Source: Trypanosoma brucei
Lineage: Eukaryota
Length of the DNA stretch: 64,000 bases
NCBI GenBank assembly: GCA_000002445.1
Contig: AL929603.2
Span: forward strand, 96,001 to 160,000
Reading direction: 5' to 3'
In this document: one piece after another, positions 1-64,000 of the stretch
Layout of the letters: every line of letters begins with the position of its first letter
Position numbering within the stretch: position 1 is the first letter of the stretch
Position numbers and translations under genes: made by a program
The notes under the pieces: model-generated
Told to the model about the DNA's origin: nothing
The model's input: only the letters and a program-made list of their open reading frames with translations
The model's database searches: none

Positions 1-2051
1 CTTGAATCTCACTCTGCCAGTTCGGTTACTCAGAAATGATACGCACCACTTCACAATGTGGGGTGATACCTTCATTCTGTGCATTTCCCTCGCAATTTTG
101 TCGTGGTCTACTGTATCAAATGCCTTCTCGTAGTCAACGAATACAGCACCCGTACGATATTGGTGCGTGGGACGGCAGAGGGCAGCGCGGACGTGCAGGA
201 GTTGTTCGAGCGTTGAGCATCCGGGGCGAAAGCCTGATTGCTGCGGCGTCAGCTGGGACTCAACAGTGTCTCTAAGTCTCGCGGCAATTATGCGCTCCAT
301 GACTTTGCAGAGACAGCTCGTGAGCGTCACAGGCCTGTAAGAATCGAGGTCCTCCGCCTTTTTTCCGGCCTTCAGGATGGGGATGATAACACCAGTCTTC
401 CATGCAGGCGGCACGACTCCCGTTCGTAGGCTCTCATTGAATAGCCTCAGAACAACATTCAGCGCTGTTCTGCCGAGATGTTGCAGTGCCTCGTTGTATA
501 AGCAATCAGGTCCGGCTGCGGATCCACTCGGTAGCAGTTTGATCGATCTCCGTAGTTCAGCCATCGTGATGGGACTGAACTCACTCGCTATCGTCTTTAT
601 TGGTGCCGGTGGGTGTGAGTCGGGGTGCCTTCTTGCGCGGGACGAGTACAGTTTACTGAACCTCTCAGCTTGACGGTAGTCCGTGATGGCCGCGTTATCT
701 ACAAGTACAGCCGGTGTGGTTAGTGGTCGTGGCGCATATACCTTCTTGACAATGTGCCAACTGCAGCGGTCTGACACCGCAAGTCTGGAGCATAGCGTGC
801 TCCATCTCTTCTTTGTGGTACGGTCCAGGATCTGCTTACGCGTGGCTACCAACTTTTCCCTTCGGTGGGAGGGTCCGCATCCAGCGATCTCTTCATCGAG
901 TTTCGCGAGCTCAGGTGTCCAATGTGGTGGCGTTGCTCTGCAGCCACGGGGGACGGAGACCTTCGTCGCAATGCGGATGGCGGAGCTCAATTTCTGTTCC
1001 AGGGTGTTGACGTTCTTCTCTCTACCAATTTTCCTGCAGAGCTCGTCAACCTTGAGACGGAAATTCCTCCAGTTAGCTTTTAGCCATGCGTACATGGGCT
1101 TTTGAAGCCGCGGGCAACTCAGTGCATCTGTGTCGTCTCCAACGATAACGTCGAAAAATATGTGATGGTGATCGCTATCGGGAGAATACAGCGATGTCCA
1201 CGTGTACACTGTGCAATTCCTTGACAGTGTCACATCAGGGGTGGACTCCCCGTGGTGGCGCGCGTACCTGGTGCACTCACCAGTGTTGCAGACCAGAAAC
1301 TGGTTGTCAATGCACCACTGTGTGAGGGTTTCACCCTTGGTATTTGGTGGGCTCGCGCGATCCCATGCCAACGCGTGTGCGTTAGCGTCTGCACCGATGA
1401 GCTGGGCACCGTCAGTCGTCAGAAGCGTATCTAGGTCAGTTGCCGTGAAGGTGTGTTTTGGTGGGATGTATGCCGACGTGACAGTCAGCGCCGTTCCACG
1501 TGCAAGGTGAATTGTTGCATGCACTTGTTCAATGCGACCAATAACGGCCATACCGGTCTCGACTGGTAGGTCCTCCCTCACTAGTATTGATACACCACCT
1601 CCTTTGCAGTTACGAGCTATTCCGTGATGTTGGTAGCCAGCAACGCTAAAGCAAGCCGCCTCTCCAGGCGTCATCCTTGTCTCGCTCAACAGACAAAAGG
1701 CGATCCGCTCATCAACAAGGGTTTTGTGGAGTGCTAATCTCTTTCCTTGAGATAGCCCGGCGCAGTTCCACTGCATCCCGCGCAACGACGGGCCGGGATT
1801 CTCTTCCACATCACCGGACAGCAGCATCTTAGTGCGGATGATACTGCTGATGGCACGCTGGCACGTGCCCAGGGACCGACAAATGAAAGACGGTGTCCCA
1901 GCAAGACGCTGCTGATCCCTGTGCTGTATGATGCCGTAGCCGGAGCACAGCAGTGTTCCCCATGAAAGGAACGCTGCTGGCTCTTGGCTTCCCCCGATGA
2001 TACGGGGTACTGGACCCTGGCACCACGTTGAGGTGGCCGGCATCGCCAGGG
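1..2051 (-). mobile_element. ingi non-LTR retrotransposon, 5' ~2 kb (RIME-A half, APE-like endonuclease, start of RT), truncated by the window edge
   Basis: The reverse complement matches the ingi at 26518..28519. For example, the + ORF at 36..275 equals the - ORF at 28245..28484, and the - ORF at 1734..2105 equals the + ORF at 26464..26835. The 5' end CCCTGGCGATGCCGGCCACC lies at 2051..2032 on the minus strand. The main frame reads ...LPVETGMAVIGRIEQVHATIHLARGTALTV. A 48-bp indel relative to the second copy lies near 900..950. Confidence 0.9.
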
Positions 2052-3080
2052 TTTGGAGCAGAAACGAGCCAACACCAAATGATTTCCCAATACCTGGAGT
2101 GCCAACGAGGACGCAAGGTATCTTTTTTTTATTCACGCCTGGCCCTAACCACAAATCCAGCCTCTGCTTCACAAGATACCACACTCTCATTACCTCTCGA
2201 CGAATGTACACATCCCGGTCAAACACGTAGTCTCCTGGTTCCTCCGCACCCTCTTGAATTACACTTCGCGGAATACGGAAACGGTTAAACGGCCAACCCT
2301 TCTGCGAGGTGAGCACAGCAATCTCTAAATTACCGTGACGAGGCAGTGGGTCGCACAAGTCATAAGGCGTGTGACTGACATTCACCTCCTCTTCTGTCCA
2401 CAACTCGGGCTCGCCGTCACTATTACCCACAACCTTCATGCCAAGAGGTAAATCATTGTGGCCCGATTCCACATAACCCCACGTCGCATTGTATACGGAT
2501 TCATATACTCCTTTCAGTTCGACACCATCAGCTGTTTGGTGAGCTCGTTTCCTTGCTTCTTTGGCGGCCGCCAACGCTCCATCCAACATTCCCCTCGCCA
2601 CGGGACCAACAAATTCCCTTATTTCCCCTCTTCCCTTCTCCTCCCACTGCCGGAGGTAGTAAATTTCCTTCTCAGACAGATAAATAGCTGCCCTCACTGT
2701 TTTAAATTCATCAAGCCGCCGTATCCTTCCTAGAATCCCGGCATCCAAAATATAATACTCCGGGCTCTGAACAAACACATCCATTGCCACATTCTCTGTG
2801 TCATACGTATTAGAGAATTTTTTCAGCAGAAAGTCATGCAACTTCATATCCCTCAAACCCTCACAGCGTTGCAGCAATACATCTTCAATAGAACTATTCA
2901 TCGTCCAGTTGGGCCCCTCTTCAGTTCTCTGCCGTATTTGTGGAGGCTGAGCAGCAGCAGCAGCAGGAGGTGGCGGTACATTTTCATCCCGTGGCCTCCT
3001 CATGGGCCCTTCAATATTACCTGCCACTTGTTGGTTTTCATTATTTCCTTGTGGAGCTGCGGGACTATTTGCTCTTGACA
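2052..3080 (-). pseudogene. RHS: RHS (retrotransposon hot spot) gene 5' portion, interrupted by the ingi immediately after the P-loop
   Basis: The minus-strand translation runs from the Met at 3078. It reads MSRANSPAAPQGN...NTYDTENVAMDVFVQSPEYYIL...GRGEIREFVGPVARGMLDGAL...VYNATWGYVESGHNDLPLGMKVVGN...VYIRREVMRVWYLV...GTPGIGKSFGVGSFLLQTL. It then continues in frame into the ingi (AMPATSTWCQ). The ESIYNAKW/ATWGYV and GxPGIGKS motifs are typical of RHS. Confidence 0.85.
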
Positions 3081-6000
3081 TAACTCTCCTAATATTATTA
3101 ACTTAACTTCCTTTCCTTTTCTTTTTTCTCTGAAATTATAAATAACTGAAGTAAAGTAACATATGAGGAAAATAATAGCGGGTGAACAGTGTAACATAAT
3201 ATCAAAAGTGATCAAGCATGCTAATGTTTATTCACTATCATTTGTATAATATGATATCAAAATGTATTTGGTATTGAGAAGAGCAATTTCAAAATATAGC
3301 AGCTGTAAATAAATATTTCCCTTGCTTCATTATCATGTGCTAAATATAATGAACTTCATACACCATTTCTTTTTTAAACCATATATAATATGGAAACGAA
3401 AAATATTACTGCCTCATACACCTGCATCAACACTTCGTATATATAATCAACATTTACAAAAAGTCAAATTCTATTGATTAAAATCAAGTAAAACAATAAA
3501 CAATAAAAATATATGGATATTAATGAAACGAAGAAAAAGATTATCGGAACAACACATAGATACATACACACATGAATACGCACTACACAATTGCTTCTTT
3601 GTATATCCTCCCCATTTTTACAATTCATAATATTCACTTGCATTGAATAAACTCATTGAAAATATAAATCACCTATCCCCTCCCCCGTGTATTCACTTAC
3701 TTCCAAAGGAGAATATTAAATAATGTCTGTAGGACAGGTAAAAAAAAACTGATAGTCTTTTTGCATCAGATAACCAGTGAGTATTTCTGTTTACTTTCAT
3801 AATAAATAAAAACATCATTTTGCCTTCAGTTAAAATAAAATTTAATTACTTGCCTCCTCACTGTTCACAACTGTCAACAACTAATTCAGCCCCACACATT
3901 CATATGAATCTGATGTGCCATCATTGTTTGATGAATTCACACACCTTTTATGATAGCGATGATACAACACATTGTAAAAAATTGGAATAAAATTAATACA
4001 ATTAATTGAGGAACCCATGAAAGACTATCATAACATTTTTAAAATTTACCTCCTTTCATTTACACAAATTAAATATGTAATGAGACAATTCCCTTTCAGT
4101 ACCTGTCCACACTTATTGTATCATCATTGTAAGTTTCCTATTGCTCACATACACGAAGCTATTGGAGTAACAAAAAATAAAACAACACATCTAAACAACT
4201 TGAAACTATATATAATAAATAAATAAAGGTAATAGAGAGAATGAGCGTGAACTGACAGATAATAAAATGAAACACGTCTCGCACTTTCCTTATAAATATT
4301 CAATAGTTGGTATGTTACAAATAAAAACAATTACACATTATAGAAAGGAAGGGATATAATTACATTATACACCTGTATGTGGATATGTAACAGTGAGTCA
4401 TAGTAGAAATAAATTGCCTAAACACAATAGTTATGGAAGATAAAATAATTCAAAATATCAATAATATTATTCTATCAACATTCCCTTCCTTCTCCATTAA
4501 GTTTTCAATGGTTTCAAATAATAATTCACATAATCCCATACATGTGTTACGATGGGTATTGCATGCAGTACCATCTAAAGGAAGTGCAACTCATATAACA
4601 TTTTCAAAAAAAGGTATTGAATGGTTGTTTGCTACCATCAATTACATTTCCAATGCCTAATTACACTTTTATATGCATGAAGGAAGTTACTGATGATAAC
4701 TTTGACATGCTCGAGAATTCATAACACAAAGCAGCAGCTGCATGCAATAAAAAATAAAAATATAAATAACATCCGAATTCATTTACCGACAGATGAGTGC
4801 AATTCATTCACCCAAACTTCATAGCTGTAAACATAAACTCGCTGCTTCCAATAGGAAATAATCCCGCATAAATATTGAGTATCTGAAAATGATAGCAACG
4901 GGTTTCCATTTTTGAAATATATGCATAAAATACATGAGGTATATGAAGCCATATTGGTAAAGTGTCACTACGCATGTTGCAATTTACTATCAGAAGTGTC
5001 TGCCTTATTTTATTTCTTGTGTTACTGTAACTCATGAGTATCATTCATTATTCTTTACAATACAACTGTAAGTCATTTTGCATTTTTACATATTTTCTTA
5101 TTCTCTCATACTGGAAGTATTCCACATATAAGATTCCTCAATATCGTTCACAAAATAAAAATAATTTCATTTCCTTCTGCATTCAGTTTCTCGTGTAGCA
5201 GTGTGTACTAATCATCCATAAAGTCTTTAATTTGCCAAATACATCATTACGAAACTATTTTCCACAAACAAATAAACAAACAAATCATTGGGACAATATC
5301 TTTGAGGAATTTCCTTCACTATATTTGCAGTTCAGTAGTAATTAAAATACACTTTTCTGTATAATTCAACACATGGTGGAATTGCAAAGAAATGTGATGG
5401 TACTTATAATCAATAAGTTCCCAATTTTCCTCATACGGTCTCTTTTCATGCCTTTACATCCTTATATAATTCACAGAGAATTACTGCAATTTCTTTCATA
5501 TGCTTTCAGGATTCCATAAGTCACAATACAAATAATATATATATATATTTGCTTCTACATAATTTGGACATAATATTGCTTAACATATAAATTATCACAA
5601 ACCTATGATATTACACTCCTCCTAAGAATAATAGAATCAAATTATTTCTATTTTGCATCATTACATGAAGCTTTGGAAAAGGAAAAAAAAGAATCAAACA
5701 AAAGGTAATGTAAAGAACACAGTTTTTTAATACAGATTATAACTTGTTTGTGAATTTCAGATGCAAACACAATATGTTCAAACAGGGAAACAGTAAAGGA
5801 TGTTACTGGTGATGTAAGCACAAATTAACCAAAAATAGAAACATAAATAAAATTGAAACTTATAAAAACACAAATATATATGATACAAATATTTACCATA
5901 TATTATAATTCGCCACCCTCACACTTGAATTACAAAGAGTGCATAACACGCATATGTGGTAAAGCTAATACAACTCGAATATACGTATGCGCCATCTCCT

Positions 6001-7002
6001 TAACATAATCATTCTAATATTTAGTATGTATGTCTGTGTGTGTGTAGAAATGATGAAATGTAATCGACAGTCCCTTGACTCGGAATGCGGTATTAACGTG
6101 TCTCAGATTTTAAGCATTCTTGTTCTACAAGGGAAGTCATTCGCCTTTTTTTTCCTTTTTGCGCAAACAAAAAATAAAAAGAAGAATACAGGGGTTGTAG
6201 CGGATAACTAGCTTTTTGAATCGTAGGAATATATTATGAAGCATCTACTAAGGCACAATCGTCGTTATTTCACTTTCAACACTTCTTCTGACTCTATCTA
6301 CTTTTATCCATGTTTATAAATGATACTTTTTTTTGTGAAAGTTATAACAAGAAACTAACTCGTATTTTTACTCACCGTCTTCCTTATTTCTATATTTCGC
6401 AATTGTACCATGGCAAAATATCATTCTTGTTTCCTATTTCATTGAGCAGTTATGCTTGCAGAAGAAAACAGGATGAAAATAATCAAGACCTCACCAACAG
6501 GGTCCAGACATCCTTCAAAAAAGAACGAACAAAGAAGTTAACAACGCAACCCTTCCCACAAATGAGCGTCTGTCACTGTGCAAGAAAAAACAATGGCTCT
6601 TCAACTGCACACAACACGAGAAACGATATCAGCGGCTTCAATCCCACAGTTAAAGTCACTTGACGAAACACTCCGCATATGAGACCTTTGCAAAGCAATG
6701 TATTTGCTATTAAAAAAGAAAACGCATTCCTTCACGTGCCGTTTCAACAAACTGCTAGCCAAGAACTAAGAGTATCAACACACACAGGTGATATCTACGC
6801 GTCGAATATTTGCTGCCCAGCTGACTCCAAACTCACAAAGAGGAAACAACACGTAACCACTTACAGCCCAGCTGCTAGTGTCCTTTAAGTACATACAAAT
6901 ACACAACAGCAATCATTGTCACACCACTAACTTTAGGTATCATTTAATGCGTATTTAACAAACATGATGCCCGACTCCAAATGTGAAAGGCACTTGTCAC
7001 GC

Positions 7003-7026
7003 ACCCGCCCCGCCCCCCTCCCCACC
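7003..7026. promoter_or_regulatory. C-rich / GC-box-like island (CACCCGCCCCGCCCCCCTCCCCACC) in otherwise AT-rich DNA, a possible strand-specific G-rich Pol II start-region element (speculative)
   Basis: The island is seen directly in the sequence. It is mirrored as a G-rich tract at 52209..52233. It lies between the leftward RHS at 2052..3080 and the rightward gene set. Confidence 0.2.
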
Positions 7027-10000
7027 AATTCCACAGAATGGTGGAAACAGAGCGGCAAAGGAGGAGCGGCGCGGCACTGTTAAAATAGAGCAGCTGCGCA
7101 TCAGTTGCATTGATTTTGTGGAATGCAGAGAAACCACCAGTTGAGTTTAGAGTAAAGGATGCCTCCCATAGAGCCGTGACGGCAGAATATGATGTAGACG
7201 TCGCGATTCTTTTTTTTTGTTTTGCTGCAACCTCCCGAAATGCGTTGAAACGCCAAGCGCTACCGTCACCCCCAGAGCAAAAACGTTGGGGAGAAAAAGC
7301 GGAACAATGCGTGGGTTGTGGCGCTGAAACCACAATTACCAACTGGCAAGGTGGATGGACCGCGACAGGTGAGCGGGCAAGGGGAGGTATCGCGATATGT
7401 TTGTGAAATGTGGGGAAATGTAAGAAAAGAGACCACTAAATATGATAACGATGTCAGAGCAACGAATATGAATGGCGTACAATTCCGTTCAGAAACACTG
7501 TCTGGAAACTCTGTCCGTAAAACAACAACCGGCAGCACCGACGAATTCGTAACAGAAGGTTGCGGGATGCCAGCCAAAAAAAAAACCATCAATAGGCCAC
7601 AACCACACCGAATCAGAAAGTCCATGTAAAAGTAACCAAATACACGCAGCTCAAACGCTCGAATGTTGGATACGCGGCAGGTGACACGACGGAAGGAATA
7701 TTATCCGGCGCTTGGAAGCATGTCACCACCGCAACGAATCCTCAGAAACTGGACAACTTCAAGTGTGGAGTGGCGGCTTGCATATGAACGCAGTTAATGT
7801 CAGAAAAGGGGTGAAAGGCACAGCGGGAGGAATGGCGGAGTAAAAAAGGCAGGGAGGCGGTGCCAAGACTCCCGAGCAGCCATCCGCTAAAACCTACGGC
7901 ATATGACATGTGTGTTATGGCCATCGCAGCGCAGGAGGAACTGTTGCAACAGATCAGACATGACTGTTATGGGCCCGTCACTGCCTTCAGAGGCTTTTCC
8001 AAACGAAAGGAAAGAGCGCAATGAAACAGAGTGATGCTGACGTGTGCAGAAGTCTGAAGGCATTATATCAGCGAGGTCTGTGGTGACTAAAAGCCTGAGT
8101 TGGATGCATGGTTGGAAGGGTGGTGGATCCTGCGAATAGTTGAAAGTAGGGTGCCTGTACTTTATTTCTCATATACTCGCGTGCTCCGTATACAAAATAT
8201 AAATGCGAAATGGAGCTAACAAACGCGCCAGCAAAGTGACTCTGTTCCTTTACAATGTCCAGACAATTCTTACTAAGACTCTTAAAGCTACTGGACCGAA
8301 GGAACCTCACGACCATGTGCAGCCGGCAAACGTACGAAAATGAGGAGCTGGCCGGCATCCCACCCTCTACTTGATAGCTGCTCTCAACTGGAATATCGGG
8401 GATTATGGATGGTGCAGAAAGCTCACCATTTCGTAGATTCTCCTGAATAGCAATGGAGTCTGAAGGTTAACCCAAAGAATTAAACTGTTGAACAGACCTG
8501 GTGACCCACATAGTCTTTTTTTGTGTGAAGAGTGTCGGACTGCCTTACTGCATCCCTTCGCGTGCATGCAAACTGAGCACAACGCAATGTCTCCTTTATT
8601 ATTTGAAGCATGAAAGCTCATGGATCATAGCCATGTGACAGAACGCCTTGATTACGTTAGACTGATAGGACCGCTGTGTATTTTTATCGTTTATGTTGGG
8701 ATGTGCATTTGATAGTAGCATCTGTTAATGTACAATTATTTTGATGGATTTGGCACATTACAGTGATTTCTTTTGAGAGTTTCTCTTCCCCCTCACTCTG
8801 AGTAGATGTGGGGTAACTGGTTACCTTTCTGACGTTAACATGGTTTGCCAGCTCTGTTTGGAAATGTTACGGTTTCCTCATAGACAGTTTCGAAAATTGT
8901 CCGTAAAGCTGTTTTGAATCCATGTTGCGGTTGTCACGAATCAGAAAAATTATAACGAAGACGGGTCTGCAACAAGTGATTGTGAGTAAGCGGCAATACT
9001 GCGTATCAAGTAATGTCACATCATGATGATTACAGTGCTGCTTCACAACTTCAGCATAGGGGAATGGCGGAATCGTTTCAAATGCGGAACAAATAATGAG
9101 AGTTCAATTCTTCCTTATTAAATTCCCGTGGCCGCATAAACTGTATGCAGGTGAAACATTTATCAAGGAAACTGTATTTACGAGACTTAATTCAAGGAGA
9201 GATTAGGAATGCAGATACTTCATGCTTTCACTGAACAGCCGTACATCAGACCTGTCAACTCCATTAAGTGACTGAGGAGTTAACCCATTGTAAGGTGTAT
9301 GAACATGGAGACATGGTTTGAGCAACCAACAACCAGTATTCAGTATAGTTGGCTTATGTGAAACCAAAACATCTGCATTCGTGTATGTTCAACCTGACAG
9401 CTTCGCTTACCCTTTTGTTAAGCTATAAGACACTCTTCCAGGTGTATGCAACAAAATACAGTTATGCGCGTGATCTTGCGAGTGAGGATGATAGTCTACA
9501 GGAAACATGCGAAACAGGAAAAATATATATTGAGCTGATCTGAATCCATTTGATGCAGAATGTAAGAGCACAACCCAGCTGATATTTTCGTATTAACCAA
9601 CACACTAAAGAATGATTTAAGAAGCAGGAAAAAGTTGATCCAAACAGCACTTAGCCTGGAGTTGTTTCCAATGCTCCTAGATAATAATGTGTATGATGCG
9701 TATGGGGGTTCATTACTTTTTGAGGGAGTATGAAAAAACGATGATGGGCAGAAACTGTTCGGAAGATGACAATCTTTACCATTCTTATTATTAGGTTGAC
9801 ATCCATTTTGTGATGGTTTAATGGTTTAGTATGTATGAGTGCTTTATGCTCGCTTTATTTGAACACAAACTCATGCATGCGCGAAAATTGTGAAGCTGCA
9901 TACCCACAGATATCAATTAAGGGCATCAAACTTTTGGTGTAAAGCAGTCATTTTCATATGAAGTTAGCATTCCGAAACAGTTACTTGGGAAAGGAAATTG

Positions 10001-12071
10001 AAGGTCCACCACCCTTACCAACATGCATTTTATCTGTATTTGTTGTCAAAACGGAGGTCACATATAGTCGCTGCGTAATATATTCCCTTACTTATACTCA
10101 TTAATATCCACTGACGCCTCTCTTTTCTCTCTTCGTGTGCGGGAGGCACTGCCGTCATACAGAGAGAATCGCAACATTGGATAAGAGAATGGATCTCGAG
10201 TGTGTTAGAAGGCAGTCAGAGACGATAGCAGTTGTGACGGTTGTGGTGTTCCGGGTGAATTTGGATTTGATTAATGATGAACCGCTTCGTGTAGCGGTAA
10301 GAGACCCTGATGAAACTGCATGTAAAGAAACTGGAGGAAGGGTTCACAATGGTCATAAACACGTCTTATGGATGTGATAATGTATGAAGTGAAAGTGTGG
10401 AAACAAGGTTGAGAGAAATCATGTGTGAGACTGTATTGGCCAATTTTTACAAAATGGGGATGAATTCTCTCCGTGTATGAATGCTGCGTTGGAGAGTGCA
10501 AATGATGCGTTACATGTACAAGCTGGAGAGGATGGCGACTGACGTCTGAAATTGGAATGGATGTAAAAGGCATAAAGCATTGTACCGATGCGAAAGCAAA
10601 GGGCGCATGCATGTCAACGATAGGAAACTAGTTTAGACTCTTTTTGTTCGGATATGCTTTGGCGGAAACAGTGTGCATGCAGGACCCCCGAGCATCCGAC
10701 AAAGGGATATAGAAGCGTTAACGATAGTCTCCAACTCATGGAAATCCGGCGGACATCAACTCCTCTCAATTATAAGTTACTTCGAGCTTATCAATTTCTT
10801 CCTTATGAGGTCCCATTTCCTCCACACACTTTTGCATCACAACAATGGAGAGAAGGAGAAAATGTTGAAGCGCATTATGCACTGTATCAAACTTGTTTGT
10901 GTATGTATTTGGTCTCTTCTGATATGAGTCTAACCGTTACCAACATGTTACCGGCTCTAGGAATCCATGAGCATGATGTACATAAAGTATCACGAACTTT
11001 GTGCGCGGCCCGATGTTCCACTTAGTGAGCGTCATCAAACTCAATGAGCAGAACCACATGAAAGGAGGAAATTGTGTATTTGTATGCATACATGTGTGTC
11101 AATATGTTGGTTTGTAACACTGTGGTGAGAGTAAATGGAAGTATCTTTTAATATGGAGAACACCACACATAAACACACCTCAGTGTATCGCCAAGAAATA
11201 ATGGCGGAAACGGGTCAGACAATGTTGCAAAGATATCAGTCTCAAATATATACATATGACAGTAGCCATTCTCTGGTCACACAACAAGGAAGAGCAAGGT
11301 GTAGCGTTGATTGGATGTAACGGCAGGATGAATCATTTCCTTTAGAGGACAAATGAGCAGATGCGCGTGTGCAGTCCGAACCGGCTAACTGTGAATTGCA
11401 TTTCATTGAGAAATATTTTGTTAATTCAGCAGGAAGAACGCCTTCTTTTTTCACTCTCATTTTACGCAGACATGACGGTCGATAGAGGTTTGTACCAGCT
11501 GATGCATTTACAACCGTGCACAGTGATAAATGTTAACTGATTATTCCTGTCATGTGACTCTCGAGACGTTACCAGGTGACCATGGAATTATCTTAAAGAT
11601 GTTTGGATAGAAGGGCGTCTGATAGGTGCCGGTCTTCTAATACGGCGAAAAGCTTGTAATGCATGCGTATGTTTGGTAAGATGCGAGGAAGCCATTGATT
11701 GTACTGTTGTAGTTAGCTGTTGCGCGCCGGATTGACTGGGTGTGGTTGTAGCACATCTCAGTAATGAAGTGCAGAAACCTCTCATCCATCGCAGTGATCG
11801 GCAAATATGTCTTAATTAAGTTGAATGGCAGGTGGTGTCTATGCATATGCTGGGTTGCTCGACTGCCAGAAACATGGATTAAAGCAGCAAAAGGTGTTGT
11901 CGTTTGTTTTTATCCATGCATTTGTTCAAACTATCTGTGCATCAATGAGAACTATCATTGTCTTTCAGTACAACCAACCTTTCTATACCATCACTAACAA
12001 CTCTCCTCTTCCATCCATCATTGCTAGACAAGATAACTTTCTCGATTAATTTCATTCATGATCGCACGCGT

Positions 12072-14958
12072 ATGCCGGCTGACGAAGCACAGCAAGCTCC
12101 ACCACCTCTCCCAATTACCTTTACGACACCAACACTTTTCCTGTTGCTGTTAGTGTTACTTCAACTTTATCAAATATGTGTTCTTGTTAACGCAGATGAC
12201 AGTAGGAAAGTTACGGTGAAGGCAATATCTCTGTTATACAGTCGAAAATGGGACCTACAAGTTATCAATGCCGTGAATGCCGGTTTCAATGCCTCCCTGG
12301 TTGCTCGGAACTGGACGGTGGCACCCGGGGTGAATGTTGAAGTTGCCCGCTCCCCCTCATACGGCATCGATTCGGTCCAGTTTCTGAATGATTACTTGAA
12401 GCCACTAAATGGCGATGACGCGAACAAGCTGTGCAATACATTAGAAGGGAACCAACTTGTTGGATTCGGTCCCATAACTGAGTGTCGATGGGGCATGAGG
12501 GATGTCTGCCGCATTTTTACTTCCTGCTCCTTGAGGCCACTGGCGAACTTATTACCCCAGTACGTTATGCAGTGAGTCACTTACATGTGCTAAAGCAGGG
12601 TTTCATGTATCTTGATGGGCTCCCGGGAGGTAGTGAGGCATATAATCAGGCAGTGGATTTCATATAGCGCATGGGGTACAGTTTCTGTTGTGTTTTCACG
12701 GGGGAAGACAAAGCGGGTGGCCAAGGTGGATCACCTGAGGAATTCGACGCCGTATGGGATGAGTTTGCTGGGGGAAATCCACAGGCTGTGATTATGTTTG
12801 CCGCCATGAAGCCTGATGCCAAAAAAATATCTCGTGAGGTTGGTGTCTGATCCGCGTACGGAAGATACGTTCGTGCTAACTCCGATCTTCTTGCAGAAAT
12901 CAATTGTGAGCATCTGGAAGGAGACATTGGAGGAAGCGAATGTTCCGTTTGTTCCCCATCGTGTGATTCAGACGGGGTCAAATCCTCTCACTAAGGAAGA
13001 TTATATCGACGCGGTAAAACGCTTTCAGACTGAAATGAGGAACTACTTGACTGAATACAAGGAGTGGAGTGGCTTCAATGATGCAGATCACTTTCTAAAG
13101 AGTGACGCGCACGGGGAGCTGACGATTAATGGCTGGATTACTGGAGAGGTGTTGGCGCGGGCACTGCGTAGCCATGGCTGGATGAAAAATCGCACAGCCT
13201 TCATTGAGTCGCCGTTACGTGGTTGATGGCATAGTGATCGGTGATTTTGGAGGTGAGTGCGATAGCTTTACCACTGCAAATGATGCCACTTGCCGCTGCA
13301 ACCGTGGCAGGAAGGACGTCTACATGAGGGAGATTGCTGAGAATTACCGCCTGCAGCCGCTTGTTGGCAGGCATATTATGACAACTTCCCTACAGTGTTA
13401 TATCGATCCCTCATTCCTATAGATACCACTCACCGGCCTCACCGTTGATATGGAAGATCACGAGGAGCTTCTGAGATGTTCCACACAGTTTGAAACTGGT
13501 GTGTCCACCACGACCTCATCTGGGAAAGCTGGCGAGATGAACAGTTTCTTCCTTCAGAAGGTTGTTACGGATATGCAGAAGGTTTCCGACGAGCTCAACA
13601 CATTACGACGGGAAAGGATAGTCGCTGCTGTGTTCGGCATCGTGACAAAAGCGGTGCTCGGTCTGACATTCATTGACCCTATGACACCAATCCCCCATCT
13701 GAACAGTTTCAGCAGGAATGTGATCCACTTGTCCCCAACAATGGAGCAGCAGCTATGCATGTTAGCGAGCTCCCTCTCCAGCATTCGTGCTGACTTCCAC
13801 CAATCGCGTTGTAAGGGGCGGTGAGGCGTCCGCTTTCATTGATGTGCTAAGAAAGACACTGCTCACATTTGGCTTGAACCTCAGCTCTACCGTTGTGTTG
13901 ACTGCAGGGGACTCTGTTGGAGAGTATCTTTCGAAAAGTGGTAGCACTTTTATCATTGGACTTGCTGTTGATGGCATTGTGGTAACTGAAGAGCATCTAC
14001 GTACTCGCAACAAGGTGCGCGTATTTGTCCAGTTCTCTGGCATTGCGCTGCTGTAAAATGAGTTTGTGCAAGCCTTCAACAGTAGCGACGGCGCCAAGCA
14101 CCTTTTGTTCGCAACAAGTTTGCTTTGCTAGCCAGACATCAACACGACATCGTAGACTGTGCAACGGTTCCACGAGGCGGTACGTGAGGTGGAAAAGTGG
14201 ACGCCGCTGTCGGTGCTGGGTTTCGCCACGGGTAGACTAATACAAGAGAATCTGCAAAACATGGAAAGGGTAACGTCCGGCCTGCTGCTCGATTTTTTCT
14301 TCAACCAAACAGTAATCACCATTGATGACATGCATTATATGGGCCGTACAAACATTATGATTGCATAATCAACGTTGTTGTTGCCGCTGATGACTGCGTG
14401 ACAAACTTCGGTGCTACGGATATAAGTCTGTGTGTGTGTGTGTGATCAATGGCACGTGCGCTACGGTCAGATGCACCAACACTACAGAATGCGATGTCGC
14501 CGTCGTTGATGTGCGCTGTCCCCAACGGTAATGCCCTCAACCCCTCACAACTTGCTGGTGTGGTTGATGACTCTTTATTCGTTGTGGCTCTCGCAATATG
14601 TCTAAGCTTACTTGCGTCATTCCCTCTCCGTGGCACCCGTGATAACGACAGCGCGCCGAAGGAGCCAACGGACCCTGTGACACTAATATTTACTGACATT
14701 GAGAGCAGGACTGTGTTGTGGGCTGCACACCCTGACCTGACGCCTGATGCCGTTGCAACACATCACCGTCTGATTCGTTCACTGATTGGGAGGTATGACT
14801 GCTACGAGGTGAAAACTGTTGGTGATTTGTTCACAATAGCGAGCAAGAGTCCCTTCGCTGCCGTCCACCTCGCACAGGAACTACAGCTGTGTTTCTTGCA
14901 TCATTCCTTCCGAAGGGGCTGCACAATTTCTGACAGCGCCGAATGGACAAATGCATAA
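12072..14958 (+). pseudogene. GRESAG4: Receptor-type adenylate cyclase (GRESAG4/ESAG4 family) pseudogene with multiple frameshifts and stops, and C-terminally truncated
   Basis: A signal-peptide-like start reads MPADEAQQAPPPLPITFTTPTLFLLLLVLLQ. The extracellular domain reads KVTVKAISLLYSRKWDLQVINAVNAGFNASLVARNWT...SYGIDSVQFLND. A TM helix reads SLFVVALAICLSLLASF. The class III cyclase catalytic core reads VTLIFTDIESRTVLWAAHPD...HHRLIRSLIGRYDCYEVKTVGDLFTIASKSPFAAVHLAQELQL. The reading frame is broken across the ORFs 11958..12575, 12816..13226, 13450..13824, 13787..14056 and 14449..14958. Confidence 0.8.
14428..14444. repeat. (TG)n microsatellite
   Basis: gtgtgtgtgtgtgtgtg seen in the sequence. 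Confidence 0.9.
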
Positions 14959-16380
14959 TATTACTGAGCGCTGCTTACGCACGCAGCTTATATAATGTCA
15001 CATGCGTTGTGATTTGTAGAGGGGAGTGGGCCACCAGAAATTAGGTCATTTTAATGTCAATAAGTTTTTACCGCTTGTTGGAGCCGTCATTCCCCGCACT
15101 TAACCTTTTCGAACCGAGGAGTTGGTAAAAGACGGCCAATCAACGGTATCGTCGACACCATGGCCATCAGTACGGGATTTTACATACGGTAACGAAGCGT
15201 GGGCATATGTTTTTCTTTAAACGTCATTTTTATTTTATTTTTCTGTACATTGTTGCTGTCACTTCTATGAAGTATAGCCAGAATGTCAGAGTAGTGCATT
15301 TGTGTGCAAAACAAAGAAAATAATACTCCCTTTGTTTTTCTCTCCCTCTTGGGTTGTATGAAAAGAGGGGGCTCCTGTTTGTAGGATGACAAGAGCTGTT
15401 TTGTTTCTTTCCTCAAAAAAAATTACATGCTCCATAGTTGCTCCAATATTCCCATCCCTTCATTGGAAAATGACCCGACGGCTCCGTCCATGTGAGTGAA
15501 GCGGTGTCCCTGATATTTGCCCTGATGCTTTTTCTTTTTTCCACCGTGGAACCTGCACTGCACTGCACTTGCGTTCCCTCATCCCCTCTTACAGTTATCC
15601 GTTTCACTTCCCCTGTTGAGGAATGCGTATTTCCAACCGTGCGAGATATCAAACAGTAAATCTGTCGGACAAACAAAAGGCTGAGAAATTCTTCACATAA
15701 ACTTATGAGCTTCCACCACTGAGGCACGCACGCTCACCAACACCAACAAAGTCAAGCAAAAGTCGCTGCATATTAATACTCAATGGCGCCATAATGTTCC
15801 CTTTTCCTTTTTCCTTCCGTTGGGGTTACACAACACTTGTGGGAACCCGCTTCACTTCGTCCTTTTCCAATTATGAAGGTAACTGTGTTTTGTTTGCCAC
15901 ACTTCCGCTTGTTATTTCTCCAACTGGTTTCACTTTCAGAAGTCGCGTGTACACCACTTGTGGAGGAAATATTACATTAAGCAAAACCAACAACGAAAAA
16001 AATGGCAATACATTCTAAAACATTCCCTCAACATTGCAGAACTCATGAAAGGAACCATGGTTACTGCCACCAGGCTAAGCAAAGACCAAAAGGCTTTTGA
16101 AATGTGTTTTCGAATCGAATGTACCACTGGTATTTCTTTAACATGCAAACACAACACAAATCACTGCATACACAAACACGAGTGCCAAGCTTCTTATAGA
16201 GATATTTCAATACCTGAAAAAGGGACCGGGACGCAAAGTTTGGGAATGGAATTTCCCCACCCGTAACGGTGATTATCTAAGACGCTCAATCAACACATTT
16301 CCGCCTGTCCACAGTTAATCGGAAACCGTAGTGCCCATATGTCTCCCTAATTACTGTTGTCCCTTCAGTTTTCACAGTAG

Positions 16381-16743
16381 ATGTTTCAATTGGTTTCTGC
16401 GGCCGAGGTAAATAAAGCTTATGTGTCATATCCGGGAGGTGTTTCCATGTGTCTTCGCTTTCCGTTTTGTCACTGCGTTTGGGCTCACGCAATGACATTA
16501 ATTGAAATTTCAGGCCACTACCATATATGGGTGGCTCGTGGAGAGAGTGAGGATTGGGATTATTCTAACAGCTTTGTGGTTGTGTGTGTCGTGCTTTTGG
16601 AAAATATTGCAACCAATGAAAGGGAAGGCAAGTGTCACCTTACTTTCCATGCTGCGACATCAATGCATAAGAATTATATGCTAGTTGCTCTGCGAGGGAA
16701 GGCCGTGAAGGCGAAGGTTAGCTTCCGGTTTAAGGAAGTGTAG
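16381..16743 (+). CDS. Hypothetical 120-aa ORF conserved in both arms (mirror at 48726..49151 -); possibly non-coding
   Basis: The ORF is present in both arms with about 11% aa divergence and no frameshift. No family was recognised. Confidence 0.2.
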   Translation: MFQLVSAAEVNKAYVSYPGGVSMCLRFPFCHCVWAHAMTLIEISGHYHIWVARGESEDWDYSNSFVVVCVVLLENIATNEREGKCHLTFHAATSMHKNYMLVALRGKAVKAKVSFRFKEV

Positions 16744-16924
16744 AGACTTCCTGATACTACTGTCAGAAACTACTGTTGCTGCGTGCTTCAGGCACTGGGT
16801 CAGTAATTCATAAATACAACAACGAGAATAAAATTAATCCCTTGTGGCTGCTAAGCGTGTAAGCAACTGAGAATAATAAACAGTATATTTTTGCCACACT
16901 TTATTGATTTCTTTATATATACAA

Positions 16925-16965
16925 AAAACCTCATTACATTTATCATTTCTTTTGTGCCCAAAGAC
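16925..16965 (+). promoter_or_regulatory. Polypyrimidine tract plus AG, a candidate trans-splice acceptor region upstream of the LRRP
   Basis: TCATTTCTTTTGTGCCCAAAG precedes the LRRP ORF. This is a kinetoplastid trans-splicing convention and is not verified. Confidence 0.25.
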
Positions 16966-16971
16966 TGCTGA

Positions 16972-19900
16972 ATGAAGGTTAGGATTACTGACCATAACAC
17001 ATTTTGGCATGCACCTCAATTACTTCCTTATAACACTTCCCCCCCTCGTTTGATTCATCGCTTAGCTCTATTATTAAAAAAGAAAAAGCATTTCCTCAAC
17101 ACTCAGCACCTCAAGGAATCGGAAACGGGAACTACAATGTCAGGAAACCAAGGAAGAAAGCGACAGCGCAGCTCATCACCTGAGCAGTCAGAAGCTTTAA
17201 AGGAACCATCAACTACTGAACAAAATAAACTCACCACCGTTACAATCACCGAAGAGACGCGTGACGCCGGTAATGATGAAACTGTGATATCATTACTGAA
17301 TGAGCATGAGAAATTGATTAAACAAACGACACGGCTGGAAAGCAGTGTGAAGGCACTTAAATGTTTCATGAGTAATCTCACAGCTATGAGTGGCGAAAGG
17401 CAAGGTGGTGTGTGTGATGACACCGAATGCATACATAGAGTAACATTATATAATGCTGCTGATAATGCCTTCAGTGACGAAGGACTATATGAAGGTGCTC
17501 TTTCCTCACTCTGTGGCCGTATTCAAGCTAAGAAATTAACCATCACGTTATCAAAGGGTTGGAAATTTAACTCACGACAAGTCAGTAAGCTAAAGCAGTT
17601 AGAAGAGTTACGCATTGAATATCCGCGTGGAAAACTTGTGAATATGATATCTTTGAAGAGACTGCAAATGTTGAAAAGGCTTTGTCTCAGGAGCAACAAT
17701 ATTGACAACAATGACGGTCGTCACTTATTCAATATTGGAACATTGGAGGAGTTGGCTATTACTGATACCATGCAACTGACAAATATCAGAGGAATCTCTC
17801 GCTTGACTAACCTGAAGTGTCTTGAGTTAAATTCCACAAATATTGACGACAGCTGTGTGGAGGAAATAAGTGCATGTGCTAAACTGTCCAAACTGTGTAT
17901 ATCTAAATGCAACAATATCACAGACGCGACACCAATTTCACAACTTGCAGCGCTGGAAGAGTTGAATCTAAGCAATTGCCACATAACGAAGGGAATAGGA
18001 ACACTTGGCATGTTGTTGCGACTGCGTATGCTTGACTTGAGTGGTGTTCCTGTGGAAGATAATTGTCTGAAGGATTTGTGTGACTGTGGGTCTCTTGAAA
18101 GGCTGAACATTTCTTATCGTATTCAGCTGACAGATATCAATCCACTCTCCAATGCCACTGCTATTGAGGAATTGAACCTTAACGGTTGTCGCCGAATAAC
18201 ACGGGGGATAGGCGTTGTGTGGGCATTACCAAAGCTCCGTGTATTGCACATGAAGGATGTGCACCTGAGCGAGCCATCTCTCGATTCAGTTGGGACTGGT
18301 GGACCACTTGTAAAGGTCAGTCTTGATAACTGCGCAGGCTTTGGTGATATGACACTCTTATCCAGCATTGTTACACTCGAGGAGCTGAATATTCAAAAAT
18401 GTGCTGACATCATTAGTGGTGTGGGTTGCCTTGGTACACTGCCATACCTGCGTGTGCTTAACATAAAGGAGGCACACATCTCGTCCCTTGACTTTACTGG
18501 TATTGGTGCCTCAAAATCCCTTTTACAGCTCAATATGGAGAGTATCACGGGACTGAGTAATGTGGAAGCACTCGCCAACATTTTGACTCTGGAAAAACTA
18601 AGCCTTCACGGCTGCACGGGTATTGACGCAGGAATTGGATGTCTTGGAAACCTGCCACAGCTTAAAATGTTGGACCTGTCTGGCACAAATACCGACAATG
18701 AGTCTCTCAGAAGTTTATGCCTATCGCAGACAGTGGTGTCCCTCAACCTTTCCCATTGTTGGAAAATGACAAATGTGTCCCATATTTCAAGCCTCGAAGC
18801 ATTGAATGAACTGAATCTGAGCAACTGTTTTGGAATAAATGCAGGATGGGAAGCACTTGAAAAACTTCAGCAGCTACATGTGGCAATCCTCTCGAATACA
18901 CATATTACTGATAGAGACATATCCCATTTCAGCAACTGCAAAAACCTTATTACGCTTGATCTTTCTTTCTGCAATAAGTTACTTGATGTTACAGCTCTCT
19001 CTAACATCACTACGCTTGAGGAGTTGAATCTTGATAGTTGTTCAAACATCAGAAAAGGGCTGAGCGTTCTTGGAGAGTTGCCACGGCTTTGTGTGTTGAA
19101 CATAAAGGGTGTACAGTTGGAAGACTCAGTTATTGTTTCACTAGGGAATGGTAACTCATTTGTAAGGCTCAGTCTTGAGAACTGCAAAGGGTTTGGTGAT
19201 GTCGCGCCCCTCTCGAACCTTGTTACACTTGAGGAACTGAATCTCCACTACTGTGACAAAGTAACCTCTGGAATGGGAACACTGGGCAGGCTACCGCAGC
19301 TTCGTGTACTGGATTTGGGACGGACACAAGTTGATGATAATTCCCTTGAGAATATCTGCACATGCTCAAGCCCACTTGTATCATTAAATCTTTCGAATTG
19401 CAAGAAAATAACATCTATTTCTGCAATAGCTTCCCTTACAGCATTGGAGGAACTCAACATTGACAACTGCTGTAATGTAACATCCGGCTGGAATGTATTT
19501 GGTACACTTCACCAACTGCGTGTAGCCACACTGTCGAATACACGCACTAATGATGAAAACGTACGGCACGTTAGCGAGTGCAAGTCTTTGAATACACTCA
19601 ACCTTGCGTTTTGCAAAGATATAACAGACGTCACAGCACTTTCTAAAATTACCATGCTTGAGGAGTTGAACCTTGATTGTTGCCATAACATCAGAAAAGG
19701 TATTGAAACTCTTGGAACGCTTCCCAAGGCACGTATCCTAAGCATGAAGGAATGTTACATGGGAGACGGATATGCGCAACAATGTTCCATCCTTGGGAAT
19801 AGTAAGTCACTTGTGAAACTGAATCTTGAGAGGTCAAGAGGGCGCATATCTGTGAAAGCTCTGTCTAACGTTGCGACGTTGGAGGAATTGGTACTCGATC

Positions 19901-21318
19901 ATGCACGGAAAGTATGTTGTATACCGTCATTTTCCTGTCTACCGCGCCTTCGAGTACTGAATCTGAAATATACGGATATCAATGGTGATGTAACTAAAAA
20001 TATTTCCGAATCAAAATCGCTGCGATCACTCAACTTATCACATTGCAAATGGGTAACTGATATATCAGTATTATCTTCCTTATTGACACTGGAGGAGCTG
20101 AATGTTAACTGCTGCAATGGAATACGAAAAGGCTGGGAGTCGCTCGGAAAGCTGCCTCTACTACGTGTGGCAATTCTATCTGATACTAAAATCACCGCTA
20201 AAGATATAGCTTGCCTCAGCAGTTGCAAAAAGCTGGTGAAACTAAAGTTCTTCCAGTGTGAGAAGTTGTCAGATGTTACGGTGGTGTATAAAATTCAATC
20301 ACTGGAGGAGCTGATAGTTACGAGCTGTTCAGACGGCCTCAAGGGACTGAATGCCCTTGGTACACTCCCACGGTTGCGTTTTCACCATCTGCGAAATGTG
20401 AGAGGTAGTGATATATCTGTTGAATCTATTGGGACGAGCAAATCTCTCGTGAGGCTTCATATTGAAGTGGGCGAGGAGTTGACAGATATAACACCCCTCT
20501 CCAACATCACGTCCCTTGAGGAATTGTCATTGCGGGATTACCGTAAACCCCCGGAAGGAGTCGGGACACTTGGGAAACTGCCACGGCTTAAATCGCTGGA
20601 TCTCGGTTTATCTCGCATTAGCGATAGCACACTTTATTGTATTTGTCTGTCTCGATCAATTACGTCACTTAACCTAGACTCCAGTTGGAAACTAACAGAC
20701 ATATCTCATATATCAAATCTTACGGCACTGGAGGAATTGAATCTGGGAGGATGTTACTACATAACTTCAGGCTGGGAAGCACTAAGCGAATTACCACGAC
20801 TTCGTGTGCTCAACTTGGAATTCACCAGAGCTACGACGCGTGACGGTGGATACTATATCAGCAGATGCAAATACCTCGTCACACTCAACCTTGAATTGTG
20901 TGATATGACCGATGCTTCATGTCTTGCTAATATCAAGACACTGGAGGAGTTGCATATAGGAGGATGCGACGAGCTAACGCAGGGGTTTAGTGCACTTTTC
21001 ACTCTTCCACAGTTGCGCATTCTTAACTTGATTTGTTCTCTTATTACAGATGAAGATCTCAGGGAAATTCAACCACCCCATACCATTGAGGAGCTCAATC
21101 TTTCTTATTGTGTGGAGCTTAATGATATTACACCACTTGGGAGGATAAAATCAATTAAAAAATTGCATCTCCGTCAGAGACATGATGTCAGAAGGCCTAC
21201 AGAAGGATTCAGGAGTCTTTTGGAATTGCCATGTCTTTCTTGGGTTGACCTAGACAACGTGTATGGCTGGTCTGATGTTTCTTGTGAACTGAGAAAAAGG
21301 AGAGTACATATCCGTTAA
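16972..21318 (+). CDS. LRRP: Leucine-rich repeat protein (LRRP, ESAG8-like), 1448 aa; the likely true start is Met56 at 17137 (MSGNQGRKRQR...)
   Basis: The ORF is uninterrupted over 4.3 kb. It has a basic/coiled-coil N-terminus followed by about 16 super-repeats of roughly 70 aa. Each super-repeat is three LRRs, with the pattern ...ITD.TPLSN.T.LEELNLS.C..IT.G...LG.LP.LR.L.L.G. An identical-length paralogue lies at 44214..48560. Confidence 0.9.
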   Translation: MKVRITDHNTFWHAPQLLPYNTSPPRLIHRLALLLKKKKHFLNTQHLKESETGTTMSGNQGRKRQRSSSPEQSEALKEPSTTEQNKLTTVTITEETRDAGNDETVISLLNEHEKLIKQTTRLESSVKALKCFMSNLTAMSGERQGGVCDDTECIHRVTLYNAADNAFSDEGLYEGALSSLCGRIQAKKLTITLSKGWKFNSRQVSKLKQLEELRIEYPRGKLVNMISLKRLQMLKRLCLRSNNIDNNDGRHLFNIGTLEELAITDTMQLTNIRGISRLTNLKCLELNSTNIDDSCVEEISACAKLSKLCISKCNNITDATPISQLAALEELNLSNCHITKGIGTLGMLLRLRMLDLSGVPVEDNCLKDLCDCGSLERLNISYRIQLTDINPLSNATAIEELNLNGCRRITRGIGVVWALPKLRVLHMKDVHLSEPSLDSVGTGGPLVKVSLDNCAGFGDMTLLSSIVTLEELNIQKCADIISGVGCLGTLPYLRVLNIKEAHISSLDFTGIGASKSLLQLNMESITGLSNVEALANILTLEKLSLHGCTGIDAGIGCLGNLPQLKMLDLSGTNTDNESLRSLCLSQTVVSLNLSHCWKMTNVSHISSLEALNELNLSNCFGINAGWEALEKLQQLHVAILSNTHITDRDISHFSNCKNLITLDLSFCNKLLDVTALSNITTLEELNLDSCSNIRKGLSVLGELPRLCVLNIKGVQLEDSVIVSLGNGNSFVRLSLENCKGFGDVAPLSNLVTLEELNLHYCDKVTSGMGTLGRLPQLRVLDLGRTQVDDNSLENICTCSSPLVSLNLSNCKKITSISAIASLTALEELNIDNCCNVTSGWNVFGTLHQLRVATLSNTRTNDENVRHVSECKSLNTLNLAFCKDITDVTALSKITMLEELNLDCCHNIRKGIETLGTLPKARILSMKECYMGDGYAQQCSILGNSKSLVKLNLERSRGRISVKALSNVATLEELVLDHARKVCCIPSFSCLPRLRVLNLKYTDINGDVTKNISESKSLRSLNLSHCKWVTDISVLSSLLTLEELNVNCCNGIRKGWESLGKLPLLRVAILSDTKITAKDIACLSSCKKLVKLKFFQCEKLSDVTVVYKIQSLEELIVTSCSDGLKGLNALGTLPRLRFHHLRNVRGSDISVESIGTSKSLVRLHIEVGEELTDITPLSNITSLEELSLRDYRKPPEGVGTLGKLPRLKSLDLGLSRISDSTLYCICLSRSITSLNLDSSWKLTDISHISNLTALEELNLGGCYYITSGWEALSELPRLRVLNLEFTRATTRDGGYYISRCKYLVTLNLELCDMTDASCLANIKTLEELHIGGCDELTQGFSALFTLPQLRILNLICSLITDEDLREIQPPHTIEELNLSYCVELNDITPLGRIKSIKKLHLRQRHDVRRPTEGFRSLLELPCLSWVDLDNVYGWSDVSCELRKRRVHIR

Positions 21319-23420
21319 TATTTGATCCATTGCTTCACTTTGTATAATTTAGCAACTTATTGCTGAGAATACGTTATTAAATTTAACAGCCAGTTTGAGT
21401 GGTTCGCTCACTGTAGGCACTATTACTCAAACAGATACCAGTAACAATTCATACGGATGATATTGTATGTTACACTATCTTAAATACGAGAAATACGAAG
21501 ATCTCATTACAGTCATGTAAGCGTTTAACAAATTAGTAAGTCATACCAATCATATATTGTGAAGAATAAAGAACAGTTAGGAAGGTGCGTGTGCGTGTAT
21601 GTGACAAGCTTTTTTCTCAATGGAAATTTTGATTTTAGTTGTAAGCGTAGTAATTATTGTATTATTCTCGTTCATATTACAACTATACCAAATGAACATA
21701 TCATTATATTGTATGCCATTCTAACTTTATGACTACACATCCACACACATATATATTGAATTATTATTACTATTTCTATCGTTCTTATTGTTATTACATG
21801 AAACACAACATTCACATTTAATTTTTACTCATAGCCACACCTGAAAAGTAAAAGCACTCAACATTCTGCAGTACTGTATACCTTTCAATGATATGAGGAG
21901 GTGAAGTTTATATACCATTAAAGTATAGTGAATATATTTCATTATTCTTATTATTATTTGCTTTACTGAAAGAAATGACAGAGTGACTTTACAATAAATT
22001 ATATCAGAGCAGCATCTTAACCACCAATTTGCTACACAGGAAGAGGATAATACAACACATCACGTGTCTCGTGATTCTTTTTTACACTTGCCACTGGTAT
22101 ATCTACATTCTCAAACAGTGCGATTGAATATTCTCGTTTCATTAAAATATTATATTATAACTTGTTGTATTTGTTTGGTTTTTTAATAACATAATTTATT
22201 TTATTACATTTCCTTTCAGAATTATTTGGGCCAAACTTTTGTGAAGATGTCATACAATCTGAATTCCCTTGCGCAGCAAAGGGTTGTGTACCGCCTTAAC
22301 CCATTAACATTTGTGCTACATGTGCATGGGAAAGTGTATTAAACATTTCACTGGTTTTGGGAAATATTATTTTCTTTCTTACAACATGATGCCTCAGAAG
22401 AACTGAAGGCGAGAGCAGATCCTTTCATTCATTTTATTTTCCTTTTCTCACCGTATCCGTATATGTTTATGACTTTCCAGAAAACACTGCTGGGGTAAAT
22501 TATGTATTTCTTCATATTTACTTTTTATTTGACAACAACAAGAAAGGGATTTCCTCCTCACACACTTAAATTAATTAGACACTGCTGTTAACTGATAAGT
22601 TACAGACAGCCGCACATTTAAGTTACACAAATCCACACCGATTCGAAATAGTAAAATATCAAATATTATGTATTTATTTGAGAAAAAAAAGAGACGAAAA
22701 GAAGCGCTGCATCTGAAGCAAGATGCATGTGAGTTCGAAGAACAACTGTCATTTGAATATCATATCCCCAAATTGTTTTGATTACATTATTAGCAGTAAA
22801 TGCTTACGGAACTTGGGAAGTGAATGACTACTGAAATTAGAAGCATGAGGACGCACCGCGATGGCACATGAAAGTAACATTGGTGGGATTTTTATATATT
22901 GGAAAGTGGAGTGGCTTTAAGGTGTTTTACATGATGTTTAGTTGGAGATTGAAATAATTCAAAAAGCAGTGAAAGACTGTTATGATACAGGAATCTTTTC
23001 GTTTACTAATTTCAAGCTCACTCCCGCGACGCACTATTTTCGGTTTGCATTGCAGGAGGTGGTATGATATATGCAACCGCTTATTTCTTATTTATTTATT
23101 TTTGCGAGTTTATATAAGTGTGGTTTGGTGGCGTGGAAAATTTTAGCATGTGGTTAATGTCTTTATGACAAGAAACTGCTCTGCTCGAGCGATGGTATTG
23201 GAAGGTTAAATATAAATTATATGTTTTATGAGTTAATCAAATGCTGAATGCTTCAACTGACTCACTCTTCAAACCAAAACACTTTCTCAGCTTTTCCACT
23301 CTCAGCTAAAAATGTAGTTCAGTTTCCAAACAGCACACCACATCTCATTCACCATCGGGTAAAGAGATATTTGTATGGGCAACACGAAAGTGGAGAAGTG
23401 CAGAAAGTAGAAATAAAGAA

Positions 23421-23435
23421 TATATATATATATAT
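23421..23435. repeat. (TA)n microsatellite (also 24191..24207; mirrored at about 42076..42097 and 41318..41335)
   Basis: Seen in the sequence. Confidence 0.9.
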
Positions 23436-26029
23436 CGAATTATGTTGGAACTGCAGGTATCATTCAACCTAAGAGTAAAAACACCCTTCCTTCTGTTGTG
23501 AGCCGCAACCATGCCGTGATGAAGTTACAAGTGGAAGGAGTTGACTCAAATCATTCATCACCTAATCTCTGTAATGTGAATATGTTTGTTGAGAGATATT
23601 CGTATGTTAATGAGAGACCATTATGCAGAGGGAAGAACAGCCGACGACTGCAACCTAAAACCCGTAATTTGCGGACTGTGATAAACTTTAATAGTTTCAT
23701 TTTATTATGTAAAGATGGCATCAGCAGATTATACTTGTAAGCTGTTTGAAGTCAAAACAACGATACACGGAAGGGAATGTACAAGTGGTGATTTAAATCG
23801 TATGTTTATGAGAAATTTGTAGTGTGAATCAACTGTTGAAATATGTTGTGCGACATTAACACCAGATTTTTTTTTTTCATATTATTCTTCTTTTCTTTTT
23901 TTTTTTGCTTGTCTGTCGAACAATCTGAGGTTTAGTTGATATATTCCTGAGTTTCATCACATGTGTTGCTGTTTATATAATACTAATCGTTACAAACTAA
24001 ATATCTGCAGTAAGTATATTAAAAGCATACGATTTGTCACCACCTCTTGTTTAATTTCTCTTTATTCAAACGGCACTTTCTTTTAATCTTGTAAATAATT
24101 TTTTTATCGTTGTTTCATTTGTTTGTACCCTTCATCCTCTGCGCACAGTGTTGTATTTATTTGCTTCTACACGCTCGCAAAAAAAAAAATATATATATAT
24201 ATATATCATTTTTAAACAAATCGCTTTTGTGACTGATGTTTGTTCGGTTTGCATCGTATTATAAGTGGAATGTAAGATTCGTTGATTAAACATTTCATGG
24301 CGCATCATTACCAATTTGTTTGCTATGAACTCACAATTAACCATGAGAAAGGTTTTTACGACTCATACTCCCTGCATAAGTGCAATGCACTGAAGGAATG
24401 TAATTTAATTAATTAATCTATTTATTTTTTATTACTATCATTTTTATTACCATTATTATTGTCAGTATTAATATTCAGGTTTTCATCCATCACTATTTTA
24501 TTATTTATATTTTCTTTCCAACATCTGTTTCAAGAAACATGGTCGATTGGAAATAATGTAAACATCAATGGTTAGAGAAACTTTGATTTGCCTTGAGCGT
24601 GCAGATGCGCACAGTTCAAAAGGTTTCAGAAAGGTGATGGGGAACTTTAACCATATTTTTTATTACTGAATTCTTTCTCTCAAATGTTTTTGTTCTTTTG
24701 TATTGCACTTACATTCAAAACCAATTGGGCAGCGCTTCGAAGACAGTCAAGTGGCGTATGGAAATATTTGCGTATTGGTGGTTCTTTAAATTGTGATGAT
24801 TACGTTCCTAACGGTGATGGAAAAAAATTAACATATGAATGTGTGTTCAATAATAATAATTATTATTAAATGCCAAGTTCCCTTACATTTTGTATCAAAT
24901 AGTGAGTCTTTTTTTTAATCTCATTTTTTTAAAATGCGTATCGAGGTTTAGGAGGCACAATGTTGCTTAAAACTCAACTCTCACGAAAATGACACAAATT
25001 AAGGGAAGCTTCTATCGCAGCCACCATTTCCATGTGTGCAACAGTAATCGAGTCATTGTAACAATATATTTTTTGCGCGTGTGAAGTGTGAAATCCTCAT
25101 GAGAACTCAAAATTTACTACAATAATACTCATTATGCAAGGTGCTTTGAGTGGGTAAGGCGGCGCAGACTCAAATATCCAAAACAATTTATTTTCCCATA
25201 TGGCGGAACGAACGGAAACTGTAGTGAAACACACACTGCAAAGCGAGAAAAGTATATCTCCTGGTGCCGACACTCTCCAACGATGTGAACACAAACTCTT
25301 CATTTACGAACAGGAGGCTTCAGTTTGTTTATTTGTTTGTTTGTTTTTGAATCCATTCCTCACACCAGCGTCCAACATTAAATACAGGGAATTCAGAAAC
25401 TTTATCATGACCATTATTGTTGTGTCTTGTAAGATGATGCATATTTTATGATAGGAACTTACTGGGCACCAGCAGCCAACAAAGAAATACGAAAGAATAC
25501 AACAGTGATAAACATATATTACCTTGAAGTTACATGTGTACATTTGCGCGGAATTAGCTCAGTGGTGTTTGCGAACTCAGAGAATGAGGAAAACCAACAG
25601 TCAGATGAAATGAATAAAATACCAAATGTCGTGCATTCCTTGGAGGCATGAAAATAGATTCAATAACGCTAAGGTGTGACAGCAATGAGGCATGCCTCTG
25701 CTTGTAAACATGCGTTAAAAAGAGGGGAAATGTCAGTGAATACCTGAGGCAGCGCCAAAACTATTTTTTTTAATGGCCACCATGCTGCAGTAGAGCACTG
25801 TGGAAATATTTTCATTGGATAGAAAAATGTGTGTGGAAAGCTTATTAAAATTATTTGAAATTTATAACTGTTCTATCTGAGTAACCATGTGCGTCCTTTA
25901 GTATAGGAATCCCTTTGCGATAAAGCTTTTGTATCCTTTAAAAGGAAACACTAAGAAGCCGAATTAGTTAGAAAAGTAAAGCAAATATTTTAATCAAGAA
26001 CAATACTCAACATTTTGCTTCAGGACACC

Positions 26030-26517
26030 AGACACTTATTCTGGGAGAAAAGCGTCTGAGGGAACGTGAAGCAAGAGGTGATAATGTTTTCAGTTTATAT
26101 GGCTCCGTATGCAATTCAAAGTGGAGTGACATTATAATGGACAATGGAACTCAAATGCTGGGCATGAAGTTTGTTGATGGAACGCGTGCTGATGATATAA
26201 TGTGGAAAGATGAAGAAGTTAATGTCGTCCCCAAAATTGAGGAAACTTTTGAACATAAGCCGGAACGCACGGGAAGGAGGTGAAGCAACGGTTCCAACAT
26301 CTTAAATGGAGTGGTCGTACTCACAGTTTAATATTTAAATTCACAATGACATTCTCATTCAGAGAAAGGACTGGAGACTGAAATGTTGTGGAAAGAAAGC
26401 TCTGCGCTTGGCCAGCTGAGGAAACTCGAATACTAAGACACGCACCAAATCCTTACATTGTGATTGGAAACTCCAGAATCAGTAAGTCACTGGCCATCGG
26501 CTCACTTCTCCTTCACA
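26030..26517 (+). pseudogene. RHS: RHS gene 5' portion (degenerate) upstream of the ingi insertion
   Basis: The translation reads ...LYGSVCNSKWSDIIMDNGTQMLGMKFVDGTRADDIMWKDEEVNVVPKIEETFEHKPERT.... It parallels the RHS at 60384 (LYESIYNAKLSHIIIDDGTQPLGMRLVDGMPNEGLMWKDEEVNVVPEIEETLEQKPERT). A P-loop remnant reads IVIGNSRISKSLAIGSLLLHTL. The frame is interrupted by stops. Confidence 0.75.
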
Positions 26518-27674
26518 CCCTGGCGATGCCGGCCACCTCAACGTGGTGCCAGGGTCCAGTACCCCGTATCATCGGGGGAAGCCAAGAGCCAGCAGAGTTC
26601 CTTTCATGGGGAACACTGCTGTGCTCCGGCTACGGCATCATACAGCACAGGGATCAGCAGCGTCTTGCTGGGACACCGTTTTTCATTTGTCGGTCCCTGG
26701 GCACGTGCCAGCGTGCCATCAGCAGTATCATCCGCACTAAGATGCTGCTGTCCGGTGATGTGGAAGAGAATCCCGGCCCGTCGTTGCGCGGGATGCAGTG
26801 GAACTGCGCCGGGCTATCTCAAGGAAAGAGATTAGCACTCCACAAAACCCTTGTTGATGAGCGGATCGCCTTTTGTCTGTTGAGCGAGACAAGGATGACG
26901 CCTGGAGAGGCGGCTTGCTTTAGCGTTGCTGGCTACCAACATCACGGAATAGCTCGTAACTGCAAAGGAGGTGGTGTATCAATACTAGTGAGGGAGGACC
27001 TACCAGTCGAGACCGGTATGGCCGTTGTTGGTCGCATTGAAAAAGTGCATGCAACAATTCACCTTGCACGTGGAACGGCGCTGACTGTCACGTCGGCATA
27101 CATCCCACCAGAACACACCTTCACGGCAACTGACCTAGATACGCTTCTGACGACTGACGGTGCCCAGCTCATCGGTGCAGACGCTAACGCACACGCGTTG
27201 GCATGGGATCGCGCGAGCCCGCCAAATACCAAGGGTGAAACCCTCACACAGTGGTGCATTGACAACCAGTTTCTGGTATGCAACACTGGTGAGTGCACCA
27301 GGTACGCGCGCCACTACGGGGAGTCCACCCCTGATGTGACACTGTCAAGGAATTGCACAGTGTACACGTGGACATCGCTGTATTCTCCCGATAGCGATCA
27401 CCATCACATATTTTTCGACGTTATCGTTGGAGACGACACAGGTGCACTGAGTTGCCCGCGGCTTCAAAAGCCCATGTACGCATGGCTAAAAGCTAACTGG
27501 AGGAATTTCCGTCTCAAGGTTGACGAGCTCTGCAGGAAAATTGGTAGAGAGAAGAATGTCAACACCCTGGAACAGAAATTGAGCTCCGCCATCCGCATTG
27601 GACACCTGAGCTCGCGAAACTCGATGAAGAGAGCGCTGGATGCGGACCCTCCCACCGAAGGGAAAAGTTGGTAG
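26388..27674 (+). CDS. Chimeric reading frame in which the RHS P-loop remnant is fused in frame to the ingi N-terminal APE-like endonuclease region
   Basis: The translation reads ...SLAIGSLLLHTL|AMPATSTWCQGPVP...QWNCAGLSQGKRLALHKTLVDERIAFCLLSETR.... The endonuclease part belongs to the element. The first 130 nt are RHS-derived. Confidence 0.7.
   Translation: MERKLCAWPAEETRILRHAPNPYIVIGNSRISKSLAIGSLLLHTLAMPATSTWCQGPVPRIIGGSQEPAEFLSWGTLLCSGYGIIQHRDQQRLAGTPFFICRSLGTCQRAISSIIRTKMLLSGDVEENPGPSLRGMQWNCAGLSQGKRLALHKTLVDERIAFCLLSETRMTPGEAACFSVAGYQHHGIARNCKGGGVSILVREDLPVETGMAVVGRIEKVHATIHLARGTALTVTSAYIPPEHTFTATDLDTLLTTDGAQLIGADANAHALAWDRASPPNTKGETLTQWCIDNQFLVCNTGECTRYARHYGESTPDVTLSRNCTVYTWTSLYSPDSDHHHIFFDVIVGDDTGALSCPRLQKPMYAWLKANWRNFRLKVDELCRKIGREKNVNTLEQKLSSAIRIGHLSSRNSMKRALDADPPTEGKSW
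26506..26517 (+). repeat. Target-site duplication TTCTCCTTCACA (5' copy)
   Basis: The identical 12-mer recurs at 31724..31735 immediately after the ingi poly(A). Confidence 0.85.
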
Positions 27675-29695
27675 CCACGCGTAAGCAGATCCTGGACCGT
27701 ACCCCAAAGAAGAGATGGAGCACGCTATGCTCCAGACTTGCGGTGTCAGACCGCTGCAGTTGGCACATTGTCAAGAAGGTATATGCGCCACGACCACTAA
27801 CCACACCGGCTGTACTTGTTGATAACGCGGCCATCACGGACTACTGTCAAGCTGAGAGGTTCAGTAAACTGTACTCGTCCCGCGCAAGAAGGCACCCCGA
27901 CTCACACCCACCGGCACCAATAAAGACGATAGCGAGTGAGTTCAGTCCCATCACGATGGCTGAACTACGGAGATCGATCAAACTGCTACCGAGTGGATCC
28001 GCAGCCGGACCTGATTGCTTATACAACGAGGCACTGCAACATCTCGGTAGAACAGCGCTGAATGTTGTTCTGAGGCTATTCAATGAGAGCCTACGAACGG
28101 GAGTCGTGCCGCCTGCATGGAAGACTGGTGTTATCATCCCCATCCTGAAGGCCGGAAAAAAGGCGGAGGACCTCGATTCTTACAGGCCTGTGACGCTCAC
28201 GAGCTGTCTCTGCAAAGTCATGGAGCGCATAATTGCCGCGAGACTTAGAGACACTGTTGAGTCCCAGCTGACGCCGCAGCAATCAGGCTTTCGCCCCGGA
28301 TGCTCAACGCTCGAACAACTCCTGCACGTCCGCGCTGCCCTCTGCCGTCCCACGCACCAATCTCGTACGGGTGCTGTATTCGTTGACTACGAGAAGGCAT
28401 TTGATACAGTAGACCACGACAAAATTGCGAGGGAAATGCACAGAATGAAGGTATCATCCCACATTGTGAAGTGGTGCGTATCATTTCTGAGTAACCGAAC
28501 TGGCAGAGTGAGATTCAAGGAGAAACTCTCCAGAAGCAGAACATTTGAGCGAGGAGTGCCACAAGGAACTGTCCTTGGCCCAATCATGTTCATTATTGTC
28601 ATGAACTCGTTGAGCCAACGCCTTGCAGAGGTGCCGTTACTGCAGCACGGATTCTTTGCAGACGACCTAACGCTACTTGCGAGGCACACAGAGAGGGATG
28701 CCATCAACCACACACTACAGTGCGGTCTAAACGTGGTGTTACAGTGGTCAAAAGAGTACTTCATGTCTGTCAACGTAGCGAAAACAAAGTGCACACTCTT
28801 CGGGTGTATAGAGCGCCACCCCCTTACGTTGCAACTGGACGGCGAAAGAATAGGAGCTGACAGGACACCGAAGCTTCTAGGAGTAACATTCCAGTGTCTG
28901 CAAGGGATGGCAACACATGCGGCCGAAACGAGACGCAAGATGGACTTCCGACTACTGCAGATAGCAGCCATCTCAGCTTCTACATGGGGGCCAAGACGAC
29001 AAGTACTGAGAACTTTTTATCTAGCACTCGTACAGGCACACACCATGTATGGCATTGAGGTATGGTACTGGGACGCTTCGGAACGAAGTCGCGACCTCCT
29101 TGCATCAGCACAACACAAAGCCAGTCGCATCATAGCCGGCATACCGCATGGGACGCGCAAAGAGGACTCTCTGCTGGAAGCAAACCTCCTGCCACTCAAG
29201 ACGGCCACTCTTGTGCGCAGCATGAAATTCATGCTGATGTGTGAGTCACGAGGCGGATGTTTGCGGCGCAGTGCTGAAGAAGTATACCACAGCAAACACC
29301 CAGTCAGAGTCTTACATTCCCGCATCATGCGGTCCTACCCCCACCTCCGCATTGAGCCACGCGAGCACCCACTAGAGACATCGACGCTCCGCCACAGCTG
29401 CCGACCGATATTTCACACGCAGATAAAGCCTGTGTGCGCTGATGACCCTGACGATGTCAAAAGGGAGGCTTCCGAAAAGTGGATTGAACGACATTTTGCA
29501 CGGAGGGGGAAGGAGCCACCGCGGCGAGAGCACTACGAATTGTGGACTGATGGATCCGTGTCCCTCGGTGAGAAGACCGGGGCAGCTGCCCTGCTCTATA
29601 GAAACAACACGCTGATTTGTGCACCAAAGACCGGAGCAGGGGAACTCTCATGCAGTTACAGAGCGGAATGCGTAGCATTAGAGATAGGACTGTAA
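27668..29695 (+). CDS. ingi reverse transcriptase / RNase H ORF fragment (675 aa)
   Basis: RT motifs are present (...YRPVTLTSCLCKVMERII..., FADD). An RNase H-like C-terminal end is present. The start is offset by -1 from the upstream ORF. Confidence 0.85.
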   Translation: MVATRKQILDRTPKKRWSTLCSRLAVSDRCSWHIVKKVYAPRPLTTPAVLVDNAAITDYCQAERFSKLYSSRARRHPDSHPPAPIKTIASEFSPITMAELRRSIKLLPSGSAAGPDCLYNEALQHLGRTALNVVLRLFNESLRTGVVPPAWKTGVIIPILKAGKKAEDLDSYRPVTLTSCLCKVMERIIAARLRDTVESQLTPQQSGFRPGCSTLEQLLHVRAALCRPTHQSRTGAVFVDYEKAFDTVDHDKIAREMHRMKVSSHIVKWCVSFLSNRTGRVRFKEKLSRSRTFERGVPQGTVLGPIMFIIVMNSLSQRLAEVPLLQHGFFADDLTLLARHTERDAINHTLQCGLNVVLQWSKEYFMSVNVAKTKCTLFGCIERHPLTLQLDGERIGADRTPKLLGVTFQCLQGMATHAAETRRKMDFRLLQIAAISASTWGPRRQVLRTFYLALVQAHTMYGIEVWYWDASERSRDLLASAQHKASRIIAGIPHGTRKEDSLLEANLLPLKTATLVRSMKFMLMCESRGGCLRRSAEEVYHSKHPVRVLHSRIMRSYPHLRIEPREHPLETSTLRHSCRPIFHTQIKPVCADDPDDVKREASEKWIERHFARRGKEPPRREHYELWTDGSVSLGEKTGAAALLYRNNTLICAPKTGAGELSCSYRAECVALEIGL

Positions 29696-29740
29696 CGGCT
29701 GCTGAAATGGCTTCCGGCTTACAGAAGCACACCGAGCAGG

Positions 29741-31084
29741 TTGTCCATCTTCTCTGACTCGCTGTCAATGTTAACAGCACTGCAGGCAGGTCCACTAGCC
29801 GTAACGGACCCAATTCTGAGACGACTATGGAGGCTTCTGCTTCAAGTTCAGAGAAGGAAGGTGCGTATCCTAATTCAATTTATGTTCGGTCATTGTGATA
29901 TGAAACGGAATGAGGTTTGTGATGAAATGGCTAAAAAGGCCGCAGATTTACCACAGTTGCGAGACACATGGATCCCCGACATCATTGCTTATGCGAAGCG
30001 AGTGCTTAGGTCGGAAGAAGTCCATGAGAACACTCATAGGTTTGGTATCACTGGCAACCACTTTTCAACAAAATATAAAGAAGAACTGACGAGGGAAGAA
30101 GAAACGGCACTGGCACGCTTTCGGGTTGGGTCTTCAAGACACTATGGATGGATGTTGCGAAAGATCAACCCGAGTGTGCCTCCACAGTGCCGATGGTGCA
30201 ACCCGCAACATGCAGCGATAGGGCCAACAATACAAAAGGCCCCAACTGTTGCGACACGCACTCTTCAGAGAACCTCCGAACCGACCAAATGTACGGAATG
30301 TGATGCCACATACCAATGCCGCTCGAGTGCTGTAACGCATATGGTAAACAAACATGGCTTTGTGCGAGCTGATGCCCTCCGGAGGATCAAATACGGCGAT
30401 GCAACACCCGCAGTGGATATCCCCCCGGAGCCCCCTCCAGTGGTGGCGATCGTTCCCCTACCATCGAGCACACGAGTCCCGATGAGACCGCAGGTGCTTC
30501 ATTGTACCATCTGTGCCTCCAAATTCGCAGTGCCAGGCCGACTATTACACCACCTTAGAACAATACATGGCATAGGCAGCGGTAGTTTCCGCGTGAAAAG
30601 GGGGCGAGAGAACGAAGACTCATTGCAAGGAGATGGTAGCGCTCCAGCAGCGCCAGCCTCTCAGGATACACGGAAGCTGCCGTTTCAATGTGACCTGTGC
30701 GAGGCGAGCTTCGGTACACGTTCTTCCCTGACACTACACAAAAAATTCAAACATAAAAGCATAGTGACGGAGGACGGTACCGTGGTGTTAGTGCAATTCC
30801 CTCGTAAGCGTGCCCGTGAGGGAAACGTTGACGTCCCGGGGAAGGGCGAGGTGCAGTGTGGTGTGTGTGCCAAAAAGTGCTCAGTTGCAGGGACTCCCTC
30901 ATCCGACACTGTAAGGCTTTCCACAAAGGTGAGGAAGTCGAGCTTAAATGCAGCAAAAGCACAAAATTGTGTGCCACTGATTCCCCCCGTACAAACACAT
31001 CCATGTTGGTGTGCCCGACATGCGGAAGGCAGTGTGCTAGCAAAACTGGCCTCACCCTACATCAAAAGAAGATGCACGGTATGA
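29741..31084 (+). CDS. ingi C-terminal ORF fragment with multiple C2H2 zinc fingers
   Basis: The fingers read CTECDATYQCRSSAVTHMVNKHG, CTICASKFAVPGRLLHHLRTIHG, CDLCEASFGTRSSLTLHKKFKHK and CPTCGRQCASKTGLTLHQKKMHG. The frame continues as 30856..31452 after a frameshift. Confidence 0.8.
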   Translation: MSIFSDSLSMLTALQAGPLAVTDPILRRLWRLLLQVQRRKVRILIQFMFGHCDMKRNEVCDEMAKKAADLPQLRDTWIPDIIAYAKRVLRSEEVHENTHRFGITGNHFSTKYKEELTREEETALARFRVGSSRHYGWMLRKINPSVPPQCRWCNPQHAAIGPTIQKAPTVATRTLQRTSEPTKCTECDATYQCRSSAVTHMVNKHGFVRADALRRIKYGDATPAVDIPPEPPPVVAIVPLPSSTRVPMRPQVLHCTICASKFAVPGRLLHHLRTIHGIGSGSFRVKRGRENEDSLQGDGSAPAAPASQDTRKLPFQCDLCEASFGTRSSLTLHKKFKHKSIVTEDGTVVLVQFPRKRAREGNVDVPGKGEVQCGVCAKKCSVAGTPSSDTVRLSTKVRKSSLNAAKAQNCVPLIPPVQTHPCWCARHAEGSVLAKLASPYIKRRCTV

Positions 31085-31723
31085 AGGTAGAGCGCGCTGT
31101 AACCAGCCAACGCGGCGACTGCGAAGAAACGTCGCTGCACTTGATGAGCTGTCCCGGTTTGAAGAAGTTACGTGTCAGGTTTGCGGTAGAAGGTGAGTGT
31201 GTGCGGGATGTATGCTTCTCCAAAAGGCTGGCGCAATTTCTCATTGCGGTTGAACGGAGCCGGCCGCAGGTGAAGTCCTCACCTAAGGTAACAGTCATAC
31301 AACCCACTCTTCCTTCTGCAACTTCCCCCCTTATTGCCGAGTGTGGAGCTAGCAGGAAAAGCACCGGACGCAGGAATAGTCCAGACACCCTCAGAGACAG
31401 AGGAGGTATGCAGTCAACAAGCAACAGAAACAGAAAGAGGGGGAGAGAATAATAAACGAATAACAAAAATCAAAACAAAAGGATTGCCAATTGACATCTT
31501 TTGGAGAGTCCAGGGTGGGAGGCTTCTCGCCCCATCTGCTGTATTCCGTTCATATGCGGAAATACAACAAAAATTATAGAGAGTGTGTTAGGATGAATGA
31601 AAAAGGGAGACTCTGCCACAGTCGCCAGACCGATAGCATTTCAGGGCTCTACGGTGATGGCTGATGGCCGCGCCAGTGGGGGGAAACTCCCACGAAGGCA
31701 CGAAGAAAATTCAAAAAAAAAAA

Positions 31724-31800
31724 TTCTCCTTCACAAACTAAAGCATGATGCCAGAGTATTGCCTGTTACCGCATATTTTATAGGAGGTCATGCATGCATA
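31724..31800 (+). pseudogene. RHS: TSD (3' copy) followed by RHS continuation after the ingi
   Basis: TTCTCCTTCACA is followed by LLHKLKHDARVLPVTAYFIGG. Intact RHS reads LYKLLHYDAEELPVVAYFRG at this point. Confidence 0.75.
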
Positions 31801-32410
31801 TATATATGTATATGTATATATGTCTGTGTTGTATCTTGGAACGTTGCGCCCATATGGCAAATGGATTGGAAGACTGCTGCTGCATAAATTCATCAACCTT
31901 GGTCGCATCTATCGTACAGGAGATTCCGAAACGTATGTGTGCACGCTGCACTTTGAATCCGCATTGAGGGTGGTAACTTTCCAGTCGCGCAGAGACGTTG
32001 CACGACAACATTGTGTGAGGAGAGTCACTCATATACAGATCAGTTTTGTCTTGTGTTTTGAAGGTGATGCCGCAAGTGCTTTCGATTTTCCCAGGGTATT
32101 ATTTCCTTTTATTGACATGATAGGGTCATTGCCCGCAACCGCGGAGTGGAAACAGGAAACGATGCAGGATGTCAGCGTGTTGAACCGCCTGAGCGATATT
32201 TTCCTGAACTTCAGTAAAGCACAGCGCCTTCCAAATATCCATGAGGGAACAATCAACTCTCCACACACCATGCAACTTTACGGGTTCCCACCCATTTTCC
32301 CACTATTTGATACCTTGTTTGTTGTGGATTGCGACACAACCACCGAAGTTGAAAATCAACGAAAAATAAACGGTGGTGATGTTGCAATTCCAAACTGCTG
32401 GATCACATGA
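31790..32410 (+). CDS. Conserved 206-aa ORF, 100% identical in both arms (mirror at 37784..38404 -); possibly a remnant of an RHS 3' region
   Basis: Similarity to the RHS C-terminal region is weak (TYVCTLHFESALRVV versus TYVCVAHSESIKKRI). The ORF begins inside the (TATATG)n tract, so a genuine start is doubtful. Confidence 0.25.
   Translation: MHAYIYVYVYMSVLYLGTLRPYGKWIGRLLLHKFINLGRIYRTGDSETYVCTLHFESALRVVTFQSRRDVARQHCVRRVTHIQISFVLCFEGDAASAFDFPRVLFPFIDMIGSLPATAEWKQETMQDVSVLNRLSDIFLNFSKAQRLPNIHEGTINSPHTMQLYGFPPIFPLFDTLFVVDCDTTTEVENQRKINGGDVAIPNCWIT
31795..31830. repeat. (TATATG/TATG)n microsatellite at the RHS remnant junction (mirror at about 38375..38410)
   Basis: catatatatatgtatatgtatatatgtctgtg seen in the sequence. 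Confidence 0.85.
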
Positions 32411-34248
32411 TAACAAAACAGGAACAGCCCTTAATATGCTCGAGAATCCTGTCCTTCTAACATGTGATGCGAATAGGGATATGTTTTTGGGAAATTTTAT
32501 GAATGAATTTGGGTGGGGAGTTATTTGTGCTCAGCATGTTGCCGTCAGAAAGATGAGACGCCAACAATTGTGCAACGATACAGCGGGCAAATGAAGTGAG
32601 GAAGATCGCAAATATGTTCATTTATTTTGGGCCAACAGTATGAAACATTACCTTGTGCAATTTAATGTTAATACCGTCGCTATGTTAGCTATTGAAAATA
32701 TTGCGGGGAGGGGAAGTAACCGACATGGATGTAAATCATGAAAGAGCGGCTGTGGGAAATCAATAAAAGAGAGGAAGGAGAAGAGTAAACGGGGAAAACA
32801 TCAACAAAAGAGTGTGGAAACAAATAATCACGGCAGGTGATGTCACGGTATAACTCTGTGTTAGGAGGGTTGTGGACTCTATCAAAATTAACCTCTCGGC
32901 AGTAAGCACAGTTAACAACGAGCGTATGATCCCTTTTTAAAATTTGGTTACTTTAATTCGTTTTTTTTTATTACTTAACGATGTTAACATTAGATACGAT
33001 ATGCATTTTTTGTAGAAGCACATATGTGTTAATGAAAACATTGCAACATTGTTTACATCAGATATTAATACTTAGCTGCCTAACCGTAATTTCCTACAGA
33101 GCGTGTCGTTTACGGTTTTCATTTCTACCAGATGGATGTCACATATTGTGTTTAATATTTTACACTGAGTGATGTGTCCGAAATATTTTTTTTTCTTAAT
33201 CGTCGACGCCCCTTTCACCTTTTCATGTATTCTCCTAATTTTTCTCTACCATTTGTTACTTAAGGTGCGCACAGATACGAATGTATGAAGGTTTCTGTGC
33301 AAGAAGCCGAGGTGTCCAGTTCACTATTTATTTGATGGAAAGTCATTATTTTGAGTGTGCGATTCGTTGTACATCCACTGGCTACCGGCACAGCGTATGT
33401 TATCACTTGCCCTATCTTTCATATGATTACTCTAAAATGATTAGAGTTCAGCGGTATGAAAAGTGTAATAATACCCGAGAAGTGCAGTTCCAACTGTTGA
33501 TGGGTAATATTTATGTTTGATTGTCAGGTGGTGATTTACTAACATGAAGTATGCAGTTTATTATGATAGGCTGAGAAGGAGGGGAATGATGATGCGTTGA
33601 AGGACGTGAGGTAACTGATAGTATTATTATTATTATTGTTTTTTTTTGTTAACTGATGTATTCCATAACATTGAGGATGCAGTGGGACTTAGGGGTGAAG
33701 CACTTTGGGAACTGTATTTGTGTTTGCATGGATGAGCTTGAGCCAATAGAACCCGCTGTCGCGTATCAACAAGAGTGGAAATTAGTGGAACAGTTTTTGT
33801 ATGTTTCTTTGTATTGTGGTGAGCTTTCGTTGATTTCCCTCTTAACTTTCGTTGTTTATTGATTTTTGTTATTTGTTGTTTCATTCATTTTGGATCGTCA
33901 GAAATGTGAGGGTGCAATGTGTTTGTTTTTGGTTTTTTTCACACCGCCCACAGTTGGGATTGGTGATGCATGAAATTCATTATTTTTATATTTGGCATAT
34001 GATAACAAGGCAAGGGAAATATTTATACAGCTGCCGTATTTTGGAATTGTTTTCCTTAATACCAAATAAGGTATAATACCGTATAACACAAACAATAGTG
34101 AATAAATATTATCTCGCTTTATTACTTTTGTTATTATATTAAACTATTCGCACACTGTTATTTTCCTCATCGGTTATTTTACTTCAGTTATTTATATTTT
34201 CAGAGAAGTAAAGGAAAGGGAAGTTAAATTAAGTTAATAATAAAATGT

Positions 34249-35074
34249 ATGCCGAGAGCCAACAATCCTGCAGCTCCACGTGGAAACGATGCAAATCAAC
34301 AAGTGGCAGGTAATATTGAAGCAGCCATGAGGAGACCACGGGATGAAAATGTACCGCCTCCTCCTCCTCCTGCTGCTGCTGCTGCTCAGCCTCCACAAAT
34401 ACGGCAGAGAACTGAAGAGAGGCCCAATTGGACAATGAATAGTAAGGTGAGGGATGTGCTGCTGGAAGATGTGCCGCTGCAACGGTATGAGGTTCTGCGT
34501 AAAATGACACTGCATGATTTATGGAGTGGCAGAAACGGAAAATGTGAGGATTCCCATGTTTGTTGAAAATCCGGGAGAATATATTACGAACGCAAGAATT
34601 CTACATGACATACAGAATCTCCACAAGTTCAGACAGTACAAAAAGATTTGTGAGCGGTTGCCTGAAGTAGAAGGAAATCTCCTCTCTACCTTAATGGGAA
34701 GGGAAATTTACTACCTCAGTCAGTGGGAGGAGAAGGGAAGAGGGGAAATAAGGGAATTTGTTGGTCCCGTGGCGAGGGGAAGGTTGGATGGAGCACTGGA
34801 GGTCGCCAAAGAAGCAAGGAAACGAGCTGCCCAACCAGCCTGTGGTGCTGTCGAACTTAAAGGAGTGTATGATTCTATATACAATGCGAAATGGAGTTAT
34901 GTGATGCCGGGTTATGATGAAGAGCCACTTGGAATGAAAGTGTTTAATGGAAAACCGCAGCGCATTTGGACCGAAGCGGAGGTGGATATAACTCCTGAAC
35001 CTGCGAATGTTGATGCAGAGATTAAGAAGGGATCCAATGGTTTAGAGATTTTTGTTCTCACTTCGGAGAAGGTG
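34249..35074 (+). pseudogene. RHS: RHS gene 5' portion (about 275 codons, one frameshift near 34560), truncated at the palindrome centre after ...LEIFVLTSEKV
   Basis: The translation reads MPRANNPAAPRGNDANQQVAGNIEAAMRRPRDENVPPPPPPAAAAAQPPQIRQRTEE...GRGEIREFVGPVARGRLDGALEVAKEARKRA...GVYDSIYNAKWSYVMPGYDEEPLGMKVFNGKPQRIWTEAEVDITPEPANVDA. The 5' flank at 34150..34248 matches the flank of the RHS at 3081..3150 on the other strand. Confidence 0.85.
34356..34386. repeat. (CCT)n(GCT)n trinucleotide repeat encoding the Pro/Ala run in the RHS N-terminus; its length is polymorphic between copies
   Basis: The runs are PPPPPPAAAAAQ here, PPAAAAAAQ in the mirror copy (about 35800) and PPPPAAAAAQ in the copy at 2052..3080. 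Confidence 0.85.
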
Positions 35075-35139
35075 ATTTGCGCCCCGTACCGCTATGTGAA
35101 GCAGGAGTTCGAGCTTTGAATAGTGTTACGCCCCCCGCC
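35075..35139. other. Non-palindromic central spacer of the inverted repeat (~65 bp)
   Basis: The left arm ends at ...CACTTCGGAGAAGGT (35074). The right arm starts at ACCTTCTCCGAAGTG (35140). The intervening GATTTGCGCCCCGTACCGCTATGTGAAGCAGGAGTTCGAGCTTTGAATAGTGTTACGCCCCCCGCCA is not self-complementary. Confidence 0.8.
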
Positions 35140-35944
35140 AACCTTCTCCGAAGTGAGAACAAAAATCTCCAAACCATTGGGTCTCTCCGGCACTCGTGCA
35201 TCAACATTCGCAGGTTCAGGAGTTATATCCACCTCCGCTTCGGTCCAAATGCGCTGCGGTTTTCCATTAAACACTTTCATTCCAAGTGGCTCTTCATCAT
35301 AACCCGGCATCACATAACTCCATTTCGCATTGTATATAGAATCATACACTCCTTTAAGTTCGACAGCACCACAGGCTGGTTGGGCAGCTCGTTTCCTTGC
35401 TTCTTTGGCGACCTCCAGTGCTCCATCCAACCTTCCCCTCGCCACGGGACCAACAAATTCCCTTATTTCCCCTCTTCCCTTCTCCTCCCACTGACTGAGG
35501 TAGTAAATTTCCCTTCCCATTAAGGTAGAGAGGAGATTTCCTTCTACTTCAGGCAACCGCTCACAAATCTTTTTGTACTGTCTGAACTTGTGGAGATTCT
35601 GTATGTCATGTAGAATTCTTGCGTTCGTAATATATTCTCCCGGATTTTCAACAAACATGGGAATCCTCACATTTTCCGTTTCTGCCACTCCATAAATCAT
35701 GCAGTGTCATTTTACGCAGAACCTCATACCGTTGCAGCGGCACATCCCTCGCCTTACTATTCATCGTCCAGTTGGGCCCCTCTTCAGTTCTCTGCCGTAT
35801 TTGTGGAGGCTGAGCAGCAGCAGCAGCAGCAGGAGGCGGTACATTTTCATCCCGTGGTCTCCTCATGGCTGCTTCAATATTACCTGCCACTTGTTGATTT
35901 GCATCGTTTCCACGTGGAGCTGCAGGATTGTTGGCTCTCGGCAT
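35140..35944 (-). pseudogene. RHS: Mirror copy of the truncated RHS 5' portion (tail-to-tail with 34249..35074)
   Basis: The ORFs 35092..35700 (-) and 35648..35944 (-) are near-identical to 34514..35119 and 34249..34566. The differences are one 15-bp indel, the (CCT/GCT)n length and a small indel near ...ANVDA(RVPERPNGLEIF). Confidence 0.85.
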
Positions 35945-38458
35945 ACATTTTATTATTAACTTAATTTAACTTCCCTTTCCTTTACTTCTCTGAAAATATA
36001 AATAACTGAAGTAAAATAACCGATGAGGAAAATAACAGTGTGCGAATAGTTTAATATAATAACAAAAGTAATAAAGCGAGATAATATTTATTCACTATTG
36101 TTTGTGTTATACGGTATTATACCTTATTTGGTATTAAGGAAAACAATTCCAAAATACGGCAGCTGTATAAATATTTCCCTTGCCTTGTTATCATATGCCA
36201 AATATAAAAATAATGAATTTCATGCATCACCAATCCCAACTGTGGGCGGTGTGAAAAAAACCAAAAACAAACACATTGCACCCTCACATTTCTGACGATC
36301 CAAAATGAATGAAACAACAAATAACAAAAATCAATAAACAACGAAAGTTAAGAGGGAAATCAACGAAAGCTCACCACAATACAAAGAAACATACAAAAAC
36401 TGTTCCACTAATTTCCACTCTTGTTGATACGCGACAGCGGGTTCTATTGGCTCAAGCTCATCCATGCAAACACAAATACAGTTCCCAAAGTGCTTCACCC
36501 CTAAGTCCCACTGCATCCTCAATGTTATGGAATACATCAGTTAACAAAAAAAAAACAATAATAATAATAATACTATCAGTTACCTCACGTCCTTCAACGC
36601 ATCATCATTCCCCTCCTTCTCAGCCTATCATAATAAACTGCATACTTCATGTTAGTAAATCACCACCTGACAATCAAACATAAATATTACCCATCAACAG
36701 TTGGAACTGCACTTCTCGGGTATTATTACACTTTTCATACCGCTGAACTCTAATCATTTTAGAGTAATCATATGAAAGATAGGGCAAGTGATAACATACG
36801 CTGTGCCGGTAGCCAGTGGATGTACAACGAATCGCACACTCAAAATAATGACTTTCCATCAAATAAATAGTGAACTGGACACCTCGGCTTCTTGCACAGA
36901 AACCTTCATACATTCGTATCTGTGCGCACCTTAAGTAACAAATGGTAGAGAAAAATTAGGAGAATACATGAAAAGGTGAAAGGGGCGTCGACGATTAAGA
37001 AAAAAAAATATTTCGGACACATCACTCAGTGTAAAATATTAAACACAATATGTGACATCCATCTGGTAGAAATGAAAACCGTAAACGACACGCTCTGTAG
37101 GAAATTACGGTTAGGCAGCTAAGTATTAATATCTGATGTAAACAATGTTGCAATGTTTTCATTAACACATATGTGCTTCTACAAAAAATGCATATCGTAT
37201 CTAATGTTAACATCGTTAAGTAATAAAAAAAAACGAATTAAAGTAACCAAATTTTAAAAAGGGATCATACGCTCGTTGTTAACTGTGCTTACTGCCGAGA
37301 GGTTAATTTTGATAGAGTCCACAACCCTCCTAACACAGAGTTATACCGTGACATCACCTGCCGTGATTATTTGTTTCCACACTCTTTTGTTGATGTTTTC
37401 CCCGTTTACTCTTCTCCTTCCTCTCTTTTATTGATTTCCCACAGCCGCTCTTTCATGATTTACATCCATGTCGGTTACTTCCCCTCCCCGCAATATTTTC
37501 AATAGCTAACATAGCGACGGTATTAACATTAAATTGCACAAGGTAATGTTTCATACTGTTGGCCCAAAATAAATGAACATATTTGCGATCTTCCTCACTT
37601 CATTTGCCCGCTGTATCGTTGCACAATTGTTGGCGTCTCATCTTTCTGACGGCAACATGCTGAGCACAAATAACTCCCCACCCAAATTCATTCATAAAAT
37701 TTCTCAAAAACATATCCCTATTCGCATCACATGTTAGAAGGACAGGATTCTCGAGCATATTAAGGGCTGTTCCTGTTTTGTTATCATGTGATCCAGCAGT
37801 TTGGAATTGCAACATCACCACCGTTTATTTTTCGTTGATTTTCAACTTCGGTGGTTGTGTCGCAATCCACAACAAACAAGGTATCAAATAGTGGGAAAAT
37901 GGGTGGGAACCCGTAAAGTTGCATGGTGTGTGGAGAGTTGATTGTTCCCTCATGGATATTTGGAAGGCGCTGTGCTTTACTGAAGTTCAGGAAAATATCG
38001 CTCAGGCGGTTCAACACGCTGACATCCTGCATCGTTTCCTGTTTCCACTCCGCGGTTGCGGGCAATGACCCTATCATGTCAATAAAAGGAAATAATACCC
38101 TGGGAAAATCGAAAGCACTTGCGGCATCACCTTCAAAACACAAGACAAAACTGATCTGTATATGAGTGACTCTCCTCACACAATGTTGTCGTGCAACGTC
38201 TCTGCGCGACTGGAAAGTTACCACCCTCAATGCGGATTCAAAGTGCAGCGTGCACACATACGTTTCGGAATCTCCTGTACGATAGATGCGACCAAGGTTG
38301 ATGAATTTATGCAGCAGCAGTCTTCCAATCCATTTGCCATATGGGCGCAACGTTCCAAGATACAACACAGACATATATACATATACATATATATATGCAT
38401 GCATGACCTCCTATAAAATATGCGGTAACAGGCAATACTCTGGCATCATGCTTTAGTT

Positions 38459-38470
38459 TGTGAAGGAGAA
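38459..38470 (-). repeat. TSD TGTGAAGGAGAA (reverse complement of TTCTCCTTCACA) flanking the RIME; second copy at 38972..38983
   Basis: Seen in the sequence. It is identical to the left-arm TSD. Confidence 0.85.
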
Positions 38471-38971
38471 TTTTTTTTGAATTTTCTTCGTGCCTTCGTG
38501 GGAGTTTCCCCCCACTGGCGCGGCCATCAGCCATCACCGTAGAGCCCTGAAATGCTATCGGTCTGGCGACTGTGGCAGAGTCTCCCTTTTTCATTCATCC
38601 TAACACACTCTCTATAATTTTTGTTGTATTTCCGCATATGAACGGAATACAGCAGATGGGGCGAGAAGCCTCCCACCCTGGACTCTCCCAAAGATGCCAA
38701 TTGGCAATCCTTTTTTTTTGGAGTTCCACATCACCGGACAGCAGCATCTTAGTGCGGATGATACTGCTGATGGCACGCTGGCACGTGCCCAGGGACCGAC
38801 AAATGAAAAACGGTGTCCCAGCAAGACGCTGCTGATCCCTGTACTGTATGATGCCGTAGCCGGAGCACAGCAGTGTTCCCCATGAAAGGAACGCTGCTGG
38901 CTCTTGGCTTCCCCCGATGATACGGGGTACTGGACCCTGGCACCACGTTGAGGTGGCCGGCATCGCCAGGG
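38471..38971 (-). mobile_element. RIME (ribosomal mobile element, 501 bp: ingi 5' half joined to ingi 3' half) at the position that is paralogous to the left-arm ingi
   Basis: The 5' half is CCCTGGCGATGCCGG...GATGTGGAA. It joins directly to the 3' half ...GGATTGCCAATTGGCATCTTTGGGAGAGTCCAGGGTGGGAGGCTTCTCGCC...A8. The ORF 38612..39025 reads across the junction as ...CCCPVMWN|SKKKGLPIGIFGRVQGGRLLAPSAVFRSYAEIQQKL. Confidence 0.9.
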
Positions 38972-38983
38972 TGTGAAGGAGAA

Positions 38984-39459
38984 GTGAGCCGATGGCCAGT
39001 GACTTACTGATTCTGGAGTTTCCAATCACAATGTAAGGATTTGGTGCGTGTCTTAGTATTCGAGTTTCCTCAGCTGGCCAAGCGCAGAGCTTTCTTTCCA
39101 CAACATTTCACAGTCTCCAGTCCTTTCTCTGAATGAGAATGTCATTGTGAATTTAAATATTAAACTGTGAGTACGACCACTCCATTTAAGATGTTGGAAC
39201 CGTTGCTTCACCTCCTTCCCGTGCGTTCCGGCTTATGTTCAAAAGTTTCCTCAATTTTGGGGACGACATTAACTTCTTCATCTTTCCACATTATATCATC
39301 AGCACGCGTTCCATCAACAAACTTCATGCCCAGCATTTGAGTTCCATTGTCCATTATAATGTCACTCCACTTTGAATTGCATACGGAGCCATATAAACTG
39401 AAAACATTATCACCTCTTGCTTCACGTCCTCTCAGACGCTTTTCTCCCAGAATAAGTGT
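38984..39459 (-). pseudogene. RHS: RHS gene 5' portion (mirror of 26030..26517), upstream of the RIME
   Basis: The ORF 38595..39101 (-) begins with the RHS-derived MERKLCAWPAEETRILRHAPNPYIVIGNSRISKSLAIGSLLLHTL before entering the RIME. Confidence 0.75.
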
Positions 39460-42400
39460 CTGGTGTCCTGAAGCAAAATGTTGAGTATTGTTCTTGATTA
39501 AAATATTTGCTTTACTTTTCTAACTAATTCGGCTTCTTAGTGTTTCCTTTTAAAGGATACAAAAGCTTTATCGCAAAGGGATTCCTATACTAAAGGACGC
39601 ACATGGTTACTCAGATAGAACAGTTATAAATCTCAAATAAAGTTCAGTAACCTTTCCTTACACATTTTTTTATCCAATGAAAATATTTCCACAGTGCTCT
39701 ACTGCAGCATTGTGGCCATTAAAAAAATAGTTTTGGCGCTGCCTCAGGTATTCACTGGCATTTCCCCTCTTTTCAACGCATGTTTACAAGCAGAGGCATG
39801 CCTCATTGCTGTCACACCTTAGCGTTATTGAATCTATTTTCATACCTCCAAGGACCATACAGCATGAGATTCTATTTTCAAATACATTAATTGATCCACG
39901 AGATTTGGTATTTTATTCATTTCATCTGACTGTTGGTTTTCCTCATTCTCTGAGTTCGCAAACACCACTGAGCTAATTCCGCGCAAATGTACACATGTAA
40001 CTTCAAGGTAATATATGTTTATCACTGTTGTATTCTTTCGTATTTCTTTTGTTGGCTGCTGGTGCCCAGTAAGTTCCTATCATAAAATATGTATCATCTT
40101 ACAAGACACAGCAATAATGGTCATGATAAAGTTTCTGAATTCCCTGTATTTAATGTTGGACGCTGGTGTGAGGAATGGATTCAAAAACAAACAAACAAAT
40201 AAACAAACTGAAGCCTCCTGTTCGTAAATGAAGAGTTTGTGTTCACATCGTTGGAGAGTGTCGGCACCAGGAGATATACTTTTCTCGCTTTGCAGTGTGT
40301 GTTTCACTACAGTTTCCGTTCGTTCCGCCATATGGGAAAATAAATTGTTTTGGATATTTGAGTCTGCGCCGCCTTCCCCACTCAAAGCACCTTGCATAAT
40401 GAGTATTATTGTAGTAAATTTTGAGTTCTCATGAGGATTTCACACTTCACACGCGCAAAAAAAAATTGTTACAATGACTCGATTACTGTTGCACACATGG
40501 AAATGGTGGCTGCGATAGAAGCTTCCCTTAATTTGTGTCATTTTCGTGAGAGTTGAGTTTTAAGCAACATTGTGCCTCCTAAACCTCGATACGCATTTTA
40601 AAAAAATGAGATTAAAAAAAAGACTCACTATTTGATACAAAATGTAAGGGAACTTGGCATTTAATAATAATTATTATTATTGAACACACATTCATATGTT
40701 AATTTTTTTCCATCACCGTTAGGAACGTAATCATCACAATTTAAAGAACCACCAATACGCAAATATTTCCATACGCCACTTGACTGTCTTCGAAGCGCTG
40801 CCCAATTGGTTTTGAATGTAAGTGCAATACAAAAGAACAAAAACATTTGAGAGAAAGAATTCAGTAATAAAAAATATGGTTAAAGTTCCCCATCACCTTT
40901 CTGAAACCTTTTGAACTTTGCGCATCTGCACGCTCAAGGCAAATCAAAGTTTCTCTAACCATTGATGTTTACATTATTTCCAATCGACCATGTTTCTTGA
41001 AACAGATGTTGGAAAGAAAATACAAATAGTGATGGATGAAAACCTGAATATTAATACTGACAATAATAATGGTAATAATAATGGTAATAAAAAATAAATA
41101 GATTAATTAATTAAATTACATTCCTTCAGTGCATTGCACTTATGCAGGGATTATGACTCGTACAAACCTGTCTCATAGTTATTTATGAATTCATGACAAA
41201 CAACTCGGTAATGATGCGCCATGAAATGTTTAATCAACGAATCTTACATTCCACGTATAATACGATGCAAACCGAACAAACATCAGTCACAAAAGCGATT
41301 TGTTTAAAAATGATATATATATATATATATTTTTTTTTTTTGCGAGCGTGTAGAAGCAAATAAATATAACACTGTGCGCAGAGGATGAAGGGTACAAACA
41401 AATGAAACAACGATAAAAAAATTATTTACAAGATTAAAAGAAAGTGCCGTTTGAATAAAGAGAAATTAAACAAGAGGTGGTGACAAATCGTATGCTTTTA
41501 ATATACTTACTGCAGATATTTAGTTTGTAACGATTAGTATTATATAAACAGCAACACATGTGATGAAACTCAGGAATATATCAACTAAACCTCAGATTGT
41601 TCGACAGACAAGCAAAAAAAAAAAAGAAAAGAAGAATAATATGAAAAAAAAAACATCTGGTGTTAATGTCGCACAACATATTTCAACAGTTGATTCACAC
41701 TACAAATTTCCTATAAACATACGATTTAAATCACCACCTGCACATTCCCTTCCGCGTATCGTTGTTTTGACTTCAAACAGCTTACAAGTATAATTTGCTG
41801 ATGCCATCTTTACATAATAAAATGAAACTATTAAAGTTTATCACAGTCCGCAAATTACGGGTTTTAGGTTGCAGTCGTCGGTTGTTCTTCCCTCTGCATA
41901 ATGGTCTCTCATTAACATACAAATATCTCTCAACAAAAATATTCACATTAGAGAGATTAGGTGATGAATGATTTGAGTCAACTCCTTCCACTTGTAACTT
42001 CATCACGGCATGGTTGCGGCTCACAACAGAAGGAAGGGTGTTTTTACTCTTAGGTTGAATGATACCTGCAGTTCCAACATAATTCGATATATATATATAT
42101 ATATATATTCTTTATTTCTACTTTCTGCACTTCTCCACTTTCGTGTTGTCCATACAACAAATATCTCTTTACCCGATGGTGAATGAGATGTGGTGTGCTG
42201 TTTAGAAACTGAACTACATTTTTAGCTGAGAGTGGAAAAGCTGAAAAAGTGTTTTGGTTTGAAGAGTGAGTCAGTTGAAGCATTCAGCATTTGATTAACT
42301 CATAAAACATATAATTTATATTTAACCTTCCAATACCATCGCTCGAACAGAGCAGTTTCTTGTCATAAAGACATTAACCACATGCTAAAATTTTCCACGC

Positions 42401-44213
42401 CACCAAACCACACTTATATAAACTCGAAAAAATAAATAATAAATAAGCGGTTGCATATATCATACCACTTCTTGCAATGTAAACCGAAAATAGTGCGTCG
42501 CGGGAGTGAGCTTGAAATTAGTAAACGAAAAGATTCCTGTATCATAAAAGTCTTTCACTATTTCATGAAGTATTTCAATCTCCAACTAAACATCATGCAA
42601 AACACCTTAAAGCCACTCCACTTTCCAATATATAAAAATCCCACCAATGTTACTTTCATGTGCCATCGCAGTGCATCCTCATGCTTTCAATTTCAGTAGT
42701 TATTCACTTCCCAAGTTCCGTAAGCATTTACTGCTAATAATGTAAGCGAAACAATTTTGGAATATGATATTCAAGTGACAGTTGTTCTTCGATTTCACAT
42801 GCATCTCCCTTCAGATGCAGCGCTGCTTTTCGTCTCTTTTTTTTTTCTCAAATAAATAAATAACATTTGATATTTTACTATTTCGAATCGGTGTGGATTT
42901 GTATAACTTAAATGTGCGGCTGTCTGTAACTTATCAGTTAGCAGCAGTGTCTAATTAATTTAAGTGTGTGAGGAGGAAATCCTTTTGTTGTTGTTGTCAA
43001 ATAAAAAGTAAATTTGAAGAAATACATAATTTACCTCAGCAGTGTTTTCTGGAAAGTCATAAACATATACGGATACGGTAAGAAAAGGAAAATAAAATGA
43101 ATGAAAGGATTTGCTCTCGCCTTCAGTTCTTCTGAGGCATCATGTTGTAAGAAAGAAAATAATATTTCCCAAAACCAGTGAAATGGTTAATACACTTTCC
43201 CATGCACATGTATCACAAATGTTAATGGGTTAATGTGGTACACAACCCTTTGCTGTGCAAGGGAATTCGGATTGTATGACATCTTCACAAAAGTTTGGCC
43301 CAAATAATTCTGAAAGGAAATGTAATAAAATAAATTATGTTATTAAAAAACCAAACAAATACAACAAGTTATAATATAATATTTTAATGAAACGAGAATA
43401 TTCAATCGCACTGTTTGAGAATATAGATATACCAGTGGCAAGTGTAAAAAAGAATCATGAGACACGTAATGTGTTGTTTTATCCTCTTCCATGTAAGAAC
43501 TTGGTGGTCAAGATGCTGCTCTGATATAATTTATTGTAAAGTCACTCTGTCATTTCTTTCAGTAAAACAAATAATAATAAGAATAATGAAATATATTCAC
43601 TATACTTTAATGGTATATAAACTTCACTTCCTCATATCATTGACAGGCATACAGTACTGCAGAATGTTGAGTGCTTTTACTTTTCGGGTGTGGTTATGAG
43701 TAAAAATTAAATGTGAATGTTGTGTTTCATGTAATAACAATAAGAACGATAGAAATAGTAATAATATTAATTCAATATATATGTGTGAATGTGTAGTCAT
43801 AAAGTTAGAAGGGCATACAATATAATGATATATTCATTTGGTATGGTTGTAATATGAATGATCATAATACAATAATTACTACGCTTACAACTAAAATACA
43901 AATTTCCATTGAGAAAAAAGCTTGTCACATATACACACACGCTCACCTTCCTAACTGTTCTTTATTCTTCACAATATATGATGGGTATAACTTAGTAAAA
44001 TACGAAGCACTTAAATAACCGTAATGAAATCCTTGTATTTCTCGTATTTAAGATAGTGTAACATACAATACCATCCATGTGAATTGTTACTGGTATCTGT
44101 CCGAATAATGGTGTCTACAGTGAGCAAACTACTCGAACGGGCTGTTAAATTTAATAACGTGTTCTTAGCAATAAGTGGTTACAATTATACAAAGTGAAGC
44201 AATGGGTCACATA

Positions 44214-47200
44214 TTAACGGATATGCACCCTCTTTTTTCTCAGTTCAACATAAACATCAAACCAGCCATACACGTTCCTGAGATCAACCCAAGAAAGACA
44301 TGGCAATTCCAAAAGACTCCTGAATCCTTCTCTGAGCCTTCTGACATCATGGCTCTGACTGAGATGCAATTTTTTAATTGATTTTATTCTCCCAAGTGGT
44401 GTAATATCATTAAGATTTTTACAATAAGAAAGATTGAGCTCCTCAATGGTATGGGGTGGTTGAATTTCCCTGAGGTCTTCATCTGTAATGAGAGAATCCA
44501 TAAGGTTAAGAATGCGTAACCTCGGAAGAGTGAAAAGTGCACTAAACCCCTGCGTTAGCTCGTCGCATTCCCCTATATGCAACTCCTCCAGTGTCTTGAT
44601 ATTAGCAAGACATGAAGCATCGGTCATATCACACGATTCAAGGTTGAGTGTGACGAGGGATTTGCATCTGCTGATATAATATCCACCGTCACGCGTCGTA
44701 ACACTGGTGGATTCCAAGTTGAGCACACGAAGTCGTGGTAATTCGCTTAGTGCTTCCCAGCCTGAAGTTATGCGGTGACATCCGCTCAGATTCAATTCCT
44801 CCAGTGCCGTAAGGTTTGATATACTAGATATGTCTGTTAGTTTAAAATTGTAGCGTAGGTTGAGTGACGTAATGAATCGGGACAGACAAATTTCATCAAG
44901 TGTGTTATCGCTAATGTCAGATAAACCCAGATCCAGCGATCTAAGCCGTGGCAGTTTCCCAAGTGTCCAAGCTCCTTCCAGGGTATCACCGCAATCCCGC
45001 AATGACAATTCCTCAAGGGATGTGATGTTGGAGAGGGGTGTTGCGTCTGTTAACTCCTCGCGCGTTTCAATATTAAGCCTCACGAGAGATTTGCTCGTTC
45101 CAATAGATTCAACAGATATATCACTACCTCTCGCATTTCGCAGATGGAGAAAACGCAACCGTGACAGTGTACCAAGGGCATTCAGTCCCTTTAGGCCGTC
45201 TGAGTACTTCCTAACTATCAGCTCCTCCAGTGATTGAATCTCATACACCACCGTAACATCTGACAACTTCTCACACCGGAAAAACTGCAGTTTCACCAGC
45301 TTTTTGCAACTGCTGAGGCAAGCTATATCTTTAGCGGTGATGTTAGTATCAGATAGAATTGCTACACGTAGTAGAGGCAGCTTTCCGAGCGACTCCCAGC
45401 CTTTTCGTATTCCATTGCAAAAGTTAACATTCAGTTCCTCCAGTGTCGATAAGGAAGATAATACTGATATATCGGTTACCCATTTGCAATGTGATAAGTT
45501 GAGTGACTGCAGCGATTTTGATTCGGAAATATTTTTAGTTACATCATCATTGATATCCGTATATTTCAGATTCAGTACTCGAAGACGCGGCAGACAGGAA
45601 AATGACAGTACATCATATATTCCACACACAGAATCAAGTACCAGTTCCTCCAGCGTCGCAATGTTAGAGAGAGCTTTCACAGATATGAATCCCATTGACC
45701 TCTCAAGATTCAGTTTCACAAGTGACTTACTATTCCCAAGGATGGAACATTGTTGTGCATCACTGTCTCCCATGTAACATTCCTTCATGCTCAGGATACG
45801 TACCTTGGGAAGCTTTCCAAGAGTTTCAATACCTTTTCTGATGTTATGGCAACAATCAAGGTTCAACTCCTCAAGCATAGTAATGGTAGAAAGTGCTGTG
45901 ACGTCTGTTATATCTTTGCAAAACGCAAGGTTGAGTGTATTCAAAGACTTGCACTCGCTAACGTGCTGTATGTTTTCATCATTAATGCGTGTATTCGACA
46001 GTGTGGCCACACGCAGTTGGTGAAGTGTGCCAAATACATTCCAACCGGATGTTACATTACAGCAGTTGTCAATGTTGAGTTCCTCCAATGCTGTAAGGGA
46101 AGCTATTGCAGAAATAGATGTTATTTTCTTGCAATGCGAAAGATTTAATGATACAAGTGGGCTTGAGCATGTGCAGATATTCTCAAGGGAATTATCATCA
46201 ACTTGTGTCCGTCCCAAATCCAGTACACGAAGCTGCAGTAGCCTGCCCAGTGTTCCCATTCCAGAGGTTACTTTGTCACAGTAGTGGAGATTCAGTTCCT
46301 CAAGTGTAACAAGGTTTGAGAGAGGCGTGACACCACCGAACCCTTTGCAGTTCTCAAGACTGAGCCTTACAAATGAGTTACCATTCCCTAGTGAACCAAT
46401 AACTGAATCTTCCAACTGTACACCCTTTATGTTCAACACACAAAGCCGTGGCAACTCTCCAAGAACGCTCAGCCCTTTTCTGATGTTTGAACAACTATCA
46501 AGATTCAACTCCTCAAGCGTAGTGATGTTAGAGAGAGTTGTAACATCAAGTAACTTATTGCAGAAAGAAAGATCAAGCGTAACAAGGTTTTTGCACTTGC
46601 TGAAATGGGATATGTCTCTATCAGTAATATGTGTATTCGAGAGGATTGCCACATGTAGCTGCTGAAGTTTTTCAATTGCTTCCCATCCTGCATTTATCCT
46701 AATACAGTTGCTCAGATTCAGTTCATTCAATGCTTCGAGGCTTGAAATATGGGACACATTTGTCATTTTCCAACAATGGGAAAGGTTGAGGGACACCACT
46801 GTCTGCGATAGGCATAAACTTCTGAGAGACTCATTGTCGGTATTTGTGCCAGACAGGTCCAACATTTTAAGCTGTGGCAGGTTTCCGAGACATCCAATTC
46901 CTGCGTCAATACCCGTGCAGCCGTGAAGGCTTAGTTTTTCCAGAGTCAAAATGTTGGCGAGTGCTTCCACATTACTCAGTCCCGTGAAACTCTCCAGAGT
47001 TAACTGTAAAAGGGATTTTGAGGCACCAATACCAATAAAGTCAAGGGACGAGATGTGTACCTCCTTTACGTTAAGCACACGCAGGTATGGCAGTGTACCA
47101 AGGCAACCCACACCACTAATGATGTCAGCACATTTTTGAATATTCAGCTCCTCGAGTGTAACAATGCTGGATAAGAGTGTCATATCACCAAAGCCTGCGC

Positions 47201-48560
47201 AGTTATCAAGACTGACCTTTACAAGTAATCCACCAGTCCCAACTGAATCGAGAGATGGCTCGCTCAGGTGCACATCCTTCATGTGCAATATACGGAGTCT
47301 TGGTAATGCCCACACAACGCCTATCCCTCGTGTTATTCGGCGACAACCGTTAAGGTTCAATTCCTCAATAGCAGTGGCATTGGAGAGTGGATTGATATCT
47401 GTCAGCTGAATACAATAAGAAATGTTCAGCCTTTCAAGCGATCCACAGTCACACAAATCCTTCAGACAATTATCTTCCACAGGAACACCACTCAAGTCAA
47501 GTATACGCAGTCGCAACAACATGCCAAGTGTTCCTATTCCCTTCGTTATGTGGCAATTGCTTAGATTCAACTCTTCCAGTGCTGCAAGTTGTGAAATCGG
47601 TGTTGCGTCCGTGACATTGTTGCATTCAGATACACTCAGTTTGGACAGTTTAACACATGCACTTATTTCCTCCACACAGCTGTCGTCAATATTTGTGGAA
47701 TTTAACTCAAGACACTTTAGGTTAGTTAAGCGAGAGATTTCCCTGATATTTGTCAGTTGCATGGTGTCAGTAATAGCCAACTCCTCCAATGTTCCAACAC
47801 TGAATAAGTGACGGGCGTCATTGTTGTCAATATTGTTGCTCCTGAGACGAAGCCTTTTCAACATATCAAGGTTATTCAAAGATATCATATTCACAAGTTT
47901 ACCATGTGGATATTCAATGCGTAACTCTTCTAACTGTTTTAGCTTACTGACTCCTTGTAAGTCGAAGTTCTCATCCTTTGATAGCGCAATGGTTAATTTC
48001 TTAGCTTGAATGCGGCCACAGAGTGAGGAAAGAGCACCTTCATATAGTCCTTCGTCACTGAAGGCATTATCAGCAGCATTATATAATGTTACTCTATGTA
48101 TGCATTCAGTGTCATCACACACACCACCTTGCCTTTCGCCACTCATAGCTGTGAGATTACTCATGAAACACCTAAGTGCCTTCACACTGCTTTCCAGCCG
48201 TGTCGTTTGTTTAATCAATTTCTTATGCTCATTCAGTAATGATACCACAGTTTCATCATTACTGGCGTCACGCGTCTCTTCGGTGATTGTAATGGTGGTG
48301 AGTTTATTTTGTTCAGTAGTTGATGGTTCCTTTAAAGCTTCTGACTGCTCAGGTGATGAGCTGCGCTGTCGCTTTCTTCCTTGGTTTCCTGACATTGTAG
48401 TTCCCGTTTCCGATTCCTTGAGGTGCTGAGTGTTGAGGAAATGCTTTTTCTTTTTTAATAATAGAACTAAGCGATGAATCAAACGAGGGGGGGAAGTGTT
48501 ATAAGGAAGTAATTGAGGTGCATGCCAAAATGTGTTATGGTCAGTAATCCTAACCTTCAT
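44214..48560 (-). CDS. LRRP: Leucine-rich repeat protein (LRRP, ESAG8-like), 1448 aa, the right-arm paralogue
   Basis: Its length is identical to the left-arm copy and there are no indels. About 92-93% of residues are identical. Differences cluster at residues ~190-330. Confidence 0.9.
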   Translation of the reverse strand: MKVRITDHNTFWHAPQLLPYNTSPPRLIHRLVLLLKKKKHFLNTQHLKESETGTTMSGNQGRKRQRSSSPEQSEALKEPSTTEQNKLTTITITEETRDASNDETVVSLLNEHKKLIKQTTRLESSVKALRCFMSNLTAMSGERQGGVCDDTECIHRVTLYNAADNAFSDEGLYEGALSSLCGRIQAKKLTIALSKDENFDLQGVSKLKQLEELRIEYPHGKLVNMISLNNLDMLKRLRLRSNNIDNNDARHLFSVGTLEELAITDTMQLTNIREISRLTNLKCLELNSTNIDDSCVEEISACVKLSKLSVSECNNVTDATPISQLAALEELNLSNCHITKGIGTLGMLLRLRILDLSGVPVEDNCLKDLCDCGSLERLNISYCIQLTDINPLSNATAIEELNLNGCRRITRGIGVVWALPRLRILHMKDVHLSEPSLDSVGTGGLLVKVSLDNCAGFGDMTLLSSIVTLEELNIQKCADIISGVGCLGTLPYLRVLNVKEVHISSLDFIGIGASKSLLQLTLESFTGLSNVEALANILTLEKLSLHGCTGIDAGIGCLGNLPQLKMLDLSGTNTDNESLRSLCLSQTVVSLNLSHCWKMTNVSHISSLEALNELNLSNCIRINAGWEAIEKLQQLHVAILSNTHITDRDISHFSKCKNLVTLDLSFCNKLLDVTTLSNITTLEELNLDSCSNIRKGLSVLGELPRLCVLNIKGVQLEDSVIGSLGNGNSFVRLSLENCKGFGGVTPLSNLVTLEELNLHYCDKVTSGMGTLGRLLQLRVLDLGRTQVDDNSLENICTCSSPLVSLNLSHCKKITSISAIASLTALEELNIDNCCNVTSGWNVFGTLHQLRVATLSNTRINDENIQHVSECKSLNTLNLAFCKDITDVTALSTITMLEELNLDCCHNIRKGIETLGKLPKVRILSMKECYMGDSDAQQCSILGNSKSLVKLNLERSMGFISVKALSNIATLEELVLDSVCGIYDVLSFSCLPRLRVLNLKYTDINDDVTKNISESKSLQSLNLSHCKWVTDISVLSSLSTLEELNVNFCNGIRKGWESLGKLPLLRVAILSDTNITAKDIACLSSCKKLVKLQFFRCEKLSDVTVVYEIQSLEELIVRKYSDGLKGLNALGTLSRLRFLHLRNARGSDISVESIGTSKSLVRLNIETREELTDATPLSNITSLEELSLRDCGDTLEGAWTLGKLPRLRSLDLGLSDISDNTLDEICLSRFITSLNLRYNFKLTDISSISNLTALEELNLSGCHRITSGWEALSELPRLRVLNLESTSVTTRDGGYYISRCKSLVTLNLESCDMTDASCLANIKTLEELHIGECDELTQGFSALFTLPRLRILNLMDSLITDEDLREIQPPHTIEELNLSYCKNLNDITPLGRIKSIKKLHLSQSHDVRRLREGFRSLLELPCLSWVDLRNVYGWFDVYVELRKKRVHIR

Positions 48561-51500
48561 TCAGCAGTCTTTGGGCACAAAAGAAATGATAAATGTAATG
48601 AGGTTTTTTGTATATATAAAGAAATCAATAAAGTGTGGCAAAAATATACTGTTTATTATTCTCAGTTGCTTACACGCTTAGCAGCCACAAGGGATTAATT
48701 TTATTCTCGTTGTTGTATTTATGAATTACTGACCCAGTGCCTGAAGCACGCAGCAACAGTAGTTTCTGACAGTAGTATCAGGAAGTCTTTGCACTTCCCT
48801 AAACCGGAAGCTAACCTTCGCCTTCACGACCTTCCCTTGCAGAGCAACTAGCATATAATCGTGATGCATTGATGCCGCGGCATGGAAAGTAAGGTGACAC
48901 TTGCCTTCCCTTTCATTGGCTGCAATATTTTCCAAAAGCACGGCACACACAACCACAAAGCTGTTAGAATAATTCCAACCCTCACTCTCTCCACGAGCCA
49001 CCCATCTACGGTAGTGGCCTGAAATTTCAATTAATGTCATTGCGTGAGCCCAAACGCAGTGACAAAACGGAAAGCGAAGACACATGGAAACACCTCCAGG
49101 ATATGACACATACGCTTTATTTACCTCGGCCACAGAAACCAATTGAAACATCTACTGTGAAAACTGAAGGGACAACAGTAATTAGGGAGACATATGGGCA
49201 CTACGGTTTCCGATTAACTGTGGACAGGCGGAAATGTGCTGATTGAGCGTCTTAGATAATCACCGTTACGGGCGGGGAAATTCCATTCCCAAACTTTGCG
49301 TCCCGGTCCCTTTTTCCAGGTATTGAAATATCTCTATAAGAAGCTTGGCACTCGTGTTTGTGTATGCAGTGATTTGTGTTCAAATAAAACGAGTGTAAAG
49401 CACTCATATATACTAAACCGTTAAGGCATCACAAAAACGATATCGACCTAATAAAAAGAATGGTAAATATTGTCATCTTCCGAACAGTTTCTGTCCATCA
49501 TCCTTTTTCATACTCCCTCAAAAAGTAATGAACCTCCATACGCATACACAATATTATCTAGGAGCATTGGAAACAACTCCAGGCCAAGTGCAGTTTGGAT
49601 CAACTTTTTCCTGCTTCTTAAATCATTCTTTAGTATGTTGGTTAATACGAAAATATCAGCCGGGTTGTGCTCTTACATTCTGCATGAAATGGATTCAGAG
49701 CAGCTCAATATATATTTTCCCTGTTTCGCATGCTTCCTGTAGACTATCATCCTCACTCGCAAGATCACGCGCATAACTGTATTTTGTTGCATACACCTGG
49801 AAGAGTGTCTTATAGCTTAACAAAAGGGTAAGCGAAGCTATCAGGTTGAACATACACGGATGCATATGCTTTGGTTTCACATAAGCCAACTATACTGAAT
49901 ACTGGTTGTTGGTTGCTCAAACCATGTCTCCATGTCCATACACCTTACAATAGGTTAACTCCTCAGTCACTTAATGGAGTTGACAGGTCTGATGTACGGC
50001 TGTTCAATGAAGGCATGAAGTATCTGCATTCCTAATCTCTCCTTAGATTAAGTCTCGTAAATACAGTTTCCTTGAAAGAAATGTTTCACCTGTATACAGT
50101 TTATGCGGACACGGGAATTTAAGAGGGAGATTTGGACTCTCATTATTTGTTCCGCATTTGAAACGATTCCGCCATTCCCCTATGCTGCAGTTATGAAGCA
50201 GCACTGTAATCATCATGATGTGACATTATTTGATACGCAGTATTGCCGCTTACTCACAATGCCTTTTTGCAGACCCGTCTCCATTATCATTTTTCGGATT
50301 CGTGACAACCGCAACATGGATTCAAAACAGCTTTACGGACAATTTGCGAAACTGTGCGTGATGATACCGTAACTTTGCCAAACAGAGCTGGCAAACCATG
50401 TTAACGTCAGAAAGGAAACCAGTTACCCCACATCTACTCGGAGTGAGGGGGAAAGGAACTCTCAACAGAAATCACTGTAATGTGCCGAATCCACTAGAAT
50501 GATTGCACATTAACAGATGCTACTATCAAATGCACATCCCAACATAAACGACAAAAATACACAGCGGTCCTATCAGTCTAACGTAATCAAGGCGTTCTGT
50601 CACATGGCTATGATCCATGAGCTTTCATGCTTCAAATAATAAAGGAGACATTGCGTTGTGCTCAGTTTGCATGCACGCGAAGGGATGCAGTAAGGCAGTC
50701 CGGCATTTTTTTACACAAAAAAAGACCACGTGGGTCACCAGGTCTGTTCAACATTTTAATTCTTTGAGTTAACCTTCAGATTCCATTGCTATTCAGAAGA
50801 ATCCACGAAACGGTGAGCTTTACACACCATCCATAATCCCCGATATTCCAGTTGGGAGCAGCTGCTGAGTAGAGGGTGAGATGCCGCCCAGCTCTCCATT
50901 TTCGCACGTTTGCCGACTGCACATGGTCGTGAGGTTCCTTCGGTCGAATAGCTTTAAGATCCTTAATACAAATCGTGTGACCTTCCAAAGGAACAGAGTC
51001 ACTTTGCTGGCGCGTTTGTTAGCTCCATTTCTCATTTATATTTTGTATACGGAGCATACGAGTATATGAGAAATAAAGTACAGGCACCCTACTTTCAACT
51101 ATTCGCAGGATCCACCACTCTTCTAACCATGCATCCAACTCAGGCTTTTAGTCACCACAGACCTCGCTGATATAATGCCTTCAGACTTCTGCACACGTCA
51201 GCATCACTCTGTCGCATTGCGCTCTTTCCTTGAGTTTGAAAAAGTCTCTGAAGGCAGTGACGGGCCCATAACAGTCATGTCTGATTCGTTGCAACAGTTC
51301 CTCCTGTGCCGTGCCGCCATACCACACATGTCATATGCCGTAGGTTTTAGCGGATGGCTGCTCGGGAGTCTTGGCACCGCCCCCCTGCCTTTTTTACTCC
51401 GCCATTCCTTCCGCTGTGCCTTTCACCCCTTCTTTGACATTCACTGCGTTCATATGTAAGCCGCCACTCCACACTTGAAGCTGTCCAGTTTCTGAGGATT

Positions 51501-52208
51501 CGTTGCGGTAGTGACATGCTTCCAAGCGCTGGATAATATTCCTTCCGTCGTGTCACCTGCCGCGTATCCAGCATTTGAGCGTTTGAGCTGCGAGTATTTG
51601 GTTACTTTTATGTGGACTTTCTGATTTGGGGTGGCTGTGGCCTGTTGTTGGTTTTTTTTTGGTTGGCATCCCGCAGCCCTCTGTCCCTAATTCGTTGGCG
51701 CTGCCAGTTGTTGTTTTACGGACAGAAATTCCGGACAGGGTTTCTAAACGGAATTGGACGCTTCTCATATTCGCTGCTCTGACATCGTTATCATATTTAG
51801 TGGTCTCTTTTCTTACATTTCCCCACATTCCACAAACAGCGATGCCTCCCCTTGCTCGCTCACATGTCGCGGTCCATCCACCTTGCCAGTTGGTAATTGC
51901 GGTTTCAGCGCCACAACCCACACATTGTTCCGCTTTTTCTCCCCAACGTTTTTGCTTTGGGGGTGGCGGTAGTTCTTTGCGTTTCAACGCATTTCGGGGG
52001 GTTGCAGCAAAACAAAAAAAAAAAAGAATCGCGACGTCTACATCATATTCTGCCGTCACGGCTCTGTGGGAGGCATCCCTCTCTCGAAACTCAACTGGTG
52101 GTTTCTCCGCATTCCACAAAATCAACGCGACTGATGCGCAGCTGCTCTATTTTAACAGCGCCGCGCCGCTCCTCCTTTGCCGCTTCGTTTCCACCATCCT
52201 GTAGAATT

Positions 52209-52233
52209 GGTGGGGATGGGGGCGGGGCGGGTG
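52209..52233. promoter_or_regulatory. Mirror copy of the GC-box-like island (GGTGGGGATGGGGGCGGGGCGGGTG)
   Basis: This is the right-arm counterpart of 7003..7026. Its G-rich strand is oriented toward the rightward RHS array. Confidence 0.2.
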
Positions 52234-54829
52234 CGTGACAAGTGACTTTCACAATTGGAGTCGGGCATCACGTTTGTTAAATGTGCTTTTAACGGCACCT
52301 AAAGTTAGTGGGGTGACAATGATTGCTGTTGTGTATTTGTATGTACTTAAATGACACTAGCGGCTGGGCTGTAAGTGGTTACGTGTGGTTTCCTCTTTGT
52401 GAGTTTGGAGTCAGCTGGGCAGCAAATATTCGACGCGTAGATATCACCTGTGTGTGTTGATACTCTTAGTTCTAGGCTAGCAGTTTGTTGAAACGGCACG
52501 TGAAGGAATATATTTTTTTCTTTTTCTTTAAATAGCAAATACATTGCTTTGCAAAGGTCTCATGTGCGGAGTGTTTCGTCAAGTGACTTTAACTGTGGGA
52601 TTGAAGCCGCTGATATCGTTTCTAGTGTTGCATGCAGTCGAAGAGCCATTGTTTTTTCTTGCACATTGACAGACGCTCATTTGTAAGAAGGGTTGTGTGG
52701 TTAACTTCTTTGTTCGTTCTTTTTTGAAGGATGTCTGGACCCTGTTGGTGAGGTCTTGATTATTTTCATCCTGTTTTCTTCTGCAAGCATAACTGCTCAA
52801 TGAAATAAGAAAGTTGTTTTGCCGCGGCACCATGGCGAAAATTTAGCACTGACGAGGACAGTGACAGGAAATACGGATTGGTTTCTTGTAATAACTTTCA
52901 CAAAAAGTATCATTTATAAACATGGATAAAAATAGATAGAATCAGAAGAAGTCAAAAAATAAAAAATAAAAAAACACTGAGTAGACTACGGTACAAGCTT
53001 CATAATATATTCCTACGATTCAAAAAGCTAGTTATCCGCTACAACCCATGTATTCTTCTTTTTATTTTTTGTTTGCGCAAAAAGGAAAAAAAAAGGCGAA
53101 TGACATCCTTTGTAGTGCAACAGTGCTTAACATCTGAGACATGTTAATACCGCATTCCGAGTCAAGGGACTGCCGATTACATTTCATCATCACTACACAC
53201 ACACACACAGACATACTAAATATTAGAATGATTATGTTAAGGAGATGGCGCATACGTATATTCGAGTTGTATTAGCTTTACCACATATGCGTGTTATGCA
53301 CCCTTTGTAATTCAAGTGTGAGGGTGGCGAATTATAATATGTGGTAAATATTTGTATCATATATATTTGTGTTTTTATAAGTTTCAATTTTATTTATGTT
53401 TCTATTTTTGGTTAATTTGTGCTTACATCACCAGTAACATCCTTTACTGTTTCCCTGTTTGAACATTTTGTGTTTGCATCTGAAATTCACAAACAAGTTA
53501 TAATCTGTATTAAAAAACTGTGTTCTTTACATTACCTTTTGTTTGATTCTTTTTTTTCCTTTTCCAAAGCTTCATGTAATGATGCAAAATAGAAATAATT
53601 TGATTCTATTATTCTTAGGAGGAGTGTAATATCATAGGTTTGTGATAATTTATATGTTAAGCAATATTCTGTCCAAATTATGTAGGAGGATATATATATA
53701 TATTATTTGTATTGTGACATATGGAATCCTGAAAGCATATGAAAGAAATTGCAGTAATTCTCTGTGAATTATATAAGTGTGGAAAGGCATGAAAGGAGAC
53801 CATGTGAGGAAAATTGGGAACTTATGGATTATAAGTACCATCACATTTCTGTGCAATTCCACCATGTGTTGAATTATACAAAAAGTTTCTTTTAATCACT
53901 GCTGAACTGCAAATATAGTGAAGGAAATATCTCAAAGATATTGTCCCAATGATTTGTTTGTTTGTTTATTTGTGGAAAATAGTTTCGTAATGATGTATTT
54001 GGCAAATTAAAAACTTTATGGATGATTAGTGTACACTGCTACACAAGAAACTGAATGCAGAAGGAAATGAAGTTATTTTTATTTTGTGAACGATATTGAG
54101 GAATCTTATATGTGGAATACTTCCAGCATGAGAGAATAAGAAAATATGTAAAAATGCAAAATGACTTACAGTTGTATTGTAAAGAATAATGAATGATACT
54201 CATGAGTTACAGTAACACAAGAAATAAAATAAGGAAGACACTTCTTATATTAAATTGCAACATGCGTAGTAACACTTTACCAATATGGCTTCATATACCT
54301 CATGTAGTTTATGCATATATTTCAAAAATGGAAACCCGTTGCTATCATTTTCAGATACTCAATATTTATGCGGGATTATTTCCTATTGGAAGCAGCGAGT
54401 TTATTTTTGCAGCTATGAAGTTTGGGTGAATGGATTGCACTCATCTGTCAGTAAATGAATTCGGATGTTATTTTTATTTTTTATTGCATGCAGCTGTCGC
54501 TTTGTGTTATGAATTCTCGAGCATGTCAAAGTTATCATCAGTAACTTCATTCATGCATATAAAAGTGTAATCAGGCATTGGAAATGTAATTGATGGTAGC
54601 AAACAACCATTCAATACCTATTTTTGAAAATGTTATATGAGTTACACTTCCTTTAAATTGTACTGCATGCAATGCCCATCATAACATATGTATGAGATTA
54701 TGTGAATTATTTTCTCTTGCTTAATACGTGTCTGGTTTGAATTGTGAAGATAATGTTTTATATTTATTTTTACTTTTGGTATTTTTTTTAATTTTGTAAG
54801 GTAAGTAAGGCACGTACTATTTTGTATGC

Positions 54830-55276
54830 AACCGAGTATTCTACGTTTTGCATAGCTTATCACTAAAACTATTGTTTCCTATTCCTCAATGTAATGTCAA
54901 ACTATTTTATTTGCTTTTCAATACATATATATCTAAGTATATTATTTTTTTTCTCTCTGAAATGATTGTGTTTTATGAATGGGAATTGTTGTTTGAGTTT
55001 TCCTCCAAACAGAAATGTTTATTCATACTGTCATACCTTATTTGTGCTAAGTTGCTGTGAGTTCTTAACACATGATAAGATTTGTATTGAATCCTAATTT
55101 TAGTAAATAGTTTCCATCTGCCATATTAATTCCTAATATTCATTGATTTTATATTTGATTTGGTTTAGAAACGTATCCATTTTAAATTCTCTCATCTTAA
55201 TTTTTTTCATTATTTATGTTACAAAGAAAGGAAATAACACAACGCACTCAATTAAGATTATTATTCAGAGAGTGAA
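54830..55276 (+). repeat. RHS 5'-flank unit, direct repeat copy 1 (copy 2 at about 59930..60383)
   Basis: Near-identical upstream sequence runs ...TTTTTTTCATTATTTATGTTACAAAGAAAGGAAATAACACAACGCACTCAATTAAGATTATTATTC(A/G)GAGAGTGAAATGAATCA. The flank ORFs 54848..55060 and 59973..60161 share ELLFEFSS.(Q)KCLFILSYLICA. Confidence 0.8.
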
Positions 55277-57022
55277 ATGAATCAACAGGTTCCTATTGAA
55301 GGAAGGGGTGACATTGAGGGAAGGAGACGAGAGCGTGAGGAGGCTGCGCGTAACGATGCGGAACCTCCAGCAGTGCAGCAACGAGTGGAGAATAACAACC
55401 AACCACAATGGAGAATTTTCAGCCGCGTTGACGCAGTTTTGCTGAATGGTCTGCCACATCCTGAAAATGTGAGTGTAAATGATTTTTTGAGGCGTAATTT
55501 ACTCGATATTATCGACTTGGATCAACGTCTCCTGAGAGCATCAATGTTTGCCTTTGTACAACGATGCGAAGAGTATATTAATGATGTTAATGCGCTCAAT
55601 CGAATATTCGCGACACCAGAGTATAAAGTGTACAAACGTTTTGTCAGCGTCTATGGTTTCCTTGAGGATGAGGGAATATTGAGTCTTCAGCGCTGGCAAC
55701 AAGCAGATGAGGTAGTAAAGGCCAGGTTACTGGTGAATATTCGTGGACTGAGAGATGGAGGGCGGCTTTGGATTATTGTCACTAACATGTTGAATGATGC
55801 ACTCGATGAAGCATTGCAAGGAGCTGTCCTAGCAGCTGGTGGTGCTGTCGAACTGAAAGGATTGTATGAATCCATATATAATGCGAAATGGAGTTATGTA
55901 ATGTCGGGTTATCGTAGAGAACCACTTGGAATGAAAGTGTTCGATGGAAGACCACAGCGCATATGGACCGAAGCGGAGGTTGATATAACTCCTGACCCTG
56001 CGAATCTTGATGCACGAGTGCCGGAGAGACCTTATGGTTTAGAGATTTTTTGTTCTCACTTCGGAGAAAGGTTGGCCAAACAACAGGTTTGCATTGGGCC
56101 ACACTGAGGGGTGCAGGGAAAAATTTAAACATGTATATATCCGTCGTGAAATTATGCGCGTGTGGTATATAATCCAACGAGGGTTGCAAGGAAGGTGGTT
56201 GGAAAAGACAGCCCACAGACCACCGATACATATTGTTATTGGCACACCTGGTATTGGTAAATCATTTGGCCTTGGATCATTTTTGCTTCATTCCCTGCTT
56301 CACTTCCATGAAGGAATGTTTGATGTTGTTGCATATTTCACAGACGGGATAGCCTACTTAATATATAACAGAAAGGGTGATGAAAGAGGGAGGGTTGTGC
56401 GGTACGAATGTTTGAGAGCTGCTGTCAACGCCATAAATAATATGAAATTTGAAAACACAGGACACATCATTATGGACATGAGGTACGCAATGCAGCAGCT
56501 TTACACTCAACTTCCCTCTGATGTTTGGAGTGTAACTATTTTCACTTCTCCGAATTGTGTCCGTTTTGATGAATGGACTAAAAATACGGGAGGCCGCCAA
56601 ATTATTATAAACTGCGATGATGTGCGTGACATAAAGGCATTTGTGGCATGGAAAAAACTGTCAATACATGCAAGGGAAAAGGTATTCAACAGAAGAAGGC
56701 ACGAATTGAGGAAGGAAATGGAAGATAAGTGTAAAGAATAGTGGAGGGACGTATTAATTCAATTGGGCTTTTGCCTCGTTATATATTTGGTTTAAGCTGT
56801 TATGAATGGCGTCTGAAAAGAGTTCATGATGCGTTGGAAACTATGAAGAAGTCGGATGAATATTCCTATAATGATATTATTAAGCATACGGCTGCCTGGA
56901 AGAACAATGAAGTTACGGAAAAGTTAGTGAAGGTTGTAAGAGTGAAGGCAGATGTTGGTGGAATCGAATCATACAGTTGCCAAGCTCCATCACTGATGAT
57001 TAGAAATATGATGATGAGTTAA
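55277..57022 (+). pseudogene. RHS: RHS pseudogene with at least two frameshifts across three ORFs (55277..56107, 56094..56741, 56741..57022), C-terminally truncated
   Basis: The translation reads MNQQ...GGAVELKGLYESIYNAKWSYVMSGYRREPLGMKVFDGRPQRIWTEAEVDITPDPANLDARVPERPYGLEIF...YIRREIMRVWYIIQRG...VIGTPGIGKSFGLGSFLLHSLLHFHEG...VAYFTDGIAYLIY. The insertion site after GSFLLHSL is empty. Confidence 0.85.
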
Positions 57023-59140
57023 ATTGTGCTCTTGTGTGTTAATGAAATGCGGCTTTGTAACATATGATGGATTCGATACCAAAAACTGTATTTATACTTT
57101 ACTAATGACTTATGCATTGTATACGTTTCCTTTTTCGAGTATTTCATGTGGTCACAGAATTGTTTGAATTACTTACCGCACGATGGGAATATGTGTTTAA
57201 CAATTTAATTATTATTTTAGTGGCATGAGTCAGTGAATGTTTCAGTTTATTCATTGCAGATGATTGTCTTTGATATCACAGGATTCCATTACTCAAAATA
57301 AATACATTGTGCTCTACAACATCTTGGACTCCAGTTACTTTATTTTGATGGATTTCTTTTGTTTCTTTTATGATGGGAACTGCAGGAATATTGAGGGGAT
57401 TACGGAAGTGCGGAGCGGTATGTTAAAAAATAAAATAAAAGAAAAAGAGCACAACACTGTCAACAGCTACATCGCAACAAAACGAATAAGTTTTTTTTTT
57501 GAGTGAGCATCGGACAATGCCAAATGACATTGTAGAATATTATACAAACATATCTGGTTTCGTTACATTAATTTGAAAGAACACATTGAGATGTGACAGT
57601 TTTTGTTTGTGAAGGAAAACATTGATAACATTAAATTTTGAGTAACATTTTGTTATTTTTACATTCCTCACGTTACAGTTAGTTAAGCATAATTATGTTA
57701 TATTTCCTTACTTTTTATTTTTTTACTTGGAATTTTACTTTTACTTTTATTATTTAATTCTTTCTTTCTTGAGGGTTGTGAAGTTAACTATGTTTGACAG
57801 TAGCACATAACTCACAGGGGTACCCTTATGGTTTCATGCGAAGTTTTTCTTTTCTTCATGTTTCTTTAAAATAAACTTTTTGTTTTTTTTGAGTTCCACA
57901 TGTAGCCGACTAACACTGGCAGAATCATAGGAAGGTTGAATTTAATTATTTTCTCCAAATGAGCAAAGCTATTCATCTGTTGGAAAATGTTTATATATAG
58001 CAATAGAATATATTCTGCAGTGCTTGCTGTATTTTAATTTATTTATATTATTTATTTTATTGCATGTCATTATTTTACAGTTGCTATAATGAAATCATTG
58101 TTATTGTGTCGTTTCAGGATATTGGGTCACTTATCATTTAAAGTAATTTCAAATTATGATTATATTGAAACAAGTGCATGTTAGTGAAGAATATGCTTCT
58201 TTTGATAATTCATATCTTTCTCTCTTTTAATTTTTTCATTTTCAATTTAGTGCTATAGTTTTAATTCCATGCGTATATTTAACAATGTGGTATTGTTCCA
58301 TATGGAATGTATCGCCATGGGTTACCATTCACACATTAGTTACTATATTTATGGTTAAAATGTTTATGGCTGAATGCTGCATTACATTGCTATCAAAATA
58401 TTATGAATTGGAATAAAGTGGGAAAAGAAAGCTTGCATGTAAGTGAAATTATATCAAGTGTTGTATTTCTGCTACTCGTCAACTTGATACATTTTGCATT
58501 TACCCTCCACCCCCCCAAAAAAGAAACACAAGGAGGCGAATAAATATGTTTGATGTATCCAAATGTAACCAATTGTGAAGGTGCGAGTCTCTGTTTATTT
58601 TTTTTGTGTTTTATATTCTTTGAACTGTGACTCTTTATTTCAAGACTCCGGTGTTACGCTGCTGAGTGATCCAAGAAAATAGAAGCAATATATCTGGAGG
58701 AAGTTATTAGTAATTAATTAATTAGTTTGACTCTGAGATAAAATAAAAGGAAACACAACCACTGCTTCTTGAGGAACACAATTCTTTTGTGAAGCCTCTG
58801 ATGTTGTGATGATATATAACACATTTATGGTTATTATATATTTGTATATTCCACGAGATATATTATAATGTTGAAGAAAAAAACAAGGAAGGACTTTTGA
58901 AGGGGTTTTGTATGTTCTGCTGAATAAAATGAATGAGAAATAAAAATATTAGTAGCTTAACATAACATAGAAGGAGTTTAGAAATATTATGATATGTAAT
59001 GCCTAAACTGTCTCACTTACACTTTTTTTGGAAATAGCTACAGTAACAAAAAGAAATTTACAGTATTTATAAGGAATGGAAATAGGCGGATGAAACATTA
59101 GCGGGAAGAGAAGAAAAAAAAGTAAATTATTATTTCTCTA

Positions 59141-59416
59141 ATGGATATTTTCATGAATGTATATTCATTTACCAAAGTTCTTTCCATACTTTTTGCCTCT
59201 CATATGTTTTCCATATATTTCAAATATTTTCTTATATTTGATATATTTCCTTATACTTCATATATTCCCTATGTTTCTTGTTCCCTATATATTCCATATA
59301 TTCCATATTTTCAGATAGAGAGAAAACATTGTAAAGCATTAGTCCATATGGCATACATTTTCAATACTTCTTTTTCACCATTATTCCACTTAGCACATTC
59401 CTCAAAAGAGGCCTAA
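59141..59416. repeat. Degenerate about 9-10-bp (T)CCATATATT-type tandem low-complexity tract
   Basis: ttccatatatttcaaatattttcttatatttgatatatttccttatacttcatatattccctat... seen in the sequence. Confidence 0.6.
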
Positions 59417-59929
59417 TATTGAATTATTATTCCCACAAATATATTTGCTCCCTTCCGTGAGCCTTTCGTTTCGTTTGAGTTTCACCAAGGCAGAAAAGCA
59501 GACGCATGGAAAGGTGCTCCAATACCAAAACAAAAACAAATACCTTTCATTCCTTCATATATATATTTCTTAGATTCATGATCCCATGGTTGCAAGAAAA
59601 AGAAAAAAAACACAGGATCACTTTAATGAAGGATAAAGAAAGTGAGCAGCATTTGTTCGTCGGGTGAGAGAGGTTCCTCTTTGATGTATAAGATTTTATT
59701 TTCATTGGTTTTACTTTTTACGGCGATTATTATTGTATTTTTTGATATCTCGTACTCTCATTTGCACACTGTGTACTCATTCGGAGTGTGAGAGTTGGCA
59801 TTAGAAATAGTTTTTCCACATTAATAAGTAATTACAACGTGTCATTCCGAGTGACGGCTCATGTGAGATTATGCGCAAGTTCTGATAGTTGTTTGTATTG
59901 TTTCTTAATGTGAAGAACCCTCATTATGC

Positions 59930-60383
59930 ACATGAATACCTTTAACCAAGTATTATACATTTTACATAGCTTATGAGTAAAGCTATTGTTTCCCATTTTT
60001 CATGGCAATGCCACATTTATTTATTTGTTTTTGCTTTTCAATACATATATAAATATATTATTTTTTCTGCACTGATGGTGTACAGTAACTTGGAATTGTT
60101 GTTTGAGTTTTCCTCCCAAGAGAAATGTTTATTCATACTGTCATACCTTATCTGTGCTTAAGTTGCCGTGAAGCCCCAACACATGATAAGATTTGTGTTT
60201 AATCTCAATTTTAGTAAATATTTTTCATCTGCCATATTAATTCCTAATATTCATTTTATATTTGATTTGGTTTAGAAACGTATCCATTTTAAATTCTCTC
60301 ATCTTAATTTTTTTCATTATTTATGTTACAAAGAAAGGAAATAACACAACGCACTCAATTAAGATTATTATTCGGAGAGTGAA
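59930..60383 (+). repeat. RHS 5'-flank unit, direct repeat copy 2
   Basis: See copy 1. Confidence 0.8.
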
Positions 60384-62411
60384 ATGAATCAGAATGGCGG
60401 TAGTGTGGGAGATACTCGGAATGTTTTAAATGGATGGTTGAATGGTGCGTACCGCCCGATGAAGAGACAAGCCGGCCGAGAAAACGAGAACCCATCAGAA
60501 ACCGGAGAGGGCAAGTCTCTCGAAGAGAAATTATATGAATCCATATACAATGCGAAATTGAGTCATATTATCATCGACGATGGAACTCAACCATTGGGAA
60601 TGAGGTTGGTTGATGGAATGCCCAATGAAGGTTTGATGTGGAAGGATGAGGAAGTTAATGTCGTGCCTGAAATTGAGGAAACTCTTGAACAGAAGCCGGA
60701 ACGCACTAAAGGAGTTGAGCTGTTGGTTCTTACCTCAGAAATGGGTTGGCCATATACAGGCTTTGCCCGGGGAAGTAACAGTGACATATTCATTCGCAGA
60801 GAAGAGCTCCGTGTATGGAATGTTGTAAGGAATGGAATTGAATTATGGCGTACACAACGTGTTATACCGGGATGTCTTTATTTACCACGATCATACGTTG
60901 CCATCGGTAATCCTGGGATTGGCAAATCTCAGAATTTGGGTTCTTTTATCCTCTACAAGTTACTGCATTATGATGCGGAAGAGTTGCCTGTTGTTGCGTA
61001 CTTCCGTGGTGTAGCCGCATATATATTTGAGAAATCAAGTGGTGGTGGCGTTGGCAGAGTTAAAAAGTACAGTAAAGGTGCAGCAATGGACTTGCTAGAG
61101 GTTATATCATCTAATACACGTGGTTATATTATTTATGACTTCGTCAACAAAGGCGAGCAGCCACCGGCAGATGTGGCTCCAAAATGGGGAAGCATTTTGA
61201 TCAGTTCACCCAATTTGAGAAATTTTGACAGCTGGCAAAAGCAACGTAAAGGCGCGTTTATTGTTGTTAACTGCTGGGCTATGAGTGAAATGCGGGCCTT
61301 CTTCTCACGTATTGGACCCAAGCTTTTTCCTCAAGCCACACCTGTTGAGTTGAGGGAAAAGTGGAACATGTATAAGGACCGTGTGGAGCGTGTCGGACCT
61401 TCACTTCGTTATGTGTTTGATGAAGTAATGTATGAACAGCAGCTTACTGCAGTGGACGGGGAATTGGGGAGTATTGTAGCAGGTAACAAGTACGGAATAT
61501 ATACTAAGGTACTGGACAACTGTGGGGAATGGAGAGAAAGTGACGCGTCTCACAAACTCGTGAAGATCGTTCGTATCAAAGCTCGAGAAGGAAACTTTTT
61601 TGACACGTATGTCTGCGTGGCGCATTCTGAATCTATAAAGAAAAGAATTTTGAATGTAGTGTTTTCCGGCATTGCTGAGGAGTGGGCACTGGTGTCTGGT
61701 ATGACGCGGGACGCATCTGTCATCGGGCATTATTTTGAGAAGAATGCAATTAAATATTTGTGTTCCCCCAAAGTGTTAACTTGTTTCGTAAGTCTAATAA
61801 CGAAACTTCCAGCAAATGAAAGGGCCAGACGCATGAGGACACGCAAAAGCATTTTGCAACACGTAAGGGATGGCCTCCTCAAAGTTGGTCGAACAAACAC
61901 AGTGCCAGGTGACATCAACTGGGCTGAGTCGGAGGGGGCTCCGGTGGAATTATATGTGCCATGCGTTTCCAACTTCCCCGTAGCGGATGCATTCTTTATT
62001 TTTGATGACAAGGAGGCTGCACAGGCTTCAGGAACCACAGGAAAGAAAACTATTGTGTTGTTGCAGTTTACTGTTGCCAGCAGCCATCACACAACAACCG
62101 ACGAATTCATTCATTTGTTACAATCCCTCTTTCCAAGTGCGGAGGGGGGAGGTCACCAGAATGAGGCTACCGTTGAACAGTTGAAGGAAATTACTGAGAT
62201 GTTTCACTGGGAAATCATTTACGTTCAGCACTTCGAATCCACAGCGATGAGGTCTGAGCAGAAGTGTGAAATTACGCAGGGTAAGGCAAAGCACCGCAGT
62301 CACCAGTTTGTGGAGGGATTCTGGAAGAACAATGTGCAGCAGTACCATGTGCAGTATGAGGATAACATAGTTACCAAAATGCTTGCGGTGGCTGCTGTGG
62401 GCCGAAGGTAA
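60384..62411 (+). CDS. RHS: RHS (retrotransposon hot spot) protein, 675 aa, apparently intact, with an empty ingi/RIME target site
   Basis: The translation reads MNQNGG...LYESIYNAKLSHIIIDDGTQPLGMRLVDG...FIRREELRVWNVVRNG...AIGNPGIGKSQNLGSFILYKLLHYDAEELPVVAYFRGVAAYIFEK.... The P-loop is present and the ORF runs uninterrupted to a stop. Confidence 0.85.
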   Translation: MNQNGGSVGDTRNVLNGWLNGAYRPMKRQAGRENENPSETGEGKSLEEKLYESIYNAKLSHIIIDDGTQPLGMRLVDGMPNEGLMWKDEEVNVVPEIEETLEQKPERTKGVELLVLTSEMGWPYTGFARGSNSDIFIRREELRVWNVVRNGIELWRTQRVIPGCLYLPRSYVAIGNPGIGKSQNLGSFILYKLLHYDAEELPVVAYFRGVAAYIFEKSSGGGVGRVKKYSKGAAMDLLEVISSNTRGYIIYDFVNKGEQPPADVAPKWGSILISSPNLRNFDSWQKQRKGAFIVVNCWAMSEMRAFFSRIGPKLFPQATPVELREKWNMYKDRVERVGPSLRYVFDEVMYEQQLTAVDGELGSIVAGNKYGIYTKVLDNCGEWRESDASHKLVKIVRIKAREGNFFDTYVCVAHSESIKKRILNVVFSGIAEEWALVSGMTRDASVIGHYFEKNAIKYLCSPKVLTCFVSLITKLPANERARRMRTRKSILQHVRDGLLKVGRTNTVPGDINWAESEGAPVELYVPCVSNFPVADAFFIFDDKEAAQASGTTGKKTIVLLQFTVASSHHTTTDEFIHLLQSLFPSAEGGGHQNEATVEQLKEITEMFHWEIIYVQHFESTAMRSEQKCEITQGKAKHRSHQFVEGFWKNNVQQYHVQYEDNIVTKMLAVAAVGRR

Positions 62412-63499
62412 TTGACGAACCTCGGGCAAGCCAACAATGAAGTAATCACTGTGAAGAACGAATGAAAGGGCAAGAGGAGGCGTCACATTTTGTGTTGGAG
62501 TAATGAAGTTCAATCATCGTATATCCTGGACAGGCTTCTGGCAGCATAACGAACTTACAGTTGCGTTGGTGTAATCCTTTCGCAACTGTTTACATCCTCT
62601 CTATGATTCACCGCACGACGGAAGGCGTACGAAATCCGTGGTATCGATTGTATTTTGCGTTTGTTGTCACAATGAAATGGATAGTAACAATGGTATTACA
62701 TACATCCATTAATGGCAAGGTGGCAGCTTGTTGCGTCGTGTCTTATCATTTACATTTTTTTTATTCCTTGAATCGTTACGATTATCAAATCATTTTGTGA
62801 AAAACTAATTAAACACTGATATACAAGAGGATTGTGAGCACTGTTGTTGTATGGGTGTTAGCATTCTCATCTAGAAGGTTTCCTGTAAGTTCCCATTAAA
62901 ATCCTTATGTGTTGTGATGGCTTTCTTTATTTTCCCCCTTTCCTTCTGCCGTCCGCTGTGTTATTTTGTGACAGGCAGAATATTGATTCCCGCGTAGGGG
63001 TGCGATTGAGTAGGGATCCTCAGAGGCAAATGTGCGGAACCGTTTCGAGTTCTTAGCGCATTGCATGCAATTGTGATTCACGCTGTCTTGTTTAGGTTAG
63101 TATGGAGGGGTCATAAGTCTTGTGGTCTTCCACTGTGTTTGTTGGGGAATGTTGTGTCTTTACTGGCAGGGAAGGGGCACAACTCCTTATTAGTAGTAAG
63201 TAGGTTCTGCTTTATGGCGCTGAGCTGTCTTTTTGAGGGTGTTTGCTTTTGTGATTATCTTCCTAGAATGAGTGACTCACTGTGATGTCCTTTCCTACAG
63301 TGTAAACTGTCTCTGTCTCTGTTTCTGATTCTATTTTTGTTTATGCTTTTATCGCAAGCTTGTGAAGAATCAGGGGGCAAGTTTTCAGAAGTGTGGAATT
63401 CAATAAGGCGTTTCCATAGTAATAGGTTGCATGCGGCAATATATTTTTTGAATTGACTGCGTGGAGGCGAAAAAGGGCCAACTTGATCAATTAACAGTT

Positions 63500-64000
63500 C
63501 TATTGAGGATGTGCTGCTGGAAGATTATGCGGGTTTGGATGAAATGAAACTGCATGAAATTTTGAATCAATACATCTCAAACACGTATAACACAGAGAAT
63601 GTGGCCATGTTTTTGTTTGTTCAGAATCCGGGAAAATATATTAATGCTAATGTTCTTGAAGAAATAGAGGATACCGACGAGTTTCAATTACCGAGAGCAG
63701 TTATTTATTTGCCTCTAATGGAATTGAAGACATGCAGCAATGGGAGGAGAGGGCAACAGCGCAAATAAGGGAATTTGTTGGTCCCGTGGCGAGGGGAATG
63801 TTGGATGGAGCATTGGATACTGCCAAAGAAGCAAGGAAACGAGCTGACCAAACAGCTGGTGGTGCCGAACTGAAAGGAGTGTATGATTCTATGTACAATG
63901 CGACATGGGGTTATGTGGAGTCGGGTCACAATGATTTACCTCTTGGCATGAAGGTGGTGGGTAATTGTGACGGCGAGCCCGAGTTGTGGACAAAAGAGGA
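63500..64000 (+). pseudogene. RHS: RHS 5' fragment (same subfamily as 2052..3080), frameshifted, running off the window
   Basis: The ORF 63511..63768 reads LLEDYAGLDEMKLHEILNQYISNTYNTENVAMFLFVQNPGKYINANVLEEI.... The next frame reads ...IREFVGPVARGMLDGALDTAKEARKRADQTAGGAELKGVYDSMYNATWGYVESGHNDLPLGMKVVGNCDGEPELWTKE. Confidence 0.75.

What the first reader, a model, noticed from the sequence alone, without database searches (positions are those of the whole stretch)
34249..35944. Palindrome centre lies inside an RHS gene: two RHS 5' halves fused tail-to-tail across a 65-bp unique spacer
The arms meet at ...LEIFVLTSEKV, about 75 codons upstream of the RHS P-loop, which is the ingi hot spot. This produces convergent RHS fragments with no terminator or other gene between them. 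The 65-bp spacer (35075..35139) is not self-complementary and does not match the expected RHS continuation (GWP(Y/F)...). It may be filler from the founding rearrangement. In trypanosomatids convergent strand-switch regions are transcription-termination zones. Here one is created de novo by a palindrome. The spacer may help keep the structure stable against hairpin extrusion.
Basis: partly seen in the sequence, partly recalled or inferred. Interest (0 to 1): 0.5.

Follow-up and report, generated by a model that had tools for sequence, protein, structure and literature searches.

The report
Giant palindrome centred on RHS pseudogenes
Two truncated copies of a trypanosome RHS pseudogene do meet tail-to-tail across a short unique spacer at the centre of a roughly 20-30 kb inverted repeat on Trypanosoma brucei chromosome 1, but this looks like a layered by-product of recombination in a known unstable repeat region, not a new kind of element.

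Summary
The arms are complementary up to 35073/35141. Between them lie 67 nt (35074-35140) that occur nowhere else I could search and are not the RHS continuation. The window is T. b. brucei TREU927 chromosome 1, in its RHS/LRRP/ingi region.

The centre belongs to a much larger palindrome, 4520-35073 against 35141-54711. Both RHS fragments share a frameshift, so they were already pseudogenes. They stop about 57 codons before the P-loop and about 72 before the ingi hot spot.

The palindrome did not form in one step:
- The outer arms are old paralogues: 4-9% diverged, LRRP dS 0.086, and the left arm groups with its T. b. equiperdum orthologue.
- The inner arms were homogenised recently in the TREU927 lineage. 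Positions 31503-34248 differ at one base plus two homopolymer indels.
- Later patchy conversion from other RHS copies marks the RHS pieces.

The T. b. equiperdum assembly lacks the centre; an ingi-bounded junction replaces it. The spacer has weak dyad symmetry on almost the same axis as the arms (p about 0.006), which I cannot explain.

Termination, base J/H3.V and siRNA output could not be tested here. Verdict: real in the reference sequence, a new member of a known kind, modest interest.

The parts
4520..35073 (+). Left arm of the large palindrome. It holds two blocks absent from the right arm: 9879-16152 and the internal 4.7 kb of an ingi element.
   Evidence: Self-BLAST gives 4520-9878 vs 54711-49364 at 92.9%, 16153-25636 vs 49380-39894 at 95.4%, and 25637-26765 vs 39854-38724 at 98.2%. 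The inner part is covered.
35141..54711 (-). Right arm of the large palindrome.
35074..35140 (.). Central spacer of 67 nt. The non-RHS core is about 35074-35136. It contains a weak internal dyad: CGTACCGCTATGTGAAGC / loop AGGAGTTCGA / GCTTTGAATAGTGTTACG.
   Evidence: Unique in the window. Absent from 82 kb of T. b. equiperdum chr 1 (for L001-L003; for the L005 region beyond the ingi), and from E. coli genomes, plasmids, bacterial genomes and metagenomes. Not RHS-like. Dyad symmetry 16/31, p = 0.006.
34249..35073 (+). RHS pseudogene fragment B, left copy. It runs from the N-terminus to ...LEIFVLTSEK and is frameshifted near 34505-34566.
   Evidence: ORFs and translation. Pfam RHS_N positions 1-69/127 plus DUF7578. 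Closest relatives are P0079 and P0080, which continue GWPYNRF.../GWPYTSC....
35137..35944 (-). RHS pseudogene fragment B, right copy. It has the same frameshift and keeps 5 more RHS nucleotides (TTGGC) than the left copy.
35018..35044 (+). Patch of 11 substitutions between the arms (mirror position 35170-35196). The left version resembles the RHS copies in L002/L003; the right version resembles the window copy at 56047.
   Evidence: Difference list and family alignment. I read this as ectopic gene conversion from other RHS copies.
31503..34248 (+). Near-identical inner arm segment (mirror about 35945-38689). It differs by 1 substitution and 2 homopolymer indels in 2.7 kb. It contains the 3' half of RHS pseudogene A (about 31829-32711).
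   Evidence: tblastn with RHS5a.
26518..31723 (+). Full-length ingi (5206 bp) inserted at the hot spot of RHS pseudogene A in the left arm. The 12-bp target duplication TTCTCCTTCACA lies at 26506-26517 and 31724-31735.
   Evidence: Pfam endonuclease and RT domains; element ends and target duplication.
38471..38971 (-). RIME (501 bp) at the mirror-image site in the right arm, with the identical 12-bp target duplication at 38459-38470 and 38972-38983.
16972..21318 (+). LRRP gene, left arm (XP_846398), intact at 1448 aa.
   Evidence: Pfam LRR families; exact match to the TREU927 chr 1 protein.
44214..48560 (-). LRRP gene, right arm (XP_846402), intact at 1448 aa. It is 91% identical in amino acids to the left copy with no indels; dN/dS 0.58, dS 0.086.
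9879..16152 (+). Block found only in the left arm, carrying adenylate cyclase (GRESAG4-like) pseudogene fragments. It is present in the T. b. equiperdum orthologue (L001) and absent from the right arm and from the paralogue L003.

Best explanation
The locus is a real but layered inverted repeat in the polymorphic RHS/LRRP/ingi region of T. b. brucei TREU927 chromosome 1.

Two paralogous modules already lay in inverted orientation. Each module runs LRRP, then RHS pseudogene A carrying a retroelement in its hot spot, then RHS pseudogene B. Later, in the lineage leading to TREU927, a break in or next to RHS pseudogene B was repaired using the inverted paralogue as template. The route could have been fold-back or break-induced copying, or arm-to-arm gene conversion. 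This repair removed whatever lay between the modules. It made the inner roughly 3.6 kb nearly identical (99.96% outside the RHS piece), with raised identity out to about 12 kb. It left a junction of about 62-67 nt of non-RHS sequence. After that, other RHS copies converted short patches inside the two RHS fragments.

Shown: the anatomy, the layering and the non-RHS nature of the spacer.

Inferred: the repair route, and the consequences. The centre is a convergent strand-switch point. Read-through transcription would make a long hairpin RNA able to feed the RNAi pathway. The spacer would lower, but not abolish, hairpin or cruciform formation.

I see no evidence that the structure is selected for a function.
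For: Identity of the locus: exact protein matches, in order, to XP_846398, XP_846399, XP_846400, XP_846401, XP_846402 and XP_846406 of TREU927 chr 1.

Anatomy.

Layering:
- Arm identity is 88-98% in the outer windows and rises to 98.4-99.8% in most windows from about 23.1 kb inward (two patches at about 96.5%).
- 31503-34248 has one substitution in 2.7 kb.
- In 16.1-23.1 kb the left arm groups with the T. b. equiperdum orthologue (146 of the 156 sites for this split; 8 and 14 for the alternatives in that interval). In 23.1-26.3 kb the two TREU927 arms group together (22 against 10 sites).
- The equiperdum orthologue differs from both arms by 1.26% over 31716-33379, where the arms differ from each other by 0.06%.

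Signs of real evolution, not an assembly fold-back:
- ingi in one arm and RIME in the other, with the same 12-bp target duplication.
- A 6.3-kb block in the left arm only, shared with the equiperdum orthologue.
- Two intact, diverged LRRP ORFs.
- Clustered differences inside the RHS pieces that match different family members.

Spacer not RHS.
Against: - The junction rests on one reference assembly. The only other assembly I could reach (T. b. equiperdum GCA_003543875.1) lacks the centre and the right arm at this position, so there is no independent confirmation.
- The source of the spacer is unknown.
- Its near-coaxial dyad symmetry, and the non-complementary 10 nt on each side of that dyad, are not predicted by simple filler.
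- The ingi/RIME difference lies inside the homogenised zone. It needs a separate event or separate conversion tracts.
- No transcription, chromatin or small-RNA data were mapped to these coordinates.
Confidence: 0.55

Rival explanations
1. A single founding fold-back duplication. One break in an RHS gene, followed by hairpin priming and copying of the whole left arm, created the entire 20-30 kb palindrome and the strand switch at once. All later differences are decay. This is essentially the first reader's view.
For: The palindrome is continuous from the centre outward. A short non-palindromic centre is typical of palindromes primed by short inverted repeats. The spacer has a weak dyad almost on the arm axis.
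Against: Arm divergence is very uneven, from 0.04% to 12% per 500 nt. In the outer 7 kb the left arm is far closer to its T. b. equiperdum orthologue (0.1-2.6%) than to the right arm (2.2-8.9%), with informative sites 156:30:17 overall. The outer right arm therefore predates the strain split, while the inner arms postdate it. The right arm lacks a 6.3-kb block that the left arm and its orthologue share.
Confidence: 0.15
2. An assembly or cloning artefact at the centre. The two inverted paralogous modules are real, but the exact junction arose in E. coli clones or in assembly. Under this reading the symmetric truncation and the 67-nt spacer do not exist in the parasite; long palindromes are unstable in E. 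coli.
For: The centre is seen in one reference only. The T. b. equiperdum assembly has no counterpart. Tschudi et al. 2012 (PMC3447711) aligned each chromosome with itself and listed seven long inverted repeats, none on chromosome 1.
Against: The spacer matches no E. coli genome, plasmid or bacterial genome. Deletion in a clone removes sequence and does not add 62 nt of foreign sequence. The RHS pieces next to the centre carry arm-specific patches that match other RHS copies, which is biological variation. The whole window matches the reference chromosome's annotated proteins exactly and in order.
Confidence: 0.1
3. A selected hairpin-RNA locus. The near-perfect inner arms are maintained because read-through transcripts fold into a roughly 3.6-kb hairpin. 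Dicer would cut this hairpin into siRNAs against RHS and RIME/ingi, as at the known T. brucei long inverted repeats.
For: The inner arms are 99.5-99.96% identical next to 4-9% diverged outer arms. Known T. brucei inverted repeats have essentially identical arms and all yield siRNAs (PMC3447711). RHS genes and pseudogenes are major siRNA targets (PMC3683921). Three convergent regions at 120-204 kb on chromosome 1 carry 3258-6441 RPM of small RNA, against single- to double-digit RPM at most of the other sites (PMC4721609 S2 Table).
Against: Recent conversion explains the identity without selection. I could not place the window on the chromosome coordinates of those tables. The high counts there may simply be multi-mapping ingi/RIME reads. 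This locus is not among the published inverted-repeat loci. T. b. equiperdum does without it.
Confidence: 0.15

Closest known systems
Long inverted repeats of T. brucei that produce siRNAs (IR1-IR7 of Tschudi et al. 2012, PMC3447711)
   Same: Kilobase-scale inverted repeats in megabase chromosomes, with essentially identical arms. The inner arms here are about 3.6 kb at 99.5% identity.
   Different: This locus is not in that list, which has none on chromosome 1. Where the listed coordinate ranges can be compared with the repeat lengths, they imply kilobase-scale gaps between the arms (about 2.6 kb for IR3); here the gap is 67 nt. The near-identical part here sits inside a much larger, older and diverged palindrome. 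siRNA output was not tested.
RHS pseudogenes disrupted at the retroelement hot spot (Bringaud et al. 2002, as summarised in PMC7563717)
   Same: Same gene family and the same genomic neighbourhood. Three such hot-spot insertions are present in this window: ingi at 1-2051 (-), ingi at 26518-31723 (+), and RIME at 38471-38971 (-). Each sits 6-9 codons after the P-loop.
   Different: The central fragments are not cut at the hot spot. They are cut about 72 codons upstream, inside the RHS_N domain, and they are joined to each other and not to a retroelement.
Large palindromes formed from a break next to a short inverted repeat (yeast, Tetrahymena rDNA, mammalian gene amplification; Leishmania linear amplicons needing MRE11, PMC4256157). 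The non-Leishmania examples are from my own knowledge.
   Same: Long arms, a short non-palindromic centre, and a weak short dyad at the centre on almost the same axis as the arms.
   Different: The arms are not of one age. About 10 non-complementary nt lie between the central dyad and each arm. The structure is chromosome-internal and not a terminal or extrachromosomal amplicon.
Primate Y-chromosome palindromes kept similar by arm-to-arm gene conversion (my own knowledge)
   Same: Arm identity is far higher than expected from the age of the duplication, which suggests ongoing intrachromosomal conversion.
   Different: Homogenisation here is confined to the inner part, and the spacer is tens of nucleotides and not kilobases.

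Membership tests
RHS (retrotransposon hot spot) gene family | RHS_N domain (Pfam PF20445) | tested here: met
   The 201-aa ORF 34514-35119 matches at E = 1.1e-20, but only over profile positions 1-69 of 127. DUF7578 also matches.
RHS (retrotransposon hot spot) gene family | P-loop domain (Pfam PF07999) and subfamily-specific C-terminal region | tested here: not met
   Absent from both central fragments. Relatives stop aligning at residues 184-187. The fragments are therefore truncated pseudogenes and not genes.
RHS pseudogene disrupted at the hot spot | ingi or RIME inserted a few codons after the P-loop, with a 12-bp target duplication | tested here: not met
   The central fragments end about 57 codons before the P-loop. 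The feature is met by the neighbouring pseudogene A in each arm.
Large palindrome from a single fold-back event | Inverted arms meeting at a short non-palindromic centre | tested here: met
Large palindrome from a single fold-back event | Arms of uniform age | tested here: not met
   The identity profile and four-sequence comparison with T. b. equiperdum show old outer arms and young inner arms.
Large palindrome from a single fold-back event | Short inverted repeat at the centre that could prime the fold-back | tested here: inconclusive
   16 of 31 positions are complementary on an axis 0.5 nt from the arm axis, p = 0.006. However, folding energy is not significant (z = -1.4), and 10 unpaired nt separate the dyad from each arm.
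T. brucei siRNA-producing long inverted repeats | Near-identical kilobase-scale arms | tested here: met
   Over 31503-35073 against the mirror arm there are 17 substitutions and 4 indel events in about 3.57 kb.
T. brucei siRNA-producing long inverted repeats | AGO1-bound, Dicer-dependent small RNAs from the arms | not testable with these tools
   No read data are available here. The locus is not among the seven published repeats.
Convergent strand-switch region / Pol II termination zone | Genes on both sides point towards the site | tested here: met
   The LRRP, pseudogene A and pseudogene B are on + to the left and on - to the right.
Convergent strand-switch region / Pol II termination zone | Enrichment of H3.V, H4.V and base J; loss of Pol II signal | not testable with these tools
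   PMC4721609 lists convergent regions on chr 1 at 120.6-136.0, 159.6-174.5 and 190.1-204.3 kb. I could not map the window to those coordinates.
Assembly fold-back chimera | Arms identical along their whole length, with no arm-specific insertions | tested here: not met
   There are 4-9% outer divergence, ingi in one arm against RIME in the other, and a 6.3-kb arm-specific block.

The most novel reading that the evidence does not exclude
The inner palindrome is an unlisted hairpin-RNA source. Read-through from either arm would fold into a roughly 3.6-kb perfect stem with a 67-nt loop and supply siRNAs against RHS N-terminal regions and RIME/ingi 3' ends. The sharp step from 4-9% to under 0.1% arm divergence would then reflect centre-outward gene conversion, or selection that keeps the stem perfect. 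The small coaxial dyad in the spacer would be the relic of the short inverted repeat that seeded the structure.
Probability: 0.15. Interest if true: 0.55.

Novelty: new member of a known kind. Interest (0 to 1): 0.3.

Why it matters
It is a clear, datable example of how the RHS/LRRP/ingi region of a trypanosome chromosome is reshaped. Old inverted paralogues were re-homogenised from the centre outward. The junction was cut inside an RHS pseudogene away from the retroelement hot spot. Later patchy conversion came from other family members, and in a sister subspecies an ingi-bounded junction removes the whole structure.

If the centre is transcribed through, it would be a ready-made hairpin against RHS and RIME, families already known to be under RNAi control. 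Otherwise it is an ordinary structural variant in a region long known to be polymorphic.

Tried and rejected
1. Spacer as the RHS continuation: rejected. The evidence is the HMMER alignment ends, a profile of 43 family segments against six frames with shuffles and a positive control, and DNA local alignment. One of ten DNA comparisons gave p = 0.014, which is not significant after multiple testing.

2. Spacer derived from ingi/RIME or anything else in the window: no match of 12 nt or more.

3. Spacer as vector, E. coli or bacterial contamination: no match in E. coli genomes, plasmids, 185,579 bacterial and archaeal genomes, or JGI metagenomes.

4. Known RNA family at or near the centre: Rfam finds nothing in the whole window.

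5. Exact-protein look-ups of seven proteins (five window ORFs plus P0004 and P0015) found no contigs. The route that worked was through cluster members of T. b. equiperdum.

6. Independent confirmation of the centre in T. b. equiperdum failed. Colinearity with the left arm stops at window position 33379. An inverted full-length ingi follows, then unrelated sequence leading to a VSG-like ORF, a 273-aa gene and an RNA polymerase second-largest-subunit gene. There is no target duplication at the far end of that ingi, so it is not a simple insertion.

7. Bringaud 2002, Hall 2003 and Wen 2011 are not held in the library. I could not check whether the palindrome was described in the original chromosome I paper.

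8. Published small-RNA and cSSR tables could not be placed on window coordinates.

9. The bacterial promoter/terminator scan was not used, because it does not apply to trypanosomes.
Full report
**What is there.** The window carries a very large inverted repeat. Self-comparison pairs 4520-9878 with 54711-49364 (92.9%), 16153-25636 with 49380-39894 (95.4%), and 25637-26765 with 39854-38724 (98.2%). The innermost arms are 31716-34380 against 38478-35813 (100% in ungapped pieces) and 34468-35073 against 35746-35141 (98%), with 67 nt between them. The last complementary pair is 35073<->35141. Both halves of the spacer are unique in the window even at 3 mismatches. A 215-nt stretch around the centre folds as single-stranded DNA at -73.7 kcal/mol against -23.7 +/- 3.3 for shuffles.

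**Where it comes from.** ORFs in the window match proteins of T. b. brucei TREU927 chromosome 1 (1,064,672 bp) exactly:
- LRRP XP_846398 at 16972-21318 (+).
- 'Hypothetical, unlikely' XP_846399 at 33633-33884 (-), XP_846400 at 36309-36683 (+) and XP_846401 at 40080-40397 (-).
- LRRP XP_846402 at 44214-48560 (-).
- RHS5a XP_846406 at 60384-62411 (+).

The accession numbers run in the same order as the genes. The window is therefore the RHS/LRRP/ingi region of the reference chromosome.

**The RHS pieces at the centre.** Each arm ends in an RHS 5' fragment, 34249-35073 on + and 35137-35944 on -. Pfam finds DUF7578 and RHS_N, the latter only over profile positions 1-69 of 127, and no P-loop domain. 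Both copies share a frameshift near 34505-34566, so the gene was already dead before the arms became alike.

A search of 1.84 billion representative proteins found 68 RHS relatives. Almost all stop aligning at residues 184-187 of the 201-aa ORF, which is exactly at the arm end. The closest full-length relatives continue ...LTSEK GWPYNRFALDY... and reach the P-loop GTPGIGKS 57 codons later. In RHS5a of this window the distance is 54 codons. The retroelement hot spot lies 6-9 codons after the P-loop, as three insertions in this window show and as PMC7563717 states. The break is therefore about 72 codons upstream of the hot spot, inside RHS_N. It is not at the hot spot.

**The junctions.** RHS family copies read GGAGAAGGGTTGGCCATACA. 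The left arm reads GGAGAAGGT|GATTTGCG. The right arm, read on its own strand, is GGAGAAGGTTGGC|GGGGGGCG. The right copy thus keeps five more RHS nucleotides, which leaves about 62-63 nt of non-RHS sequence.

**The spacer.**
- It is not the RHS continuation. A profile built from 43 family segments scores all six reading frames of the spacer at 14-15 bits, the same as shuffles, against 48 bits for a genuine copy. DNA local alignments to five local copies are not significant.
- It has no match in 82 kb of T. b. equiperdum chromosome 1, E. coli genomes, plasmids, bacterial and archaeal genomes, or JGI metagenomes.
- It is not structureless. 16 of 31 positions are complementary on an axis 0.5 nt from the axis of the arms. 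Shuffles reach this value on the three central axes in 120 of 20,000 trials (p = 0.006) and on any of 41 axes at p = 0.02. Folding energy alone is not significant (z = -1.4).
- The core is CGTACCGCTATGTGAAGC, a 10-nt loop, then GCTTTGAATAGTGTTACG. About 10 non-complementary nucleotides separate it from each arm. I have no full explanation for this. It could be the relic of a short quasi-palindrome that seeded fold-back copying, or snap-back templated filler.

**The palindrome is layered.**
- Between 31503 and 34248 the arms differ by one substitution and two homopolymer indels (99.96%).
- Inside the RHS pieces, differences cluster. There is a 6-bp CCT-repeat indel, five substitutions, a 15-bp deletion between short repeats, and a patch of 11 substitutions at 35018-35044.
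- In that patch the left version resembles RHS copies found in T. b. equiperdum loci L002 and L003. The right version resembles the third RHS copy in the window at 56047. This is the signature of short ectopic conversions from other family members.
- Further out, identity per 500 nt falls to 88-98%.
- The two LRRP genes are both intact over 4344 nt with no indel, but differ at 242 nucleotides (dS 0.086, dN/dS 0.58).

**Comparison with T. b. equiperdum (GCA_003543875.1, CM010672.1).** Loci L001 and L004 are colinear with the left arm from 8049 to 33379. They include the 6.3-kb adenylate-cyclase-pseudogene block at 9879-16152 and the ingi at the same site.

I made a four-way alignment of the left arm, the right arm, this orthologue and a further paralogue (L003):
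- Between 16.1 and 23.1 kb the left arm is 0.1-2.6% from its orthologue but 2.2-8.9% from the right arm.
- Informative sites split 156:30:17 overall in favour of left arm plus orthologue.
- From 23.1 kb inward the two TREU927 arms group with each other (22 sites against 10).
- Over 31716-33379 the orthologue differs from both arms by 1.26%, where the arms differ from each other by 0.06%.

The outer right arm is therefore an old paralogue that predates the split of the two subspecies. The inner arms were made alike after that split.

**Retroelements.** Upstream of the central fragment, each arm holds another RHS pseudogene whose hot spot is occupied. The left arm has a full ingi (26518-31723) and the right arm a RIME (38471-38971). 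Both have the same 12-bp target duplication TTCTCCTTCACA, directly after a degenerate P-loop GNSRISKSLAIGS. The insertion therefore predates the arm homogenisation, and the ingi/RIME difference arose separately.

**No independent confirmation of the centre.** In T. b. equiperdum colinearity ends at window position 33379. A full-length ingi in the opposite orientation follows (record 91843-97070). After it comes sequence unrelated to the window, leading to a VSG-like ORF, a 273-aa gene and an RNA polymerase second-largest-subunit gene. There is no target duplication at the far end of that ingi, so it is a recombinant junction and not a simple insertion. That chromosome record is 97 kb shorter than the TREU927 one. 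The sister subspecies thus lacks the centre and the right arm at this place. This fits a recent origin of the centre, or loss by recombination between ingi copies, or an assembly collapse. It cannot confirm the junction.

**Most likely history.** Two inverted paralogous modules existed first. A break in or next to the distal RHS pseudogene was repaired with the inverted paralogue as template, by fold-back or break-induced copying or by arm-to-arm conversion. This deleted the intervening DNA, homogenised the inner arms and left a short junction insert. Small ectopic RHS conversions followed. I give this 0.55.

The rivals are:
- A one-step founding duplication (0.15), contradicted by the layering.
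- A cloning or assembly artefact limited to the junction (0.10), not excluded.
- A selected hairpin-RNA locus (0.15), which is compatible with the history above.

**Consequences (inferred, not tested).**
- Gene orientation makes the centre a convergent strand-switch point.
- PMC4721609 lists three convergent regions at 120-204 kb of chromosome 1 with 3258-6441 RPM of small RNA, far above most sites. I could not map the window to those coordinates, and ingi/RIME multi-mapping could explain the counts.
- Tschudi et al. list seven long inverted repeats, all siRNA sources, none on chromosome 1. Their convergent units on chromosome 1 lie at 636-642 and 721-736 kb.
- RHS genes and pseudogenes are prominent siRNA targets.
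- Read-through of this centre would give a long perfect hairpin. Whether that happens is open.

**Verdict.** This is a new member of a known kind (long inverted repeats and RHS pseudogene rearrangements in T. brucei), of modest interest.

Noticed in passing
window 26506-31735 and 38459-38983: The same RHS hot-spot site holds a full 5206-bp ingi in the left arm and a 501-bp RIME in the right arm, with an identical 12-bp target duplication (TTCTCCTTCACA). One element type was evidently swapped for the other, or internally deleted, in place.
   Followed up: partly
window 1-2538: A third hot-spot insertion. An ingi on the minus strand (5' end at 2051, running off the window start) sits 9 codons after the P-loop GTPGIGKS of a minus-strand RHS. 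The T. b. equiperdum counterpart (L002) appears to lack this ingi: no ingi 5' sequence is found in L002.
   Followed up: partly
L004 18282-20318; L005 (CM010672.1 84944-97070): T. b. equiperdum has a different inverted repeat at the homologous place. Two full-length ingi elements lie in opposite orientation, separated by 1.67 kb. The second one forms a recombinant junction to the chromosome core (VSG-like ORF, 273-aa gene, RNA polymerase subunit gene). About 97 kb present in TREU927 is missing.
   Followed up: partly
window 16972-21318 and 44214-48560: The two LRRP (ESAG8-like) genes differ at 242 of 4344 nucleotides yet have no indel or stop codon. dN/dS is 0.58, rising to 0.73 in the C-terminal fifth, so both copies seem to be kept as genes under relaxed constraint.
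   Followed up: partly
window 9879-16152: A 6.3-kb block with adenylate cyclase (GRESAG4-like) pseudogene fragments is present in the left arm and in its T. b. equiperdum orthologue. It is absent from the right arm and from the paralogue L003.
   Followed up: partly
window 35085-35131: There is an imperfect dyad inside the spacer, almost coaxial with the 30-kb palindrome (16/31 complementary, p = 0.006). It is flanked on each side by about 10 non-complementary nt rich in C runs (GCGCCCC / GCCCCCCGCC on the same strand).
   Followed up: yes
window 55277-57019: A further RHS pseudogene lies on the plus strand just outside the right arm. It changes reading frame just upstream of the LTSEK-GWP junction (an extra T in the T-run, at ...LEIF|VLTSEK) where the central fragments are cut. 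P0003 from T. b. gambiense is an RHS ORF that ends at ...LTSKMG. This site may be prone to slippage or breakage.
   Followed up: no
window 33633-33884 and 36309-36683: The reference annotation carries two 'hypothetical protein, unlikely' entries (XP_846399 and XP_846400). They are mirror-image copies of the same palindromic ORF and are probably not genes.
   Followed up: partly
window 2387-2922 and 63469-64000: Beyond both arm ends, RHS-related sequence is again in inverted orientation at 79.5% identity. The palindromic arrangement may extend further out at lower identity, or this may only be family similarity.
   Followed up: no
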